From Nemertoderma westbladi (taxonomy: Eukaryota > Animalia > Xenacoelomorpha): a stretch of 64,000 nucleotides of DNA. The stretch covers positions 45,019 to 109,018 of the forward strand of contig JAUCBJ010007562.1 in assembly GCA_032718475.1 (NCBI GenBank), in the 5' to 3' direction. A program made the translations under genes and the position numbers. The notes under the pieces are model-generated. The model was not told the DNA's origin. It saw nothing but the letters and a program-made list of their open reading frames with translations, and made no database searches. Shown here in pieces: positions 1 to 64,000 of the stretch; positions within the stretch are counted from its first letter, which is position 1, and each line of letters begins with the position of its first letter.

Positions 1-3000
1 GTTGTCGACTTACCGTTTGAGGTACTTCAGTTGATTTTCGACTTACAGTTTGAGGTACTTCAGTTGGTTATCGACTTACAGTTTGAGGTACTTCAGTTGG
101 TTGTCGACTTACAGTTTGAGGTACTTCAGTTGGTTGTCGACTTACTGTTTGAGATACTTCAGTTGGTTGTCGACTTACCGTTTGAGGTACTTCAGTTGGT
201 TATCGACTTACCGTTTGAGGTACTTCAGTTGGTTGTCGACTTACCGTTTGAGGTACTTCAGTTGATTTTCGACTTACCGTTTGAGGTACTTCAGTTGGTT
301 TTCGACTTACCGTTTGAGGTACTTCAGTTGGTTGTCGACTTACAGTTTGAGGTACTTCAGTTGGTTGTCGACTTACAGTTTGAGGTACTTCAGTTGGTTA
401 TCAACTTACCGTTTGAGGTACTTCAGTTGGTTATCAACTTACCGTTTGAGGTACTTCAGTTGGTTGTCGACTTACCGTTTGAGGTACTTCAGTTGGTTGT
501 TGACTTACCGTTTGAGGTACTTCAGTTGGTTGTCGACTTACCGTTTGAGGTACTTCAGTTGGTTGTTGACTTACCGTTTGAGGTACTTCAGTTGTTGTTG
601 ACTTACCGTTTGAGGTACTTCAGTTGGTTGTCGACTTACAGTTTGAGGTACTTCAGTTGGTTGTCGACTTACAGTTTGAGGTACTTCAGTTGGTTATCGA
701 CTTACAGTTTGAGGTACTTCAGTTGGTTGTCGACTTACAGTTTGAGGTACTTCAGTTGGTTGTCGACTTACTGTTTGAGGTACTTCAGTTGGTTTTCGAC
801 TTACAGTTTGAGGTACTTCTACTTCAGTTGGTTGTCGACTTACAGTTTGAGGTACTTCAGTTGGTTGTCGACTTACCGTTTGAGGTACTTCAGTTGGTTG
901 TCGACTTACCGTTTGAGGTACTTCAGTTGGTTGTCGACTTACCGTTTGAGGTACTTCAGTTGATTTTCGACTTACAGTTTGAGGTACTTCAGTTGGTTTT
1001 CGACTTACAGTTTGAGGTACTTCAGTTGGTTTTCGACTTACAGTTTGAGGTACTTCCACTTCAGTTGGTTGTCGACTTACTGTTTGAGGTACTTCAGTTG
1101 GTTTTCGACTTACAGTTTGAGGTACTTCTACTTCAGTTGGTTGTTGACTTACAGTTTGAGGTACTTCTACTTCAGTTGGTTGTCGACTTACTGTTTGAGG
1201 TACTTCAGTTGGTTTTCGACTTACAGTTTGAGGTACTTCTACTTCAGTTGGTTGTCGACTTACTGTTTGAGGTACTTCAGTTGGTTTTCGACTTACAGTT
1301 TGAGGTACTTCTACTTCAGTTGGTTGTTGACTTACAGTTTGAGGTACTTCTACTTCAGTTGGTTTTCGACTTACAGTTTGAGGTACTTCAGTTGGTTGTC
1401 GACTTACAGTTTGAGGTACTTCAGTTGGTTGTTGACTTACAGTATGAGGTACTTCTACTTCAGTTGATTGTCGACTTACAGTTTGAGGTACTTCAGTTGG
1501 TTGTCGACTTACTGTTTGAGGTACTTCAGTTGGTTGTCGACTTACAGTTTGAGGTACTTCAGTTGGTTGTCGACTTACAGTTTGAGGTACTTCTACTTCA
1601 GTTGGTTGTCGACTTACCGTTTGAGGTACTTCAGTTGATTTTCGACTTACCGTTTGAGGTACTTCAGTTGGTTGTCGACTTACAGTTTGAGGTACTTCAG
1701 TTGGTTGTCGGTTTACCGTTTGAGGTACTTCAGTTGGTTGTCGACTTACCGTTTGAGGTACTTCAGTTGGTTGTCGACTTACCGTTTGAGGTACTTCAGT
1801 TGGTTGTCGGCTTACCGTTTGAGGTACTTCAGTTGGTTGTCGACTTACCGTTTGAGGTACTTCAGTTGGTTGTCGACTTACCGTTTGAGGTACTTCAGTT
1901 GGTTGTCGGCTTACCGTTTGAGGTACTTCAGTTGGTTGTCGACTTACCGTTTGAGGTACTTCAGTTGGTTGTCGACTTACCGTTTGAGGTACTTCAGTTG
2001 GTTGTCGACTTACCGTTTGAGGTACTTCAGTTGATTTTCGACTTACCGTTTGAGGTACTTCAGTTGATTTTCGACTTACCGTTTGAGGTACTTCAGTTGG
2101 TTGTCGGTTTACCGTTTGAGGTACTTCAGTTGGTTGTCGACTTATCGTTTGAGGTACTTCAGTTGGTTGTCGACTTACCGTTTGAGGTACTTCAGTTGGT
2201 TGTCGGCTTACCGTTTGAGGTACTTCAGTTGGTTGTCGACTTACAGTTTGAGGTACTTCAGTTGGTTGTCGACTTACCGTTTGAGGTACTTCAGTTGGTT
2301 GTCGGCTTACCGTTTGAGGTACTTCAGTTGGTTGTCGACTTACCGTTTGAGGTACTTCAGTTGGTTGTCGACTTACCGTTTGAGGTACTTCAGTTGGTTG
2401 TCGACTTACAGTTTGAGGTACTTCAGTTGGTTGTCGGCTTACAGTTTGAGGTACTTCAGTTGATTTTCGACTTACCGTTTGAGGTACTTCAGTTGGTTGT
2501 CGACTTACCGTTTGAGGTACTTCAGTTGATTTTCGACTTACCGTTTGAGGTACTTCAGTTGATTTTCGACTTACCGTTTGAGGTACTTCAGTTGATTTTC
2601 GACTTACCGTTTGAGGTACTTCAGTTGATTTTCGACTTACCGTTTGAGGTACTTCAGTTGGTTGTCGACTTACCGTTTGAGGCCTACTTCAGTTGGTTAT
2701 CGACTTACCGTTTGAGGTACTTCAGTTGGTTGTCGGCTTACCGTTTGAGGTACTTCAGTTGGTTGTCGACTTACAGTTTGAGGTACTTCAGTTGGTTGTC
2801 GACTTACCGTTTGAGGTACTTCAGTTGGTTGTCGACTTACCGTTTGAGGTACTTCAGTTGGTTGTCGACTTACCGTTTGAGGTACTTCAGTTGATTTTCG
2901 ACTTACAGTTTGAGGTACTTCAGTTGATTTTCGACTTACAGTTTGAGGTACTTCAGTTGATTTTCGACTTACAGTTTGAGGTACTTCAGTTGATTTTCGA

Positions 3001-6000
3001 CTTACAGTTTGAGGTACTTCAGTTGATTTTCGACTTACAGTTTGAGGTACTTCAGTTGATTTTCGACTTACAGTTTGAGGTACTTCAGTTGATTTTCGAC
3101 TTACAGTTTGAGGTACTTCAGTTGATTTTCGACTTACAGTTTGAGGTACTTCAGTTGGTTGTCGACTTACAGTTTGAGGTACTTCAGTTGGTTGTCGACT
3201 TACCGTTTGAGGTACTTCAGTTGGTTATCGACTTACCGTTTGAGGTACTTCAGTTGATTTTCGACTTACAGTTTGAGGTACTTCAGTTGGTTATCAACTT
3301 ACCGTTTGAGGTACTTCAGTTGGTTATCAACTTACCGTTTGAGGTACTTCAGTTGGTTGTCGACTTACAGTTTGAGGTACTTCAGTTGGTTATCAACTTA
3401 CCGTTTGAGGTACTTCAGTTGGTTGTCGACTTACCGTTTGAGGTACTTCAGTTGGTTATCGACTTACCGTTTGAGGTACTTCAGTTGATTTTCGACTTAC
3501 AGTTTGAGGTACTTCAGTTGGTTATCAACTTACCGTTTGAGGTACCTCAGTTGGTTGTCGACTTACCGTTTGAGGTACTTCAGTTGGTTGTCGACTTACC
3601 GTTTGAGGTACTTCAGTTGGTTATCGACTTACCGTTTGAGGTACTTCAGTTGATTTTCGACTTACAGTTTGAGGTACTTCAGTTGGTTATCAACTTACCG
3701 TTTGAGGTACTTCAGTTGGTTGTCGACTTACCGTTTGAGGTACTTCAGTTGATTTTCGACTTACAGTTTGAGGTACTTCAGTTGATTTTCGACTTACAGT
3801 TTGAGGTACTTCAGTTGGTTATCAACTTACCGTTTGAGGTACTTCAGTTGGTTGTCGACTTACCGTTTGAGGTACTTCAGTTGGTTATCGACTTACCGTT
3901 TGAGGTACTTCAGTTGATTTTCGACTTACAGTTTGAGGTACTTCAGTTGGTTATCAACTTACCGTTTGAGGTACTTCAGTTGGTTGTCGACTTACCGTTT
4001 GAGGTACTTCAGTTGGTTGTCGACTTACCGTTTGAGGTACTTCAGTTGGTTATCAACTTACCGTTTGAGGTACTTCAGTTGGTTATCAACTTACCGTTTG
4101 AGGTACTTCAGTTGGTTGTCGACTTACAGTTTGAGGTACTTCAGTTGGTTGTCGACTTACCGTTTGAGGTACTTCAGTTGGTTATCGACTTACCGTTTGA
4201 GGTACTTCAGTTGATTTTCGACTTACAGTTTGAGGTACTTCAGTTGGTTATCAACTTACCGTTTGAGGTACTTCAGTTGGTTATCAACTTACCGTTTGAG
4301 GTACTTCAGTTGGTTGTCGACTTACAGTTTGAGGTACTTCAGTTGGTTATCAACTTACCGTTTGAGGTACTTCAGTTGGTTGTCGACTTACCGTTTGAGG
4401 TACTTCAGTTGATTTTCGACTTACAGTTTGAGGTACTTCAGTTGGTTATCAACTTACCGTTTGAGGTACTTCAGTTGGTTGTCGACTTACCGTTTGAGGT
4501 ACTTCAGTTGGTTGTCGACTTACCGTTTGAGGTACTTCAGTTGGTTATCGACTTACCGTTTGAGGTACTTCAGTTGATTTTCGACTTACAGTTTGAGGTA
4601 CTTCAGTTGGTTATCAACTTACCGTTTGAGGTACTTCAGTTGGTTGTCGACTTACCGTTTGAGGTACTTCAGTTGGTTGTCGACTTACCGTTTGAGGTAC
4701 TTCAGTTGGTTATCGACTTACCGTTTGAGGTACTTCAGTTGATTTTCGACTTACAGTTTGAGGTACTTCAGTTGGTTATCAACTTACCGTTTGAGGTACT
4801 TCAGTTGGTTATCGACTTACCGTTTGAGGTACTTCAGTTGATTTTCGACTTACCGTTTGAGGTACTTCAGTTGGTTGTCGACTTACCGTTTGAGGTACTT
4901 CAGTTGGTTGTCGACTTACCGTTTGAGGTACTTCAGTTGATTTTCGACTTACCGTTTGAGGTACTTCAGTTGGTTTTCGACTTACCGTTTGAGGTACTTC
5001 AGTTGATTTTCGACTTACCGTTTGAGGTACTTCAGTTGGTTATCAACTTACCGTTTGAGGTACCTCAGTTGGTTGTCGACTTACCGTTTGAGGTACTTCA
5101 GTTGGTTGTCGACTTACCGTTTGAGGTACTTCAGTTGGTTATCGACTTACCGTTTGAGGTACTTCAGTTGGTTGTCGACTTACCGTTTGAGGTACTTCAG
5201 TTGGTTGTCGACTTACCGTTTGAGGTACTTCAGTTGATTTTCGACTTACCGTTTGAGGTACTTCAGTTGGTTTTCGACTTACCGTTTGAGGTACTTCAGT
5301 TGATTTTCGACTTACAGTTTGAGGTACTTCAGTTGATTTTCGACTTACAGTTTGAGGTACTTCAGTTGATTTTCGACTTACAGTTTGAGGTACTTCAGTT
5401 GATTTTCGACTTACAGTTTGAGGTACTTCAGTTGATTTTCGACTTACAGTTTGAGGTACTTCAGTTGATTTTCGACTTACAGTTTGAGGTACTTCAGTTG
5501 ATTTTCGACTTACAGTTTGAGGTACTTCAGTTGATTTTCGACTTACAGTTTGAGGTACTTCAGTTGGTTGTCGACTTACAGTTTGAGGTACTTCAGTTGG
5601 TTGTCGACTTACCGTTTGAGGTACTTCAGTTGGTTATCGACTTACCGTTTGAGGTACTTCAGTTGATTTTCGACTTACAGTTTGAGGTACTTCAGTTGGT
5701 TATCAACTTACCGTTTGAGGTACTTCAGTTGGTTATCAACTTACCGTTTGAGGTACTTCAGTTGGTTGTCGACTTACAGTTTGAGGTACTTCAGTTGGTT
5801 ATCAACTTACCGTTTGAGGTACTTCAGTTGGTTGTCGACTTACCGTTTGAGGTACTTCAGTTGGTTATCGACTTACCGTTTGAGGTACTTCAGTTGATTT
5901 TCGACTTACAGTTTGAGGTACTTCAGTTGGTTATCAACTTACCGTTTGAGGTACCTCAGTTGGTTGTCGACTTACCGTTTGAGGTACTTCAGTTGGTTGT

Positions 6001-7925
6001 CGACTTACCGTTTGAGGTACTTCAGTTGGTTATCGACTTACCGTTTGAGGTACTTCAGTTGATTTTCGACTTACAGTTTGAGGTACTTCAGTTGGTTATC
6101 AACTTACCGTTTGAGGTACTTCAGTTGGTTGTCGACTTACCGTTTGAGGTACTTCAGTTGATTTTCGACTTACAGTTTGAGGTACTTCAGTTGATTTTCG
6201 ACTTACAGTTTGAGGTACTTCAGTTGGTTATCAACTTACCGTTTGAGGTACTTCAGTTGGTTGTCGACTTACCGTTTGAGGTACTTCAGTTGGTTATCGA
6301 CTTACCGTTTGAGGTACTTCAGTTGATTTTCGACTTACAGTTTGAGGTACTTCAGTTGGTTATCAACTTACCGTTTGAGGTACTTCAGTTGGTTGTCGAC
6401 TTACCGTTTGAGGTACTTCAGTTGGTTGTCGACTTACCGTTTGAGGTACTTCAGTTGGTTATCAACTTACCGTTTGAGGTACTTCAGTTGGTTATCAACT
6501 TACCGTTTGAGGTACTTCAGTTGGTTGTCGACTTACAGTTTGAGGTACTTCAGTTGGTTGTCGACTTACCGTTTGAGGTACTTCAGTTGGTTATCGACTT
6601 ACCGTTTGAGGTACTTCAGTTGATTTTCGACTTACAGTTTGAGGTACTTCAGTTGGTTATCAACTTACCGTTTGAGGTACTTCAGTTGGTTATCAACTTA
6701 CCGTTTGAGGTACTTCAGTTGGTTGTCGACTTACAGTTTGAGGTACTTCAGTTGGTTATCAACTTACCGTTTGAGGTACTTCAGTTGGTTGTCGACTTAC
6801 CGTTTGAGGTACTTCAGTTGATTTTCGACTTACAGTTTGAGGTACTTCAGTTGGTTATCAACTTACCGTTTGAGGTACTTCAGTTGGTTGTCGACTTACC
6901 GTTTGAGGTACTTCAGTTGGTTGTCGACTTACCGTTTGAGGTACTTCAGTTGGTTATCGACTTACCGTTTGAGGTACTTCAGTTGATTTTCGACTTACAG
7001 TTTGAGGTACTTCAGTTGGTTATCAACTTACCGTTTGAGGTACTTCAGTTGGTTGTCGACTTACCGTTTGAGGTACTTCAGTTGGTTGTCGACTTACCGT
7101 TTGAGGTACTTCAGTTGGTTATCGACTTACCGTTTGAGGTACTTCAGTTGATTTTCGACTTACAGTTTGAGGTACTTCAGTTGGTTATCAACTTACCGTT
7201 TGAGGTACTTCAGTTGGTTATCGACTTACCGTTTGAGGTACTTCAGTTGATTTTCGACTTACCGTTTGAGGTACTTCAGTTGGTTGTCGACTTACCGTTT
7301 GAGGTACTTCAGTTGGTTGTCGACTTACCGTTTGAGGTACTTCAGTTGATTTTCGACTTACCGTTTGAGGTACTTCAGTTGGTTGTCGACTTACCGTTTG
7401 AGGTACTTCAGTTGGTTGTCGACTTACCGTTTGAGGTACTTCAGTTGATTTTCGACTTACCGTTTGAGGTACTTCAGTTGGTTGTCGACTTACCGTTTGA
7501 GGTACTTCAGTTGATTTTCGACTTACAGTTTGAGGTACTTCAGTTGGTTATCAACTTACCGTTTGAGGTACTTCAGTTGGTTATCGACTTACCGTTTGAG
7601 GTACTTCAGTTGATTTTCGACTTACCGTTTGAGGTACTTCAGTTGGTTGTCGACTTACCGTTTGAGGTACTTCAGTTGGTTGTCGACTTACCGTTTGAGG
7701 TACTTCAGTTGATTTTCGACTTACCGTTTGAGGTACTTCAGTTGGTTGTCGACTTACCGTTTGAGGTACTTCAGTTGGTTGTCGACTTACCGTTTGAGGT
7801 ACTTCAGTTGATTTTCGACTTACCGTTTGAGGTACTTCAGTTGGTTGTCGACTTACCGTTTGAGGTACTTCAGTTGATTTTCGACTTACCGTTTGAGGTA
7901 CTTCAGTTGGTTGTCGGCTTAGCGC
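1..7925. repeat. 33-bp tandem satellite, ~240 units, running off the left edge
   Basis: Unit GTTGTCGACTTACCGTTTGAGGTACTTCAGTTG with recurrent variants (TTATCGAC, TTATCAAC, ATTTTCGAC, TTACAG/TTACTG; a +6-bp CTACTT variant at ~815-1600). The long + strand ORFs simply translate it. Confidence 0.98.
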
Positions 7926-8549
7926 TTCGAATGTCTGCTCTCGACTTCTGACAACTTCTCGTAGAAGACCTATAAATGAAAATTGTTTGATCATTATATA
8001 TTATGTCACAGTAATAATAATAGTAATGTATACGCCCCATAAAACCGGGAGTTTATTTATTCTGTTTCGAAAACCTCCCAGTTTTTTATTAATAATTTTA
8101 AATTGTTTTGTTTCTTTTCAAAATCCCAAGTTTTTAGAAAACAATCGCAATTACAACGCATTTAAATTTCATTTTAATTATATATATACACAATAAATGT
8201 TACAGGCAGTAAATACAAATACGAGGTTTCGGGTCCAGCAGGCACCATTATCAAGCGCAATAATTTTTATTGTCCGTTTAAATCCTTTTTTTGTCCTTTT
8301 ATTTTTTTATTTTTTATGTCCTCCAAAAATCTAATGTTAGGTTCCATGCTACCGGTTTCTCTACTGCTGTTCTCTCAGGCTATCAGTACCGGTATTAGTA
8401 TATATAGCTATTTTGCTGTATTGTATGTACAGATGTAGGTATAAAGCAGGTATTTCTGTATTTTAGTACCGGTACCGGCACCGGTACTACTGTAGGCCTA
8501 CTGTGTAGCCTACCATTTAAATACTGTACTGGTAGGCCTAACGGCTGAC

Positions 8550-9370
8550 CGGTTATTTTGGTTAGAAAATGCCGCCTCTGTAACCTGCTCCTTTCCCTCA
8601 ATTAGTTAAGTGATCGTTTATTGTTTTGGTTAGGAAATCAACGCCTCTGTAACCTGCTCCTTTCTCTCAATTGGTAATGTTATCGTTTATTGTTTTGGTT
8701 TGAAAATCCCGTCTCTGTAACCTGCTCCTTTCCCTGATTTGGTAAAGTGACTGTTTATTGTTTTGGTTAGAAAATCCCGCCTCTGTAACCTGCTCCTTTC
8801 CCTCAATTAGTTAAGTGATCGTTTATTGTTTTGGTTAGGAAATCCCGCCTCTGTAACCTGCTCCTTTCTCTCAATTGGTAATGTTATCGCTTATTGTTTT
8901 GGCTAGAAAATCCCGTCTCTGTAACCTGCTCCTTTCCCTGATTTGGTAAAGTGACTGTTTATTGTTTTGGTTAGAAAATCCCGCCTCTGTAACCTGCTCC
9001 TTTCCCTCAATTAGTTAAATGATCGTTTATTGTTTTGGTTAGGAAATCCCGTCTCTGTAACCTGCTCCTTTCCCTGATTTGGTAAAGTGACTGTTTATTG
9101 TTTTGGTTAGAAAATCCCGCCTCTGTAACCTGCTCCTTTCCCTCAATTAGTTAAATGATCGCTTATTGTTTTGGTTAGGAAATCCCGTCTCTGTAACCTG
9201 CTCCTTTCCCTGATTTGGTAAAGTGACTGTTTATTGTTTTGGTTAGAAAATCCCGCCTCTGTAACCTGCTCCTTTCCCTCAATTAGTTAAATGATCGTTT
9301 ATTGTTTTGGTTAGGAAATCCCGTCTCTGTAACCTGCTCCTTTCCCTGATTTGGTAAAGTGACTGTTTAT
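8550..9370. repeat. 68-bp minisatellite, ~12 copies
   Basis: Unit GTTTATTGTTTTGGTTAGAAAATCCCGCCTCTGTAACCTGCTCCTTTCCCTCAATTAGTTAAGTGATC at 68-bp spacing; cut at 9370 by a LINE tail. Confidence 0.95.
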
Positions 9371-9679
9371 TATAATAATAATAATAATAATTTCTTTTTA
9401 TTCGCAAAAACTCCGCAACAAGTTAAAAAACCGCACAGAGGCAGCCTAACAGAATAAGATCCCATTATAGCTGATTATTACGCGAATAAAGCGTCACAAC
9501 CTACGATTTAATTTGTACTATAAAATTAACATACAGTAGGTTTAGTACTCAACTAATCTATAATAATGTACTGTACAATATGTACACAGTACCTTAAGCA
9601 CAAACTTCGATCAAACTCGTTAGCCAGCTGTCTCCGGCATATATTTGTTTAAATTTATAGTCATATTAGTGTGTTTAAT

Positions 9680-12600
9680 TTATGTTATGTCGTCACGTGA
9701 GTACATTTTGTAAAATTCCTTCTTTAGTTTATTTGTAAATTTGCTATATGACTTTGTTTCGCGAATATTTAAATTTAGAGAATTCCACAGTCTCGTACTA
9801 CTAACCATCACGCTGTTGTATCCAAATTTTGTTTTTGTTTTTGGTACTTTGATACGGAATGTTCTTTTATTTATGTTTTTATTTTGCCTTTTATAATTTT
9901 TAAGGAAAGCAATACTTAGATTTTTAAATGGTGTTGATAAATCGAAAAAATATTTAAAGAAGTATTTTAGTACGTAGAAATTTCTAAGTGCTTGTAAGTG
10001 GGGTAATTTTGCCTTAGTGCGTAATTCTGTCCCAGTGGCATCTCTGATTTTTTTGCAGTAGACAGTACGTAGCCCGTAGTTTTGAATTTTATCTAGCCCG
10101 TAAAGTAATTCTTTGTACCCGTGTGTCATATGTAGTGGTGTAATAATTTCACAGCAGTAATTATGTAGTGGTAGGACAGTAGCCTTATACACTGTTAGTT
10201 TCGTGTTAGTAGGTAATTGACCTTTAATAAGTCTTAAACATGATACTGCATGGGTCATTTTCTCAGCAATCAATTTTATTTGTGGCTTCCAAGTAATTTT
10301 ATTATCAATTATTATTCCTAGGTATTTAAATTGCAAGCTCTGTTTAACGGTTGCTTTTCCTATGTGCAGGTTAATTTTTTCTATCTCATTTGTTCTAGAA
10401 TGTGGAGTTATTAAAATAAATTCAGTTTTTTCGGGATTTAGTTGCATTTTTAAACTTGAAAAGGTACTATCTATTTTTAATATACGATTTGATAAAGTTT
10501 GGGTAGCAGCGATCGGATCCGGTCCTGATGCAAAGATGAGAGTGTCGTCAGCGTATTGAGTGATGTTAAGGTCTTCAGATTCAGCAATTTCGTTGACGTA
10601 TATGAGGAACATAAGTGTTCCTACGTGTTCCTTGCGGAATTCCCCGTTCAGTCTGTTCCCAACTGGAGAAGTTACCGTTGAGCTTAACCCTTTGTTTTCG
10701 TTGGCAAAGGTAGTCTTTCATTAGGGAGACATCAGTCGAATGGAGACCAATTTCTTTTAATTTTAGAAGAAGAATATGATGATTCAACGAATCGAAAGCC
10801 TTACTTAGATCTAGTGAAGCTACAGCCACGTGATTTCCTCGTCAAGTTTTGATCGCCAATTCTCAGTTGCGTATAATCAATCGCATCCTTAGTAGAAAAA
10901 GATTTCCGAAAACCAAACTGTTTGCTAGGGAGTAGTTTATTTTTAGTTATGTATGTGATTAATTGTATATAGATGACACGCTCATATATTTTTGCAAATG
11001 AGGAAGTTACAGAAATAGGTCTATAATTTTCAGGTATTTCTTTGTCTCCTTTTTTGTACACCGGGGTTACTTCTGCTAATTTAAGTCTATCAGGGAATTG
11101 AGATTTAGTTATAGATTGGTTAATTAAATGAGTCATGATAAATATTATTTTAGGGGAAATTAATTTTATTATTTTCGGGGGCACCTTTGAAGGACCAGGC
11201 GATTTATTCTCATTAAGTTTTGAGATTATATCGGAAACAGTAATCGCATCAATGTTTTTGAAACTGAAATTGTTAATTAAATCTTGATGTTTTTTACTTG
11301 TTTCATACGGAATGTCCTGTAATCCCAGAAAATTTCCTAGATTTAGATACGTTTTGTTAAACAATGATGCCATTGCTATTGGTTTGTTTATTATCCTTTT
11401 TAATTTTTCATCCCGTAAGGAGTGAATTTTGCACGATGGACTCTCTTTATTGAGAATGTTATTTATAATTTTCCACTTTTTACGGGATGAGCTTTCAGAA
11501 ATGAATTTAGATTTTATAAACTTGTTCTTAGCAGCCCTATTTGCATTATTAAATTTGTTCCTATTAAATTTGAAAATACCAAAATCTGAATCCAGTTTAG
11601 TCCTACGCCAATTTACCATTGACTGTGATTTTTAATTTTGCAGTTCTTCCAATTTATCGTTCCACCATGGGCGATTAGTATTTTTATTGTTTTGGTTATG
11701 GCGTTGTTTCATTAGTTTTCTTTTAATCGGGGCATGTTTTTCAATAATTTTTTCTAACACATCTTCAAATAAATTAAAAGCTAAGTTTATATCATTATGC
11801 TGATAAACGTTAGTCCAATCTATTTTATTTATATCTGACAAAAACATTTTTTCTGAGAAACTACTGTAGTCCCTATAAGATACCCAGTTGCCAGTGTTGG
11901 ACGCGTTCATTTTGTTTAGTTTAGAATTTATCTTAAATGTTACGAATTCATGATCTGAGAAGTAACATGGAAATGTGTTGCTCTCCGTTCTATCTAATGA
12001 AAACGAAGTAATAAAAAGGTCCAACAGGGTGTCAATTGTTTTGCCATAACGTGTAGGATTCTTTTAATCAGCTATAGAGAGTCCATATTGGCCCAAGATT
12101 GTTTTAAAATCTTCAACTTTTTTATCGGTGGAATTTAATATATTTATATTAAAATCTCCCATTATCACAATTTTCTTACTCGTAGAATTAATAGCACTTT
12201 CTAGTTCATCATTAAATTGATTTATGAAGAGTGATGAATTTTTTGGTGGGCTGTATACTAGCCCAACAATAAATTCATTACTAACTTCTATCCAAATTGA
12301 ATCATATTTATTTGTAGTTTTGGTTAATTTAATATCTGCTCGTACTTGATGATTAACACTGTCGGGTATATAGATAAGTACACCTCCCCCTTTTTATTAC
12401 GTCTATCAGCTCGATATAAATTGTAGCCAGCCAACTTGACACTTCTATTTATTTGGTACGTTTTTTTTAAGCCATGACTCAGTCACACCTATAATTAGAT
12501 TGTCATCTATACTGGTTAATATGTCTTTTAATTCCGAGTAGTTTTTGACGATACTTCTGGCATTTAAAAGTAAAAATTTGGTTTGGTTTTTATTTTCTAG

Positions 12601-13662
12601 CAAGTAGTCTCTCACATTATTTAGATGTTGTCTATTTTTTCCAAACTTAATTTTATATTTATTATTACTTTTAGGATCAATGTAGTTTATGTTTGGCGTC
12701 GGGCCAGGGTTCTTGTGAACATCTCCAGCACGGTTTATTATAGTTATGATGGTGTGCGAAATAATAATAATATCTGTAATATAAAATATATATCGCATGA
12801 AAATAATAATATAACATTTTATGAAAACAGATGTATTTCTTTTCATAATTTGTCTTACTGAATTGCGTTCTTTGTTTGTAATTTTGTGTCCTAGTTTCGA
12901 GTGATGTCTTTTTTGTATTCCTATTATATTCGTTTGCCAAGTTGAGTAAATTAATATTAAAATTATTAGCCGTTGTGGCGAATATATATTGTAATGCTGT
13001 GAACGTAGTATTACAATATATGTCACTATAGTAGTTATGAATAAGAGTGTGAAATGTACAAATGGACTTCCCGCAAACAAATGGCAGTTAATATTTATTT
13101 TTATATTAAGGGAGATGTGTATCAAGTTACCAATTAATGCATATAAAAATATAAATCTGTAATTATTTTTGTTACCTGATACAACACGGCTTATATGACA
13201 TTTTTTATTAAAATAATTATATATTTCAGAAAAATATTTTGGGTAAAATGCTTCATAAATTGCCGCATAATGAATTATGTATCCTATTTTATAAATGGTG
13301 CTAATGACAGTTGCCAGGTACTGGGGGCTAACGAGGAAGATCAAAATAACTATAAAATAATCAATAACACAGTATTTATCATTATCAATAAAATATTGTA
13401 CTTGTACATGGGATCTGTATGAGTACAATGTGGGGAATCGAAATTGTGTACCGGTACCGGTAATGCTGCTTGTGCGGTTATTACATACATTTAAAGAAAT
13501 TATATCGCAATAATTGGACCGGTAGATACATGTACCGGTATATATTTGAATATTATTTTTGCAGTAAAATAATAAAATTACCATAAAAGTAAAAATAAAA
13601 TTTATCATTGGATGATAAACGAACATTATAAAATGGTCATTTCGTTTGATATTATTAATCAA
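9680..13662 (-). pseudogene. LINE ORF2 (APE endonuclease + reverse transcriptase), frameshifted
   Basis: LLNARS, IIGVTESWL, SDH (endonuclease); KSPGP, NYRPIS, QFGFR, LDLSKAFD, GIPQG, YADDT, KYLGI (RT), spread over ORFs 12445-13662, 11632-12024, 10801-11619, 10581-10829 and 9680-10612. Confidence 0.93.
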
Positions 13663-13733
13663 TTAGTTTGCCTCTAGCTGAAAATAAAAGATGATGAACA
13701 TTATATAAAGAATATATAAATGAATATATATAT

Positions 13734-14437
13734 TTAGACACTGATATTACCGTGGGCTGTGATGGCCCTTATTAGGGCTATTGCCGAATCAACTAACGGG
13801 TTACCGGCGTTGCTGTTCAGCCCTCTGTCCGAACTAACTGTGTTGGATTGATTTGCCGCAAAAAAATCAAAATAATAGGGCTGATCGAATTGTCGATGCG
13901 GTGTAGCGATGAATGGTTGATGGATATTCCGGTACATTGCCGTGGGTTGTTGCAAGTTGGTCGATTTACGAGGGTACTCATGGTGGAATTGCTGCGTATC
14001 TGCAGGTGTAGGATGATATTTCCACGCAGATGCCGGGGGCAATTGCCTGTTATGTTGCAAGCGATAATTTCCTCCCCCTCTATTCATCAGAGGTGGTTGG
14101 GGGTAGGAAGTTTGTTTAAATTGATGCGGGTTCGAGCAGCGATATTCGGACGGAACGGAACTATTCGTCTGCTGCTTGTGTGCGTGAGGTCCATGTATTT
14201 GCAGCTTTATATTTCTCGCAAGTATTCCAATATATTTTGCGGCGATATGTTTGGTGTCAAATAAGTGTGATCTTTTAATATTCGACTGCTCAACCAATCT
14301 AACACCGACCTTTTGACATAGCTTCCGGATTTCTCCGTTGATTGCGTCTACATTGACATCCGAACGAGTGATAATCTCAGAAACGTGGATATCGCAAAGA
14401 GGCCACTTTTTGCGAATAGTCTCGATACTTTCGTGTG
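13734..14437 (-). pseudogene. LINE ORF1, C-terminal half (end of SGNH esterase domain + Q/P-rich tail)
   Basis: HESIETIRKKWP...VSEIITR...LFDTKH (DxxH block); joins in frame to 19210-20030 once the insertion and one TSD are removed. Confidence 0.8.
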
Positions 14438-15339
14438 CAGCCATTCCAAGCAAAAGTAAACCTTTTGGTGAAAAATGAAAGTACTTAGAAATGCATTTAT
14501 TTTGTATTGAGTGTGTAGCACACATATTGTGCTTCATAAAACTGCTTTCAAATGTTCCATAACCCTCGCCAATTTTTTTTACGGCGTCCGCAAAATGTGA
14601 TTTAAAAAATGCCAAAAATTCAATATTTTTGGCATAATTACATACAAACCAAAATGGCATGATAATTACCAAACTGGCAATGTCATATGTTTTTCAGAAT
14701 CTTATATCTATGTAGTAAATAGCCATGTCGGTTAAATAATGTACAACTAATAAATATTTTTCTAATAGCATTGTAATGAGTGGATGGAAAATATGTCACG
14801 ACCGTTACGCTGAAGAACAAGTTTTTCCAATATCTCCATATCCCCGGCATTAATGGTTATAATCTTTTATATCTATCGTTAGGTGGTTCGTATCAATTGT
14901 TTGAGTCATATAGTTTAACTTGACTGTATGTTCCAGTTGTAGTAATCAGCGTAACGGTCGTGACATTAACATGTGGGAAATGGGAATATTAGCATAGCAT
15001 GTATAATTCAAGGAACGAAAGGTCGTCTTTTTTACTCTCCATTTAGATTACATTTTGGAATATGATTCCACACAAAGTGATAATTGAAATATTGGGTGTA
15101 CAAAGGTTTCTTCTTAACCTATAATGTGCAATAAGAGCACTTATGACCGTAACGGTTGTGACACAAACTTAGGAATCATTATTATACAGTATAAATTAAT
15201 TTGTATCATTTACAAACATCATTTACATATCATACCACTGCTGCAGTGGGATGTAATTATAATTATACTGTAATCAGGTAGTACACATAATAACCAAAAT
15301 ATCAGCTTACAATACTACATAGAACAGTAGAACCAGAAA

Positions 15340-18300
15340 GTATGGCTGCTTACATATAATCTGCAAAATTTGAAAAATTATGTTTATTTACTCTTGCACT
15401 TTTCATTTTAGCACCGAACATTGTAGGTGTATTCAACTGCGGAATTTAAAAAGCCTTCCATTGAAATCAGCGCACCAGACAGCCAGAAAACCTGTATGTA
15501 ATAGAAATAAACACCATTCCTACAAGTCTAGTTGTTTTCACTAATTTGAAAAAATGCTGTTTACTTGCACTTTTCATTTTAGCACCAAAATGCTGAAATG
15601 GTAGGTATGTTCAACCAGTCAACTGCGGAATTTAAAAAGCCTTCCATTGAAATCGGCGTACCAGAACAGCAGGAAAAACTGTATGTAATAGAGAAAGAAA
15701 CACAATTCGTACAATTCTAGTTGTTTTCACTAATTTTAAAAATGCTGGTTACTTGCACTTTTCATTTTAGCACCAAAAATGGTATGTCAGTAGATGTGTT
15801 CAACTGCGGAATTTAAAAAGCCTTCTATTGAAATCGGCGTACCAGAAAACCTGTATGTAATTGAAATAAATACCATTCCTACAATTCTTATTGTTTCAAC
15901 TAATTTTAAAAATGCTGGTTACTTGCACTTTTCATTTTAGCACCAAAAATGGCAGGTCGGTAGATGCGTTCAACTGCGGAATTTAAAAAGCCTTCCATTG
16001 AAATTGGCGTACCAGAAAACCTGTATGTAATTGAAATAAATACCATTCCTACAATTCTTATTGTTTTCACTAATTTGAAAAATGCTGGTTACTTGCACTT
16101 TTCAATTTAGCACCAAAAATGGTAGGTGTGTTCAACTGCGGAATTTAAAAAGCCTTCCATTTAAATCAGCGCACCAGAAAACCTGTATGTAATTGAAATA
16201 AACACCATTCCTACAAGTCTAGTTGTTTTCATTAATTTGAAAAATGCTGTTTACTTGCACTTTTCATTTTAGCGCCAAAAATAGTAGATGTGTTCAACTG
16301 CGGAATTTAAAAAGCCTTCCATTGAAATCGGCGCACCAGAAAACCTATAAGTAATTGAAATAAATACCATTCCTACAAGTCTAGTTTGTTACGGTATATG
16401 GCGCTGTATCCACATTATTAGTCATTATGCAGTATAATATATTAGTTCGTTATACTGTACGCAATATTAGTCCGTTGTGCAGCATAATATTTTAGATAAG
16501 GCATAATAGCGCAATGATATTTAGATAGGGAAATCAAAACGCCCATATATTTGAATTCATCCATTTTGTATAATATGTAGCCCTACCTACGTAATTTTGT
16601 ATTAGGATATATGTAGATAGTTCCAGGGTAGCAAGTTTAGTCGGACCCTGGATTTTGTGCTTGCTGATATTAGCATCAATAGGGCTAGCATATAGGGACG
16701 CTGTCCTGGCCATTCAGCAGCCAGGGACATGATCCATTACCATATATGGTAATAATTTGAGGTTTGGGCAGCAATAGGGCTACAATCCGGCCTCCTTATT
16801 GGACTAACTGCTTCCAGGTTGGTCTAATGCTAGCGCGGACTGGAGAGCCAATAGGAGAGTGATTGAGTCACCCTATTGCATCACCCCACTCGGATCACCT
16901 ATCAATTGGCGGTTTGCCGGTAGAGCTTTACCTGTACTTGCTTAGCTGTCCCTTACAACCAACCTTAACCCTTATTCACTTACAATCCTTAGAAGTATAA
17001 TTTAGCGTATTTCTGCAATTTTTTATCTTTCGATTAATTTCTCAAAATGATTTGCTAGTGCGATTATTCTTAATTGCGTTTCTCAATCAACCCTATCGAT
17101 TACTGCTAATTACAATCGGAACTATGATTTCTACCTTTTGTTAATGGTTCTATGTGATTCCTTTCTACGCAATAATCCTAAGGGATTTCTGAGACTGTCA
17201 GACTTTGTGATTTGCATGCGCCGCTACGGTAGCTATTAGCATAATGGAGGGCTAAGGTGCCAGTAGGCGGTGGGCACATCGGGGGGTTGAGCGACTAAGG
17301 GAGAGCGGAGGATTCAAAGGCGGGCAAGCTGGCTAGGGGTCACCGTTGCGGTCGGGCATTTTGCGCTGTAGCACGCAGACCATTCGCCGATACAGTAACT
17401 AGGGGGCTGATGATCCAGGTTTCGTCTCTGTTTAGTATTAGGGGGGGAGGAATCGGGTTAGTTAGGAAGCCTAGATGTATCCGGGAGGGGCCTGCGCGTA
17501 TTACAGCGTGGAGTGTGAAGTACGAATAGTGAGTCGCACAACTGTGGGCTATACAGTAGTTAGCTGCATAATTGCGAACTGTGATTGCTGATGCTGATTG
17601 GTGTGTTACTGGAGTGTGCCTATGATTATGAATGTTTAGGTAGGCGCCCTTTTCTCTTTGATTGATTTCTATTTCTTAGTTACAACAATTAGTTACTGAT
17701 TAGGTCAAAGTAATACGGCAATTTAGGCTATTACTAGCGAAACCTGTTGCGTAATAAATTAGAATTACGCATTCTGGAACTCTTAGTAATTAGTACGCTG
17801 TTACATATTTGTGACTGTAATTGATTAATAATTTTTTTTAGATAAATAAATTTATAAATTAGCACGCAGCATAGCGGAGAGTAGCTAAAGTAATAATTAG
17901 AGTACTGTAAACTATTCACGCTGAGCGGTTATTTGCATTAGCGGGCAATCAGCTAGATCGCACTATTCAGTACGCACAATACGCTAGTAATTTGCTGGCC
18001 TAAAGCCAGCGGCAGGCAAGTTTAGACCCGGAGCGGTATTATCCGCGTAGAAACAAATACTGTACCATTTTGATATTTTAAATATTCTCGCATTCACACA
18101 TTATGTTAGGGAACCCCCAGTATTCGCGATTAGAAAAGGCGTAGGCAATAGCGTGCTTTAATAGTGATAAAATTAGGCGTAAGAATACTCTGAGTGCAAA
18201 GCCCCTCGCACTCGTCTTAAGTAAGCTTAGGGAGCCGACTCGGGTTTATTGTTTTGGTTATTCCCGCGTGGCTCATAGATTCGAACAGTTAGCTCTCTGT

Positions 18301-18720
18301 CGAGCGATCGGTAGAGAAAGGAACAAGCGATTTTGCAGGAGCTGTGTAAATTTAGTAAAATATATTATGGACGGCAGATTAGCGCCATCTAACGATAAGT
18401 AGCTGATTTGTATTTAGCAACCTTTACAATTTAGTAATAGCACACTCCTGACCCCCTTTACTTAACAGTAGAGCAGTCTTTGTGTCTTATTGGTTAGACG
18501 AGAACTTATTAGGTTGGCAGAAGGATATTAACGGGTATTTGTCTGTTCAACAGTTCTGCTGTTAGTATAGAGGTCGCAGTTGTTTATCATAGTTGTTTTC
18601 ATTAATTTGAAAAATACTTGTTACTTGCACTTTTCATTTTAGCACCAAAAATGGTAGATGTGTTCAATTGCGGAATGTAAAAAGCCTTCTATTAAAATCA
18701 GCGTACAAGAAAACCTGCCT
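15340..18720. repeat. ~170-bp internal tandem repeat of the DNA transposon, split by a solo LTR
   Basis: TTACTTGCACTTTTCATTTTAGCACC...CAACTGCGGAATTTAAAAAGCCTTCC recurs at ~15390, 15560, 15750, 15920, 16090, 16250 and resumes at 18590-18720. Confidence 0.9.
16387..18589 (+). mobile_element. Solo LTR, family A (2.2 kb)
   Basis: TGTTACGG...TTTATCA termini, 5-bp TSD TAGTT (16382-16386, 18590-18594); homologous in reverse complement to 33484-33634 + 52968-55038. Confidence 0.93.
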
Positions 18721-19209
18721 GAAATCGATATCAATACCTAACTCTAATATCTTACCATTTTTTGAAATTCAGATTTATGTGAAAATCGATAATGTCACAA
18801 CCGTTACGAAACTATGTCACGACCGTTACGCTGGTTAATTGATTGCCACATTCTCTAATGATACTATATTGCCATACTGTTAATTTCATTTTAAACTCTA
18901 TCTATTAACATGTTAGTCTGACATAAGTAACGCTAAATAAGTACAGTAAATTCGATAGAAATTGATATTGTGTAGGAGTCTCTAAAAAGCTTGTCCATTT
19001 CAGTCACGACCGTTACGCCAACTTTAAACTGGAATACAATCAATAAAACGTAATGAATTCCAGTGTGGTTTCGATTTTATTAAAGGTCCATATCTTAGGA
19101 TCATATCATAGTAATATCTTTTCAATATCATTCTTCCATGTGCCCTTAGAATACTCATTAATACCGGAAACCCATGCGGAATGTCACGACCGTTACGCTG
19201 GAATGGCTG

Positions 19210-20030
19210 TGTGTATTATTTATTATTAAAGAGGTATTATGATTTTTGGGATTGAAGTCATTAGTCCCCGTTTGGATATACACATGGTTGATTTTATTTG
19301 AAAATTTATTTATAGAGGACGTAGTATTCCGTAGGAGGTCGCCCGTTGTGGCACAGGGAACCATGCGGGCTGCCCGGTCAATTTTGCGCGGATATATATA
19401 CTTCCGGTTACTATCCATGAATAGCAGGGTAGTAACTCTGTTATCTTTGTCTTCCGTTGGTGTAACCCTGATAAATTCGGTGGTATCGGTATCAATATCA
19501 ATGACTGTCGGTGTTTCTGCGGTAGTACCGGAATTCGATTGAGTATGAGAACCGTTACCTGTAATTATTTGGTTTGAATCTGGCTGTTCCAACTCCTGTA
19601 TAATTTCTGAATCAGATTGCCCAGCATCTGGATATCCCGATGCATGGTCGCATTGACCAGGAGTTAGCTGGGTTTTGTTATCGGTATAGGTCGTGGCAGT
19701 AGAACAGAGGCTAGATTCGACTATGCGCTCGAGATTATGAATGCGCATCATGTCACCTCGCCGTATCTCTTTTACCTGGGCAAGTTCGAGTTCTACCGTA
19801 GCCAGACGATCAAGTAATCGGCTATATAATTCCAGACATTGAGCCCCATCATGTACACCAGGTGTATGAGGGCTACCGGTACATGACGGTGTCACGTTGT
19901 CGGTACCGGTAGGAATATCGCTAGAACTATGATTACGATTGTACATTGTATTTAAATCAGTACCAGTACCGGTAGCGACGTCTGGGGTATATGGAGACTC
20001 ACTGAGTGAGGCTGACTTCTCTAGCTCCAT
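19210..20030 (-). pseudogene. LINE ORF1, N-terminal half (coiled coil + start of SGNH esterase)
   Basis: Heptad segment LLDRLATVELELAQVK...IHNLERIV; LLFMDSN (GDS-like block I); YIQTGTND (block III). Confidence 0.8.
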
Positions 20031-21489
20031 ACCGAGTAATAATAATAATAAATAATAAATAATCTCGCCTCATAACCAACTAGGGAGGGGGGGGGGGGGG
20101 GGGCGACACACGCCCTAAGCCACAGAGAGAAGTGAGAGGTCAAACCACCTCGGAGGGAGAACCCAGCTAGTCGAGGCTAGCAGCAGGGGGTAACACCTAC
20201 AGGGAGTGCCAAAGTGACAATTAGTGTATAAGCCAATATAGGGCTGGGGAGCACGTGGGGAAGAACAGCAGAGCATCCATTAGGTAGCAGAGGCCATAGT
20301 AGCGTAGAGGTGAAACCAATATGTACATGTGTATCAATCATATAGCTACTCTGATTACTGATTTACCGGTCAGTTCATTAATCACACAGTTAGGGACCAG
20401 TAATAGTTTTCGACCATCATTTCATATACTGCTGTCATCATTCTGTATTGCAATTTCTACTATTATTTGTTATTATCTTGTTATTACTGTGCTATTATCA
20501 TTGGAACATTAACACCGAGAAACACAAACTCTGTCGCCAAAGATATTAGTCCAGCAGCCCAGCAGCGAAGTGACGCATACAACCTTATCTGGTCGGGATC
20601 ACTGAACTCAATCCCGTCACAGTCGAAACTAGCCAACAGTCGAAACTAGCAACTTCCAACAACAGCTGTGACCACAACCCAAGGAGAAGAAGGCCCAAGG
20701 ATGAGTGAAGGACAAACGCCCCGAGAATTGGAGGGAGAAAGAAAGCCGCCGCGGACCCCGGACGACACCAACCAAACAATCCGAGAGGCCGCGACAAGAC
20801 GATACCGGCCCGCCACCCTGGAATGGCCAACGAGGGACGATCCGAATACCCAAGCGGAGGGCGGCCGACGACAACGAGGAGGGAAAGTCAACGAAGAGTC
20901 AACGCGAGATGACGATGGCAGTCGGAGTACCGAAGTCGCCGGCCAGCCACAGGCAGAGGGCGACGGATGGCCCACCGGAACGGTGACGGTGGGGCCGCCG
21001 GTATGACGCCGGACAAGGAGGGAAGGTAGAGTCAATGAAGGGGACGTCAGGATGAGTGATCGCCTGCGATGGGCGTACAATGCCACAAAGAAGCTACTAA
21101 AAGAGGCTAAGGAGGGGAGAAAGGTAGACCAGCCTAAACTATACCAGAGGCTAGGTGAGTCGAACAAACATTTTCTTTACTTAGTCCGTTTTGGACAGGG
21201 AGAACTGGCGAGTGAGAGAGCGAGGGGGGTCGCCACAGAACTGTTTGAATTGTGGCGGTCCGAGGTAATGGAACCAGATGTAATGTACGTAGGGCCTTAC
21301 TTAGTGGATGCCAGGGGAATTAAATTAGTGGGATGGGCGGACCCGTACGACGGCGAATCCGAGGTTAACCCCGAAGATTCGGTGTCGTCGGTTAGTAGGA
21401 ACCCCAGCAAACGGGGGGGAAATTAGTAGGACAGAGAGGCGACGGGAGTCCGTCGCGACCGATAAGTCCGCTACATCCTCTGCAAAAGC

Positions 21490-21860
21490 AAGAGAGAGAT
21501 TTAGTGAGATTTAGTGAGAGAAAGTTAGAGATAGATCAGGCGTGTCAATTAGACATTGTTGCGCTGGATCAAAAGGAACTGGAAAGGCTACTACTAGGAT
21601 CGGCATGCTGCATTGCAGCTGCATTTCTAAGAATGCTGTGCCGGCTTATCGACAAAATTGCACCGCCACAACTCCCTATCACCCATGACATTTGCTAGAT
21701 CATCCGCATCTTCAAGGCCAGTGTCCTTTAAGATGCGTCTCAAGAAAGTCATGGGCTGTCCACCATGCTTATTCACTCCATGAGGCTGCCAAAGTACAAG
21801 ATTATGCACTGGCTGGTCCTCACGGCGAAAGCAATGTCCTGCAAAGCGGAGGCGATTTGG
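21490..21860 (-). mobile_element. 5'-truncated 3' end of an RTE-type LINE
   Basis: RLRFAGHCFRR...LVLWQP...LKDTGL...MGDRELWR, typical RTE-group C-terminus; short-repeat tail ~21495-21520. Confidence 0.8.
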
Positions 21861-22644
21861 ATTTCGATTTGGATGAGGGAACTGCGTTATTAAAGAGGGA
21901 GAGAGAATTAGCAAGAGAGTGTAAAGAGCGGGAAGCGAGGAGGGCTGAGAAGATTGAGAGGGAGGTGAATGAGCGCAGAGAGCGGGAGGCGAGAGAGGTG
22001 AACAAGCACAGAGAGCGGGTGGCGAGAGAGGTGGACGAGCGTAGAGAGCGGGAGACGGAGTTAGCCAACCAGAGTATGAGAGGGGTTAGAGAAAGAGAGA
22101 GGGCGGGCAAGTGCTTGCGGGATGAAATGCATACCCGGTTAAGAGGGTTAATGCAATACCAAGCGAAACAAAAGCGCCAGTTAGAACTGGCGCAAATGGG
22201 TTTATCGGAGAGTGAGGCTGGTTCGGGTAGTATTTATGAAGAACCAGAGGTGATGGAAACCTTTGTTAATACCCCACTTACAGGTACCGACCGCATGACA
22301 GACCCAAGACTGTACGGATGGGGGGGGGGGGGGGGGTAATACCAATACGCTTGGTGAAGTTAATATTAATAGTACCGTAGTAGATAACTCTAATCAAACC
22401 TTTCTTACAGGAAATAATATTTTACCCGGTAGTAGTAATCCTAATATAGGCGCACAAAATAATTTAAATGATAATATAAATAATACCGCACAAAATAATT
22501 TAAATAATTTAAACAATAATTCAAATAATAATATGATAAATAATAACGGCGTAGTTAATCAAAATAATGCAATTAATAACGGGGTAGTAAACCAGGGCGA
22601 AATTATTAACGGTGCAATTAATACAAATGTAGGGGGAATAAGCG

Positions 22645-22840
22645 AGCCGGCCAATGAGAGCCTGCGAGGCCACGCAGTTGCGCAGCGAGGAGCGCGGGTG
22701 AATAAACCCACCAATGAGAGCCTGCAAGGCCACGCAGTTGCACAGAGAGGAGCGGGGGTGAATAAACCCATCAATGAGAGCCTGCAAGGCCACGCAGTTG
22801 CACAGGGAGGAGCGGGGGTGAATAGACCCAATGAGGGTAG
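22645..22840. repeat. Three 60-bp tandem copies inside the degenerate BEL gag
   Basis: CCAATGAGAGCCTGCRAGGCCACGCAGTTGCRCAG... repeated at 60-bp spacing. Confidence 0.85.
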
Positions 22841-24855
22841 AGATAATGCGTCGACTAGAGGGGGGCGTAGGAGCAAAGTAAGAGGTGACGGGTAGGGGGG
22901 GGGGGTGGCTATGGGTACCCCACAGGGCAGAGAATGTCCCACAAGTGTCGGCGGATAATGCGCACAGTGATATAAGTGAACCGTGGCACCCGATGACGGG
23001 GGGAAGGAGGGGGGGCAACTGACGCCCCACAGGCGTTGGCGGAAAATGCGCGCGGTGAGTTAAGTGAACCGTGGCACCTGACGACAGAGGAGAATAGAAG
23101 GGCGGCGAATATTTACGAGGCCGTGCGACCGGGTAAAGGGAAAAGCATCGCCCCGGAGAAACACAACCTGGTGAAATATACCACACAACGGGAGAGGGGT
23201 ACAGAGTGTACCAATACGAGAATGAAGACAGGAGAAGGGACCAGAGAGAAACTTCCCGTCGGGATGTAGTATGTGTGTAGTATGTAGGGATGAATATGGT
23301 AGTCGCGGGAAGGACTTCTTGGAACACTCGAGAAGATTAAACTTCGGTCAGGAAGGGCACAGGCAGACTGCAGGACATACTGTAGGCCTTACTGCACATA
23401 CTATAGGCCATGCTGGGAGAGATAGTGTAGGCGATAGGGTAGCACGGACGACGGGATTAAACCCAGAGGTCGCGGCGTGCATACCGATCGGGAGGCAAGA
23501 AGTGGATAGGCCTATACCGGTACCTGCACACCAGTATGACTATAACATGCAGGGACATAATATATACCCAGGGGAGGGGGAGGTATTGCCGATAGGTGCA
23601 TAGGCCCTAACATGATAACATCAACCCCAGTACCAAACATAACACCGGTGGGGGGGGGGGGGGGGGGGCAGGGTGACATTCCCCCATTGCAGTATCAGCA
23701 ATACACGAAGCCAACAACAAAAACCCCAAACCCCTCAGACGCAAATAAATCATGCGATACGGAGATATGGAGGGGACCATTACCCCCGATGATATATCCA
23801 ACACAAGAAAAGTTGACGGGCCTGATAGGCGAACCGCAGCCAATACCGGAGGAATCTGTATCCCAACCATAGAGCGCGCTGGAAGTACAAGTGATGGGAA
23901 AGGCAACACTCATCGACGTGCTGAAGACCAGGATCGAGCTACCGCCAGTGGAGCCGTTCAAATTGGATGGCAGTAAGCCAGAGGAATATCTGCAATTCCG
24001 GCGTAAGTACAGTAATGAACTTTTAATGAAGAACTTGATGCAGGCAGAGTGCCTTAAATACTTACAAGTTTACACAGGGGGGCCAGCATACGACATTGTG
24101 AGGCAATACAGCAGGTATTGAAGGAGGATTCACTACTGCATGGCAAGCCCTGGACAGGGAATTCGGGCATCCTGCAAAGATTATCCGACAAACCTGGACT
24201 TAAGGGGATAACATCAGGCAGACTTCAGGATAACCCTGTAAGCATTAAAAGCTTCGCGAATAAGGTAGAAAAGGCGCTAAATGTATTAAAGACCCTAGAT
24301 GCACCTTACAAACTCAATGCATCAAATAACATCACTACAATAGCCCAGGCACTACCGATGTCGCTGAGGAACAAGTGGATAAAGATCACCTTCTCCACCC
24401 GGGAGAAGAAAGGTGCGGAGCCAGGGCTGGAGGAGATGTCGAACTTCCTTAACTATGAAGCGGAATTGATCACAGACCCATTCTATAGTGAGGAGAGTCT
24501 CGGTAAAGTACCAAAAGCGGAATGCAACCGGCCTAAACCCGAACATAGTCCAGCGGACCCATTTCTGAGAGTGAGGCAATCGTTGCCATACGCAACCATC
24601 CAGGGGACTTGTAGTCCACAGAACAGCAGTGGTGACTATGGAGGAAACAACACCCCTGACACGGGTATGTGCAACCAAAACAATAAACCATCCAATCCGG
24701 ACCTGGACAAAACGGGGACTTCTAGTCCACATAACAGCCGTGGTGACTATGGAGGAAACAACACCCCTGACGTGGGTTTATACAACCAAAACGACAAACC
24801 ATCCGGCTCAGACCTGGACGAAAAACACAAGACGCTATACAGAGAGCATTATAAC

Positions 24856-25640
24856 TAGTTCTCGATCGGAGTTCCGGCTCCGGCTCCGGCTCCGGCTCCG
24901 GCCGGAGTTTCTTACATCCGGCTCCGAACCGGAGCGAGTTAGAAAAATCACTGGAGCCGGAGTTTTTTTAATAATGTATGTTTTATATTAATGTACATAA
25001 TATATAGGCTAGTATAGGCATATCAGGTAGTACTGCAGTACTGTCTGACTGTACTACTTTGATACTACTATTATTACAGTATTACTATACGACAGTACTG
25101 CAGTAGCCTGGTAGAGCAGTGTAATACTAACTGGTAGGTAGGTAAAAATAGCTGGTACTGGTAGGGTAGTACTACAGCAGTAGGCCTACAGTAGTACCGG
25201 TACTACTTCCTGACTTCTGTACTCACTGACTTAATCTAATTCCGGAACTGCTGTACTGGTAGCTGGGTAGTGGTAGGCCTACCTTACAGCTTGAATACAC
25301 AGTCTGACAATCCCGCACCTCAAGCTACTGTCTGACTGTACTACTATACAGCTATATGTACTATAATTCTGGAAGGGGAATGGACTGAGAATGATTCAAG
25401 GAGTTCTGTCCGCAACCACGATATAAGTACTGAAATAGGCCTACCAACGACGGCGACCCGGTGCAGCGGTGCCCAGATATGAGTACCGACGATGGCGACC
25501 GGGATATGAGTACTAATGACGGCGACCCGGCCCGGATATAGGGAAAATACACATAGGGAAAGAAACTCCGGCTCCGGTCAAACTCCGGCAATTTTTTTCT
25601 ACTCCGGCTCCGTCAAAATAAAAACTCCGATCGAGCCCTA
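24856..25640. mobile_element. hAT-like MITE
   Basis: Imperfect TIR TAGTTCTCGATCGGAGTT / AACTCCGATCGAGCCCTA; 8-bp TSD ATTATAAC / GTTATAAC (1 mismatch); subterminal (GGCTCC)n. Confidence 0.8.
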
Positions 25641-27330
25641 GTTATAACCCATTCTATAGGTTTCAAATACATAGAAAGCAGGTGCATATGTGGGACACGA
25701 CGCATAAGACCATTGATTGTGACCAGTGGCGGGCACTGCTGAAAGAAGATCGATTAGACTATACAGGGAGATTTGGGTTATGCCATAGATGCGCGAGGGG
25801 AGGACATAAGAAGGATAGGTGTTGAGAGAAACTGCCAAAGTACACTGAGACTGATGAGACTGGAGGCCAAACCATGGCGATGAGCACCATGAGAGCAAAG
25901 AGGAAGAGGACGGTGTTACTCGAAGTAGTACCAGTGAGAATAACAGGAGAGGACGGGCTATCGGTCACAACATTAATGTTGATCGTTAGTGGAGCAGCGT
26001 TCACGCTAATGGAGGGTTGGGTGGCCGAAAAGATAGGGTTACGAACGAGGCCAAGCAAGATGGCGGTAACCACTATCTCGAGTAAAGACGAGGTCTTGAA
26101 ATTGAGAACGGGGCATTGCAAAATATCAGCGATAACGCCAGGGTGCGATTATGGGGTGACCATCGATCCCATTCAAATAATAGAATCGATTAATATAAAC
26201 GCCAGGCGGCCCACAAAGATTGAGGTCGTGCAATACTGGTTCCTGGATGATATCGATTTCTCCTTGCCTAAACTGGACGTCCCGAAAGTATCTCTCATAG
26301 TCGGTATGGACTGCCTGACGGCCCACGGGAGAAGAGCCATGTTCGGAGAGGATGGGGGGCGAGGCCCGATGGTGATTCTCATGCCATTTGGATGGACACT
26401 CAGCACCCAATCAAGTCTAGAATTCCGTTCAGCGTATCGGAATCCTCAGGGTGCATGTTTGCGGGCACAATGAGAGGAATGGAAGACAAAAGAACAGAGA
26501 AGAAACCAAAGATGGGCAATGGGGAGGTCCCATATGGGAAGCGGCCCAAGGGAGAACACCAGGAGTCGGGAATGGGTATGGATCTGGAACCACGCATAGT
26601 GGAGCGTGGTGAAAGGGTGGAGGACAGAGAAATACCACCGACAGATGAGTCAGGAGGAGAAACAACAGCAAGAGAGTGGGTGGAGGAGAATGGGTTCGAC
26701 GCAGAAGACCTAGAGGTGATGGGATGGAACATAGATGTTCCTGGTGAGTATCAGTATGGGGATGGAGAAGAGTGGACGGCAAGATATCCGGAGAGGTGTC
26801 CGGAACAGACGCCGGTCCAGTTGAGAAGCATACCGATGGGGAGGAGGTCGAGTAGGAGGACAGAGTGGAAAAGGAGAGGACGTAATACGATTATACCAAG
26901 GGCGGAGAAGCCCATGATGAAGCGCGACAAAGGAGGCAGGAAAGTTGGAGAGGGCGTGTTGTACACGCACATGGGGCTGGCAAAATGTGAGGGGGCATTG
27001 AATGGTAGGCCATTATGCATACCGAACTATGACCGAGGGTCATGGGGGGCTTAACGCCAGCGCACATATTGAGGGGGAGGCCAGCAAAGGTGGCATATAC
27101 CAGTGAGGATGACAAGAAGGACGGCATTCTACTGCCAAGTGATGACGAGATGAAGGGTGACATTTTGCCACTAGGGGACGACAATGAGGAGTTCTGTGCG
27201 GCAGAGGAGAGACCCGTTTTTAGGGTGGAGAGAAGGGAAGGTCAGATCCAAGAGAGTTTGAACTGACAAAGGAGAAGGGAAGGTCAGATCCAAGAGAGTT
27301 GGAACTGACAGGAAGGTCAGATCCAAGAGA

Positions 27331-28412
27331 GTTCATTCATTCATTCATTCATTAATTATTTTATTCAGTAAAACTCATTATGCAACAAAACATTATGCAG
27401 TTTGTACACGAGGTACCTACTGATAATTGACTGAATAAGTGTCACAGGGCGGCATGTATCTATGATGCATGTTTCTAACTAAATATACATATAAGCTAAT
27501 GTATCTAATAATTCCCAACTAAACGGTAGTATATACACTACACAGCACAATAAACGTAATCAATAGGTAGGTAATTGTTAAAGATAGTTTGTTATTAAAC
27601 ATTCATTTGTTGGGGGTGCAGGTTTTTTATATTTTGACTTTTGTGTTTATTTTGCGGTTCGTGTTCATTTTATTATATATTACTAATTATGTCACCTCGC
27701 TCCGCTCAAATTTTACATGGAATATTTTTTTCAATTGATTTTTAAAAATTAGGAGTGATTTTGAACTTGTCACGTGAACCGGTAATGTGTTCCATAAATT
27801 AATAAGATTTACCGTAACACTTTCGTGCCCGTATCTGTTTTTTGTGTGTGGAATGTTTATGTTGTTAGTGCGTGGATTTATTTTTATGTCTGCTCGATTT
27901 AAGAATGGTAGGTCGAGAGTTGAGAACGGTTGTGTTATGTTGTTAATGTATTTATATAGAAATTGTAGTCCGACATATTCGCGTAAGGCTGACAGCAAAG
28001 GGATTTGTGCTTTCTTACGTAGTTCAGTGCCTGTGGTGTCTCTAATGCGTTTGCCATATATTGTTCGGAGTGCATAATTTTGTAATTTTTCAATTTTATA
28101 TAGTTTTTCCTTGTGCCCGTGCTTGCCATGTAGTGGTATAAGTAATTGTGAACAGTAGTTGTGGTATGGTAATGTGAGTGATTTATAGATTTGCAGTTTT
28201 GTTGTGTTTGTTAGCTGTCCTTTTATACTACGTAGGGTTGATATACTTAGTGCCATATTTTGAGTCATTTTATCTATATATTCTTTCCATTGCAATTGGT
28301 TATCTATTTGTACACCTAAATATTTAACTGATAGTGATTGGTCTATTGGATCTGCCTGCCCCACGTGAAGATGAATTTGTGTATGAGTATTCGTGATATT
28401 TGTTTGTTGTTA
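27331..28412 (-). mobile_element. 5'-truncated LINE related to the 9371-20036 family
   Basis: ORF 27687-28364 (KYLGVQIDNQLQW...KIEKLQNYALRTIY...TGTELRKKA) parallels ORF 9680-10612; (TTCA)n tail at 27332-27352; inserted in a short tandem repeat that resumes at ~28412. Confidence 0.88.
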
Positions 28413-28783
28413 GTTGGAACTGACAAGGAGAGTGGGACGAAGAGTAAGAGGACCTACAGGGGGGCAGTGGGAGAGTTGCCTGCTGCAAGAATCGCCCCTA
28501 GGTTGTTGAGTCGTCCAATAAGTTGGACCGAGGGGGGTGGGAATGAGGGCGATACACCCTTCCCACAAATAAATAATATAAAATAATATATAAAAAAAAT
28601 AATATGAGTAGGTACAATTATGTATGTCTGATGGGTGCATAATGTACAAATACATACGTAGTAACGTATGGTATGACGTACCAACATACAGTAATTTACG
28701 CACACTGGGTCAATGGGACCATACATACGCACTAACCAATTACGTACGTCTGATGGGTGGTGTGGTGTGTTCAAAGGGAAAAC

Positions 28784-30940
28784 TGTAATAGCCGGGTAAT
28801 CGCTTCAGGCCAGTTTTACCGACAAACCAATCACCAGTACTAAAATGAAATTAGCAGTTTAACATATAAGATAATATATAGGCAGCATAATGCCTACGGT
28901 AGTTGTACCTTGTACCAACGGTTATACATACCGACAGTCAGTGTACCGGTACCTGCCGGTAACACAATAACTACTGTTATAGTTTACACATATGGGGCAA
29001 GCCACATTATATATACCCCATGCCCCTTTTTTTCAGTGGAGCTCAATCAAGACCATACCACTTTGTTGCCGTTCGATGTCTGGTCGATTGCCTTGGTCCA
29101 GAACCCCTGGGAATAGGTTTCGGGGGTGTTGACGTTGAAGTAGGAATTGACTGAATAGCTGAATGTGGGTCTCTCTCTGTGCCTTCTGGGGCGGGAAACA
29201 TGCTGGTCTAAGAAAGTGTCGATTGCGTCGCTTAGTCGACTCATCAACGAGGTTAAAAATAAGGTAGTCAGCGTTGTTGAGGATATCAACTATGACACCA
29301 GTACTGGTCCACTTCTTAGTGATTGGGTTTTGTACCCAGACCAATTCACCTTGTTTAAGGGATCAAAGTCTTCGCGCTCGTGTGTTTCTCATCTCCCCTT
29401 TCTTGGAGTTCAGAACTGCCCTCTGATTAGTGGCAGATCTGAGCTGTTCATCAGTTACCCTTGTGACGGTTGATGGGTGTTGAGGTGTCAACGTACGTTG
29501 CGGGCGACCAAAGACACGCTGGGAAGGACTCAATCCCCCCTCTCCTGGTGTATTCATCAGTTCTAGGAACCCACGAGCAAATTCGTTGCTACTAAGATCA
29601 GTTGACTTTCTTTTGATGAGCAGATGTTCGAGCGCTTTCACAGCATTATCCGCATGGCCGTTTGACCTGGGAAAATATGCCCTGCTACATCTCCAGGTAA
29701 CTCCCCACTCCTTCAAGAATGTTTGTATCACCTCTGCTCTAAATTGTGGACCCCCATCTGTGGAGATCAGCCGTGCGTGGCACACCATAATCTTTGAAGA
29801 AGGTGGTCAAGGAACGAACAACTTGAGTTGCAGAAGGAGAAGAACGCCATCGCCAAGCACAAAGATATCCGCTGTATCTGTCCCCGTATGCGATGTACGT
29901 GAACCCACCATAGTCCAACAAATCAGCTGAAACAGATTCAAATGGCGCTGAAGGAATTGGAGTAAGATTGACAGGTTCCTCTGGGTTACTGGGACGCAGT
30001 TCCTGACAAGCTATGCAGGAGTTGACAGTGCTTTTAATATCCCCATTAATCCCATTAATCCCTACTATACGTGCTGCACGTTCTTTAGTCCGTATTATGC
30101 CTTGGTGAGAGGCATGTAAACGAGTCAAAATATCCCGTCTGGCTGCCTGAGGAACAACTATCCAACCATCCATTAGGACCAGACCATTGTCAACAGAGAG
30201 ATAATCCCTCAGTTTGCCTCATGCTATACCAAACTCTGGGTATCTATCGGAGACGACTGCATTTACAAACTCGACATAGGATTTATCGGCCATGGCTGCT
30301 GCACGGAGCTCATCCAGAATCGGGTCTGCGAGGGTCTCATCTGCCATCATAGTGATAGCAGCGATGCGTGAGAAAGTGCCTGGTTTGCCGGTGCTACCAT
30401 CCTCGACTTCCTCATCTGTAGGTAAATCAATTGGGGCTCGGGAGAGAGCGTCTGGAGCTGCATGCTCGCTGCCTTTCTTCCAAACTACCTCGAATGAATA
30501 TTCTGCCAGTTTAGATCGGTAAGAAGCAACCTTTTGGTTCTCAATCTGATCAAGGCTATATTCGTTGAAAAGTGGTCGGAGTGGGGCGTGGTCTGTAACG
30601 ACCTTGAAGCCAGGATGTCCAGCTAAATATACCCTACATTTCTTCACTGACCAGAGTATCGCTAATGCCTCCAACTCCAATGTAGCATATCAAGTTTCTG
30701 GGTCAGCCAGAAATCGACTACCACACTGGATGAGGTGCCAGGAGGAGTTCGGTTGGGAGCGCTGGAGCAAGGTCAACCCGCGTCCATGAATCCGAGATGC
30801 ATCTGTGTGCAGTGCAGTCTCAAATGCATTGGGATCCCATGGTGCGAGCACAGCTGGGGAGAGTAGAGTCTTCTTGACAGCCTCGACTGCTCTGGTATGC
30901 AATTCAGTCCAGATAAACTCACGCTTAGTGCTGAGCAGTC
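28784..30940 (-). mobile_element. Ty3/Gypsy remnant: RT end, RNase H, integrase, probable short 3' LTR (28784-29020)
   Basis: LHTDAS, ELEALAI, VVTDHAPL, DALSR (RNase H); LHASHQG...CIAC, ISTDGGPQF, PRSNGHAD, SPSQRVFGR, RRNRHFL (integrase); AAAAAAAGGGGCA tract followed by TG...TACA. Confidence 0.88.
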
Positions 30941-30944
30941 AGGT

Positions 30945-33483
30945 CAGGTCCCCAGATCCTGCTACCACTATGGCAGTAATGTGGTACTACCTGTAGCTGT
31001 CAGCCCAGTAGGGAAGGTCCGATAAGCATAGCCTATTCATTATTTAGTTGATCAAGAGTGGGTTGGTTCAGCCCCGTCAACTAAATAAGTCATTGAGGGC
31101 TATAGCGCCTAGGGCACCATTGAAGGCAAAGGCTTGATACGCATCTGCATTAGAGATGATACAAGCCCCGCCCTGTCTATACTGGATGCTCCTCTACCAG
31201 TGTTAGGTAACCTAACCCAGGAGGCACACTTGGTTCAGGGTGTAACAAATGGACCCCTACAGTCGGCAGCAGGGCTGTAGGCCATGGATAGGCGGAAGGT
31301 AATCAACCAACGGCTAGACATGCTGACAAGGTCGGCGGAAGGTAATCAACCAACGGCGACCTACTGCGAAGACGCTTGTAGGAGTTGCGACCACAAGCGG
31401 TTTACCCCCGAAACTGAAAGATATGAGTATGAGAACCCTCCAGGAGAAATACCGGCTCGGTCGTCGCCCGGGTCAACAAGGACCGCGTCCCTCAGTGGTA
31501 CACCAGGCTGGGGTCGATAAATTGGCTACTGGGACAGAAGACAGAGAAGAAAGAAGAACCAACCTGTTGAAATGTAAAAAGACACTAAAGATTGCGACAA
31601 TGAACGCACGCACGCTGAAAGCACAGAGCAAACAGGGTGACATGGTCGCTCTGGCAATGGAATATAACATCGACATCATCTGCATCCAAGAACATCGGAT
31701 TTGTCATGAAGACACTGCCATGAAGTACAATGACATTGGAAATGGATGGACGTTAGTAACAAGCTCAACAGTAAGAAACTCGGCCAATGCATCAATTGGT
31801 GGAGTAGGAATTCTGCTAAGCCCATTTGCACTTAAGACCCTAAACAACATCGAATCTATAAATTCCAGGGTTATGATCGCAACATTTGATGGGAATCCCA
31901 AGACAACAGTTATATGTTGCTACAGTCCAACCAATGCATCAGAGCCAGAACAAGCAGTCAAGTTTTATGAAGAACTGACTGGACTTATTAAGGACATCCC
32001 GAAACACAATGATAAAGTCATTGCTGGTGACCTGAATGCGCAAATTGGCCCAGAAGACATCAAGGGTTACACCTATAACACCAGTTCTAACAGAAATGGG
32101 TACTTACTCTTAGACCTAATGGAAGAATGTGAATTGATACCAACAAACAACACATTCGAAAAGAGTAAGGGGAAGCTATGGACCTTTCAATACCCTAATG
32201 GAACCAAAGCACAACTGGATTACATCCTTATAAACAAAAAGTGGAGAAATAGCATGATCAACTGCGAGGCATACAGCTCGTTCAACCTAATTGGTTCGGA
32301 CCACAGAATTGTGACTGCAGAGATCAGACTCAGTTTGAGAGCCAGCAAACCCAGGACAAGCAAGCAAATCAACTATGACTGGGAGAAACTCAGAACTGAC
32401 AATGCTGTAAAGGATGCTTATACAGTAGAAGTTCAAAACCGCTTTGAAGCACTTCAGTCAATGGATGAAGACCAATCCACCGATTCAATATACCAGAATA
32501 TAATAACAGCCCACAAGGAATCAGCTAAGAGGCATATCCCCCAGAAACCTAAACGAAAACAGTATGTGCCATGGCAAAACTCTGAGGTTACTTGTAAGAG
32601 AGAAGATCTTAAGATAGCCTACAAAGTTAAAACCGAACAACCAACAACCGAAAACATTAACAAGGTTGAGAAAGCTAAGGACGATCTTAAATTGGCCTAC
32701 AACATCAGCCAGGAAAAGTACATACAGGATAAAACTGAAGCAATTACAACTGCTCACATACAGCAACAATCAAGACTTACCTGGCAAACTGTAAATGAGG
32801 TATCTGGTCGGAAAAGTTGTGCAAAGGGGCGCCTCAAAGCCGATAGTCCTGAAGAACGTGTTGGGAAGTGGAAAAATCACTTCAGCAACTTGCTTGGGCA
32901 GCCACCAAACATCGAGGTCAGCCCTACAAGGAAAATATATGACAAGACACTACCTATAGAAACAGGGGACTTCACACCTGCCGAACTCCAAAGAAGTATT
33001 AAAAGCATGTCCAATAATAAAGCGAGTGGATTAGATGAAATCCCAGCGGAGGTATGGAAAACCGGAGTGCTAAATAGACCATTATTGAATGTATGCAACC
33101 GGATGTTAAAAGGGGAAAAGCCACCACCAATTTGGACTAAAGGTCAACTAAAGCCTCTCCCCAAGAAAGGAGACCTCGGCATACCAACAAACTATCGTGG
33201 GATCTGTCTGCTTGTGGTAGCTGCCAAAATATACAATAAAATGATTCTATATAGGATTAGGCCTCACATAGAGAAACTACTGCGTAAGAGCCAAAACGGA
33301 TTTCGACCAAGTAGATCAACAAGAAATACTTGCACTACGGAGACTGATTGAAGGAATTAAGTCAAAGAATCTCCCCGCAGTCATGACTTTTGTGGACTTC
33401 AAGAAGGCATTCGACTCTATCCATAGAGGTAAAATGCTTGAAATCCTAAGAGCTTATGGAATACCAGAAGTAATTGTTGCTGG
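30945..33483 (+). mobile_element. RTE-type LINE, 5' part, interrupted by a family-A LTR element at 33484
   Basis: ~480-bp leader, then a single EN-RT ORF; RT stops abruptly at TGATAAACA. Confidence 0.88.
31423..33483 (+). pseudogene. RTE endonuclease + reverse transcriptase (frameshift ~33320, truncated)
   Basis: IATMNARTL, ICIQEHR, GVGILL, YSPT, GDLNA, LDYIL, SDHR; KASGLD, NYRGICL, QNGFR; continues in another frame as FVDFKKAFDSIHR. Confidence 0.92.
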
Positions 33484-33634
33484 TGATAAACAACCGCGAC
33501 CTCTATACTAACAGCAGAACTGTTGAACAGACCAATACCCGTTAATATCCTTCTGCCAACCTAATAAGTTCTCGTCTAACCAATAAGACACAAAGACTGC
33601 TCTACTGTTAAGTAAAGGGGATCAGGAGCGTGCT
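33484..33634 (-). mobile_element. Family-A 3' LTR, terminal piece
   Basis: Reverse complement of ~18440-18589; continues at 52968 after the family-B insertion. Confidence 0.92.
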
Positions 33635-35570
33635 TAAATTGGAGAGATACGCCTATTCCTACTAATTGGAAGAGACGGTAACAATACCTGCAATATCCTA
33701 CTGTAAAGTTTGTAAATCAAATCATAAATCCGACCTTCTCACCAAAACAGTAAACCCCAAGTAAGCGAATATATTGCAGTATCGATCTCTTATAACCGGT
33801 GAGGCAGAAAACAGTCTACGAGCAGACAAACTTCGATAAAACAAAATCCCGCGCAGCGAATCCTAAATCAGGCTGACTCACTGACGGACTAAGGGGCTCG
33901 TATACTTTGCCGCGGTGTGATTTATATGGTTGGGCAAAGGGACGCTAGCTAGGTACAGAGGCAGATATTTGGAGATGTCTAACTAGCGAGCAAAGTGCAG
34001 TAAGGACGAAAGTTAATTTTATATATTTTGAGGTGTAAATAATTTTTAACGCGCGTGTGTTAATTCTGAACGGTCAAAGCAGTTTTGCTCCTTCACATAT
34101 ATAATTACTGGGTACGGTGTGCATTTTACGAATATTCTAATTTTGTAACTTGTAGGTCCAATACTCACGAATGATAAGGTTCCTTCCCCTCTTGCGTATT
34201 TCCAGGACTCAAATTCAGGCATAAGGTTAATACTACGCCCAGAATTCGGCAATTTTAGGTACCAGGTCCCTGATACTAAGAAGAGATGTGTTAGTTTACT
34301 ACTGTAGGCGTACGGGTACTAATAGCTATCCTGGCTCCTATCTAGAATTTTAGTCACCCAGGTAGTCCGGGTAACTTCCTATTAGGGCGTTGGCGGGGAC
34401 ACGGTAGATGTTAGTATATCCCTGATAGCCTTAATTTATTTGCGCCTAGTACGTAAACTGCCCTACCGCCTGAACGGTACAATCCCAATTCAGGTGAAAA
34501 CACAGCAACCCCCCTAGCCTACAAGTTCTGATGTAATGGACACTGTCGTACTGCAAATAGTCGCACACACACCTGTACTTAGCAAGAGTTAAGCGTACAG
34601 TTTGCTGCACCCTAACCAATGTGTATGCCTTGTACCGGTGTGCCTACGTCCTATCTGCGTACTAGTATCTGCTCTCTCTCCCTCCCCGTAGGAATATGAA
34701 GGTCTACTGCGGTTTTTCCTGAATCAAGACAGTACAGCCCCTATGATGTAATTTTGGGCTTACAGCGTGTCACTACGTCTACCTTTTGATCTTTTGGTCT
34801 TATACTTAGGTAGCAAGGATCGAACGCTGTCTAACCTTTCAGGCGATGGGCGAATAACACTAGATGGTATTGCGGGTCGTCTCTCGTCTACATTCCCGTG
34901 ATGTTCCCGTTCATTGCTGCGGCCCGATCTCTAGCCGGCCATCCTGTCCCTGAGTTTGTTCACCGTAGTGAATTCATAGTAAAACAGAAAAGCTGAGAGA
35001 ATATTCTGACTTTATTACAGAAGACACAATTATAATACAATGTAATCTGAGAATAAACTAAGCACGACAGAATAATAATGTGAATATAATCTGTGAAGTA
35101 GAGATATAAGATTGATTGATTGTGATTGAGATAACTAATGAACGAATCGCACCTTTATATACTAAATTTGTGCCGCAATCAATCGAGAAAATTCTCGATT
35201 GTTCTATGAGTTCTAACGGGGTTTTAAAGATAGCTATTGGTCCAGCTAATATATAACTTGCACGACATTGGTTACAATCAAATAACTACAGCCTTATTGG
35301 TACAGATAAATGCAATTAATTTGTAGCGGTTAATTTAAATGAGTAGAAATTCTGCACAAAAAATAATTCGCACTTACTAGGATTCGAACTCGATACCTAC
35401 TACACATATAATTTCCAACGCTCTACCAACTGAGCTACTGAACCACTTGACCGATAGATGTACAATAGATAGAACCAATACTAATGAGAACTCAAAGCAA
35501 TCTTTACAAAGTTAATTCGAATAAAATAAAATTTTGAAAATCCACGGCATTTAGGGAATATAATTCTATA
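33635..35570 (-). repeat. 3' LTR of B copy 1 (1936 bp)
   Basis: Direct repeat of 48665-49507 + 51875-52967; the identical 68-aa ORF at 34046 and 49076 confirms offset 15030. Confidence 0.96.
35367..35444 (-). ncRNA. tRNA-like Pol III unit (A box, B box, T-run) in the LTR
   Basis: GGTTCAGTAGCTCAGTTGGTAGAGCG...GAGTTCGAATCC...ATTATTTTTT. D-arm intact; acceptor and anticodon stems pair poorly. Confidence 0.6.
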
Positions 35571-36393
35571 CCGCTCCATGAAAACAGGATATTATCGTGC
35601 ATAAAATATACGGTTTTCACCAATAATCAATCAAACTATAGAATACTTAGGGCGTACTTACATATTTACAATTAAATTTCAAACAATACTTCCTTTTTAC
35701 GTAATGATTCGATACAAAATAATTACAAATTCAAACTTTACGTATTTAAGGCTTTACTAAGTAAGTACAATATAAATCTAAATTAAATTCACCAATATAA
35801 ATCTATTGCATCTCAATATTGCATAAATTCAAACAATTACAAATACAAATAAATGAAAACAATAAGAAAGGCTCGCAAGTCTTCCATCTACTATTGCATC
35901 CCAAATATTGCATAAATTCAAGTAATTACAAATACTTTCGTACCTAAATGTAGATTGCATAAGTTTGGAATAATTACAAATATGAGTCTTTCTGAGCACA
36001 AAATTTTCTGTCTATAAACTTTCTCTTTAGGTACAAATACTGCTTATAAAATATAAATTGCATAATATTCGGAACAATATAAATTGCATAAGTTCGGAAT
36101 AATCACAAATATAAAATATAAATATAAATTCTTACAAATATAAATCTTTCAAATATAAGTTCCTTCTAAATATAAACACTTAAATTTTCTAAATATAAAA
36201 CATATAATTCAAAATAAATCACTAATCATAAGAAAGGCCCACGAGTCTTCCGTCCACCCTTGCCCTCCCTTTTATCGCTTAGTAGATCGAGCCCTGCCGC
36301 GTCCTCGAAAACTGCGCACAGGTGACTTTGCTCGCGATATGGGACTTGTGGGGCGAGTCACTGGTTTACTTGGGACGTTGAGGGACGGTGCGA

Positions 36394-38463
36394 CTATTTC
36401 CTCGCAAATTCGTCTGTTTGGCATCCCAAAACCTCGACGACATTCACTGACGACTCTATTGCTAAATAATATTGTAAGACCGCTCTTGGAGGTGACGTAA
36501 TAGCCCAATACACGCATCCTCTCCATTTAAGCTGTGATTCAAACTCACTCATATCTGGAGTATCACCTTCTCCATAAGTTTCAATATACTTGTTTCTTTT
36601 ACCTTCTTTATAATCCCAATTGAATAACAGGTAGGAAATGTATCCAGTTCCAGTCTTCTGAGTATTATACTCACGAAAATATCCCTGTTCTATAGACCAC
36701 AGAATAAGAGGTCGAGTGTCGACGTATGGTGTCGGTAGTCGGTCATCGCTGTCCGTCATGCCGGCGAAGTCGCTAATTAAATCCTCCCTTACTCCTGATC
36801 CAACCTTTACAACAGTTTTATCTAAAATCATGTTTCTTACCATCTTCGGTAGCATTCTAGCGTCAATATTACAAGCTTGGTCCATCTTCTTTACTATATC
36901 GGTGATAAGATGGTGTCGCTTTGTATTCGCTGGAGGTATCGGCATTCGTTTGTCGCTCCTCTGTCTACTGAAAACGTGCAGGACTCCGTCCGCCGCTCTA
37001 ATCTGTATAGTCTTAGAAGTCAAACTCTGCTGATGACTGCCGCCCTCGTTATCGCAAAACATATAACCGTTTTCCTGAAACGATCTAAACGTCCTAGTCC
37101 ATTCATCCAACAATTCTTCCGAAGGTTGCCAAATCTTCTCTATATCCTTATCCTCATCGAAACGAATAACCTTACCTCGCCAATCTGCGGCAATATCTGT
37201 ATCCGACTCGAAGGTTCCGGTTCCAATCCATAAACGAATCGTCTTGGTTAGATATCCTTTCAGATTACTCGGAGCTATATCGGCACCAGCTCTATCCAGT
37301 TCCTTAAAATCTTGGATATGAGGTGGAACGTTGTTCACGACCTTTTGAGTAATATGTCTACGTAAATCATATATCTTACTCATATCGCTGAAAACAACTG
37401 CAGGAAGAAACTCCAAGTTCGAAATGATTTCTGGATGATCCACGATGGGTATTTCGTACGTCGTATCCTGTCGGACTGGTATACTAATAGGAAAGTTGAG
37501 TGTCGTACTCAATGGTTTCGTAGCTGAAGTACTATATGGTTGCATTTCTCTTGGCCTCTCCGGGGATGCAATCTGTAATCTCTGAATAACGTTATGAGCA
37601 AAGTTTATGCTCTCGAAAACTTCCGGTGTCATCTCCTTAGCTGAAGTTTGATCGTGTGACGTCCAATGGCAAGGTAGGCTCGCGAGTCTTCCACCCCATT
37701 CTTCCATCTCACCTTTCTCGAAAGCCTTGTAGGCTCTGTATAGGCTAAGAGCTTCTTTCTTTTCGCGGGTTGACTGATTCGCCTCGTCCAGCGTAAGTTC
37801 AAATACATCGGGTTCAACAACCTTAGGTGGGTAAATGACAGTTTCTCCCGCCTTTGGTCCGGTCATAGCAAATGAATGATATGGATTCGATAAAGGATAC
37901 CCTCCTTCCTGGTAGCGTAGTTGTTGATGATTCGAACACCTCGCCAATATCGGTTCGGGATTTTCCTTATTCAAACGCATCGGAATCGCATTTCGTTGTT
38001 CGCGCATACAAGAACCGCATTGATAATAAAGTTTATAAACTGAAAATGCTTCCTTGGTTTCTCTATCGTCCCCTCGAGTTCGTCTGTAAAGATGCATTCC
38101 ATCGAATTCATCGCGTACCGCGGGCATAGGTTCGTGCGCCTTTAGGTATTGCATGGTATGATACAAACGACTAATTTCAGTATCGGGGTCTTCGCTAATG
38201 TCTCCCGTATCACACAAAGCATCGTACGGGTAAAGTTCGTTGAAGGTTTGGCGCAAACTTTCGATTCTTTCGTTCAATGCGTTTTGCCTTCTCTTTAATA
38301 CGTTCGAGTCATATTTAGTTCTCGCGAGTTTCGCTGTACTTTCCGATAATTCTTTTATACCAAATATAGTGTAATCCTTGGCTCCAAATCTTTCGAATGG
38401 CGCTGCTGCCTCCTCTTGGATATCATATCCCCATCTCGGCTCTCCTTGTATCCCTTTCTCCAT
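36394..38463 (-). CDS. Extra (env-position) ORF: CxxC...CxxH motif + putative DEDDy 3'-5' exonuclease (RNase D/WRN/MUT-7-like)
   Basis: 689 aa, same strand as pol, between pol and the 3' LTR. YMFCDNEG (ExoI DxE), IQI, LPKMVRNMILDKTVVKVGSGVREDL (ExoII), YVDTRPL, W...LQYYLAIE (possible ExoIII). Confidence 0.75.
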   Translation of the reverse strand: MEKGIQGEPRWGYDIQEEAAAPFERFGAKDYTIFGIKELSESTAKLARTKYDSNVLKRRQNALNERIESLRQTFNELYPYDALCDTGDISEDPDTEISRLYHTMQYLKAHEPMPAVRDEFDGMHLYRRTRGDDRETKEAFSVYKLYYQCGSCMREQRNAIPMRLNKENPEPILARCSNHQQLRYQEGGYPLSNPYHSFAMTGPKAGETVIYPPKVVEPDVFELTLDEANQSTREKKEALSLYRAYKAFEKGEMEEWGGRLASLPCHWTSHDQTSAKEMTPEVFESINFAHNVIQRLQIASPERPREMQPYSTSATKPLSTTLNFPISIPVRQDTTYEIPIVDHPEIISNLEFLPAVVFSDMSKIYDLRRHITQKVVNNVPPHIQDFKELDRAGADIAPSNLKGYLTKTIRLWIGTGTFESDTDIAADWRGKVIRFDEDKDIEKIWQPSEELLDEWTRTFRSFQENGYMFCDNEGGSHQQSLTSKTIQIRAADGVLHVFSRQRSDKRMPIPPANTKRHHLITDIVKKMDQACNIDARMLPKMVRNMILDKTVVKVGSGVREDLISDFAGMTDSDDRLPTPYVDTRPLILWSIEQGYFREYNTQKTGTGYISYLLFNWDYKEGKRNKYIETYGEGDTPDMSEFESQLKWRGCVYWAITSPPRAVLQYYLAIESSVNVVEVLGCQTDEFARK

Positions 38464-39122
38464 AATTAGGGTGTAGTTACATAATCATTACTACTAGAGG
38501 GAATACAACAGAGTTTGTAGTTAGTTGTGAGGAGACGTGAGAGTTTCGTCTGCCCTTTGGGCTCGACAACGCTCTAACCTCCTACCCATAGCCTAAGATC
38601 TAGGGTTTCTTTAATGACACGCTGCTTCTTATCTAAAATTTTTTGCCGAAGTAAAAACGAATTTGGGCTAAACTGGCCGTGAGTCTAAAATACTCACTTT
38701 TTGATCCCAAACTATTATCAGAAAATAAGCAGTCAAGAATTAGTAATAAATATAGGGGAGTCTATTTTGACGTAACTTATTGAAACAAGACCGTGTAAAA
38801 TTTAATTAAAATTTTAAGAAAGGCTCGCAAGTCTTCCTCTCTTGTTTCTCTAATTTTAAGTTCCACCCGACTGTACCCTGAAATCTATTCACTGGAGAAA
38901 ATTTTAAAAATTTTTTCAAATCCAAATGGATTGTCTAAAATTTCGAAAATGTCTCAATATTGTGAGTTCCAAGTAGAATTCCATTTCTTATACCTACAAA
39001 TCCCGCTCCTATGTGACACATAAGGGTACTACCCTCAATGTTCACATATAAAGACAATGGAATTCTACCTCTGTCCTTACTACGGTGTACAGGTACGTGG
39101 AAATCTATTTGTAAACTCCTAA

Positions 39123-42100
39123 TTATTTACTAGTATTAGGTGGAGATTTGTAGTCTCCAGACTCGTTACGAGTCTCTTCAAGAAGTACGAGACATTGAGT
39201 CGGTCTGTCTACTGTACGACCGTCAATTGTTCGTACCGTCACAGTTCTTGTCACTCCATCCATAGATGGATGTGTGGCTAAAATGACACCTGTTATACAG
39301 AAGCGTCTTTTTAGATTCACTTCTGCCAACAGCACGTGATCTCCCGGCTTTAATGCGCGGGTGTTATTATACCAGTTTGTTCTGGCAGAAATAGAGGGCA
39401 AATAATGGTTTTGCCATATTTCCCAGAATTTGTTAGCCAGTAGTTGCGTGATTTTCCACGCTTTTCTACCGTAACTATCGCTTTCCATTGGAATGGAAAT
39501 CGGCGTCAATGTGGTCGGTGCCTGCATAAGCAGGTGTGCTGGTGTTAAAGCGAACTGAGATTGTTTGTCATCGGGTACTAATACTATTGGTCTAGTATTT
39601 AGTATTGCCTCGATTTCAACAAACAATGTTGTCAGTTGGTCGTCTGTTAATATGTGGTTTACTGGAATGACTTTTGCCATGGCTGTCTTTATAGATCTAA
39701 TCAATCTCTCCCAGACTCCGCCTCTCCAAGGACTATCTGGAGGATTAAACTTCCAAACAATCTTGTGAGGTTGCAGTTCGTTCGAGATTTGATCATGATC
39801 TAATTTCTTAAAGGCTCTAGCAATCTCATTCCGAGCACCAACAAAGTTTGTCCCTTGGTCTGAGTACAAGCATTTTACTAGTCCGCGTCTAGCGATAAAT
39901 CGCCGCAGTGCTAGTATAAACGCGTTGGTGGAAAGATCCATCACACGTTCAATGTGAACTGCCCTACTGGACATACATGTGAAAATCAGTCCCCAGCGTT
40001 TTACTAGTATACGTCCACGTTTCGTATGTATGGGACCAAAGCAATCAATTCCAGTCTCTGTAAAAGGTGGTCTGAATGCTTGAAGTCGTGCTTGTGGTAG
40101 TTCACTCATTTCTTGGGTACCTATTCTAGAATGTACCTTTTTACAAATAATACACGTACGTGTCACTGAACTTAACGCTTTACTGGGTCTAATTAATACA
40201 AATCTAGTACGTAAGTAGGAAAGACAGTGGTGTCTTCCAGCGTGTTTCAGATGTAAATGTGCGTCCAGTATCATTGCACGTTGTAGTTCGTGATGTTGCG
40301 GTATTATTATTGGGTACCTAAAGTTTGTGTTAAAGTCAATGTTTTGAAGCCGAGATTTATGACAAATTAAGCCATTATAAATAATCGGACTCCAACTCAG
40401 TATCGGTGACGACTTGATTGGTTGACCTTGATGTATAGATGTGAATTCGCGCGCGAAATATCGCAGTTGGTAATGGCGAATTAATTTAATCTCACACCTG
40501 TCAATCTCAGCCAATGTAAGTCGACGTGTAAAGTCACGTTTGCCTTTAACGTATTGTACGAAACGTACAATCCACGCTAATTTTCGGCAAGCGTTTGTCC
40601 AAGAGTCTGTTAAGTTTACAATACGGTCGACGTAAGTATTTGTGACGTCATCAGGTAAGTCAATGGAGATTTTGGAAGGTTTTGAATTACTAGAAGGGCC
40701 CACGGGTCCGCCGGTAAGTATTCCCTTGTTGACTGTTGATCCGTCCGGGTCTACAAGTAATTTGTCCTTCTTCGTCTTCTTACCTTGATCGTCAGTACTT
40801 TGTAAGTCGATCGTTAATGGTGGTTTGAACTCTATGGGGTCAGCAGGTTTCGGTAAACTTATTTTCCTGCCGACATTAATCCCAGGTCTCACTATAGGTT
40901 GCAAGTTCGGTATGTCTCTTGAGCGCAAAGTAACACCTGTATTTACATTAGCGTAGGTACTACCCACATCTGTAATACATGAGGTTTCACCGTGCTTATG
41001 GTTGCTCAAGTGTGTCAAAATTGGTAGTTTGTCAATACAAGGCCGCTCCAATAGGGAAACTGCGGCTTTATCGTTAGTCAATACATTACTAGTGTCTAGT
41101 CGACTGTCTAGTAACGTGTCTGGTTGACCGTCTGGTAACGTATCTGGTTGTTTGTCAATAGAAGGCCGCTCCAATAGGGAAACTGCGGCTTTGCTGTTTG
41201 TCAGTGTGTTACTAGCGTCTGGTAGAATGTCTGGTTGACCGTCTAGTAACGTGTCTGGTTGACCGTCTGGCGATATGTCTGGTTGACCGTCTGGCGATAT
41301 GTCTGGTGTAGAAAGGCTCGCAAGTCTTCCTCTCTTGACCTTTGAAGTTATATCCTTCCATTTCGCCTTCGGTTTTTTCTTGAGTTTTGTCGCCGTCGTC
41401 TTTTTCTTTGTCTTCCCCTTTTTTGGTTTCTTGATTTCGGCGTCCTTAGGAATGGTGTTGGATTTGTTGTCGTATAACGGAGGCCAATCTTGTGTCGATT
41501 TCTGCAAGAACTGGGGTCCGTGTTGCCAAAACTCTTTGTTCTCCGGTTTACAGAATTCCTCAGGCATCATTCCTCGCGACGCAATATCAGCTGGGTTTTG
41601 TGGTCCGGGACAATGTCGCCAATCCTCCTTTATTGAACGGTCTAGAATTTCCGCGCGACGGTTAGCTACGAATGTCTTGAATTCGAGTGTGTCGTTGTTT
41701 ATGTAAAATAAAACCAACGTCGCGTCAGTCCAATAAAATATCTGTAAACTCGACTGTAGTTCTGTCTGTATGAGGTTCACGATGGTGGTTGACAGGGTTG
41801 CGGCTTGTAGCTCGGCTCGTGGTGTCGTCATATACTTAGTAGGCATGGTCTTAGCCTTGGAAGTAATGAGCGAAACATCGAACTCGTCTGATTCTACTTG
41901 TCTGCGCAAATACGCTGCCACACCAAAACCGTTGTCACTGGCGTCAGAAAAACAGTGTAGTTCTAAGTTGTCAGGAAATGTACTCTGTAATGGAAAGTAA
42001 ACCCTGGGTATGAAATAATCCTCTAGCGAAAATAATTCCGCCTCCCAGGTCTTCCATAAGTCCACTTGGTCTGATGAGATCGGCTCGTCCCACGTTAGTC

Positions 42101-45100
42101 CATCCTTCCATATACTGCGCATATAAATGCGGGCTTGCAGTATCACTGGACTGATGAATCCTAACGGGTCGAACAATCGGCTCAACTTTGACAAGCATGA
42201 TCTCTTGGTCAGTGTGTTTCCTTGACTGTCCAGTCTCACCTTCACTCGAAAGTTGTCTGTGTTTGGGTCCCAAAAGAGCCCCAACACCTTAGTCGTCGGT
42301 AGTGGTTCGAACTCTAGGTCTATGTCACCACCTCCACGCTCAGTAGTTCCGAATGAGTCAACTAATTCGGCACTGTTTGAGGCGAATTTGGTGAGGTTAA
42401 AACCTCCGCCCGCCAAGCAGTCCCGTAATTGATGTGCTACTGTTGTAGCACGTTCTACTGTGTCGCAACTTTGTAAACCGTCATCAACGTAAAAGTCACG
42501 TTCTACAATTCTAATTATCTCTGGGTCATACAGATGTTTCTGATCTCTAGCGGCTTGCTTCAAGGCGTACATCGTACAATTTGGGCTGTCTCTGGCACCG
42601 AAAACGCGAACTTGCATTTGGTAAGTCGCTGGTGGTAGACTTAAGTCCCCTTCCGGATACCAGAGAAACCGCAAACTGTCTCTGTCTCGCTCTAACGCTT
42701 TTACTTGGTGAAACATCGCTTCAACGTCGCAAGTAAAGGCTACTTGACGCTGACGGAAGCGCATAATCACCCCCATAAGATAATTATTCATGTTCGGTCC
42801 ATCCATCAACTCACTATTGAGGGACATTCCCTCAAACAGAGCCGCACAGTCATTGACTACACGTACTTTATCTGGTTTGTCGGGATGTCTCACATAGTGA
42901 TGTGGCAGGTAGTATGTCTGGTCGGTCACTCGCTCCGGGTTAGTCATTCGGATAGCGTATCCTTCAGTCAAATACGTCTCCATCTGAGTGTTGTACTGCA
43001 GATGGGCTTTCTCGTCCTTTAATAGACGTTGTCGTATTGAGTGTAGACGTCTCAAAGCCAGTGGGTAGTTATTTATAAGTTTAGGACTTTGGCTACGCCA
43101 TAACATACCCACCTCGTAATGTCCGTCCTCCGTCTGTCGGATAGTATCTTCCATGATCTTTAGGGATTGTTTCTCCTGTTCCGACATACAAGGTTCGTAG
43201 CTACCAGGTTCAGCTGTATCTTGTTCTAACCACCTGATAGTCTTCTCCGTTAATTCTTTGTCCAAGGCGGCTTGTTCCAACTGATGAATTTTCAACGCGT
43301 CATCGTCGATATCGACGGGCACTGTTGAGGTTATTGGGGTAGGTAGACTCGCAAGCCTATCATCTGTCGTCGATGGAATCTCTAGCTGATTCGTCTTCTC
43401 CCCAAGTTCTAAACTCACCTGGTTGGTTAGCTGCTCCTTGTGACTTATCATACTAGTTACACGTCTGTCATGTTTTGTCGACTGTAGCGTAGTATGGTTC
43501 ACGTCGTGTGAAAAGGAATGAATTGAATTTGTAGTCAATAAACTACATGTACTCTGTACATCGTCTTCCTCGTCACTTACGTCTAGTGTGCGCACAGGCG
43601 CTCGAGTATACCACCCTATCGGCGTTCTGCAGGCGTATGCGTTTCCTGCTACAACTGCCGATGGTCTGGTTTCCCACACCTGATGTAGGTTGAATTGGTC
43701 CGTCCCGATCAGCATTGCTACCGATCTATAATTGACAGGACATTCGGGTACACCAAGGTGTCTGAAATACTTACGGTCCTCCAGAGATTGTTCCGGCACT
43801 GGACCTAGTAGGTTACTAAAGTCCTTCGTGGCCGCAAAGGTTAGATCTCTAAAGGGCAACAAAGACCTCTCCCTCTCGCTGTGTTGCGATTTTGGAAGAA
43901 GAGAGTCTAAGTCCAACTTAACTCGTGTCACTGGTATTGTACGCTGTCCGTGCATACTACTTACTGTATAACTGACGTGTTTACCTTGTCTGAGATCCGT
44001 TACGACGTCAGCTATCTTTTCATCCACGTAACTGTGAGATGAGGCTGAGTCTAGAATCGCGTAAATCCTCTTACTCCCCTTTGTGCCAGTGATCTTAATC
44101 GGGATTACACTGAATCCCTTCAGTTGGTCAGTGGTCAGGAGCGCGATCGACGGTTGTTCGTCTCCATTGGAATATACATCGTCGTCTTCTGATTCTTCGT
44201 CCGACGATCCGGATTGTTCTGAGAAGCAATCCTCAATATGGGTCATGAAAGTTGGAGTCGTTTTCGATTCTCGTTTTCGGTAAGCCGCATCACATCTCGC
44301 TGCTGCTTCCGGGTGTTCCCTGGCGAAGCGTTTCGTCGGCGTGTGGCTGTCTGTGTGGAGCAGACCGTCGTGGTTGCGTCCACAGGATGGACAAGTGTCG
44401 GTATTTGGGCAATCCTTACGGACGTGTCCGTGTCGCGTACACCGCCAACAAGAGTCCAGTGGCCGTATCTGCAGCCGTCGTTCTTCCGAGTTCAACTCGC
44501 GAAATTGTCGACAACCTCGTAACTTGTGACTAATATACCGCTTACCTAGATGTTCGCAGTATTGGCAGCCGTTGAAGTCGGTGCTGAGTTGCTGTCTCGT
44601 CTGTTTCGTCCCAATGGGCGCAGATACTCTATTACCGTCTGAGAATTGTCGTGATTCCGTCGGTGTGGCGTAAGTGGCCGTCTTTGTGGATGTTGTCTGG
44701 GGTTTTTGTCGGTTGGAGGATGGCAGTGTGATCCCTTCTGCCACGATGTGCTGGTCGGTATAGTTAGATCGAGTTTCTACTACCGCCTCCCTGGATATTA
44801 AAAGGTACACATCTTCTAATTTTAGGAATCCTCCTCGCTCCTCTCGCTGGTATTCGACCTTCCTCCACTCCCGACGAAGTCGATGGTGGAGTCGTCCTAT
44901 TATCTTTAATAGAACTGTAGGGGTATTCCCGTAATCAAGTTGTCCAATTGATCTTAAGGTAGTGATAGCGTTCTTGATCTCGTCAGCTAGTTTTAGTAAG
45001 TCGACGGGTTTAGTGATAGCCCCTCCCTTACAGAGTTCCTCTATTACTGACCTGGCCATACTCACTGTACCTCCGTATATCGAAGTTAAACGATCGTACG

Positions 45101-47855
45101 CTAGTTCGAAAGCGTCCGGTACACCGACGAAAGTCTCCGCCAAACGTTTAGGTTCTCCTGACAACGTTTGGAGCAGGTAATTGAACTTCTCCCGTGATGT
45201 AAAGGCGCACACGGCGATCTGGGATTCGATATAGTCTACGAAGGTATGCCAGTGTTTTGAGCTACCGGAAAACTTCGGTGGTTGTTGTACCGGCAATCCC
45301 TGTCTGGCTGCGAATTTTGCTATCTCCTCAGCAACGTTCAGAGTTTTGCGTCCTTGGTTGGTAACCTGGTTGATGTTCTCCCTTCTAGGCGCTTTTCCCT
45401 GATACGATGTGGGGTTTGAAGGTACCGGTCTTTGTGGTGCCTTCGGGTGTCTATTGTGTTCGAATTCGGTGTTCCTCGAACTATCGGTTTGAACTTCCTC
45501 CAGACGCTCCTCGATCTGAGCCAACTTGTTGACAACTGGTCGCAGAATGTCGGCGAACTGTTGTGTACTAATTGCGTCCGTTGGTTGTAACGCCTTCTGT
45601 ATTGGTGTATTCTGTGGAGGATTGTCTGCAAAGGAGTTGTCTGAACGCTCGCGTTTATATTCATCGGCCGCCCCTGTTCTAAATACCTCGCGTTTCGGGT
45701 AATCCGATTCGCTCGAAGTACTACTATCATCTGGATATGGTGGTCGACGTGCTCGCGTCCGTTGCGTCGTTCGAATTCTAACGGCTCGTCTCGGAACATC
45801 GTCCACTGATCTCCGTTGTTCGGTAGGCTCACAAGTCTTCCTCGAAGTCGTAGATTGCGATGTAAACTGATTGAATGGTCGCGTTTCCACTGTTCTCCGT
45901 TGTTCGGTAGGCTCACAAGTCTTCCTCGAAGTCGTAGATTGTGACGTAAACTGATTGAACGGTGGTCGGACGACCGCGTTTGAATCCAAAGGCCTTGTAG
46001 GCCGAAATGTCATGGGGTAATCGTAGTGCGTAACGGGTTTAGGTGTCAAAGGTGGACTCACCTGTTTTGTCGTCAGTAGTGCAGGTCCGACTAATAAACT
46101 ACTACGATCTGTAATCGGTGGGTTACTTACCTTGACTCTCGGAATAGGCGACGACGCTGCTCTTGGCGGTATAAACTTGTCCGGAATAACAAACCTGTGT
46201 TCCGTCACACCATGGATAGGAGAAATATCACTACTACCCGCAATCGAAACAGGTTCCTTAGTCGTAACCGGTGCAAACATATGAGTTACCTGTGGGAATC
46301 GTTGACACACGTCTTTTACTAATTGTCGTTCCCGTCTGGGTGCTCCTACGCTTCCTTCCTTCTTCCGTTCCTGAATTTGGCGATGTCTTACCTCTAACTG
46401 GTCCAAATCATGTCCGTCACGAGATCTCATCGATCGATCGCGGGCTAGAAGATCCAGATTTTCCTTGGTTTCGGCTAATTCTCTCGCCCTTTTCTCAAGT
46501 TCGAAACGAAGTTTAACTTCCTTTTCTCGTTGTTCCGTTTGTTGTTGTTGCGCCTCGAACTCTGCTTGTCGTATCGCTTGTTGGGCTTTTATTTGCCGTG
46601 TCTTCATCTCGACTCTGGCTTCCGAAACTAATCTTTGTCGCTCTAACTCTGCCGCAGCCGTTTGTCGCTCTAACTCTGCCGCAGCCGTTTGTCGCTCTAA
46701 CTCGGCCGCTGCCGCTGCCGCTGCCGTTTGTCGCTCTAACTCGGCTGTTGCCGTTCGTCGCTCTAACTCGGCCGCTGCCGCTGCCGCTGCCGTTTGTTGC
46801 TCTAACTCGGCTGTTGCCGTTCGTTGCGCTAACTCGGCCGCTGCCGCTTGTTGGGCAATGTCCAACTCTAACCTTTCCATTTCGGCCGCTTCGAGTTCGG
46901 CTTGTTCCTGCAGATGAGAGATTCTCGCTACATTCGCAACACGTATTTTCTCTTCCTCTACTGCTGTTTGTATCATTAGAAGTTGAGCTTGTTCTTCCAT
47001 CTCGTGTTGCTGTCTGTAGAACTGTTGCTGTTGTCGAGCAACTTCTGACGTAACTATACTTCCCTCGCAGATTTCGCTACGAATACTTACCAATGATTGA
47101 TTTAGTATTCCCGGTGCTGATTCGATTTGTGCGAATGAAGTTTCCCTCGTGTATTCCGGCACGGTTTCCAAATCGCCGACGTCTTCGCCGCACATGCGTA
47201 AGTGGTCCGTCAGGTGTTTTAATTGTCCATCCAGTCGGTACAGTTCCTGTTCTTCCTCGGGCTGTAATAATTCGTCCGAAACTGACTCACCTAACAACTG
47301 GTCCGCTTGTTCCTGTTGTATCTGTCTAATCGTCGACTTAAACTGAATCAGTTTCTCTCTAGTGATCATTAGTTTCTCGAGGATTCTAAGTTGAGTATCC
47401 ATGTCCTGTCTCTGTCTGGCTAGATCTTGTAGGCCAACTAGATTATCTACGGACTTATATACTTTACTCTGTACTCTAACCTGGAGGGTGTAGAACTCGA
47501 ATCGAGACATCGGAGCGGTCAACCCGTCTAATATGCGTTGGCCTTCTCCAATGCTCCTGGTTATATGCGCCATGTATCCACCGACGCTTCTAACCACACT
47601 TTCTGTGCTTCCTGCTGAACTTACCATTTCCGTTTCCCTATATCTAGGTTGCGGAACAGTTAGAAAGTCCTCGGTCCTGCCGTCGCCTCGTACTACGGCA
47701 TCCGGTACTCCCGTTGGATGTACTGGTGACGCACACGGTGTAGGTTCGGTAGGCTCGCGAGTCTTCCCCTGTTGTTCTTCCGCTGCTGACTTATCTCCGT
47801 CACACGAGTCATAGTCGGTTTGTGTATTCTTCGTATAGTCTTGTTTGTCACTCAT
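39123..47855 (-). CDS. BEL/Pao Gag-Pol polyprotein (2910 aa)
   Basis: PPKFSG...KFNYL gag core; three Cys/His knuckles; protease ILDSAS; RT YLPHH, RVVNDC, DVEAMFHQV, FYVDD; RNase H HCFSDAS, PRAELQAA, FVANR, NPADIASRG; integrase H..H..CIIC, GIDCFGP, SDQGTNF, GGVWERLI. Confidence 0.98.
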   Translation of the reverse strand: MSDKQDYTKNTQTDYDSCDGDKSAAEEQQGKTREPTEPTPCASPVHPTGVPDAVVRGDGRTEDFLTVPQPRYRETEMVSSAGSTESVVRSVGGYMAHITRSIGEGQRILDGLTAPMSRFEFYTLQVRVQSKVYKSVDNLVGLQDLARQRQDMDTQLRILEKLMITREKLIQFKSTIRQIQQEQADQLLGESVSDELLQPEEEQELYRLDGQLKHLTDHLRMCGEDVGDLETVPEYTRETSFAQIESAPGILNQSLVSIRSEICEGSIVTSEVARQQQQFYRQQHEMEEQAQLLMIQTAVEEEKIRVANVARISHLQEQAELEAAEMERLELDIAQQAAAAELAQRTATAELEQQTAAAAAAAELERRTATAELERQTAAAAAAAELERQTAAAELERQTAAAELERQRLVSEARVEMKTRQIKAQQAIRQAEFEAQQQQTEQREKEVKLRFELEKRARELAETKENLDLLARDRSMRSRDGHDLDQLEVRHRQIQERKKEGSVGAPRRERQLVKDVCQRFPQVTHMFAPVTTKEPVSIAGSSDISPIHGVTEHRFVIPDKFIPPRAASSPIPRVKVSNPPITDRSSLLVGPALLTTKQVSPPLTPKPVTHYDYPMTFRPTRPLDSNAVVRPPFNQFTSQSTTSRKTCEPTEQRRTVETRPFNQFTSQSTTSRKTCEPTEQRRSVDDVPRRAVRIRTTQRTRARRPPYPDDSSTSSESDYPKREVFRTGAADEYKRERSDNSFADNPPQNTPIQKALQPTDAISTQQFADILRPVVNKLAQIEERLEEVQTDSSRNTEFEHNRHPKAPQRPVPSNPTSYQGKAPRRENINQVTNQGRKTLNVAEEIAKFAARQGLPVQQPPKFSGSSKHWHTFVDYIESQIAVCAFTSREKFNYLLQTLSGEPKRLAETFVGVPDAFELAYDRLTSIYGGTVSMARSVIEELCKGGAITKPVDLLKLADEIKNAITTLRSIGQLDYGNTPTVLLKIIGRLHHRLRREWRKVEYQREERGGFLKLEDVYLLISREAVVETRSNYTDQHIVAEGITLPSSNRQKPQTTSTKTATYATPTESRQFSDGNRVSAPIGTKQTRQQLSTDFNGCQYCEHLGKRYISHKLRGCRQFRELNSEERRLQIRPLDSCWRCTRHGHVRKDCPNTDTCPSCGRNHDGLLHTDSHTPTKRFAREHPEAAARCDAAYRKRESKTTPTFMTHIEDCFSEQSGSSDEESEDDDVYSNGDEQPSIALLTTDQLKGFSVIPIKITGTKGSKRIYAILDSASSHSYVDEKIADVVTDLRQGKHVSYTVSSMHGQRTIPVTRVKLDLDSLLPKSQHSERERSLLPFRDLTFAATKDFSNLLGPVPEQSLEDRKYFRHLGVPECPVNYRSVAMLIGTDQFNLHQVWETRPSAVVAGNAYACRTPIGWYTRAPVRTLDVSDEEDDVQSTCSLLTTNSIHSFSHDVNHTTLQSTKHDRRVTSMISHKEQLTNQVSLELGEKTNQLEIPSTTDDRLASLPTPITSTVPVDIDDDALKIHQLEQAALDKELTEKTIRWLEQDTAEPGSYEPCMSEQEKQSLKIMEDTIRQTEDGHYEVGMLWRSQSPKLINNYPLALRRLHSIRQRLLKDEKAHLQYNTQMETYLTEGYAIRMTNPERVTDQTYYLPHHYVRHPDKPDKVRVVNDCAALFEGMSLNSELMDGPNMNNYLMGVIMRFRQRQVAFTCDVEAMFHQVKALERDRDSLRFLWYPEGDLSLPPATYQMQVRVFGARDSPNCTMYALKQAARDQKHLYDPEIIRIVERDFYVDDGLQSCDTVERATTVAHQLRDCLAGGGFNLTKFASNSAELVDSFGTTERGGGDIDLEFEPLPTTKVLGLFWDPNTDNFRVKVRLDSQGNTLTKRSCLSKLSRLFDPLGFISPVILQARIYMRSIWKDGLTWDEPISSDQVDLWKTWEAELFSLEDYFIPRVYFPLQSTFPDNLELHCFSDASDNGFGVAAYLRRQVESDEFDVSLITSKAKTMPTKYMTTPRAELQAATLSTTIVNLIQTELQSSLQIFYWTDATLVLFYINNDTLEFKTFVANRRAEILDRSIKEDWRHCPGPQNPADIASRGMMPEEFCKPENKEFWQHGPQFLQKSTQDWPPLYDNKSNTIPKDAEIKKPKKGKTKKKTTATKLKKKPKAKWKDITSKVKRGRLASLSTPDISPDGQPDISPDGQPDTLLDGQPDILPDASNTLTNSKAAVSLLERPSIDKQPDTLPDGQPDTLLDSRLDTSNVLTNDKAAVSLLERPCIDKLPILTHLSNHKHGETSCITDVGSTYANVNTGVTLRSRDIPNLQPIVRPGINVGRKISLPKPADPIEFKPPLTIDLQSTDDQGKKTKKDKLLVDPDGSTVNKGILTGGPVGPSSNSKPSKISIDLPDDVTNTYVDRIVNLTDSWTNACRKLAWIVRFVQYVKGKRDFTRRLTLAEIDRCEIKLIRHYQLRYFAREFTSIHQGQPIKSSPILSWSPIIYNGLICHKSRLQNIDFNTNFRYPIIIPQHHELQRAMILDAHLHLKHAGRHHCLSYLRTRFVLIRPSKALSSVTRTCIICKKVHSRIGTQEMSELPQARLQAFRPPFTETGIDCFGPIHTKRGRILVKRWGLIFTCMSSRAVHIERVMDLSTNAFILALRRFIARRGLVKCLYSDQGTNFVGARNEIARAFKKLDHDQISNELQPHKIVWKFNPPDSPWRGGVWERLIRSIKTAMAKVIPVNHILTDDQLTTLFVEIEAILNTRPIVLVPDDKQSQFALTPAHLLMQAPTTLTPISIPMESDSYGRKAWKITQLLANKFWEIWQNHYLPSISARTNWYNNTRALKPGDHVLLAEVNLKRRFCITGVILATHPSMDGVTRTVTVRTIDGRTVDRPTQCLVLLEETRNESGDYKSPPNTSK

Positions 47856-49507
47856 TTCGGTAGTTGTAAGTCAAGTGAAGTGAGTGTCAAAGTATCGAGT
47901 TTACCGTATTTGTATAAAACGGTACTAATTACAGTCATATAAAATTAGCCTACCGGCCGATTTTATAGCAGATGGATAAAATTAGCCTAAACGGCCAATT
48001 TTACAGCAAATAAATGTCACGGAATAAGTATATAATAAAATTAGCCTAGCGGCCAATTTTATAACAAATAAATCGGATAATGATATGCGTTATCAAAAGG
48101 TAAATTAAATACAATAATACGGACTAATTCAGCAATGAACAAAGAAATCATACGGAATGCATAAATACTTGAGACAGTGGAACCCACAATAATTTTAACT
48201 AATACGGTAATGCCTAACTTATTTATGCAACTTTTCGAACTCACCCACTCCAATAATTCTCCAGAAAAACAGATTCCCAGATACAAACCGAACGTGAACC
48301 TTTCCGTTTTTAACGTTGCGGACGAAACGCGATTTTCCCAACCAAAGTTGTTGAGTTATCTATCTCCCAAACTTGCTAAACACGGTCTTGCTCCCGTTAC
48401 AGTCTAGAAATGAGTTCTGAATCCTGAAAAAACAAAAGAGTTAGGTTTTACTTTACGAAAATTTTGTACCGGTACAATATGGTATTTAAACCCTTTTAAA
48501 AACCGGTATTCAATTCCAAAAATATTTTACACGCGGTTCAAATCAAATTTTTTATTTCAAAATATTAGCACTTAGCTAATCAAATACAAATTTTACCTCA
48601 AAATACAAAATTTTCAAATAACTTTAGTCCTACCGAACCGTAGTTCAGTAAAACATATTCCTACTAAATTGGAGAGATACGCCTATTCCTACTAATTGGA
48701 AGAGACGGTAACAATACCTGCAATATCCTACTGTAAAGTTTGTAAATCAAATCATAAATCCGACCTTCTCACCAAAACAGTAAACCCCAAGTAAGCGAAT
48801 ATATTGCAGTATCGATCTCTTATAACCGGTGAGGCAGAAAACAGTCTACGAGCAGACAAACTTCGATAAAACAAAATCCCGCGCAGCGAATCCTAAATCA
48901 GGCTGACTCACTGACGGACTAAGGGGCTCGTATACTTTGCCGCGGTGTGATTTATATGGTTGGGCAAAGGGACGCTAGCTAGGTACAGAGGCAGATATTT
49001 GGAGATGTCTAACTAGCGAGCAAAGTGCAGTAAGGACGAAAGTTAATTTTATATATTTTGAGGTGTAAATAATTTTTAACGCGCGTGTGTTAATTCTGAA
49101 CGGTCAAAGCAGTTTTGCTCCTTCACATATATAATTACTGGGTACGGTGTGCATTTTACGAATATTCTAATTTTGTAACTTGTAGGTCCAATACTCACGA
49201 ATGATAAGGTTCCTTCCCCTCTTGCGTATTTCCAGGACTCAAATTCAGGCATAAGGTTAATACTACGCCCAGAATTCGGCAATTTTAGGTACCAGGTCCC
49301 TGATACTAAGAAGAGATGTGTTAGTTTACTACTGTAGGCGTACGGGTACTAATAGCTATCCTGGCTCCTATCTAGAATTTTAGTCACCCAGGTAGTCCGG
49401 GTAACTTCCTATTAGGGCGTTGGCGGGGACACGGTAGATGTTAGTATATCCCTGATAGCCTTAATTTATTTGCGCCTAGTACGTAAACTGCCCTACCGCC
49501 TGAACGG

Positions 49508-51869
49508 TAGGGTGTTACAAAAATCACTTTTTTGCCCCAATTGCTTGGAAACTTCGACATGTTTTGCCATTTTAATGTAGAAGTACAATGCAAAAAACCG
49601 TTTTGAAAAATATTTAGTGGAAGAGGTGTCACACGAGTCACAAAATCTGAGAAATTTAAGAAAATATAGCAGTTTTAATTTACCGATAAATCTAGCGAGA
49701 GATGATTGCAATGATCTGAAACTCATGTTATGTAATGCATTTATCATGGGCTTTCCAATAACGTTTTTGGCATTGTGAAATTGACAAGATCAGATGTGTC
49801 ACATTGAGTTTGAAAAATTGATTTTTTTTTTAAAATATAAGAAATTTAACAAAATATAGCAGTTTTAATTTACCGATAAATCTAGCGATAGATGATTGCA
49901 ATGATCTGAAACTCATGTTATGTAATGCATTTATCATGGGCTTTCCAATAACGTTTTTGGCAATGTGAAATTGACAAGATCAGATGTGTCACATTGAGTT
50001 TGAAAACTTAACTAATTCTATATGGGAATGTGCTGGTCCCCCCTGAGTTAGTTCAACTATTACTGACCTGGCCATCTTTACATTGCCGCGATACACAGTA
50101 ACTAACCTGTCATAAGCCCCCTCAGAGGCATTGTCATCACCTATAAACGTACTTACCAATTCCTTCAGTTGACCTCTCAACTGTTGGTATAAGTAGTTGA
50201 ATTTCTCAGTCGGTGAGAAATCCTGTTGAGCGACATTAGTCTTGATATAGTTGATGAAGGTTCTCCAATGTTTAGATAAACCAGTGAAGTGCGGAGGATG
50301 TAATGGTGGAAGATTGTGTCTCGGACTGAACTTAGAAAACTCCACTGTGATTGAGTTGACCATAGTATTGTCTTCCCTTCCTACCCGTTGATGGACATAA
50401 GTTGGAATCGGTTCAACTGGTGAGTAGGATAACGTACCTGTGGACGAGTACGCGAATTCGTCCCGTGATAGGTTACCTTCTCACTGACTGGTGATCTATA
50501 GTCAGTCTCAAACTCTGAGTCTGCCTGAATATTTATAACTGGGCATTCGTGGTTTAAACTTGGGATGGTCTTCAGGACGTTGGTACTGTTGTTCCTGTAC
50601 TCTAAGCTTTTCATTCTCATGTTGAGCTCGTTCTACATTGTCATTGACCTCATGGATATTACACCTAACATGGTCGAACTCCTTATCCACCTGCACTTTG
50701 ACGTACTGAATTCTTTGCTGCACTTCTTGCACAACACCACATACAGTTTGAACTTGTCCCTGCACCTGATGGACTTGTGACTGAATATGTTGGACTTTAC
50801 CTTTTTCTATGGATGACTTCATCCCACACCTCCTTATTACCTTCCCTAATTGCTAAATTTAATTGATACATATGGATGTTGGGCTTACCTGGAGTAGGAC
50901 TTGGATTAAACCGCTCACTGTCTCGAGCTCCATCCCACTCGGCTTGATCGCCTTCGTTAATCACAAATCTTTATCGAGACTCTACTTGAGGTCGTATGGG
51001 ATTCAAGACAAAGAGTGTTACCTGAGGTGTGGTTGGTTCTAATTGGTGTCTAGGTTCGGGCTCATGGCAACCTCCGGGGTGACTTATTACCTGGTTTCCA
51101 GGAGTCCCTGCATCCACTGGGTCCACCCAATCCTTGGCAACCAGTCTATAGATTTATTGCGCATAATGTTGATGTGCTTCTATGGTGTCGGCTCCATGTA
51201 TCTCGTTGAAGCGCACAATCGATGGTTCAGGCTGCTGATTAGTTCTTGAGCTCGAGTTCTTGAGCAGTCCGTTGCTGTCGATCCTCCAATTCATAGGCCT
51301 TCTGTTGCGGTTTGGCCGCAGCCAACTGTCTTTGTTGTTCTAGAATTAATGCCTCCTTGTGTTGTTCCATCTCGAGTTTCGAGGAACACACTCAGTTTTC
51401 ATACATTTTGATCTTCAATTTTTAAATTGTAGAAATGATAAATGCATTACATAACATGAGTTTCAGATCATTGTAATCATCTATCGCTAGATTTATCGGT
51501 AAATTAAAACTGCTATATTTTGTTAAATTTCTTAGATTTTTAAAAAAAATTCAATTTTTCAAAATCAATGTGACACATCTGATCTTGTCAATTTCACAAT
51601 GCCAAAAACGTTATTGGAAAGCCCATGATAAATGCATTACATAACATGAGTTTCAGATCATTGCAATCATCTATCGCTAGATTTATCGGTAAATTAAAAC
51701 TGCTATATTTTGTTAAATTTCTCAGATTTTGTGACTCGTGTGACACCTCTTCCACAAAATATTTTTCAAAACGGTTTTTTGCATTGTACTTCTACATTAA
51801 AATGGCAAAACATGTCGAAGTTTCCAAGCAATTGGGGCAAAAAAGTGATTTTTGTAACACCCTACAGTG
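49508..51869. mobile_element. Long-TIR non-autonomous DNA transposon carrying a BEL gag fragment
   Basis: >300-bp inverted arms (TAGGGTGTTACAAAAATCAC... / ...GTGATTTTTGTAACACCCTACAGTG); mirror ORFs 49493-49747 (-) and 51625-51870 (+); AACGG on both flanks. Confidence 0.88.
50000..51380 (-). pseudogene. Degenerate gag fragment of a related BEL family
   Basis: LPPLHPPHFTGLSKHWRTFINYI...EKFNYLYQQLRG...AYDRL...MARSVIVELTQGG aligns by eye with family-B gag LPVQQPPKFSGSSKHWHTFVDYI...EKFNYLLQTLSG...AYDRL...MARSVIEELCKGG. Confidence 0.85.
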
Positions 51870-52763
51870 AACGGTACAATCCCAATTCAGGTGAAAACAC
51901 AGCAACCCCCCTAGCCTACAAGTTCTGATGTAATGGACACTGTCGTACTGCAAATAGTCGCACACACACCTGTACTTAGCAAGAGTTAAGCGTACAGTTT
52001 GCTGCACCCTAACCAATGTGTATGCCTTGTACCGGTGTGCCTACGTCCTATCTGCGTACTAGTATCTGCTCTCTCTCCCTCCCCGTAGGAATATGAAGGT
52101 CTACTGCGGTTTTTCCTGAATCAAGACAGTACAGCCCCTATGATGTAATTTTGGGCTTACAGCGTGTCACTACGTCTACCTTTTGATCTTTTGGTCTTAT
52201 ACTTAGGTAGCAAGGATCGAACGCTGTCTAACCTTTCAGGCGATGGGCGAATAACACTAGATGGTATTGCGGGTCGTCTCTCGTCTACATTCCCGTGATG
52301 TTCCCGTTCATTGCTGCGGCCCGATCTCTAGCCGGCCATCCTGTCCCTGAGTTTGTTCACCGTAGTGAATTCATAGTAAAACAGAAAAGCTGAGAGAATA
52401 TTCTGACTTTATTACAGAAGACACAATTATAATACAATGTAATCTGAGAATAAACTAAGCACGACAGAATAATAATGTGAATATAATCTGTGAAGTAGAG
52501 ATATAAGATTGATTGATTGTGATTGAGATAACTAATGAACGAATCGCACCTTTATATACTAAATTTGTGCCGCAATCAATCGAGAAAATTCTCGATTGTT
52601 CTATGAGTTCTAACGGGGTTTTAAAGATAGCTATTGGTCCAGCTAATATATAACTTGCACGACATTGGTTACAATCAAATAACTACAGCCTTATTGGTAC
52701 AGATAAATGCAATTAATTTGTAGCGGTTAATTTAAATGAGTAGAAATTCTGCACAAAAAATAA

Positions 52764-52841
52764 TTCGCACCTACTAGGATTCGAACTCGATACCTACTAC
52801 ACATATAATTTCCAACGCTCTACCAACTGAGCTACTGAACC
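52764..52841 (-). ncRNA. tRNA-like Pol III unit in the 5' LTR of B copy 1
   Basis: Same as 35367-35444 with one substitution (52771 C vs 35374 T). Confidence 0.6.
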
Positions 52842-52967
52842 ACTTGACCGATAGATGTACAATAGATAGAACCAATACTAATGAGAACTCAAAGCAATCT
52901 TTACAAAGTTAATTCGAATAAAATAAAATTTTGAAAATCCACGGCATTTAGGGAATATAATTCTATA

Positions 52968-55038
52968 GTGCTATTACTAAATTGTAAGGGTTGCTAAATA
53001 CAAAACCGCTACTTACCGTTAGATGGCGCTAATCTGCCGTCCACTAATATATTTTACTAATTTTACACTACTCCTGCAAAATCGCTTGTTCCTTTCTCTA
53101 CCGATCGCTCGATAGAGAGCTAACTGTTCGAATCTATGAGCCACGCGGGAATAACCAAAACAATAAACCCGAGTCGGCTCCCTAAGCTTACTTAAGACGA
53201 GTGCGAGAGGCCTTGCACTCAGAGTATTCTTACGCCTAATTTTATCACTATTAAAGCACGCTATTACCTACGTCTTTCTAATCGCGAATACTGGAGGTTC
53301 CCTAACGTAATGTGTGAATGCGAGAATATTTAAAATATCAAAATGGTACAGTATCTGTTTCTACGTGGATAATACCACTCCGGGTCTAAAACTGCCCGCG
53401 ACTGGCTTTAGGCCAGCAAAATTACTAGCGTATCGTGCGTACCGAATAGTGCGTTCTAGCTGATTGTCCGCTAATGCAAATAACCGCTCAGCGTGAATAG
53501 TTTACAGTACACTAATTATTACCTTAGCTACTCTCCGCTATGCTGCGTACTAATTCTTAATTTTTTACTAATTAATTACAGTCACAAATATTTAACAGCG
53601 TACTAATTACTAAGAGTTCCAGAATACGTAATTCTAATTTATCACGCAACAGGTTTCGCTAGTAATAGCCTAATTTGCCGTATTACTTTGACCTAATCAA
53701 TAACTAATTATTGTAACTAAGAAATATAAATCAATCAAAGGAAAAGAGCGCCTATCTAAGCATTCGTAATCTTAGGCACACTTCAATAACACACCAATCA
53801 GCGTTAGAAATCACAGTTTACAATTGTGCAATTCACTACTCGTACTCCACACTCAACGTTGTAATACGCGCAGGCCTCTCCCGGGTACATCTAGGATTCC
53901 TAACTAACCCAATTCCTGCCCCCTAATACTAAATAGAGACAAAACCTGGATCATCAGCCCCCTAATTTGCTGTACCGGCGATCGGTCTGCGTGCCGCAGT
54001 GCAAGTTACCCGCCCGCAACGGTGACCCTAGCCAGCGTTGCCCGCTTTGAATCCTCCGCTCTCTCCTAGTCGCCCAACCCCCCGATGCGCCCACCGCCCA
54101 CTGGCACCTTAGCCCTCCATTACGCTAATAGCTACCGTAGCGGCGCATGCAAATCACAAAGTCTGACAGTTTCAGGAATCCCTTGGGATTATTGCGCAGA
54201 AAAGAATCACATAGAACCATCAATCAAAGGTAGAAATCATAGTTCGATTGTAATTTGCAGTAATCGAAGGAATTATTGAGAAACACAAGCAAAGTAATCG
54301 CACTAGCAAATCATTCCAAGAAATTAATCAAAATTAGCAAATTGCAGAAAAATACAAAATTAGAGACAGCTCAGCAAGTAAATTGTAACAGGGGTGTATC
54401 ATGTGACAGATTGATGAACATATGAACAACAAAGGCCCTACCGGCACACCGCCAATTTATATGTGATCCGGATGGGGTGATGCAATAAGGTGACTCAATC
54501 GCTCTCCCATTGGCTCTCCAGCCCATGCTAGCATTAAACCAACCTGGAAGCAGTTAATCCAATAAGGAGACCGGATTGTAGCCCTATGCCCTCAAATTAT
54601 TACCATATATGGTAATGGATCACGTCTCTGGCTGCTGAATGGCCAGGACAGCGTCCCTATATGCTAGCCCTATCAAACTAATATCAGCAAGCACAAAATC
54701 CAGGGTCCGAATAAACTTGCTACCCTGGGACTATCTACATATCCTAATACAAAATTACGTAGGTAGGGCTACATACTATACAAAATGAATGGATGCAAAA
54801 TATATGGGCGTTTTAACTTCCTTACCTAAATACCACTGCGTTATTATGCCTTATCTAAAATATCATGCTGCACAACGGACTAATATTACATACAGTATAA
54901 CGGACTAATATTGCATACTGCATAATGGACTAATATTGCATACTGCATAATGGACTAATATTGCATACTGCATAATGGACTAATATTGCATACTGCATAA
55001 TGGACTAATATTGTGGATACAGCGCCATATACCGTAAC
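52968..55038 (-). mobile_element. Family-A 3' LTR, main piece
   Basis: Reverse-complement homolog of solo LTR 16387-18445; starts TGTTACGG at 55038, preceded by TGGAGCGG; 25-bp tandem repeats at ~54870-55015. Confidence 0.93.
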
Positions 55039-56214
55039 ACCGCTCCAAGGGAAATCATATAATGTTTCCCTCCAATTGTAGAAGAGTATAAGGTGATGTA
55101 TACAAAACAAATAAATTTCTTCCAACCAATCTAAATAACATAATAATTCTACTATTTACAAATATTGCCATAGATATTGCATAATGAATTACATACAAAT
55201 TAAATTCACAAAATATTATCTCTCTCACTGTTTAACGATTATTACATACAAATTAAATTTACAAAATATTGTTTCTCGTTCATTCTTACTACATAATGAT
55301 TACTACATACAAAATCAAATATAAATTTTGCTAGGGCAAGTGAAAGGAGTAAGCCAAACCCGCAGGTTTGTCTCCCCAATCACTTCCTTCGCCTCTTTCA
55401 TAATATAAATTCAAATAACTCAACTAGTGTATATGAGTCTAGTCGAAGATTTTCAAATGCTACAATATACATCAGAGCGACGATGATGTATATATCTAGA
55501 GTCTGTCGCCCTGTGCCATAATGTATTATCGACCCGCTCCTGGGTTCTTTGGGCTCGCTCCTCTCTTTCGCCCCCTTCCCAGATACACTAATCTACCTCT
55601 AGTTGACTCCGTTGACGGCGTCCGTGAGGCGTCACTCCCCGGAACCGACGACGACGTTCCCTGAGCCCCGACAGATTCTCGGCTCGAACTTCTCCCTCGG
55701 CCTCGTCCCAATTGTCGCGCTCCCGTGGTCGCTTCCGCCAACTCTTCCTTATGCAGTTGCACTCGCGCTTTTTCAGACGCCCCCTGCGCCTTGCGCTGCA
55801 ACCTTTGCGCTTCTATAATAGACGCTTACGTCCTTCTGGGCTCCTCCCCGAGGCGCACCCACGAGGCGGACGCTTTTCCACCACCCCTGGGGCCAGTCCG
55901 ACTGATGTTATTATCAGACCGGGCCGGGGGATGGCCCGATGCTTCCCGGGTTCAATTTTCAATTCCCCGATCACACCGGCACAGCTCGTCGAACGTGTAG
56001 CCAGATGGGTGGCTACTGTCAACTCACTGTGGCCTGACTGTACATTGAGCCAACTCAGAGAGTCAACCGGCAGGTGGACCAGTCGATAGCGATCGAGCAC
56101 CAAGGTCGCCCTTGGGCCTAACCGACGGTCTTGTCCCATGTGGGCTTGCGCTACCCAACATGGAATTTTGACTCGTTTTCACCTGCCTCGCCGGCAGTAT
56201 TGAAGAAACAATAC
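55039..56214 (-). mobile_element. 3' internal region of the family-A element, with a degenerate ORF tail
   Basis: PPT next to the LTR, AT-rich 3' UTR, GC-richer ORF pieces 55526-55801 and 55813-56139 ending in an RG-rich basic tail. Confidence 0.65.
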
Positions 56215-56343
56215 TGTTATAGAATTATATTCCCTAAATGCCGTGGATTTTCAAAATTTTATTTTATTCGGATTAACTTTGTAAAGATTGCTTTGAGTTC
56301 TCATTCGTATTGGTTCCATCATTTGTGCATCTATCGGTCAAGT

Positions 56344-56430
56344 GGTTCAGTAGCTCAGTTGGTAGAGCGTTGGAAATTATATGTGTAGTAGGTATCTAGT
56401 TCGAATCCTAGTAAGTGCGAATTATTTTTT
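56344..56430 (+). ncRNA. tRNA-like Pol III unit in the LTR of B copy 2
   Basis: TAGCTCAGTTGGTAG A box, GTTCGAATCC B box, T6 at 56425-56430. Confidence 0.6.
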
Positions 56431-56487
56431 GTGCAGAATTTCAACTCATTTAAATTAACCGCTACAAATTAATTGCATTTATCTGTA

Positions 56488-56775
56488 CCAATGAGACTGT
56501 AGTTATTTGATTGTAACCAATGTCGTGCAAGTTATATATTAGCTGGACCAATAGCTATCTTTAAAACCTTGTTAGAATCTATAGAACAATCGAGAATTTT
56601 CTCGATTGATTGCGGCACAAATTTGGTATAAAAAGGTGCGATTTCGTTCATTAGTTCACTACTTTAGTATACTTTATATTCACTCTACTTCACAGATTAT
56701 ATTCACATTATTATTCTGTCGTGCTTAGTTTATTCTCAGATTACATTGTATTATAATTGTATCTTCTGTAATAAA
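56488..56775 (+). promoter_or_regulatory. Putative LTR Pol II promoter and poly(A) signal
   Basis: CCAAT at 56488, 56517, 56548 (~30-bp spacing), TATAAAAA at 56627, AATAAA at 56770; equivalents present in the copy-1 LTRs. Confidence 0.55.
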
Positions 56776-58956
56776 GTCAGAATATTCTCTCAGCTTTCTA
56801 CCTGTTTTACCATGGATTCACTACGGTGAACAAACTCAGGGACAGGATGGCCGGCTAGAGATCGGGCCGCAGCAATGAACGGGAACATCACGGGAATGTA
56901 GACGAGAGACAACCCGCAATACCATCTAGAGTTATTCGCCCATCGCCTGAAAGGTTAGACAGCGTTCGATCCTTGCTACCTAAGTGTAAGACCAAAAGAT
57001 CAAAAGGTAGACGTAGTGACACGCTGTAAGCCTAAAATTACATCATAGGGACTGTACTGTCTTGATTCAGGAAAAACCCACAGTAGACCTTCACATTCCT
57101 ACGGGAGGGAGAGAGAGCAGATACTAGTACGCAGATAGGACGTAGGCACACCGGTACAAGGCATACACATTGGTTAGGGTGCAGCAAACTGTACGCTTAA
57201 CTCTTGCTAAGTACAGGTGTGTGTGCGACTATTTGCAGTACGACAGTGTCCATTACATCAGAACTTGTAGGCTAAGGGGTTGCTGTGTTTTCACCTGAAT
57301 TGGGATTGTACCGTTCAGGCGGTAGGGCAGTTTACGCTAGGCGCAAATAAATTGAGGCTATCAGGGATACTAACATCTACCGTGTCCCCGCCAACGCCCT
57401 AATAGGAAGTTACCCGGACTACCTGGGTGACTAAAATTCTAGATAGGAGCCAGGATAGCTATTAGTACCTGTACGCCTACAGTAGTAAACTAACACATCT
57501 CTTCTTAGTATCAGGGACCTGGTACCTAAAATTGCCGAATTCTGGGCGTAGTATTAACCTTATGCCTGAATTTGAGTCCTGGAAATACGCAAGAGGGGAA
57601 GGAACCTTACCATTCGTGAGTATTGGACCTACAAGTTACAAAATTAGAATATTCGTAAATGCATACCGTACCCAGTAATTATATATGTGAAGGAGCAAAA
57701 CTGTTTTGACCGTTCAGAATTAACACACGCGCGTTAGAAATTATTTACACCTCAAAATATATAAAATTAACTTTTGTCCTTACTGTGCTTTGCCCGCTAG
57801 TTAGACATCTCCAAATATCTGCCTGTGTATCTAGCTAGCGTCCCTTTGCCCAACCATATAAATCACACCGCGGCAAGGTATGCGAGCCCCTTAGTCCGTC
57901 AGTGAGTCAGCCTGATTTTAGGATTCGCTGCGCGGGATTTTGTTTTATCGAAGTTGGTCTGCTCGTAGACTGTTTTCTGCCTCACCGGTTATAAGAGATC
58001 GATACTGCAATATATTCACTTACTTAGAGTTTACTGTTTTGGTGAGAAGGTCGGATTTATGATTTGATTTACAAACTTTACAGTAGGATATTGCAGGTAT
58101 TGTTACCGTCTTTTCGCATAGTAGGAATAGGCGTATCTCTTCAAATAGTAGGAATGTGTTTTACTGAACTACGGTTCGGTAGGACTAAAGTTATTTGAAA
58201 ATTTTGTATTTTGAGGTAAAAATTTGTATTTGATTAGCTAAGTGCTAATTTTTTGAAATAAAATTTGATTTGAACCGCGTGTAAAATATTTTTGGAATTG
58301 AATACCGGTGTTTAAAAGGGTTTAAATACCATATTGTACCGGTACAAAAATTTTTGTAAAAGTAAAACCTAACTCTTTTGTTTTTTCAGGATTCAGAACT
58401 CATTTCTAGACTGTAACGGGAGCAAGACTGTGTTTAGCAAGTTTGGGAGATAGATAACTCAACAACTTTGGTTGGGAAAATCGCGTTTCGTCCGCAATGT
58501 TAAAAACGGAAAGGTTCACGTCCGGTTTGTATTTGGGAATCTGTTTTCTGGAGAATTATTGGAGTGGGTGAGTTCGAAAAGTTGCATAAATAAGTTAGGC
58601 ATTACCGTATTAGTTAAAATTATTGTGGGTTCCACTGTCTCAAGTATTTATGCATTCCGTATGATTTCTTTGTTCATTGCTGAATTAGTCCGTATTATTG
58701 TATTTAATTTACCTTTTGATAACGCATATCGTTATCCGATTTATTTGTTATAAAATTGGCTGCTAGGCTAATTTTATTATATACTTATTCCGTGACATTT
58801 ATTTGCTGTAAAATTGGCCGTTTAGGCTAATTTTATCCATCTGCTATAAAATCGGCCGGTAGGCTAATTTTATATGACTGTAATTAGTACCGTTTTATAC
58901 AAATACGGTAAACTTGATACTTTGACACTCACTTTACTTGACTTACAACTACCGAA

Positions 58957-61900
58957 ATGAGTGACAAACAAGACTATACGAAGAATACACAAACCGACTA
59001 TGACTCGTGTGACGGAGATAAGTCAGCAGCGGAAGAACAACAGGGGAAGACTCGCGAGCCTACCGAACCTACACCGTGTGCGTCACCAGTACATCCAACG
59101 GGAGTACCGGATGCCGTAGTACGAGGCGACGGCAGGACCGAGGACTTTCTAACTGTTCCGCAACCTAGATATAGGGAAACGGAAATGGTAAGTTCAGCAG
59201 GAAGCACAGAAAGTGTGGTTAGAAGCGTCGGTGGATACATGGCGCATATAACCAGGAGCATTGGAGAAGGCCAACGCATATTAGACGGGTTGACCGCTCC
59301 GATGTCTCGATTCGAGTTCTACACCCTCCAGGTTAGAGTACAGAGTAAAGTATATAAGTCCGTAGATAATCTAGTTGGCCTACAAGATCTAGCTAGACAG
59401 AGACAGGACATGGATACCCAACTTAGAATCCTCGAGAAACTAATGATCACTAGAGAGAAACTGATTCAGTTTAAGTCGACGATTAGACAGATACAACAGG
59501 AACAAGCGGACCAGTTGTTAGGTGAGTCAGTTTCGGGCGAATTATTACAGCCCGAGGAAGAACAGGAACTGTACCGACTGGATGGACAATTGAAACATCT
59601 GACGGACCACTTACGTATGTGCGGCGAAGACGTCGGCGATTTGGAAACCGTGCCGGAATATACGAGGGAAACTTCACCTGTACGAATCGAATCGGCACCG
59701 GGAATACTGGATCAATCTCTGGTGAGTATTCGTAGCGAAATCGGCGAGGGAAGTATGGCTACGTCAGAAATTGCTCGACAACAACAGCTCTGCAGACAAC
59801 AACAGGAGATGGAGGAACAAACTCAACTTCTAATGCTACAAGCAGCAGTAGAAGAAGAGAAGCTACGCGTTGCAAATATAGCAAGAATCTCCCATCTGCA
59901 AGAACAAGCCGAGTTGGAAGCAGCCGAGATGGAAAGGTTAGAGTTGGACATTGCGCAACAAACAGCAGCAGCGGCAGCGGCTGAGTCAGAGCGACAAGCG
60001 GCAGCAGCAGCGGCAGCGGCTGAGTCAGAGCGACAAGCGGCAGCGGCAGCGGCTGAGTCAGAGCGACAAGCGGCAGCGGCAGCGGCAGCGGCGGAGTTAG
60101 AGAGAAACCGGTTAGTTTTAGAAGCCAGAGCAGAGATGAAGACACGGCAAATAAAGGCCCAGTCAGCTATACGACAAGCGGAACTCGAGGCGAAACAACA
60201 ACAAACGGAACAACGCGAGAAAGAAGTTAAACTTCGTTTCGAACTCGAGAAGAAGGCGAGAGAATTAGCCAATGCCAAGGAAGACCTAGATCTACAAGCC
60301 CGCGATCGATCGATGAGATCTCGAGACGGACATGACTTGGACCAAATAGAGGTAAGACATCGCCAAATTCAGGAACGGAAGAAGGAAGGAAGCGTAGGAG
60401 CACCCGGACGGGAACGACAATTAGTAAAGGACTTGTGTCAACGATTCCCACAGGTAACTCATATGTTTGCACCGGTTACGACTAAGGAACCTGTTTCGAT
60501 TGCGGGTAGTAGTAACATTTCTCCTATCCATGGTGCGACGGAACACAGGTTTGTTATTCCGGACGAGTTTACACCGCCAAGAGCAACGTCGTCGCCTATT
60601 CCGAAAGTCAAGGTAAGTAACCCACCGATTACAGATCGCAGTAGTTTATTAGTCGAACCTGTATTACTGACGACTAAACAGGTGAGTCCACCTCTGACGC
60701 CAAAACCTGTTACACACTACGCTTACCCAATGACGTTTAGGCCAACAAGGCCTTTGGATTCAAACGTTGTTACTCGACCACCGGTTCAATTTACATCGCA
60801 ATCTACGACTTCGAGGAAGACTTGTGAGCCTACCGAACAACGGAGAACAGTGGATACGCGACCATTCAACCAATTTACATCGCAATCTACGACTTCGAGG
60901 AAGACTTGTGAGCCTACCGAACAACGGAAACCAGTAGACGATGTTCCAAAACGAAACGTTAGAGTTCGAACGACACAACGGACGCGAGCACGTCGACCAC
61001 CATATCCAGATGATAGTAGTACTTCGAGCGAATCGGATTATCCGAAACGCGAGGTATTTAGAACAGGGGCGGCCGATGAATATAAACGCGAGCGTTCAGA
61101 CAACTCCTTTGTAGACAATCCTCCACAGAATACACCAACACAAAAGGCGTTACCACCAGCGGGCGCGATCGGTGCACAACAGTTCGCCGACATTGTCAAC
61201 AAGTTGGCCCGGATTGAGGAACGTCTGGAGGAAGGTTACACCGACAGTTCGAGAAATTCCGAATTCGAACCCAATAAACACCCGAAGGAACCACAAAGAC
61301 CGGTACCTTCAAACCCCACATCGTATCAAAGAAAAACGCCAAGAAGGGAGAACAACAACCCGGTTGCCAACCAAGGACGCGAAACTTTGAACGTTGCCGA
61401 GGAGATAGCGAAATTCGCAGCCAGACAGGGATTGCCGGTACAACAACCACCGAAGTTTTCCGGTAGCTCAAAACACTGGCATACCTTCGTAGACTATATT
61501 GAATCCCAGATCGCCGTGTGCGCCTTTACATCGCGGGAGAAGTTCAATTACCTGCTCCAAACGTTGTCAGGAGAACCTAAACGTTTGGCGGAGACCTTCG
61601 TTGGTGTACCAGACGCTTTCGAACTAGCGTACGATCGTTTGACTTCGATATACGGAGGTACAGTGAGTATGGCCAGGTCAGTAATAGAGGAACTCTGTAA
61701 GGGAGGGGCTATCACTAAACCCGTCGACTTACTAAAACTAGCTGACGAGATCAAGAACGCTATCACTACCTTAAGATCAATTGGACAACTTGATTACGGG
61801 AATACCCCTACAGTTCTATTAAAGATAATAGGACGACTCCACCATCGACTTCGTCGGGAGTGGAGGAAGGTCGAATACCAGCGAGAGGAGCGAGGAGGAT

Positions 61901-62541
61901 TCCTAAAATTAGAAGATGTGTACCTTTTAATATCCAGGGAGGCGGTAGTAGAAACTCGATCTAACTACACCGACCAGCACATCGTAGCAGAAGGAATCAC
62001 ATTGCCCTCTTCAAACCGACAAAAACCCCAGACAACATCCACTAAGACGGCCACTTACGCCACACCGACGGAATCACGACAATTCTCAGACGGTAATAGA
62101 GTATCTGCGCCCATTGGGACGAAACAGACGAGACAGCAACTCAGCACCGACTTCAACGGCTGCCAATACTGCGAGCATCTAGGTAAGCGGTATATTGGTC
62201 ACAAGTTACGAGGTTGTCGACAATTTCGCGAGTTGAACTCGGAAGAACGACGGCTGCAGATACGGCCACTGGACTCTTGTTGGCGGTGTACGCGACACGG
62301 ACACGTCCGTAAAGATTGCCCAAATACCGACACTTGTCCATCCTGTGGACGCAACCACGACGGTCTGCTCCACACAGACAGCCACACGCCGACGAAACGC
62401 TTCGCCAGGGAACATCCGGAAGCGGCAGCGAGATGTGATGCGGCCTACCAAAAACGAGAATCGAAAACGACTCCGACCTTCGTGACACATATTGAGGATT
62501 GCTTCTCAGAACAATCCGGATCAGAATCTACGCGATTCTAG
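58957..62541 (+). CDS. BEL gag of copy 2 (1194 aa), terminated by a deletion-induced frameshift just before the protease
   Basis: Near-identical to the N-terminal part of 39123-47855; ~136 nt present in copy 1 (44070-44205) are missing at ~62523. Confidence 0.9.
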   Translation: MSDKQDYTKNTQTDYDSCDGDKSAAEEQQGKTREPTEPTPCASPVHPTGVPDAVVRGDGRTEDFLTVPQPRYRETEMVSSAGSTESVVRSVGGYMAHITRSIGEGQRILDGLTAPMSRFEFYTLQVRVQSKVYKSVDNLVGLQDLARQRQDMDTQLRILEKLMITREKLIQFKSTIRQIQQEQADQLLGESVSGELLQPEEEQELYRLDGQLKHLTDHLRMCGEDVGDLETVPEYTRETSPVRIESAPGILDQSLVSIRSEIGEGSMATSEIARQQQLCRQQQEMEEQTQLLMLQAAVEEEKLRVANIARISHLQEQAELEAAEMERLELDIAQQTAAAAAAESERQAAAAAAAAESERQAAAAAAESERQAAAAAAAAELERNRLVLEARAEMKTRQIKAQSAIRQAELEAKQQQTEQREKEVKLRFELEKKARELANAKEDLDLQARDRSMRSRDGHDLDQIEVRHRQIQERKKEGSVGAPGRERQLVKDLCQRFPQVTHMFAPVTTKEPVSIAGSSNISPIHGATEHRFVIPDEFTPPRATSSPIPKVKVSNPPITDRSSLLVEPVLLTTKQVSPPLTPKPVTHYAYPMTFRPTRPLDSNVVTRPPVQFTSQSTTSRKTCEPTEQRRTVDTRPFNQFTSQSTTSRKTCEPTEQRKPVDDVPKRNVRVRTTQRTRARRPPYPDDSSTSSESDYPKREVFRTGAADEYKRERSDNSFVDNPPQNTPTQKALPPAGAIGAQQFADIVNKLARIEERLEEGYTDSSRNSEFEPNKHPKEPQRPVPSNPTSYQRKTPRRENNNPVANQGRETLNVAEEIAKFAARQGLPVQQPPKFSGSSKHWHTFVDYIESQIAVCAFTSREKFNYLLQTLSGEPKRLAETFVGVPDAFELAYDRLTSIYGGTVSMARSVIEELCKGGAITKPVDLLKLADEIKNAITTLRSIGQLDYGNTPTVLLKIIGRLHHRLRREWRKVEYQREERGGFLKLEDVYLLISREAVVETRSNYTDQHIVAEGITLPSSNRQKPQTTSTKTATYATPTESRQFSDGNRVSAPIGTKQTRQQLSTDFNGCQYCEHLGKRYIGHKLRGCRQFRELNSEERRLQIRPLDSCWRCTRHGHVRKDCPNTDTCPSCGRNHDGLLHTDSHTPTKRFAREHPEAAARCDAAYQKRESKTTPTFVTHIEDCFSEQSGSESTRF

Positions 62542-64000
62542 ACTCAGCCTCATCTCATAGCTACGTGGACGAAAAGATAGCTGACGTCGTGACGGATCTT
62601 AAACAAGGTAAGCGTGTCAGTTATACAGTAAGTAGTATGCACGGACAGCGTGCAATACCAGTGACACGAGTTAAGTTGGACTTAGACTCTCTTCTTCCAA
62701 AATCGCAACACAGCGAGAGGGAGAGGTCTTTGTTACCCTTTAGAGATCTAACCTTTGCGGCCACGAAGGACTTTAGTAACCTACTAGGTCCAGTGCCGGA
62801 ACAATCTCTGGAGGACCGTAAGTATTTCAGACACCTTGGTGTACCCGAATGTCCTGTCAATTATAGATCGGTAGCAATGCTGATCGGGACGGACCAATTC
62901 AACCTACATCAGGTGTGGGAAACCAGACCATCGGCAGTTGTAGCAGGAAACGCATACGCCTGCAGAACGCCGATAGGGTGGTATACTCGAGCGCCTGTGC
63001 GCACACTAGACGTAAGTGACGAGGAAGACGATGTACAGAGTACATGTAGTTTATTAACTACAAATTCAATTCATTCCTTTTCACACGACGTGAACCATAC
63101 TACGCTACAGTCGACAAAACATGACAGACGGGTAACTAGTATGATAAGTCACAAGGAGCAGCTAACCCACAAGGTGAGTCTAGGACTTGGGGGGAAGACG
63201 AGTCAGCTAGAGATTCCATCGACGACAGATGATAGGCTTGCGAGTCTACCTACCCCAATAACCTCAACAGTGCCCGTCGATATCGACGATGACGCGTTGA
63301 AAATTCATCAGTTGGAACAAGCGGACTTGGACAAAGAATTAACGGAGAAGACTATCAGGTGGTTAGAACAAGATACAGCTGAACCTGGTAGCTACGAACC
63401 TTGTATGTCGGAACAGGAGAAACAATCTCTGAAGATCATGGAAGAGACTATCCGACAGACGGAGGACGGACATTACGAGGTGGGTATGTTATGGCGTAGC
63501 CAAAGTCCTAAACTTATAAATAACTACCCACTGGCTTTGAGACGTCTACACTCAATACGACAACGTCTATTAAAGGACGAGAAAGCCCATCTGCAGTACA
63601 ACACTCAGATGGAGACGTATTTGACTGAAGGATACGCTATCCGAATGACTAACCCGGAGCGAGTGACCGACCAGACATACTACCTGCCACATCACTATGT
63701 GAGACATCCCGACAAACCAGATAAAGTACGCGTAGTCAATGACTGTGCGGCTCTGTTTGAGGGAATGTCCCTCAATAGTGAGTTGATGGATGGACCGAAC
63801 ATGAATAATTATCTTATGGGGGTGATTATGCGCTTCCGTCAGCGCCAAGTAGCCTTTACTTGCGACGTTGAAGCGATGTTTCACCAAGTAAAAGCGTTAG
63901 AGCGAGACAGAGACAGTTTGCGGTTCCTCTGGTATCCGGAAGGAGACTTGAGTCTACCACCAGCGACTTACCAAATGCAAGTTCGCGTTTTCGGTGCCAG
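62524..64000 (+). pseudogene. Out-of-frame protease/RT of copy 2
   Basis: RIYAILDSASSHSYVDE...YLPHHYV...DVEAMFHQV...MQVRVFGA continues to the window edge. Confidence 0.9.

What the first reader, a model, noticed from the sequence alone, without database searches (positions are those of the whole stretch)
36272..38463. BEL/Pao retrotransposon with a Zn-finger + DEDDy 3'-5' exonuclease-like gene in the env position
Seen: an open 689-aa sense ORF between integrase and the 3' LTR of a young element, with no obvious signal peptide or TM anchor, so not env-like. The C-terminal third has FCDNEG (~37040-37068), IQI, LPxxVxxxILDKTVVKVGSGVREDL (~36780-36850), VDT and W...QYYLAIE, in the order of ExoI/II/III in RNase D/WRN/MUT-7/EXD nucleases; ExoIII is the weakest match. 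The N-terminal part has a coiled coil and CGSC...CSNH. An overlapping frame (36272-36526) ends in an RG/RS-rich tail. Known: RNase D-like DEDDy ORFs are reported as cargo of some Ty3/gypsy elements (e.g. bdelloid rotifers), and MUT-7/EXD1 act in small-RNA silencing; I am not aware of this in BEL/Pao. Inference: an anti-silencing nuclease, or a primer/cDNA end-trimming enzyme that might relate to the odd termini and PBS. This is the best candidate for a novel system here.
Basis: partly seen in the sequence, partly recalled or inferred. Interest (0 to 1): 0.85.

Follow-up and report, generated by a model that had tools for sequence, protein, structure and literature searches.

The report
Self-priming retrotransposon with exonuclease-like cargo
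A recently inserted BEL/Pao jumping gene in what is likely an animal genome carries an extra, well-conserved gene predicted to be an RNA-trimming nuclease that likely helps it evade host silencing, and it likely starts copying itself with an 11-base piece of its own RNA instead of a host tRNA.

Summary
The 689-aa ORF is real. It lies between integrase and the 3' LTR of a young BEL/Pao element and has no membrane segment. It is under purifying selection: 29 synonymous, 11 missense and 0 stop changes among 40 listed variants. A DEDDy exonuclease fold is likely (about 0.8) but not proven. A language-model search returns PF01612 clusters and all five invariant ExoI/ExoII columns are matched (2 of 300 shuffles do so), but no profile scores it, the third motif is ambiguous and only a guided fold model supports it. 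Other copies hold extra sequence near 36439, so the last ~14 residues and the 'overlapping' RG/RS frame probably reflect a deletion in this copy. The odd PBS is explained: its 11 bases pair with an 11-mer inside the LTR, and the second copy changes both sides together, a Tf1-like self-priming signature. Four other BEL/Pao loci show this signature without the extra gene, so primer trimming is not its required job; anti-silencing is my best guess (about 0.4). DEDDy cargo is published for rotifer retroelements. I found neither feature published for BEL/Pao, but this scan had already noted BEL/Pao self-priming on other DNA.

The parts
33635..35570 (-). 3' LTR, 1936 bp, ends TATA...TTTA instead of TG...CA
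34688..34698 (-). 11-nt candidate self-primer inside the 3' LTR (LTR position 873-883); the same 11-mer is at 52085-52095 in the 5' LTR
35380..35437 (-). tRNA-like A-box/B-box segment in the U3 part of the LTR (box consensus recalled); not called by ARAGORN or Rfam
35133..35161 (-). TATA-like and initiator-like motifs (one of two candidate transcription starts; consensus recalled)
35571..35580 (-). short purine-rich tract before the 3' LTR (candidate PPT)
36272..36526 (-). 84-aa RG/RS-tailed frame; its 3' part is likely the displaced C-terminal tail of ORF2
36394..38463 (-). ORF2, 689 aa, accessory gene in the env position, under purifying selection
36440..37110 (-). predicted DEDDy 3'-5' exonuclease domain (aa ~452-675): ExoI D471/E473, ExoII D561, ExoIII uncertain
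36438..36440 (-). point where contigs of other copies hold extra sequence that this copy lacks
   Evidence: tables 7 and 8
37927..38019 (-). C-x2-C...C-x2-H spacing, possible zinc finger (untested)
38494..38525 (-). branch-point, pyrimidine tract and AG 30 nt upstream of the ORF2 ATG: candidate splice acceptor for a subgenomic mRNA
39123..47870 (-). single gag-pol frame, 2915 aa: DUF1759, zinc knuckle, protease motif, RT YVDD, Peptidase_A17/RNase H region, integrase, DUF5641
48244..48445 (-). leader with candidate branch point and acceptor (48424) and candidate donor (48244); both kept in copy 2
48632..48649 (-). core of a hairpin with a UACG loop directly after the PBS, kept in copy 2
48654..48664 (-). 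PBS: 11 nt flush with the 5' LTR end, complementary to the LTR 11-mer, not tRNA-type
48665..52967 (-). 5' LTR, split by a ~2.35-kb inverted-repeat insertion (49510-51859)
56218..64000 (+). second copy of the family (LTR 56218-58147, PBS 58148-58158, gag-pol to the window edge); carries the compensatory primer/PBS change

Best explanation
A young BEL/Pao retrotransposon carries a separate, conserved gene in the env position whose last third is predicted to be a DEDDy 3'-5' exonuclease that likely acts against the host's small-RNA silencing, while the element likely primes its own reverse transcription with an 11-base piece of its LTR. Shown: element anatomy, open ORF2, purifying selection on it, the 11-bp LTR/PBS complement with a two-sided change. 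Inferred: DEDDy fold (about 0.8); self-priming (about 0.9); release of the primer by the element's own RNase H as in Tf1 (by analogy); expression of ORF2 from a spliced subgenomic RNA (about 0.7); and that the protein, made apart from Gag-Pol with a coiled-coil-like segment, a possible zinc finger and a basic tail, binds RNA and trims or destroys silencing guides or their precursors (about 0.45 given the fold).
For: Selection: 29 synonymous, 11 missense, 0 stop among the 40 variants listed (of 209), against 29% synonymous expected, p = 2e-8, pN/pS about 0.16; no small indel at 2% share inside the ORF; a 16%-divergent relative aligns over 553 nt of the domain without a gap. Fold: 25 of 30 language-model neighbours of aa 420-689 are PF01612-type clusters, score 0.93; 5 of 5 invariant columns matched, against 2 of 300 shuffles and 0 of 150 real slices; the guided model is confident over the aligned core and ranks EXD2, diDNase and Rrp6 first, Z 9.0-9.9 over 102-118 residues, rmsd 3.2-10.2 (partly circular). 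Self-priming: exact 11-nt complement, 4 of 5000 Markov simulations, A-T to G-C change on both sides in copy 2; a second stem joins the bases after the primer to the LTR end. Accessory and not core: splice-acceptor-like site before the ATG; 4 BEL/Pao loci with the self-primer signature have no such ORF.
Against: No profile or database hit for ORF2. My own DEDDy HMMs match only the ExoII stretch, rank 4 of 302 and 3 of 1002 against shuffles. A motif-chain score was reached by 12 of 500 shuffles and beaten by at least 5 of 210 unrelated real slices, and it chose other residues for ExoI and ExoIII. The summed profile score was reached by 5 of 300 shuffles and 1 of 150 real slices. The atlas notes that 4-10% of shuffled proteins reach 0.9. 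The single-sequence model failed (pLDDT 31); the unguided C-terminal third of the guided model is under pLDDT 50 and Foldseek gave no match at E <= 0.001. Nothing here tests an anti-silencing role. The primer/PBS helix forms in the predicted fold only if the RNA starts near LTR position 800-875, not at 430, 600 or 700.
Confidence: 0.4

Rival explanations
1. ORF2 is a replication helper: after a rough cut, it trims the single-stranded 3' tail of the element's own RNA back to the 11-bp primer:PBS duplex, or trims cDNA ends, which would suit the TA...TA termini.
For: The primer appears to lie inside the transcript if the TATA-like start at LTR ~435 is used; RNase D-type enzymes trim 3' ends of structured RNA (PMC5408684 passages), and that paper proposes 3'-end processing for the rotifer ORFs. 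Unusual ends, a zero-base spacer and the extra gene co-occur here.
Against: 4 of 10 BEL/Pao loci with a readable junction show the self-primer signature and none has an extra ORF. ORF2 is not fused to Pol, so packaging is not assured. Tf1 uses its RNase H for the cut (reference titles in PMC4600332).
Confidence: 0.22
2. ORF2 has the DEDDy fold but works as an RNA-binding adaptor (like Egalitarian, EXD1 or Maelstrom) that packages or carries element RNA to germ cells, replacing env.
For: Env position, coiled-coil-like heptads at aa ~46-80, basic tail, weak ExoIII; EXD1 and Egalitarian are among the structural neighbours of the guided model; PMC5408684 notes inactive DEDD derivatives in the piRNA pathway.
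Against: The three testable catalytic acids are present and D561 varies only synonymously among listed variants.
Confidence: 0.17
3. ORF2 is a conserved accessory protein of another fold, and the nuclease motifs are a chance likeness.
For: No significant sequence or unguided structure match; motif scores are reached by 0.2-2.4% of shuffles.
Against: Two independent methods (language-model features, invariant-column placement) point to the same family and the same region.
Confidence: 0.17

Closest known systems
DEDDy-type ORF3 of Juno and Vesta LTR retrotransposons and Athena/Terminon elements of bdelloid rotifers (PMC5408684; passages, Discussion and the one supplement read)
   Same: Extra ORF after pol, RNase D-like motifs, no membrane segment, altered acid pattern (DEED there), Cys/His motif in some.
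   Different: Host elements there are not BEL/Pao; those ORFs lack coiled coils and showed no clear departure from neutrality, whereas ORF2 is under purifying selection and has a ~450-aa N-terminal part. Sequence kinship could not be tested.
Belpaoviridae / BEL-Pao elements (ICTV profile PMC8742986, whole text read)
   Same: Gag-PR-RT-RH-IN order, Pao-specific Pfam domains, LTRs, a third gene after pol.
   Different: The profile gives an 18-nt tRNA-Arg/Gly PBS, LTRs of 0.2-1.2 kb, 4.2-10 kb genomes and an env-like third gene; here the PBS is self-complementary, the LTR is 1.94 kb, the element ~17 kb and the third gene nuclease-like.
Tf1/Tj1 self-priming (Tf1/sushi group of Ty3/gypsy; PMC4600332 passages)
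   Same: PBS complementary to the element's own LTR sequence, no tRNA site; 11-nt length and a second stem match what I recall for Tf1.
   Different: Different family; primer-to-PBS distance over 1 kb; the primer may not be at the transcript's 5' end; relatives have the primer split by an intron.
WRN-exo / EXD2 / Nibbler (MUT-7) / RNase D exonucleases
   Same: Order and spacing of ExoI, the Gln strand, ExoII and the following Asp.
   Different: A ~33-aa helical insertion before ExoII, uncertain ExoIII, 12-23% identity in forced alignments, below any profile threshold.
Env-like third genes of BEL/Pao (phlebovirus Gc-like in Atlas and Cer13, gB-like in Tas, F-like in roo; PMC9094657 and PMC13524379 passages)
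   Same: Position after integrase.
   Different: ORF2 has no membrane segment and no family hit to a glycoprotein.

Membership tests
Belpaoviridae (BEL/Pao) | Gag-Pol with PR-RT-RH-IN order and Pao-type domains | tested here: met
   Peptidase_A17 E 4e-41, DUF5641, DUF1759, integrase zinc domain; motif order; best integrase relatives are Pao-type at 34-42%
Belpaoviridae (BEL/Pao) | Flanking LTRs with a target-site duplication | tested here: met
   1936-bp LTRs, 5-bp duplication
Belpaoviridae (BEL/Pao) | 18-nt tRNA-Arg/Gly primer-binding site as in the ICTV profile | tested here: not met
   PBS does not begin with TGG and pairs with the LTR instead. Membership rests on Pol, so this marks a variant
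Belpaoviridae (BEL/Pao) | Typical sizes (LTR 0.2-1.2 kb, genome 4.2-10 kb) | tested here: not met
   LTR 1.94 kb; element ~17 kb without the nested insertion
Belpaoviridae (BEL/Pao) | Placement in a named clade (Pao, BEL, Tas, Suzu, Sinbad and others) | tested here: inconclusive
   Long branch (1.36), no starred set holds it, quick tree only, no named references
DEDDy 3'-5' exonucleases (PF01612) | ExoI D-x-E and ExoII D in order on the conserved columns | tested here: met
   5 of 5 invariant columns; 2 of 300 shuffles, 0 of 150 real slices
DEDDy 3'-5' exonucleases (PF01612) | ExoIII Y-x3-D | tested here: inconclusive
   Two candidates, Y630-x3-D634 and Y666-x3-E670; region unresolved in the model
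DEDDy 3'-5' exonucleases (PF01612) | Score above the family's curated cut-off | tested here: not met
   No PF01612 hit at E up to 10
DEDDy 3'-5' exonucleases (PF01612) | DnaQ-like fold | tested here: inconclusive
   Single-sequence model failed; model guided by family rows matches EXD2 at Z 9.9, rmsd 10.2, 118 residues, but that is partly circular
DEDDy 3'-5' exonucleases (PF01612) | Metal-dependent 3'-5' exonuclease activity | not testable with these tools
   Needs an assay
Rotifer retroelement DEDDy ORF3 group | Sequence kinship with Juno/Vesta/Athena ORFs | not testable with these tools
Tf1-type self-priming | PBS complementary to own LTR, flush with the LTR end, kept through sequence change | tested here: met
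   11 of 11, two-sided change in copy 2, 4 of 5000 by chance
Tf1-type self-priming | Primer at the 5' end of the RNA and released by RNase H | not testable with these tools
   No RNA reads; two candidate starts
Tf1/sushi group | Ty3/gypsy-type Pol | tested here: not met
   Pol is Pao-type: it works like Tf1 but is not a member
Env-like fusion genes | Membrane anchor | tested here: not met
   Highest 19-residue hydropathy 1.17

The most novel reading that the evidence does not exclude
A deep-branching BEL/Pao lineage has dropped tRNA priming and TG...CA ends and carries its own 3'-5' exonuclease to finish an internal self-primer: the RNA is cut roughly downstream of the 11-mer and the element's nuclease trims back to the primer:PBS duplex. 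This would be a priming route that needs a dedicated element-encoded trimming enzyme, unlike both tRNA priming and Tf1.
Probability: 0.2. Interest if true: 0.88.

Novelty: new variant of a known kind. Interest (0 to 1): 0.6.

Why it matters
The role of DEDDy cargo genes in retroelements has been open since they were described in rotifers, where no selection was seen. Here a BEL/Pao family keeps such a gene under clear purifying selection, which makes it a good test case for an element-encoded suppressor of small-RNA silencing or a primer-processing enzyme. Separately, the ICTV profile says BEL/Pao elements are primed by host tRNA; a compensated 11-bp self-primer here and in 4 of 10 readable relatives suggests that a sizeable part of the family does not follow that rule.

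Tried and rejected
Homolog searches for ORF2 found nothing: 5.8-billion-protein set, near and shorter lengths (longer lengths not searched), 1.84-billion representatives, metagenome and viral contigs, plasmids and phages, PDB sequences, Pfam and NCBIfam. The N-terminal 300 aa gave no usable atlas hit. No whole genome is held. No RNA holder was listed among sequencing runs, so start site, splicing and expression are untested; run X5 may be DNA and is thin. Contig depth was not used as copy number. Rfam and ARAGORN found no ribozyme or tRNA in 33600-39200, so self-cleavage by a known ribozyme as the source of the primer end has no support. The single-sequence fold failed; Foldseek on the guided model gave no match at E <= 0.001 in PDB or viral libraries. 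Alignments A3 and A4 were not used for folding because their C-terminal rows were misplaced or forced. A motif-chain score was weak. The integrase tree did not place the element or show that self-priming forms one clade (3 changes, 155 of 500 shuffles as low). Long ORFs after integrase in L031, L055, L062, L069 and L071 are tandem gag-pol copies, not cargo; none of 62 downstream ORFs matched ORF2 or my DEDDy HMMs. Env reading rejected. Separate-gene reading of the RG/RS frame rejected as unlikely.
Full report
Anatomy. The finding lies in a BEL/Pao element on the minus strand, 52967-33635. Its LTRs are 1936 bp; the 5' one is split by a ~2.35-kb inverted-repeat insertion. The LTR halves are 845/845 identical and differ by 1 mismatch and one 3-column gap over 1094 columns. 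A 5-bp target duplication flanks the element, which sits inside a LINE fragment. One 2915-aa frame holds Gag and Pol with Pao-type domains. Its integrase is only 34-42% identical to the best 120 database relatives and forms a long, unplaced branch in a quick tree of 79 rows. The named relatives are all from animals, which is my only basis for calling the host a likely animal. A second copy starts at 56218 on the plus strand and runs off the window before ORF2.

The ORF is real and conserved. ORF2 runs 38463-36394 (689 aa), with the motifs at the stated places and no hydrophobic segment. Contigs from 4 public DNA runs (at most 3 samples and 3 studies; one may be the source) were laid on it. Of 209 variant positions the tool listed the 40 best supported: 29 synonymous, 11 missense, 0 stop, against 29% synonymous expected (p = 2e-8, pN/pS about 0.16). 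For comparison, 1476 nt of pol differ between the two window copies by 20 synonymous and 10 missense codons. No small indel at 2% share falls inside the ORF. Diverged relatives align over 553 nt with 88 differences and no gap, and over 981 nt with 184 differences and 4 gaps. Read by eye, the loose ends of such relatives at 36995 and 36488 keep the amino acids of the strand after ExoI and of the LQYYLA stretch with mostly third-position changes. A branch point, pyrimidine tract and AG end 30 nt before the ATG, so expression from a spliced RNA is likely; there were no RNA reads to test it.

A correction. In all 4 runs, contigs break off at 36440 and others resume at 36438, with unmatched sequence both ways. 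One contig matches 108 nt and then runs on for 174 nt, and it carries most of the depth there in run X2. So other copies hold extra sequence at this point. The last ~14 residues here are probably copy-specific. The RG/RS-rich frame is plausibly the tail of ORF2 in those copies: by eye, differences between runs in the adjoining loose end fall mostly on third positions of that frame. The length of the missing part and the join were not determined.

Is it a DEDDy nuclease? Direct searches fail. For: the protein-language-model atlas gives aa 420-689 a score of 0.93, with 25 of 30 neighbours in a set of clusters where 34-50% of members carry PF01612, and 168-170 shared features, which fits a distant relative or a chance hit. 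I built a set of 117 bacterial RNase D, NrnC and WRN-like domains. MAFFT places D471, E473, Q487, K553 and D561 on its five invariant columns; 2 of 300 shuffles and 0 of 150 real unrelated slices do so. Against: HMMs from these sets find only the ExoII stretch (rank 4 of 302 and 3 of 1002). A motif-chain score was matched by 12 of 500 shuffles and beaten by at least 5 of 210 real slices. The summed profile score was matched by 5 of 300 shuffles and 1 of 150 slices. AlphaFold on the single sequence failed. Guided by family rows over the first two-thirds, it gave pLDDT up to 80-89 in the core blocks and under 50 in the unguided third. That model ranks EXD2, a diDNase and Rrp6 first (Z 9.9, 9.2, 9.0; rmsd 10.2, 4.1, 3.2; 118, 109, 102 residues), which is partly circular, and Foldseek found nothing at E <= 0.001. 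I put the fold at about 0.8. The zinc finger is only a spacing pattern; a heptad pattern is present at aa ~46-80 (7 of 10 a/d positions hydrophobic, no control).

The odd PBS. The LTR ends TATA...TTTA and is followed at once by a sequence that does not begin with TGG. Its first 11 bases are the exact complement of LTR positions 873-883, which happened in 4 of 5000 Markov simulations. In copy 2 both sides have changed together, A-T to G-C. Whether this reflects selection or copying of the primer into the PBS, it points to self-priming. The bases after the primer can also pair with the LTR end, and a UACG-loop hairpin follows the PBS. In whole-region folds the helix forms when the RNA starts at LTR 800-875 (10-11 of 11 pairs) and not when it starts at 430, 600 or 700, so the start site matters and is unknown.

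Does the nuclease serve the primer? I fetched 79 BEL/Pao loci from metagenomes (the best 80 of 519 hits). None has an ORF2 homolog, though many contigs end soon after integrase. In 24 a terminal repeat was found; 23 have no ORF of 120 aa or more between integrase and that repeat, and the other is a tandem gag copy. I judged 10 of the 24 by eye to have a readable 5' LTR junction. Four have a tRNA-type PBS. Two (L036, L041) have a contiguous 11-nt self-complement and two (L042, L067) have a 12- or 15-nt one split by a GT-AG intron, each at 0 of 300 shuffles. Two are unresolved. The intron test came from earlier notes of this scan, which already report BEL/Pao self-priming in other genomes. So self-priming does not need ORF2 in general, though this lineage could still use it.

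Mechanism. Full-length RNA folds so that the LTR 11-mer pairs with the PBS; a cut at its 3' side, by analogy with Tf1 made by RNase H, would give the primer (inferred). ORF2 would be made from a spliced RNA as a free protein (inferred). An accessory that is separately expressed, conserved, dispensable in relatives and related to small-RNA trimming enzymes fits best as a counter to host silencing (about 0.4 overall). Primer or cDNA trimming (0.22), a non-catalytic RNA adaptor (0.17) and a different fold (0.17) remain.

Literature. PMC5408684 (passages, Discussion, supplement) describes DEDDy ORF3s in rotifer Juno, Vesta and Athena elements, says such nucleases had not been reported in retrotransposons before, and found no clear departure from neutrality. 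The ICTV profile PMC8742986 (whole text) gives tRNA priming and an env-like third gene only. Term searches within PMC3118150, PMC2774666, PMC554778 and PMC9094657 found 'exonuclease' 0 times, and within PMC13524379 'nuclease' 0 times. PMC4600332 and PMC5443660 (passages) describe self-priming for Tf1 and Tj1 and do not mention it for BEL/Pao. PMC6338049 and PMC6431247 (passages) mention the DnaQ-like/DEDDy cargo only for LTR elements in general, citing the rotifer work, and for Terminons. Ten library searches (listings seen) showed no paper on a BEL/Pao exonuclease or BEL/Pao self-priming. The library lacks most subscription papers. I recall, unverified, that Malik, Henikoff and Eickbush 2000 may mention an exonuclease-like domain in nematode Cer elements; that paper was not held. 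If so, the cargo is less new for BEL/Pao.

Verdict. Observation partly confirmed, interpretation partly supported. A new variant of a known kind: likely DEDDy cargo under selection in a BEL/Pao element that also shows a strong self-priming signature. Interest 0.6.

Noticed in passing
window 49510-51859: Inverted-repeat element (434-bp arms, 98%) inserted in the 5' LTR; it carries a 163-aa frame with a BEL gag fragment (DUF1759, E 1.3e-5).
   Followed up: partly
window 35380-35437 and 52777-52834: tRNA-like A-box and B-box in the U3 part of the LTR, kept in copy 2 with one change next to the B box core; not a tRNA by ARAGORN and no Rfam hit.
   Followed up: partly
window 38836, 36250, 35884 (minus strand): A 21-nt motif occurs on both sides of ORF2 (two exact copies, one variant), like direct repeats around a captured gene; one contig in run X4 skips 36310-38576, i.e. 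lacks ORF2.
   Followed up: partly
window 48424 and 48244: A candidate splice acceptor 240 nt after the PBS implies that the PBS lies in an intron removed from mRNA; the PBS itself starts with GT, as in L036, L041 and L042.
   Followed up: no
window ~40600-41450: A ~270-aa lysine-rich and repetitive stretch between RNase H and integrase, about 20 aa in the closest relative.
   Followed up: no
L042:2079-2830 and L067:6340-6759: Self-primer split by a GT-AG intron of 149 and 76 nt inside the LTR, giving 12- and 15-nt complements to the PBS.
   Followed up: partly
window 1-8400: 33-bp tandem array (about 220 copies) with long open frames and no Pfam hit in the longest.
   Followed up: no
window 31327-33634 and 52968-54938; 16413-18589: LINE with endonuclease and RT domains interrupted by the BEL element; a related LINE piece lies at 16413-18589.
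   Followed up: no
L031, L055, L062, L069, L071: BEL/Pao gag-pol frames in head-to-tail tandem with under 1 kb between integrase and the next frame.
   Followed up: no
window 33600-39200, run X5: A run labelled as a different organism holds near-identical pieces of the LTR and ORF2 at low depth; mislabel, mixture or close kin cannot be told.
   Followed up: no
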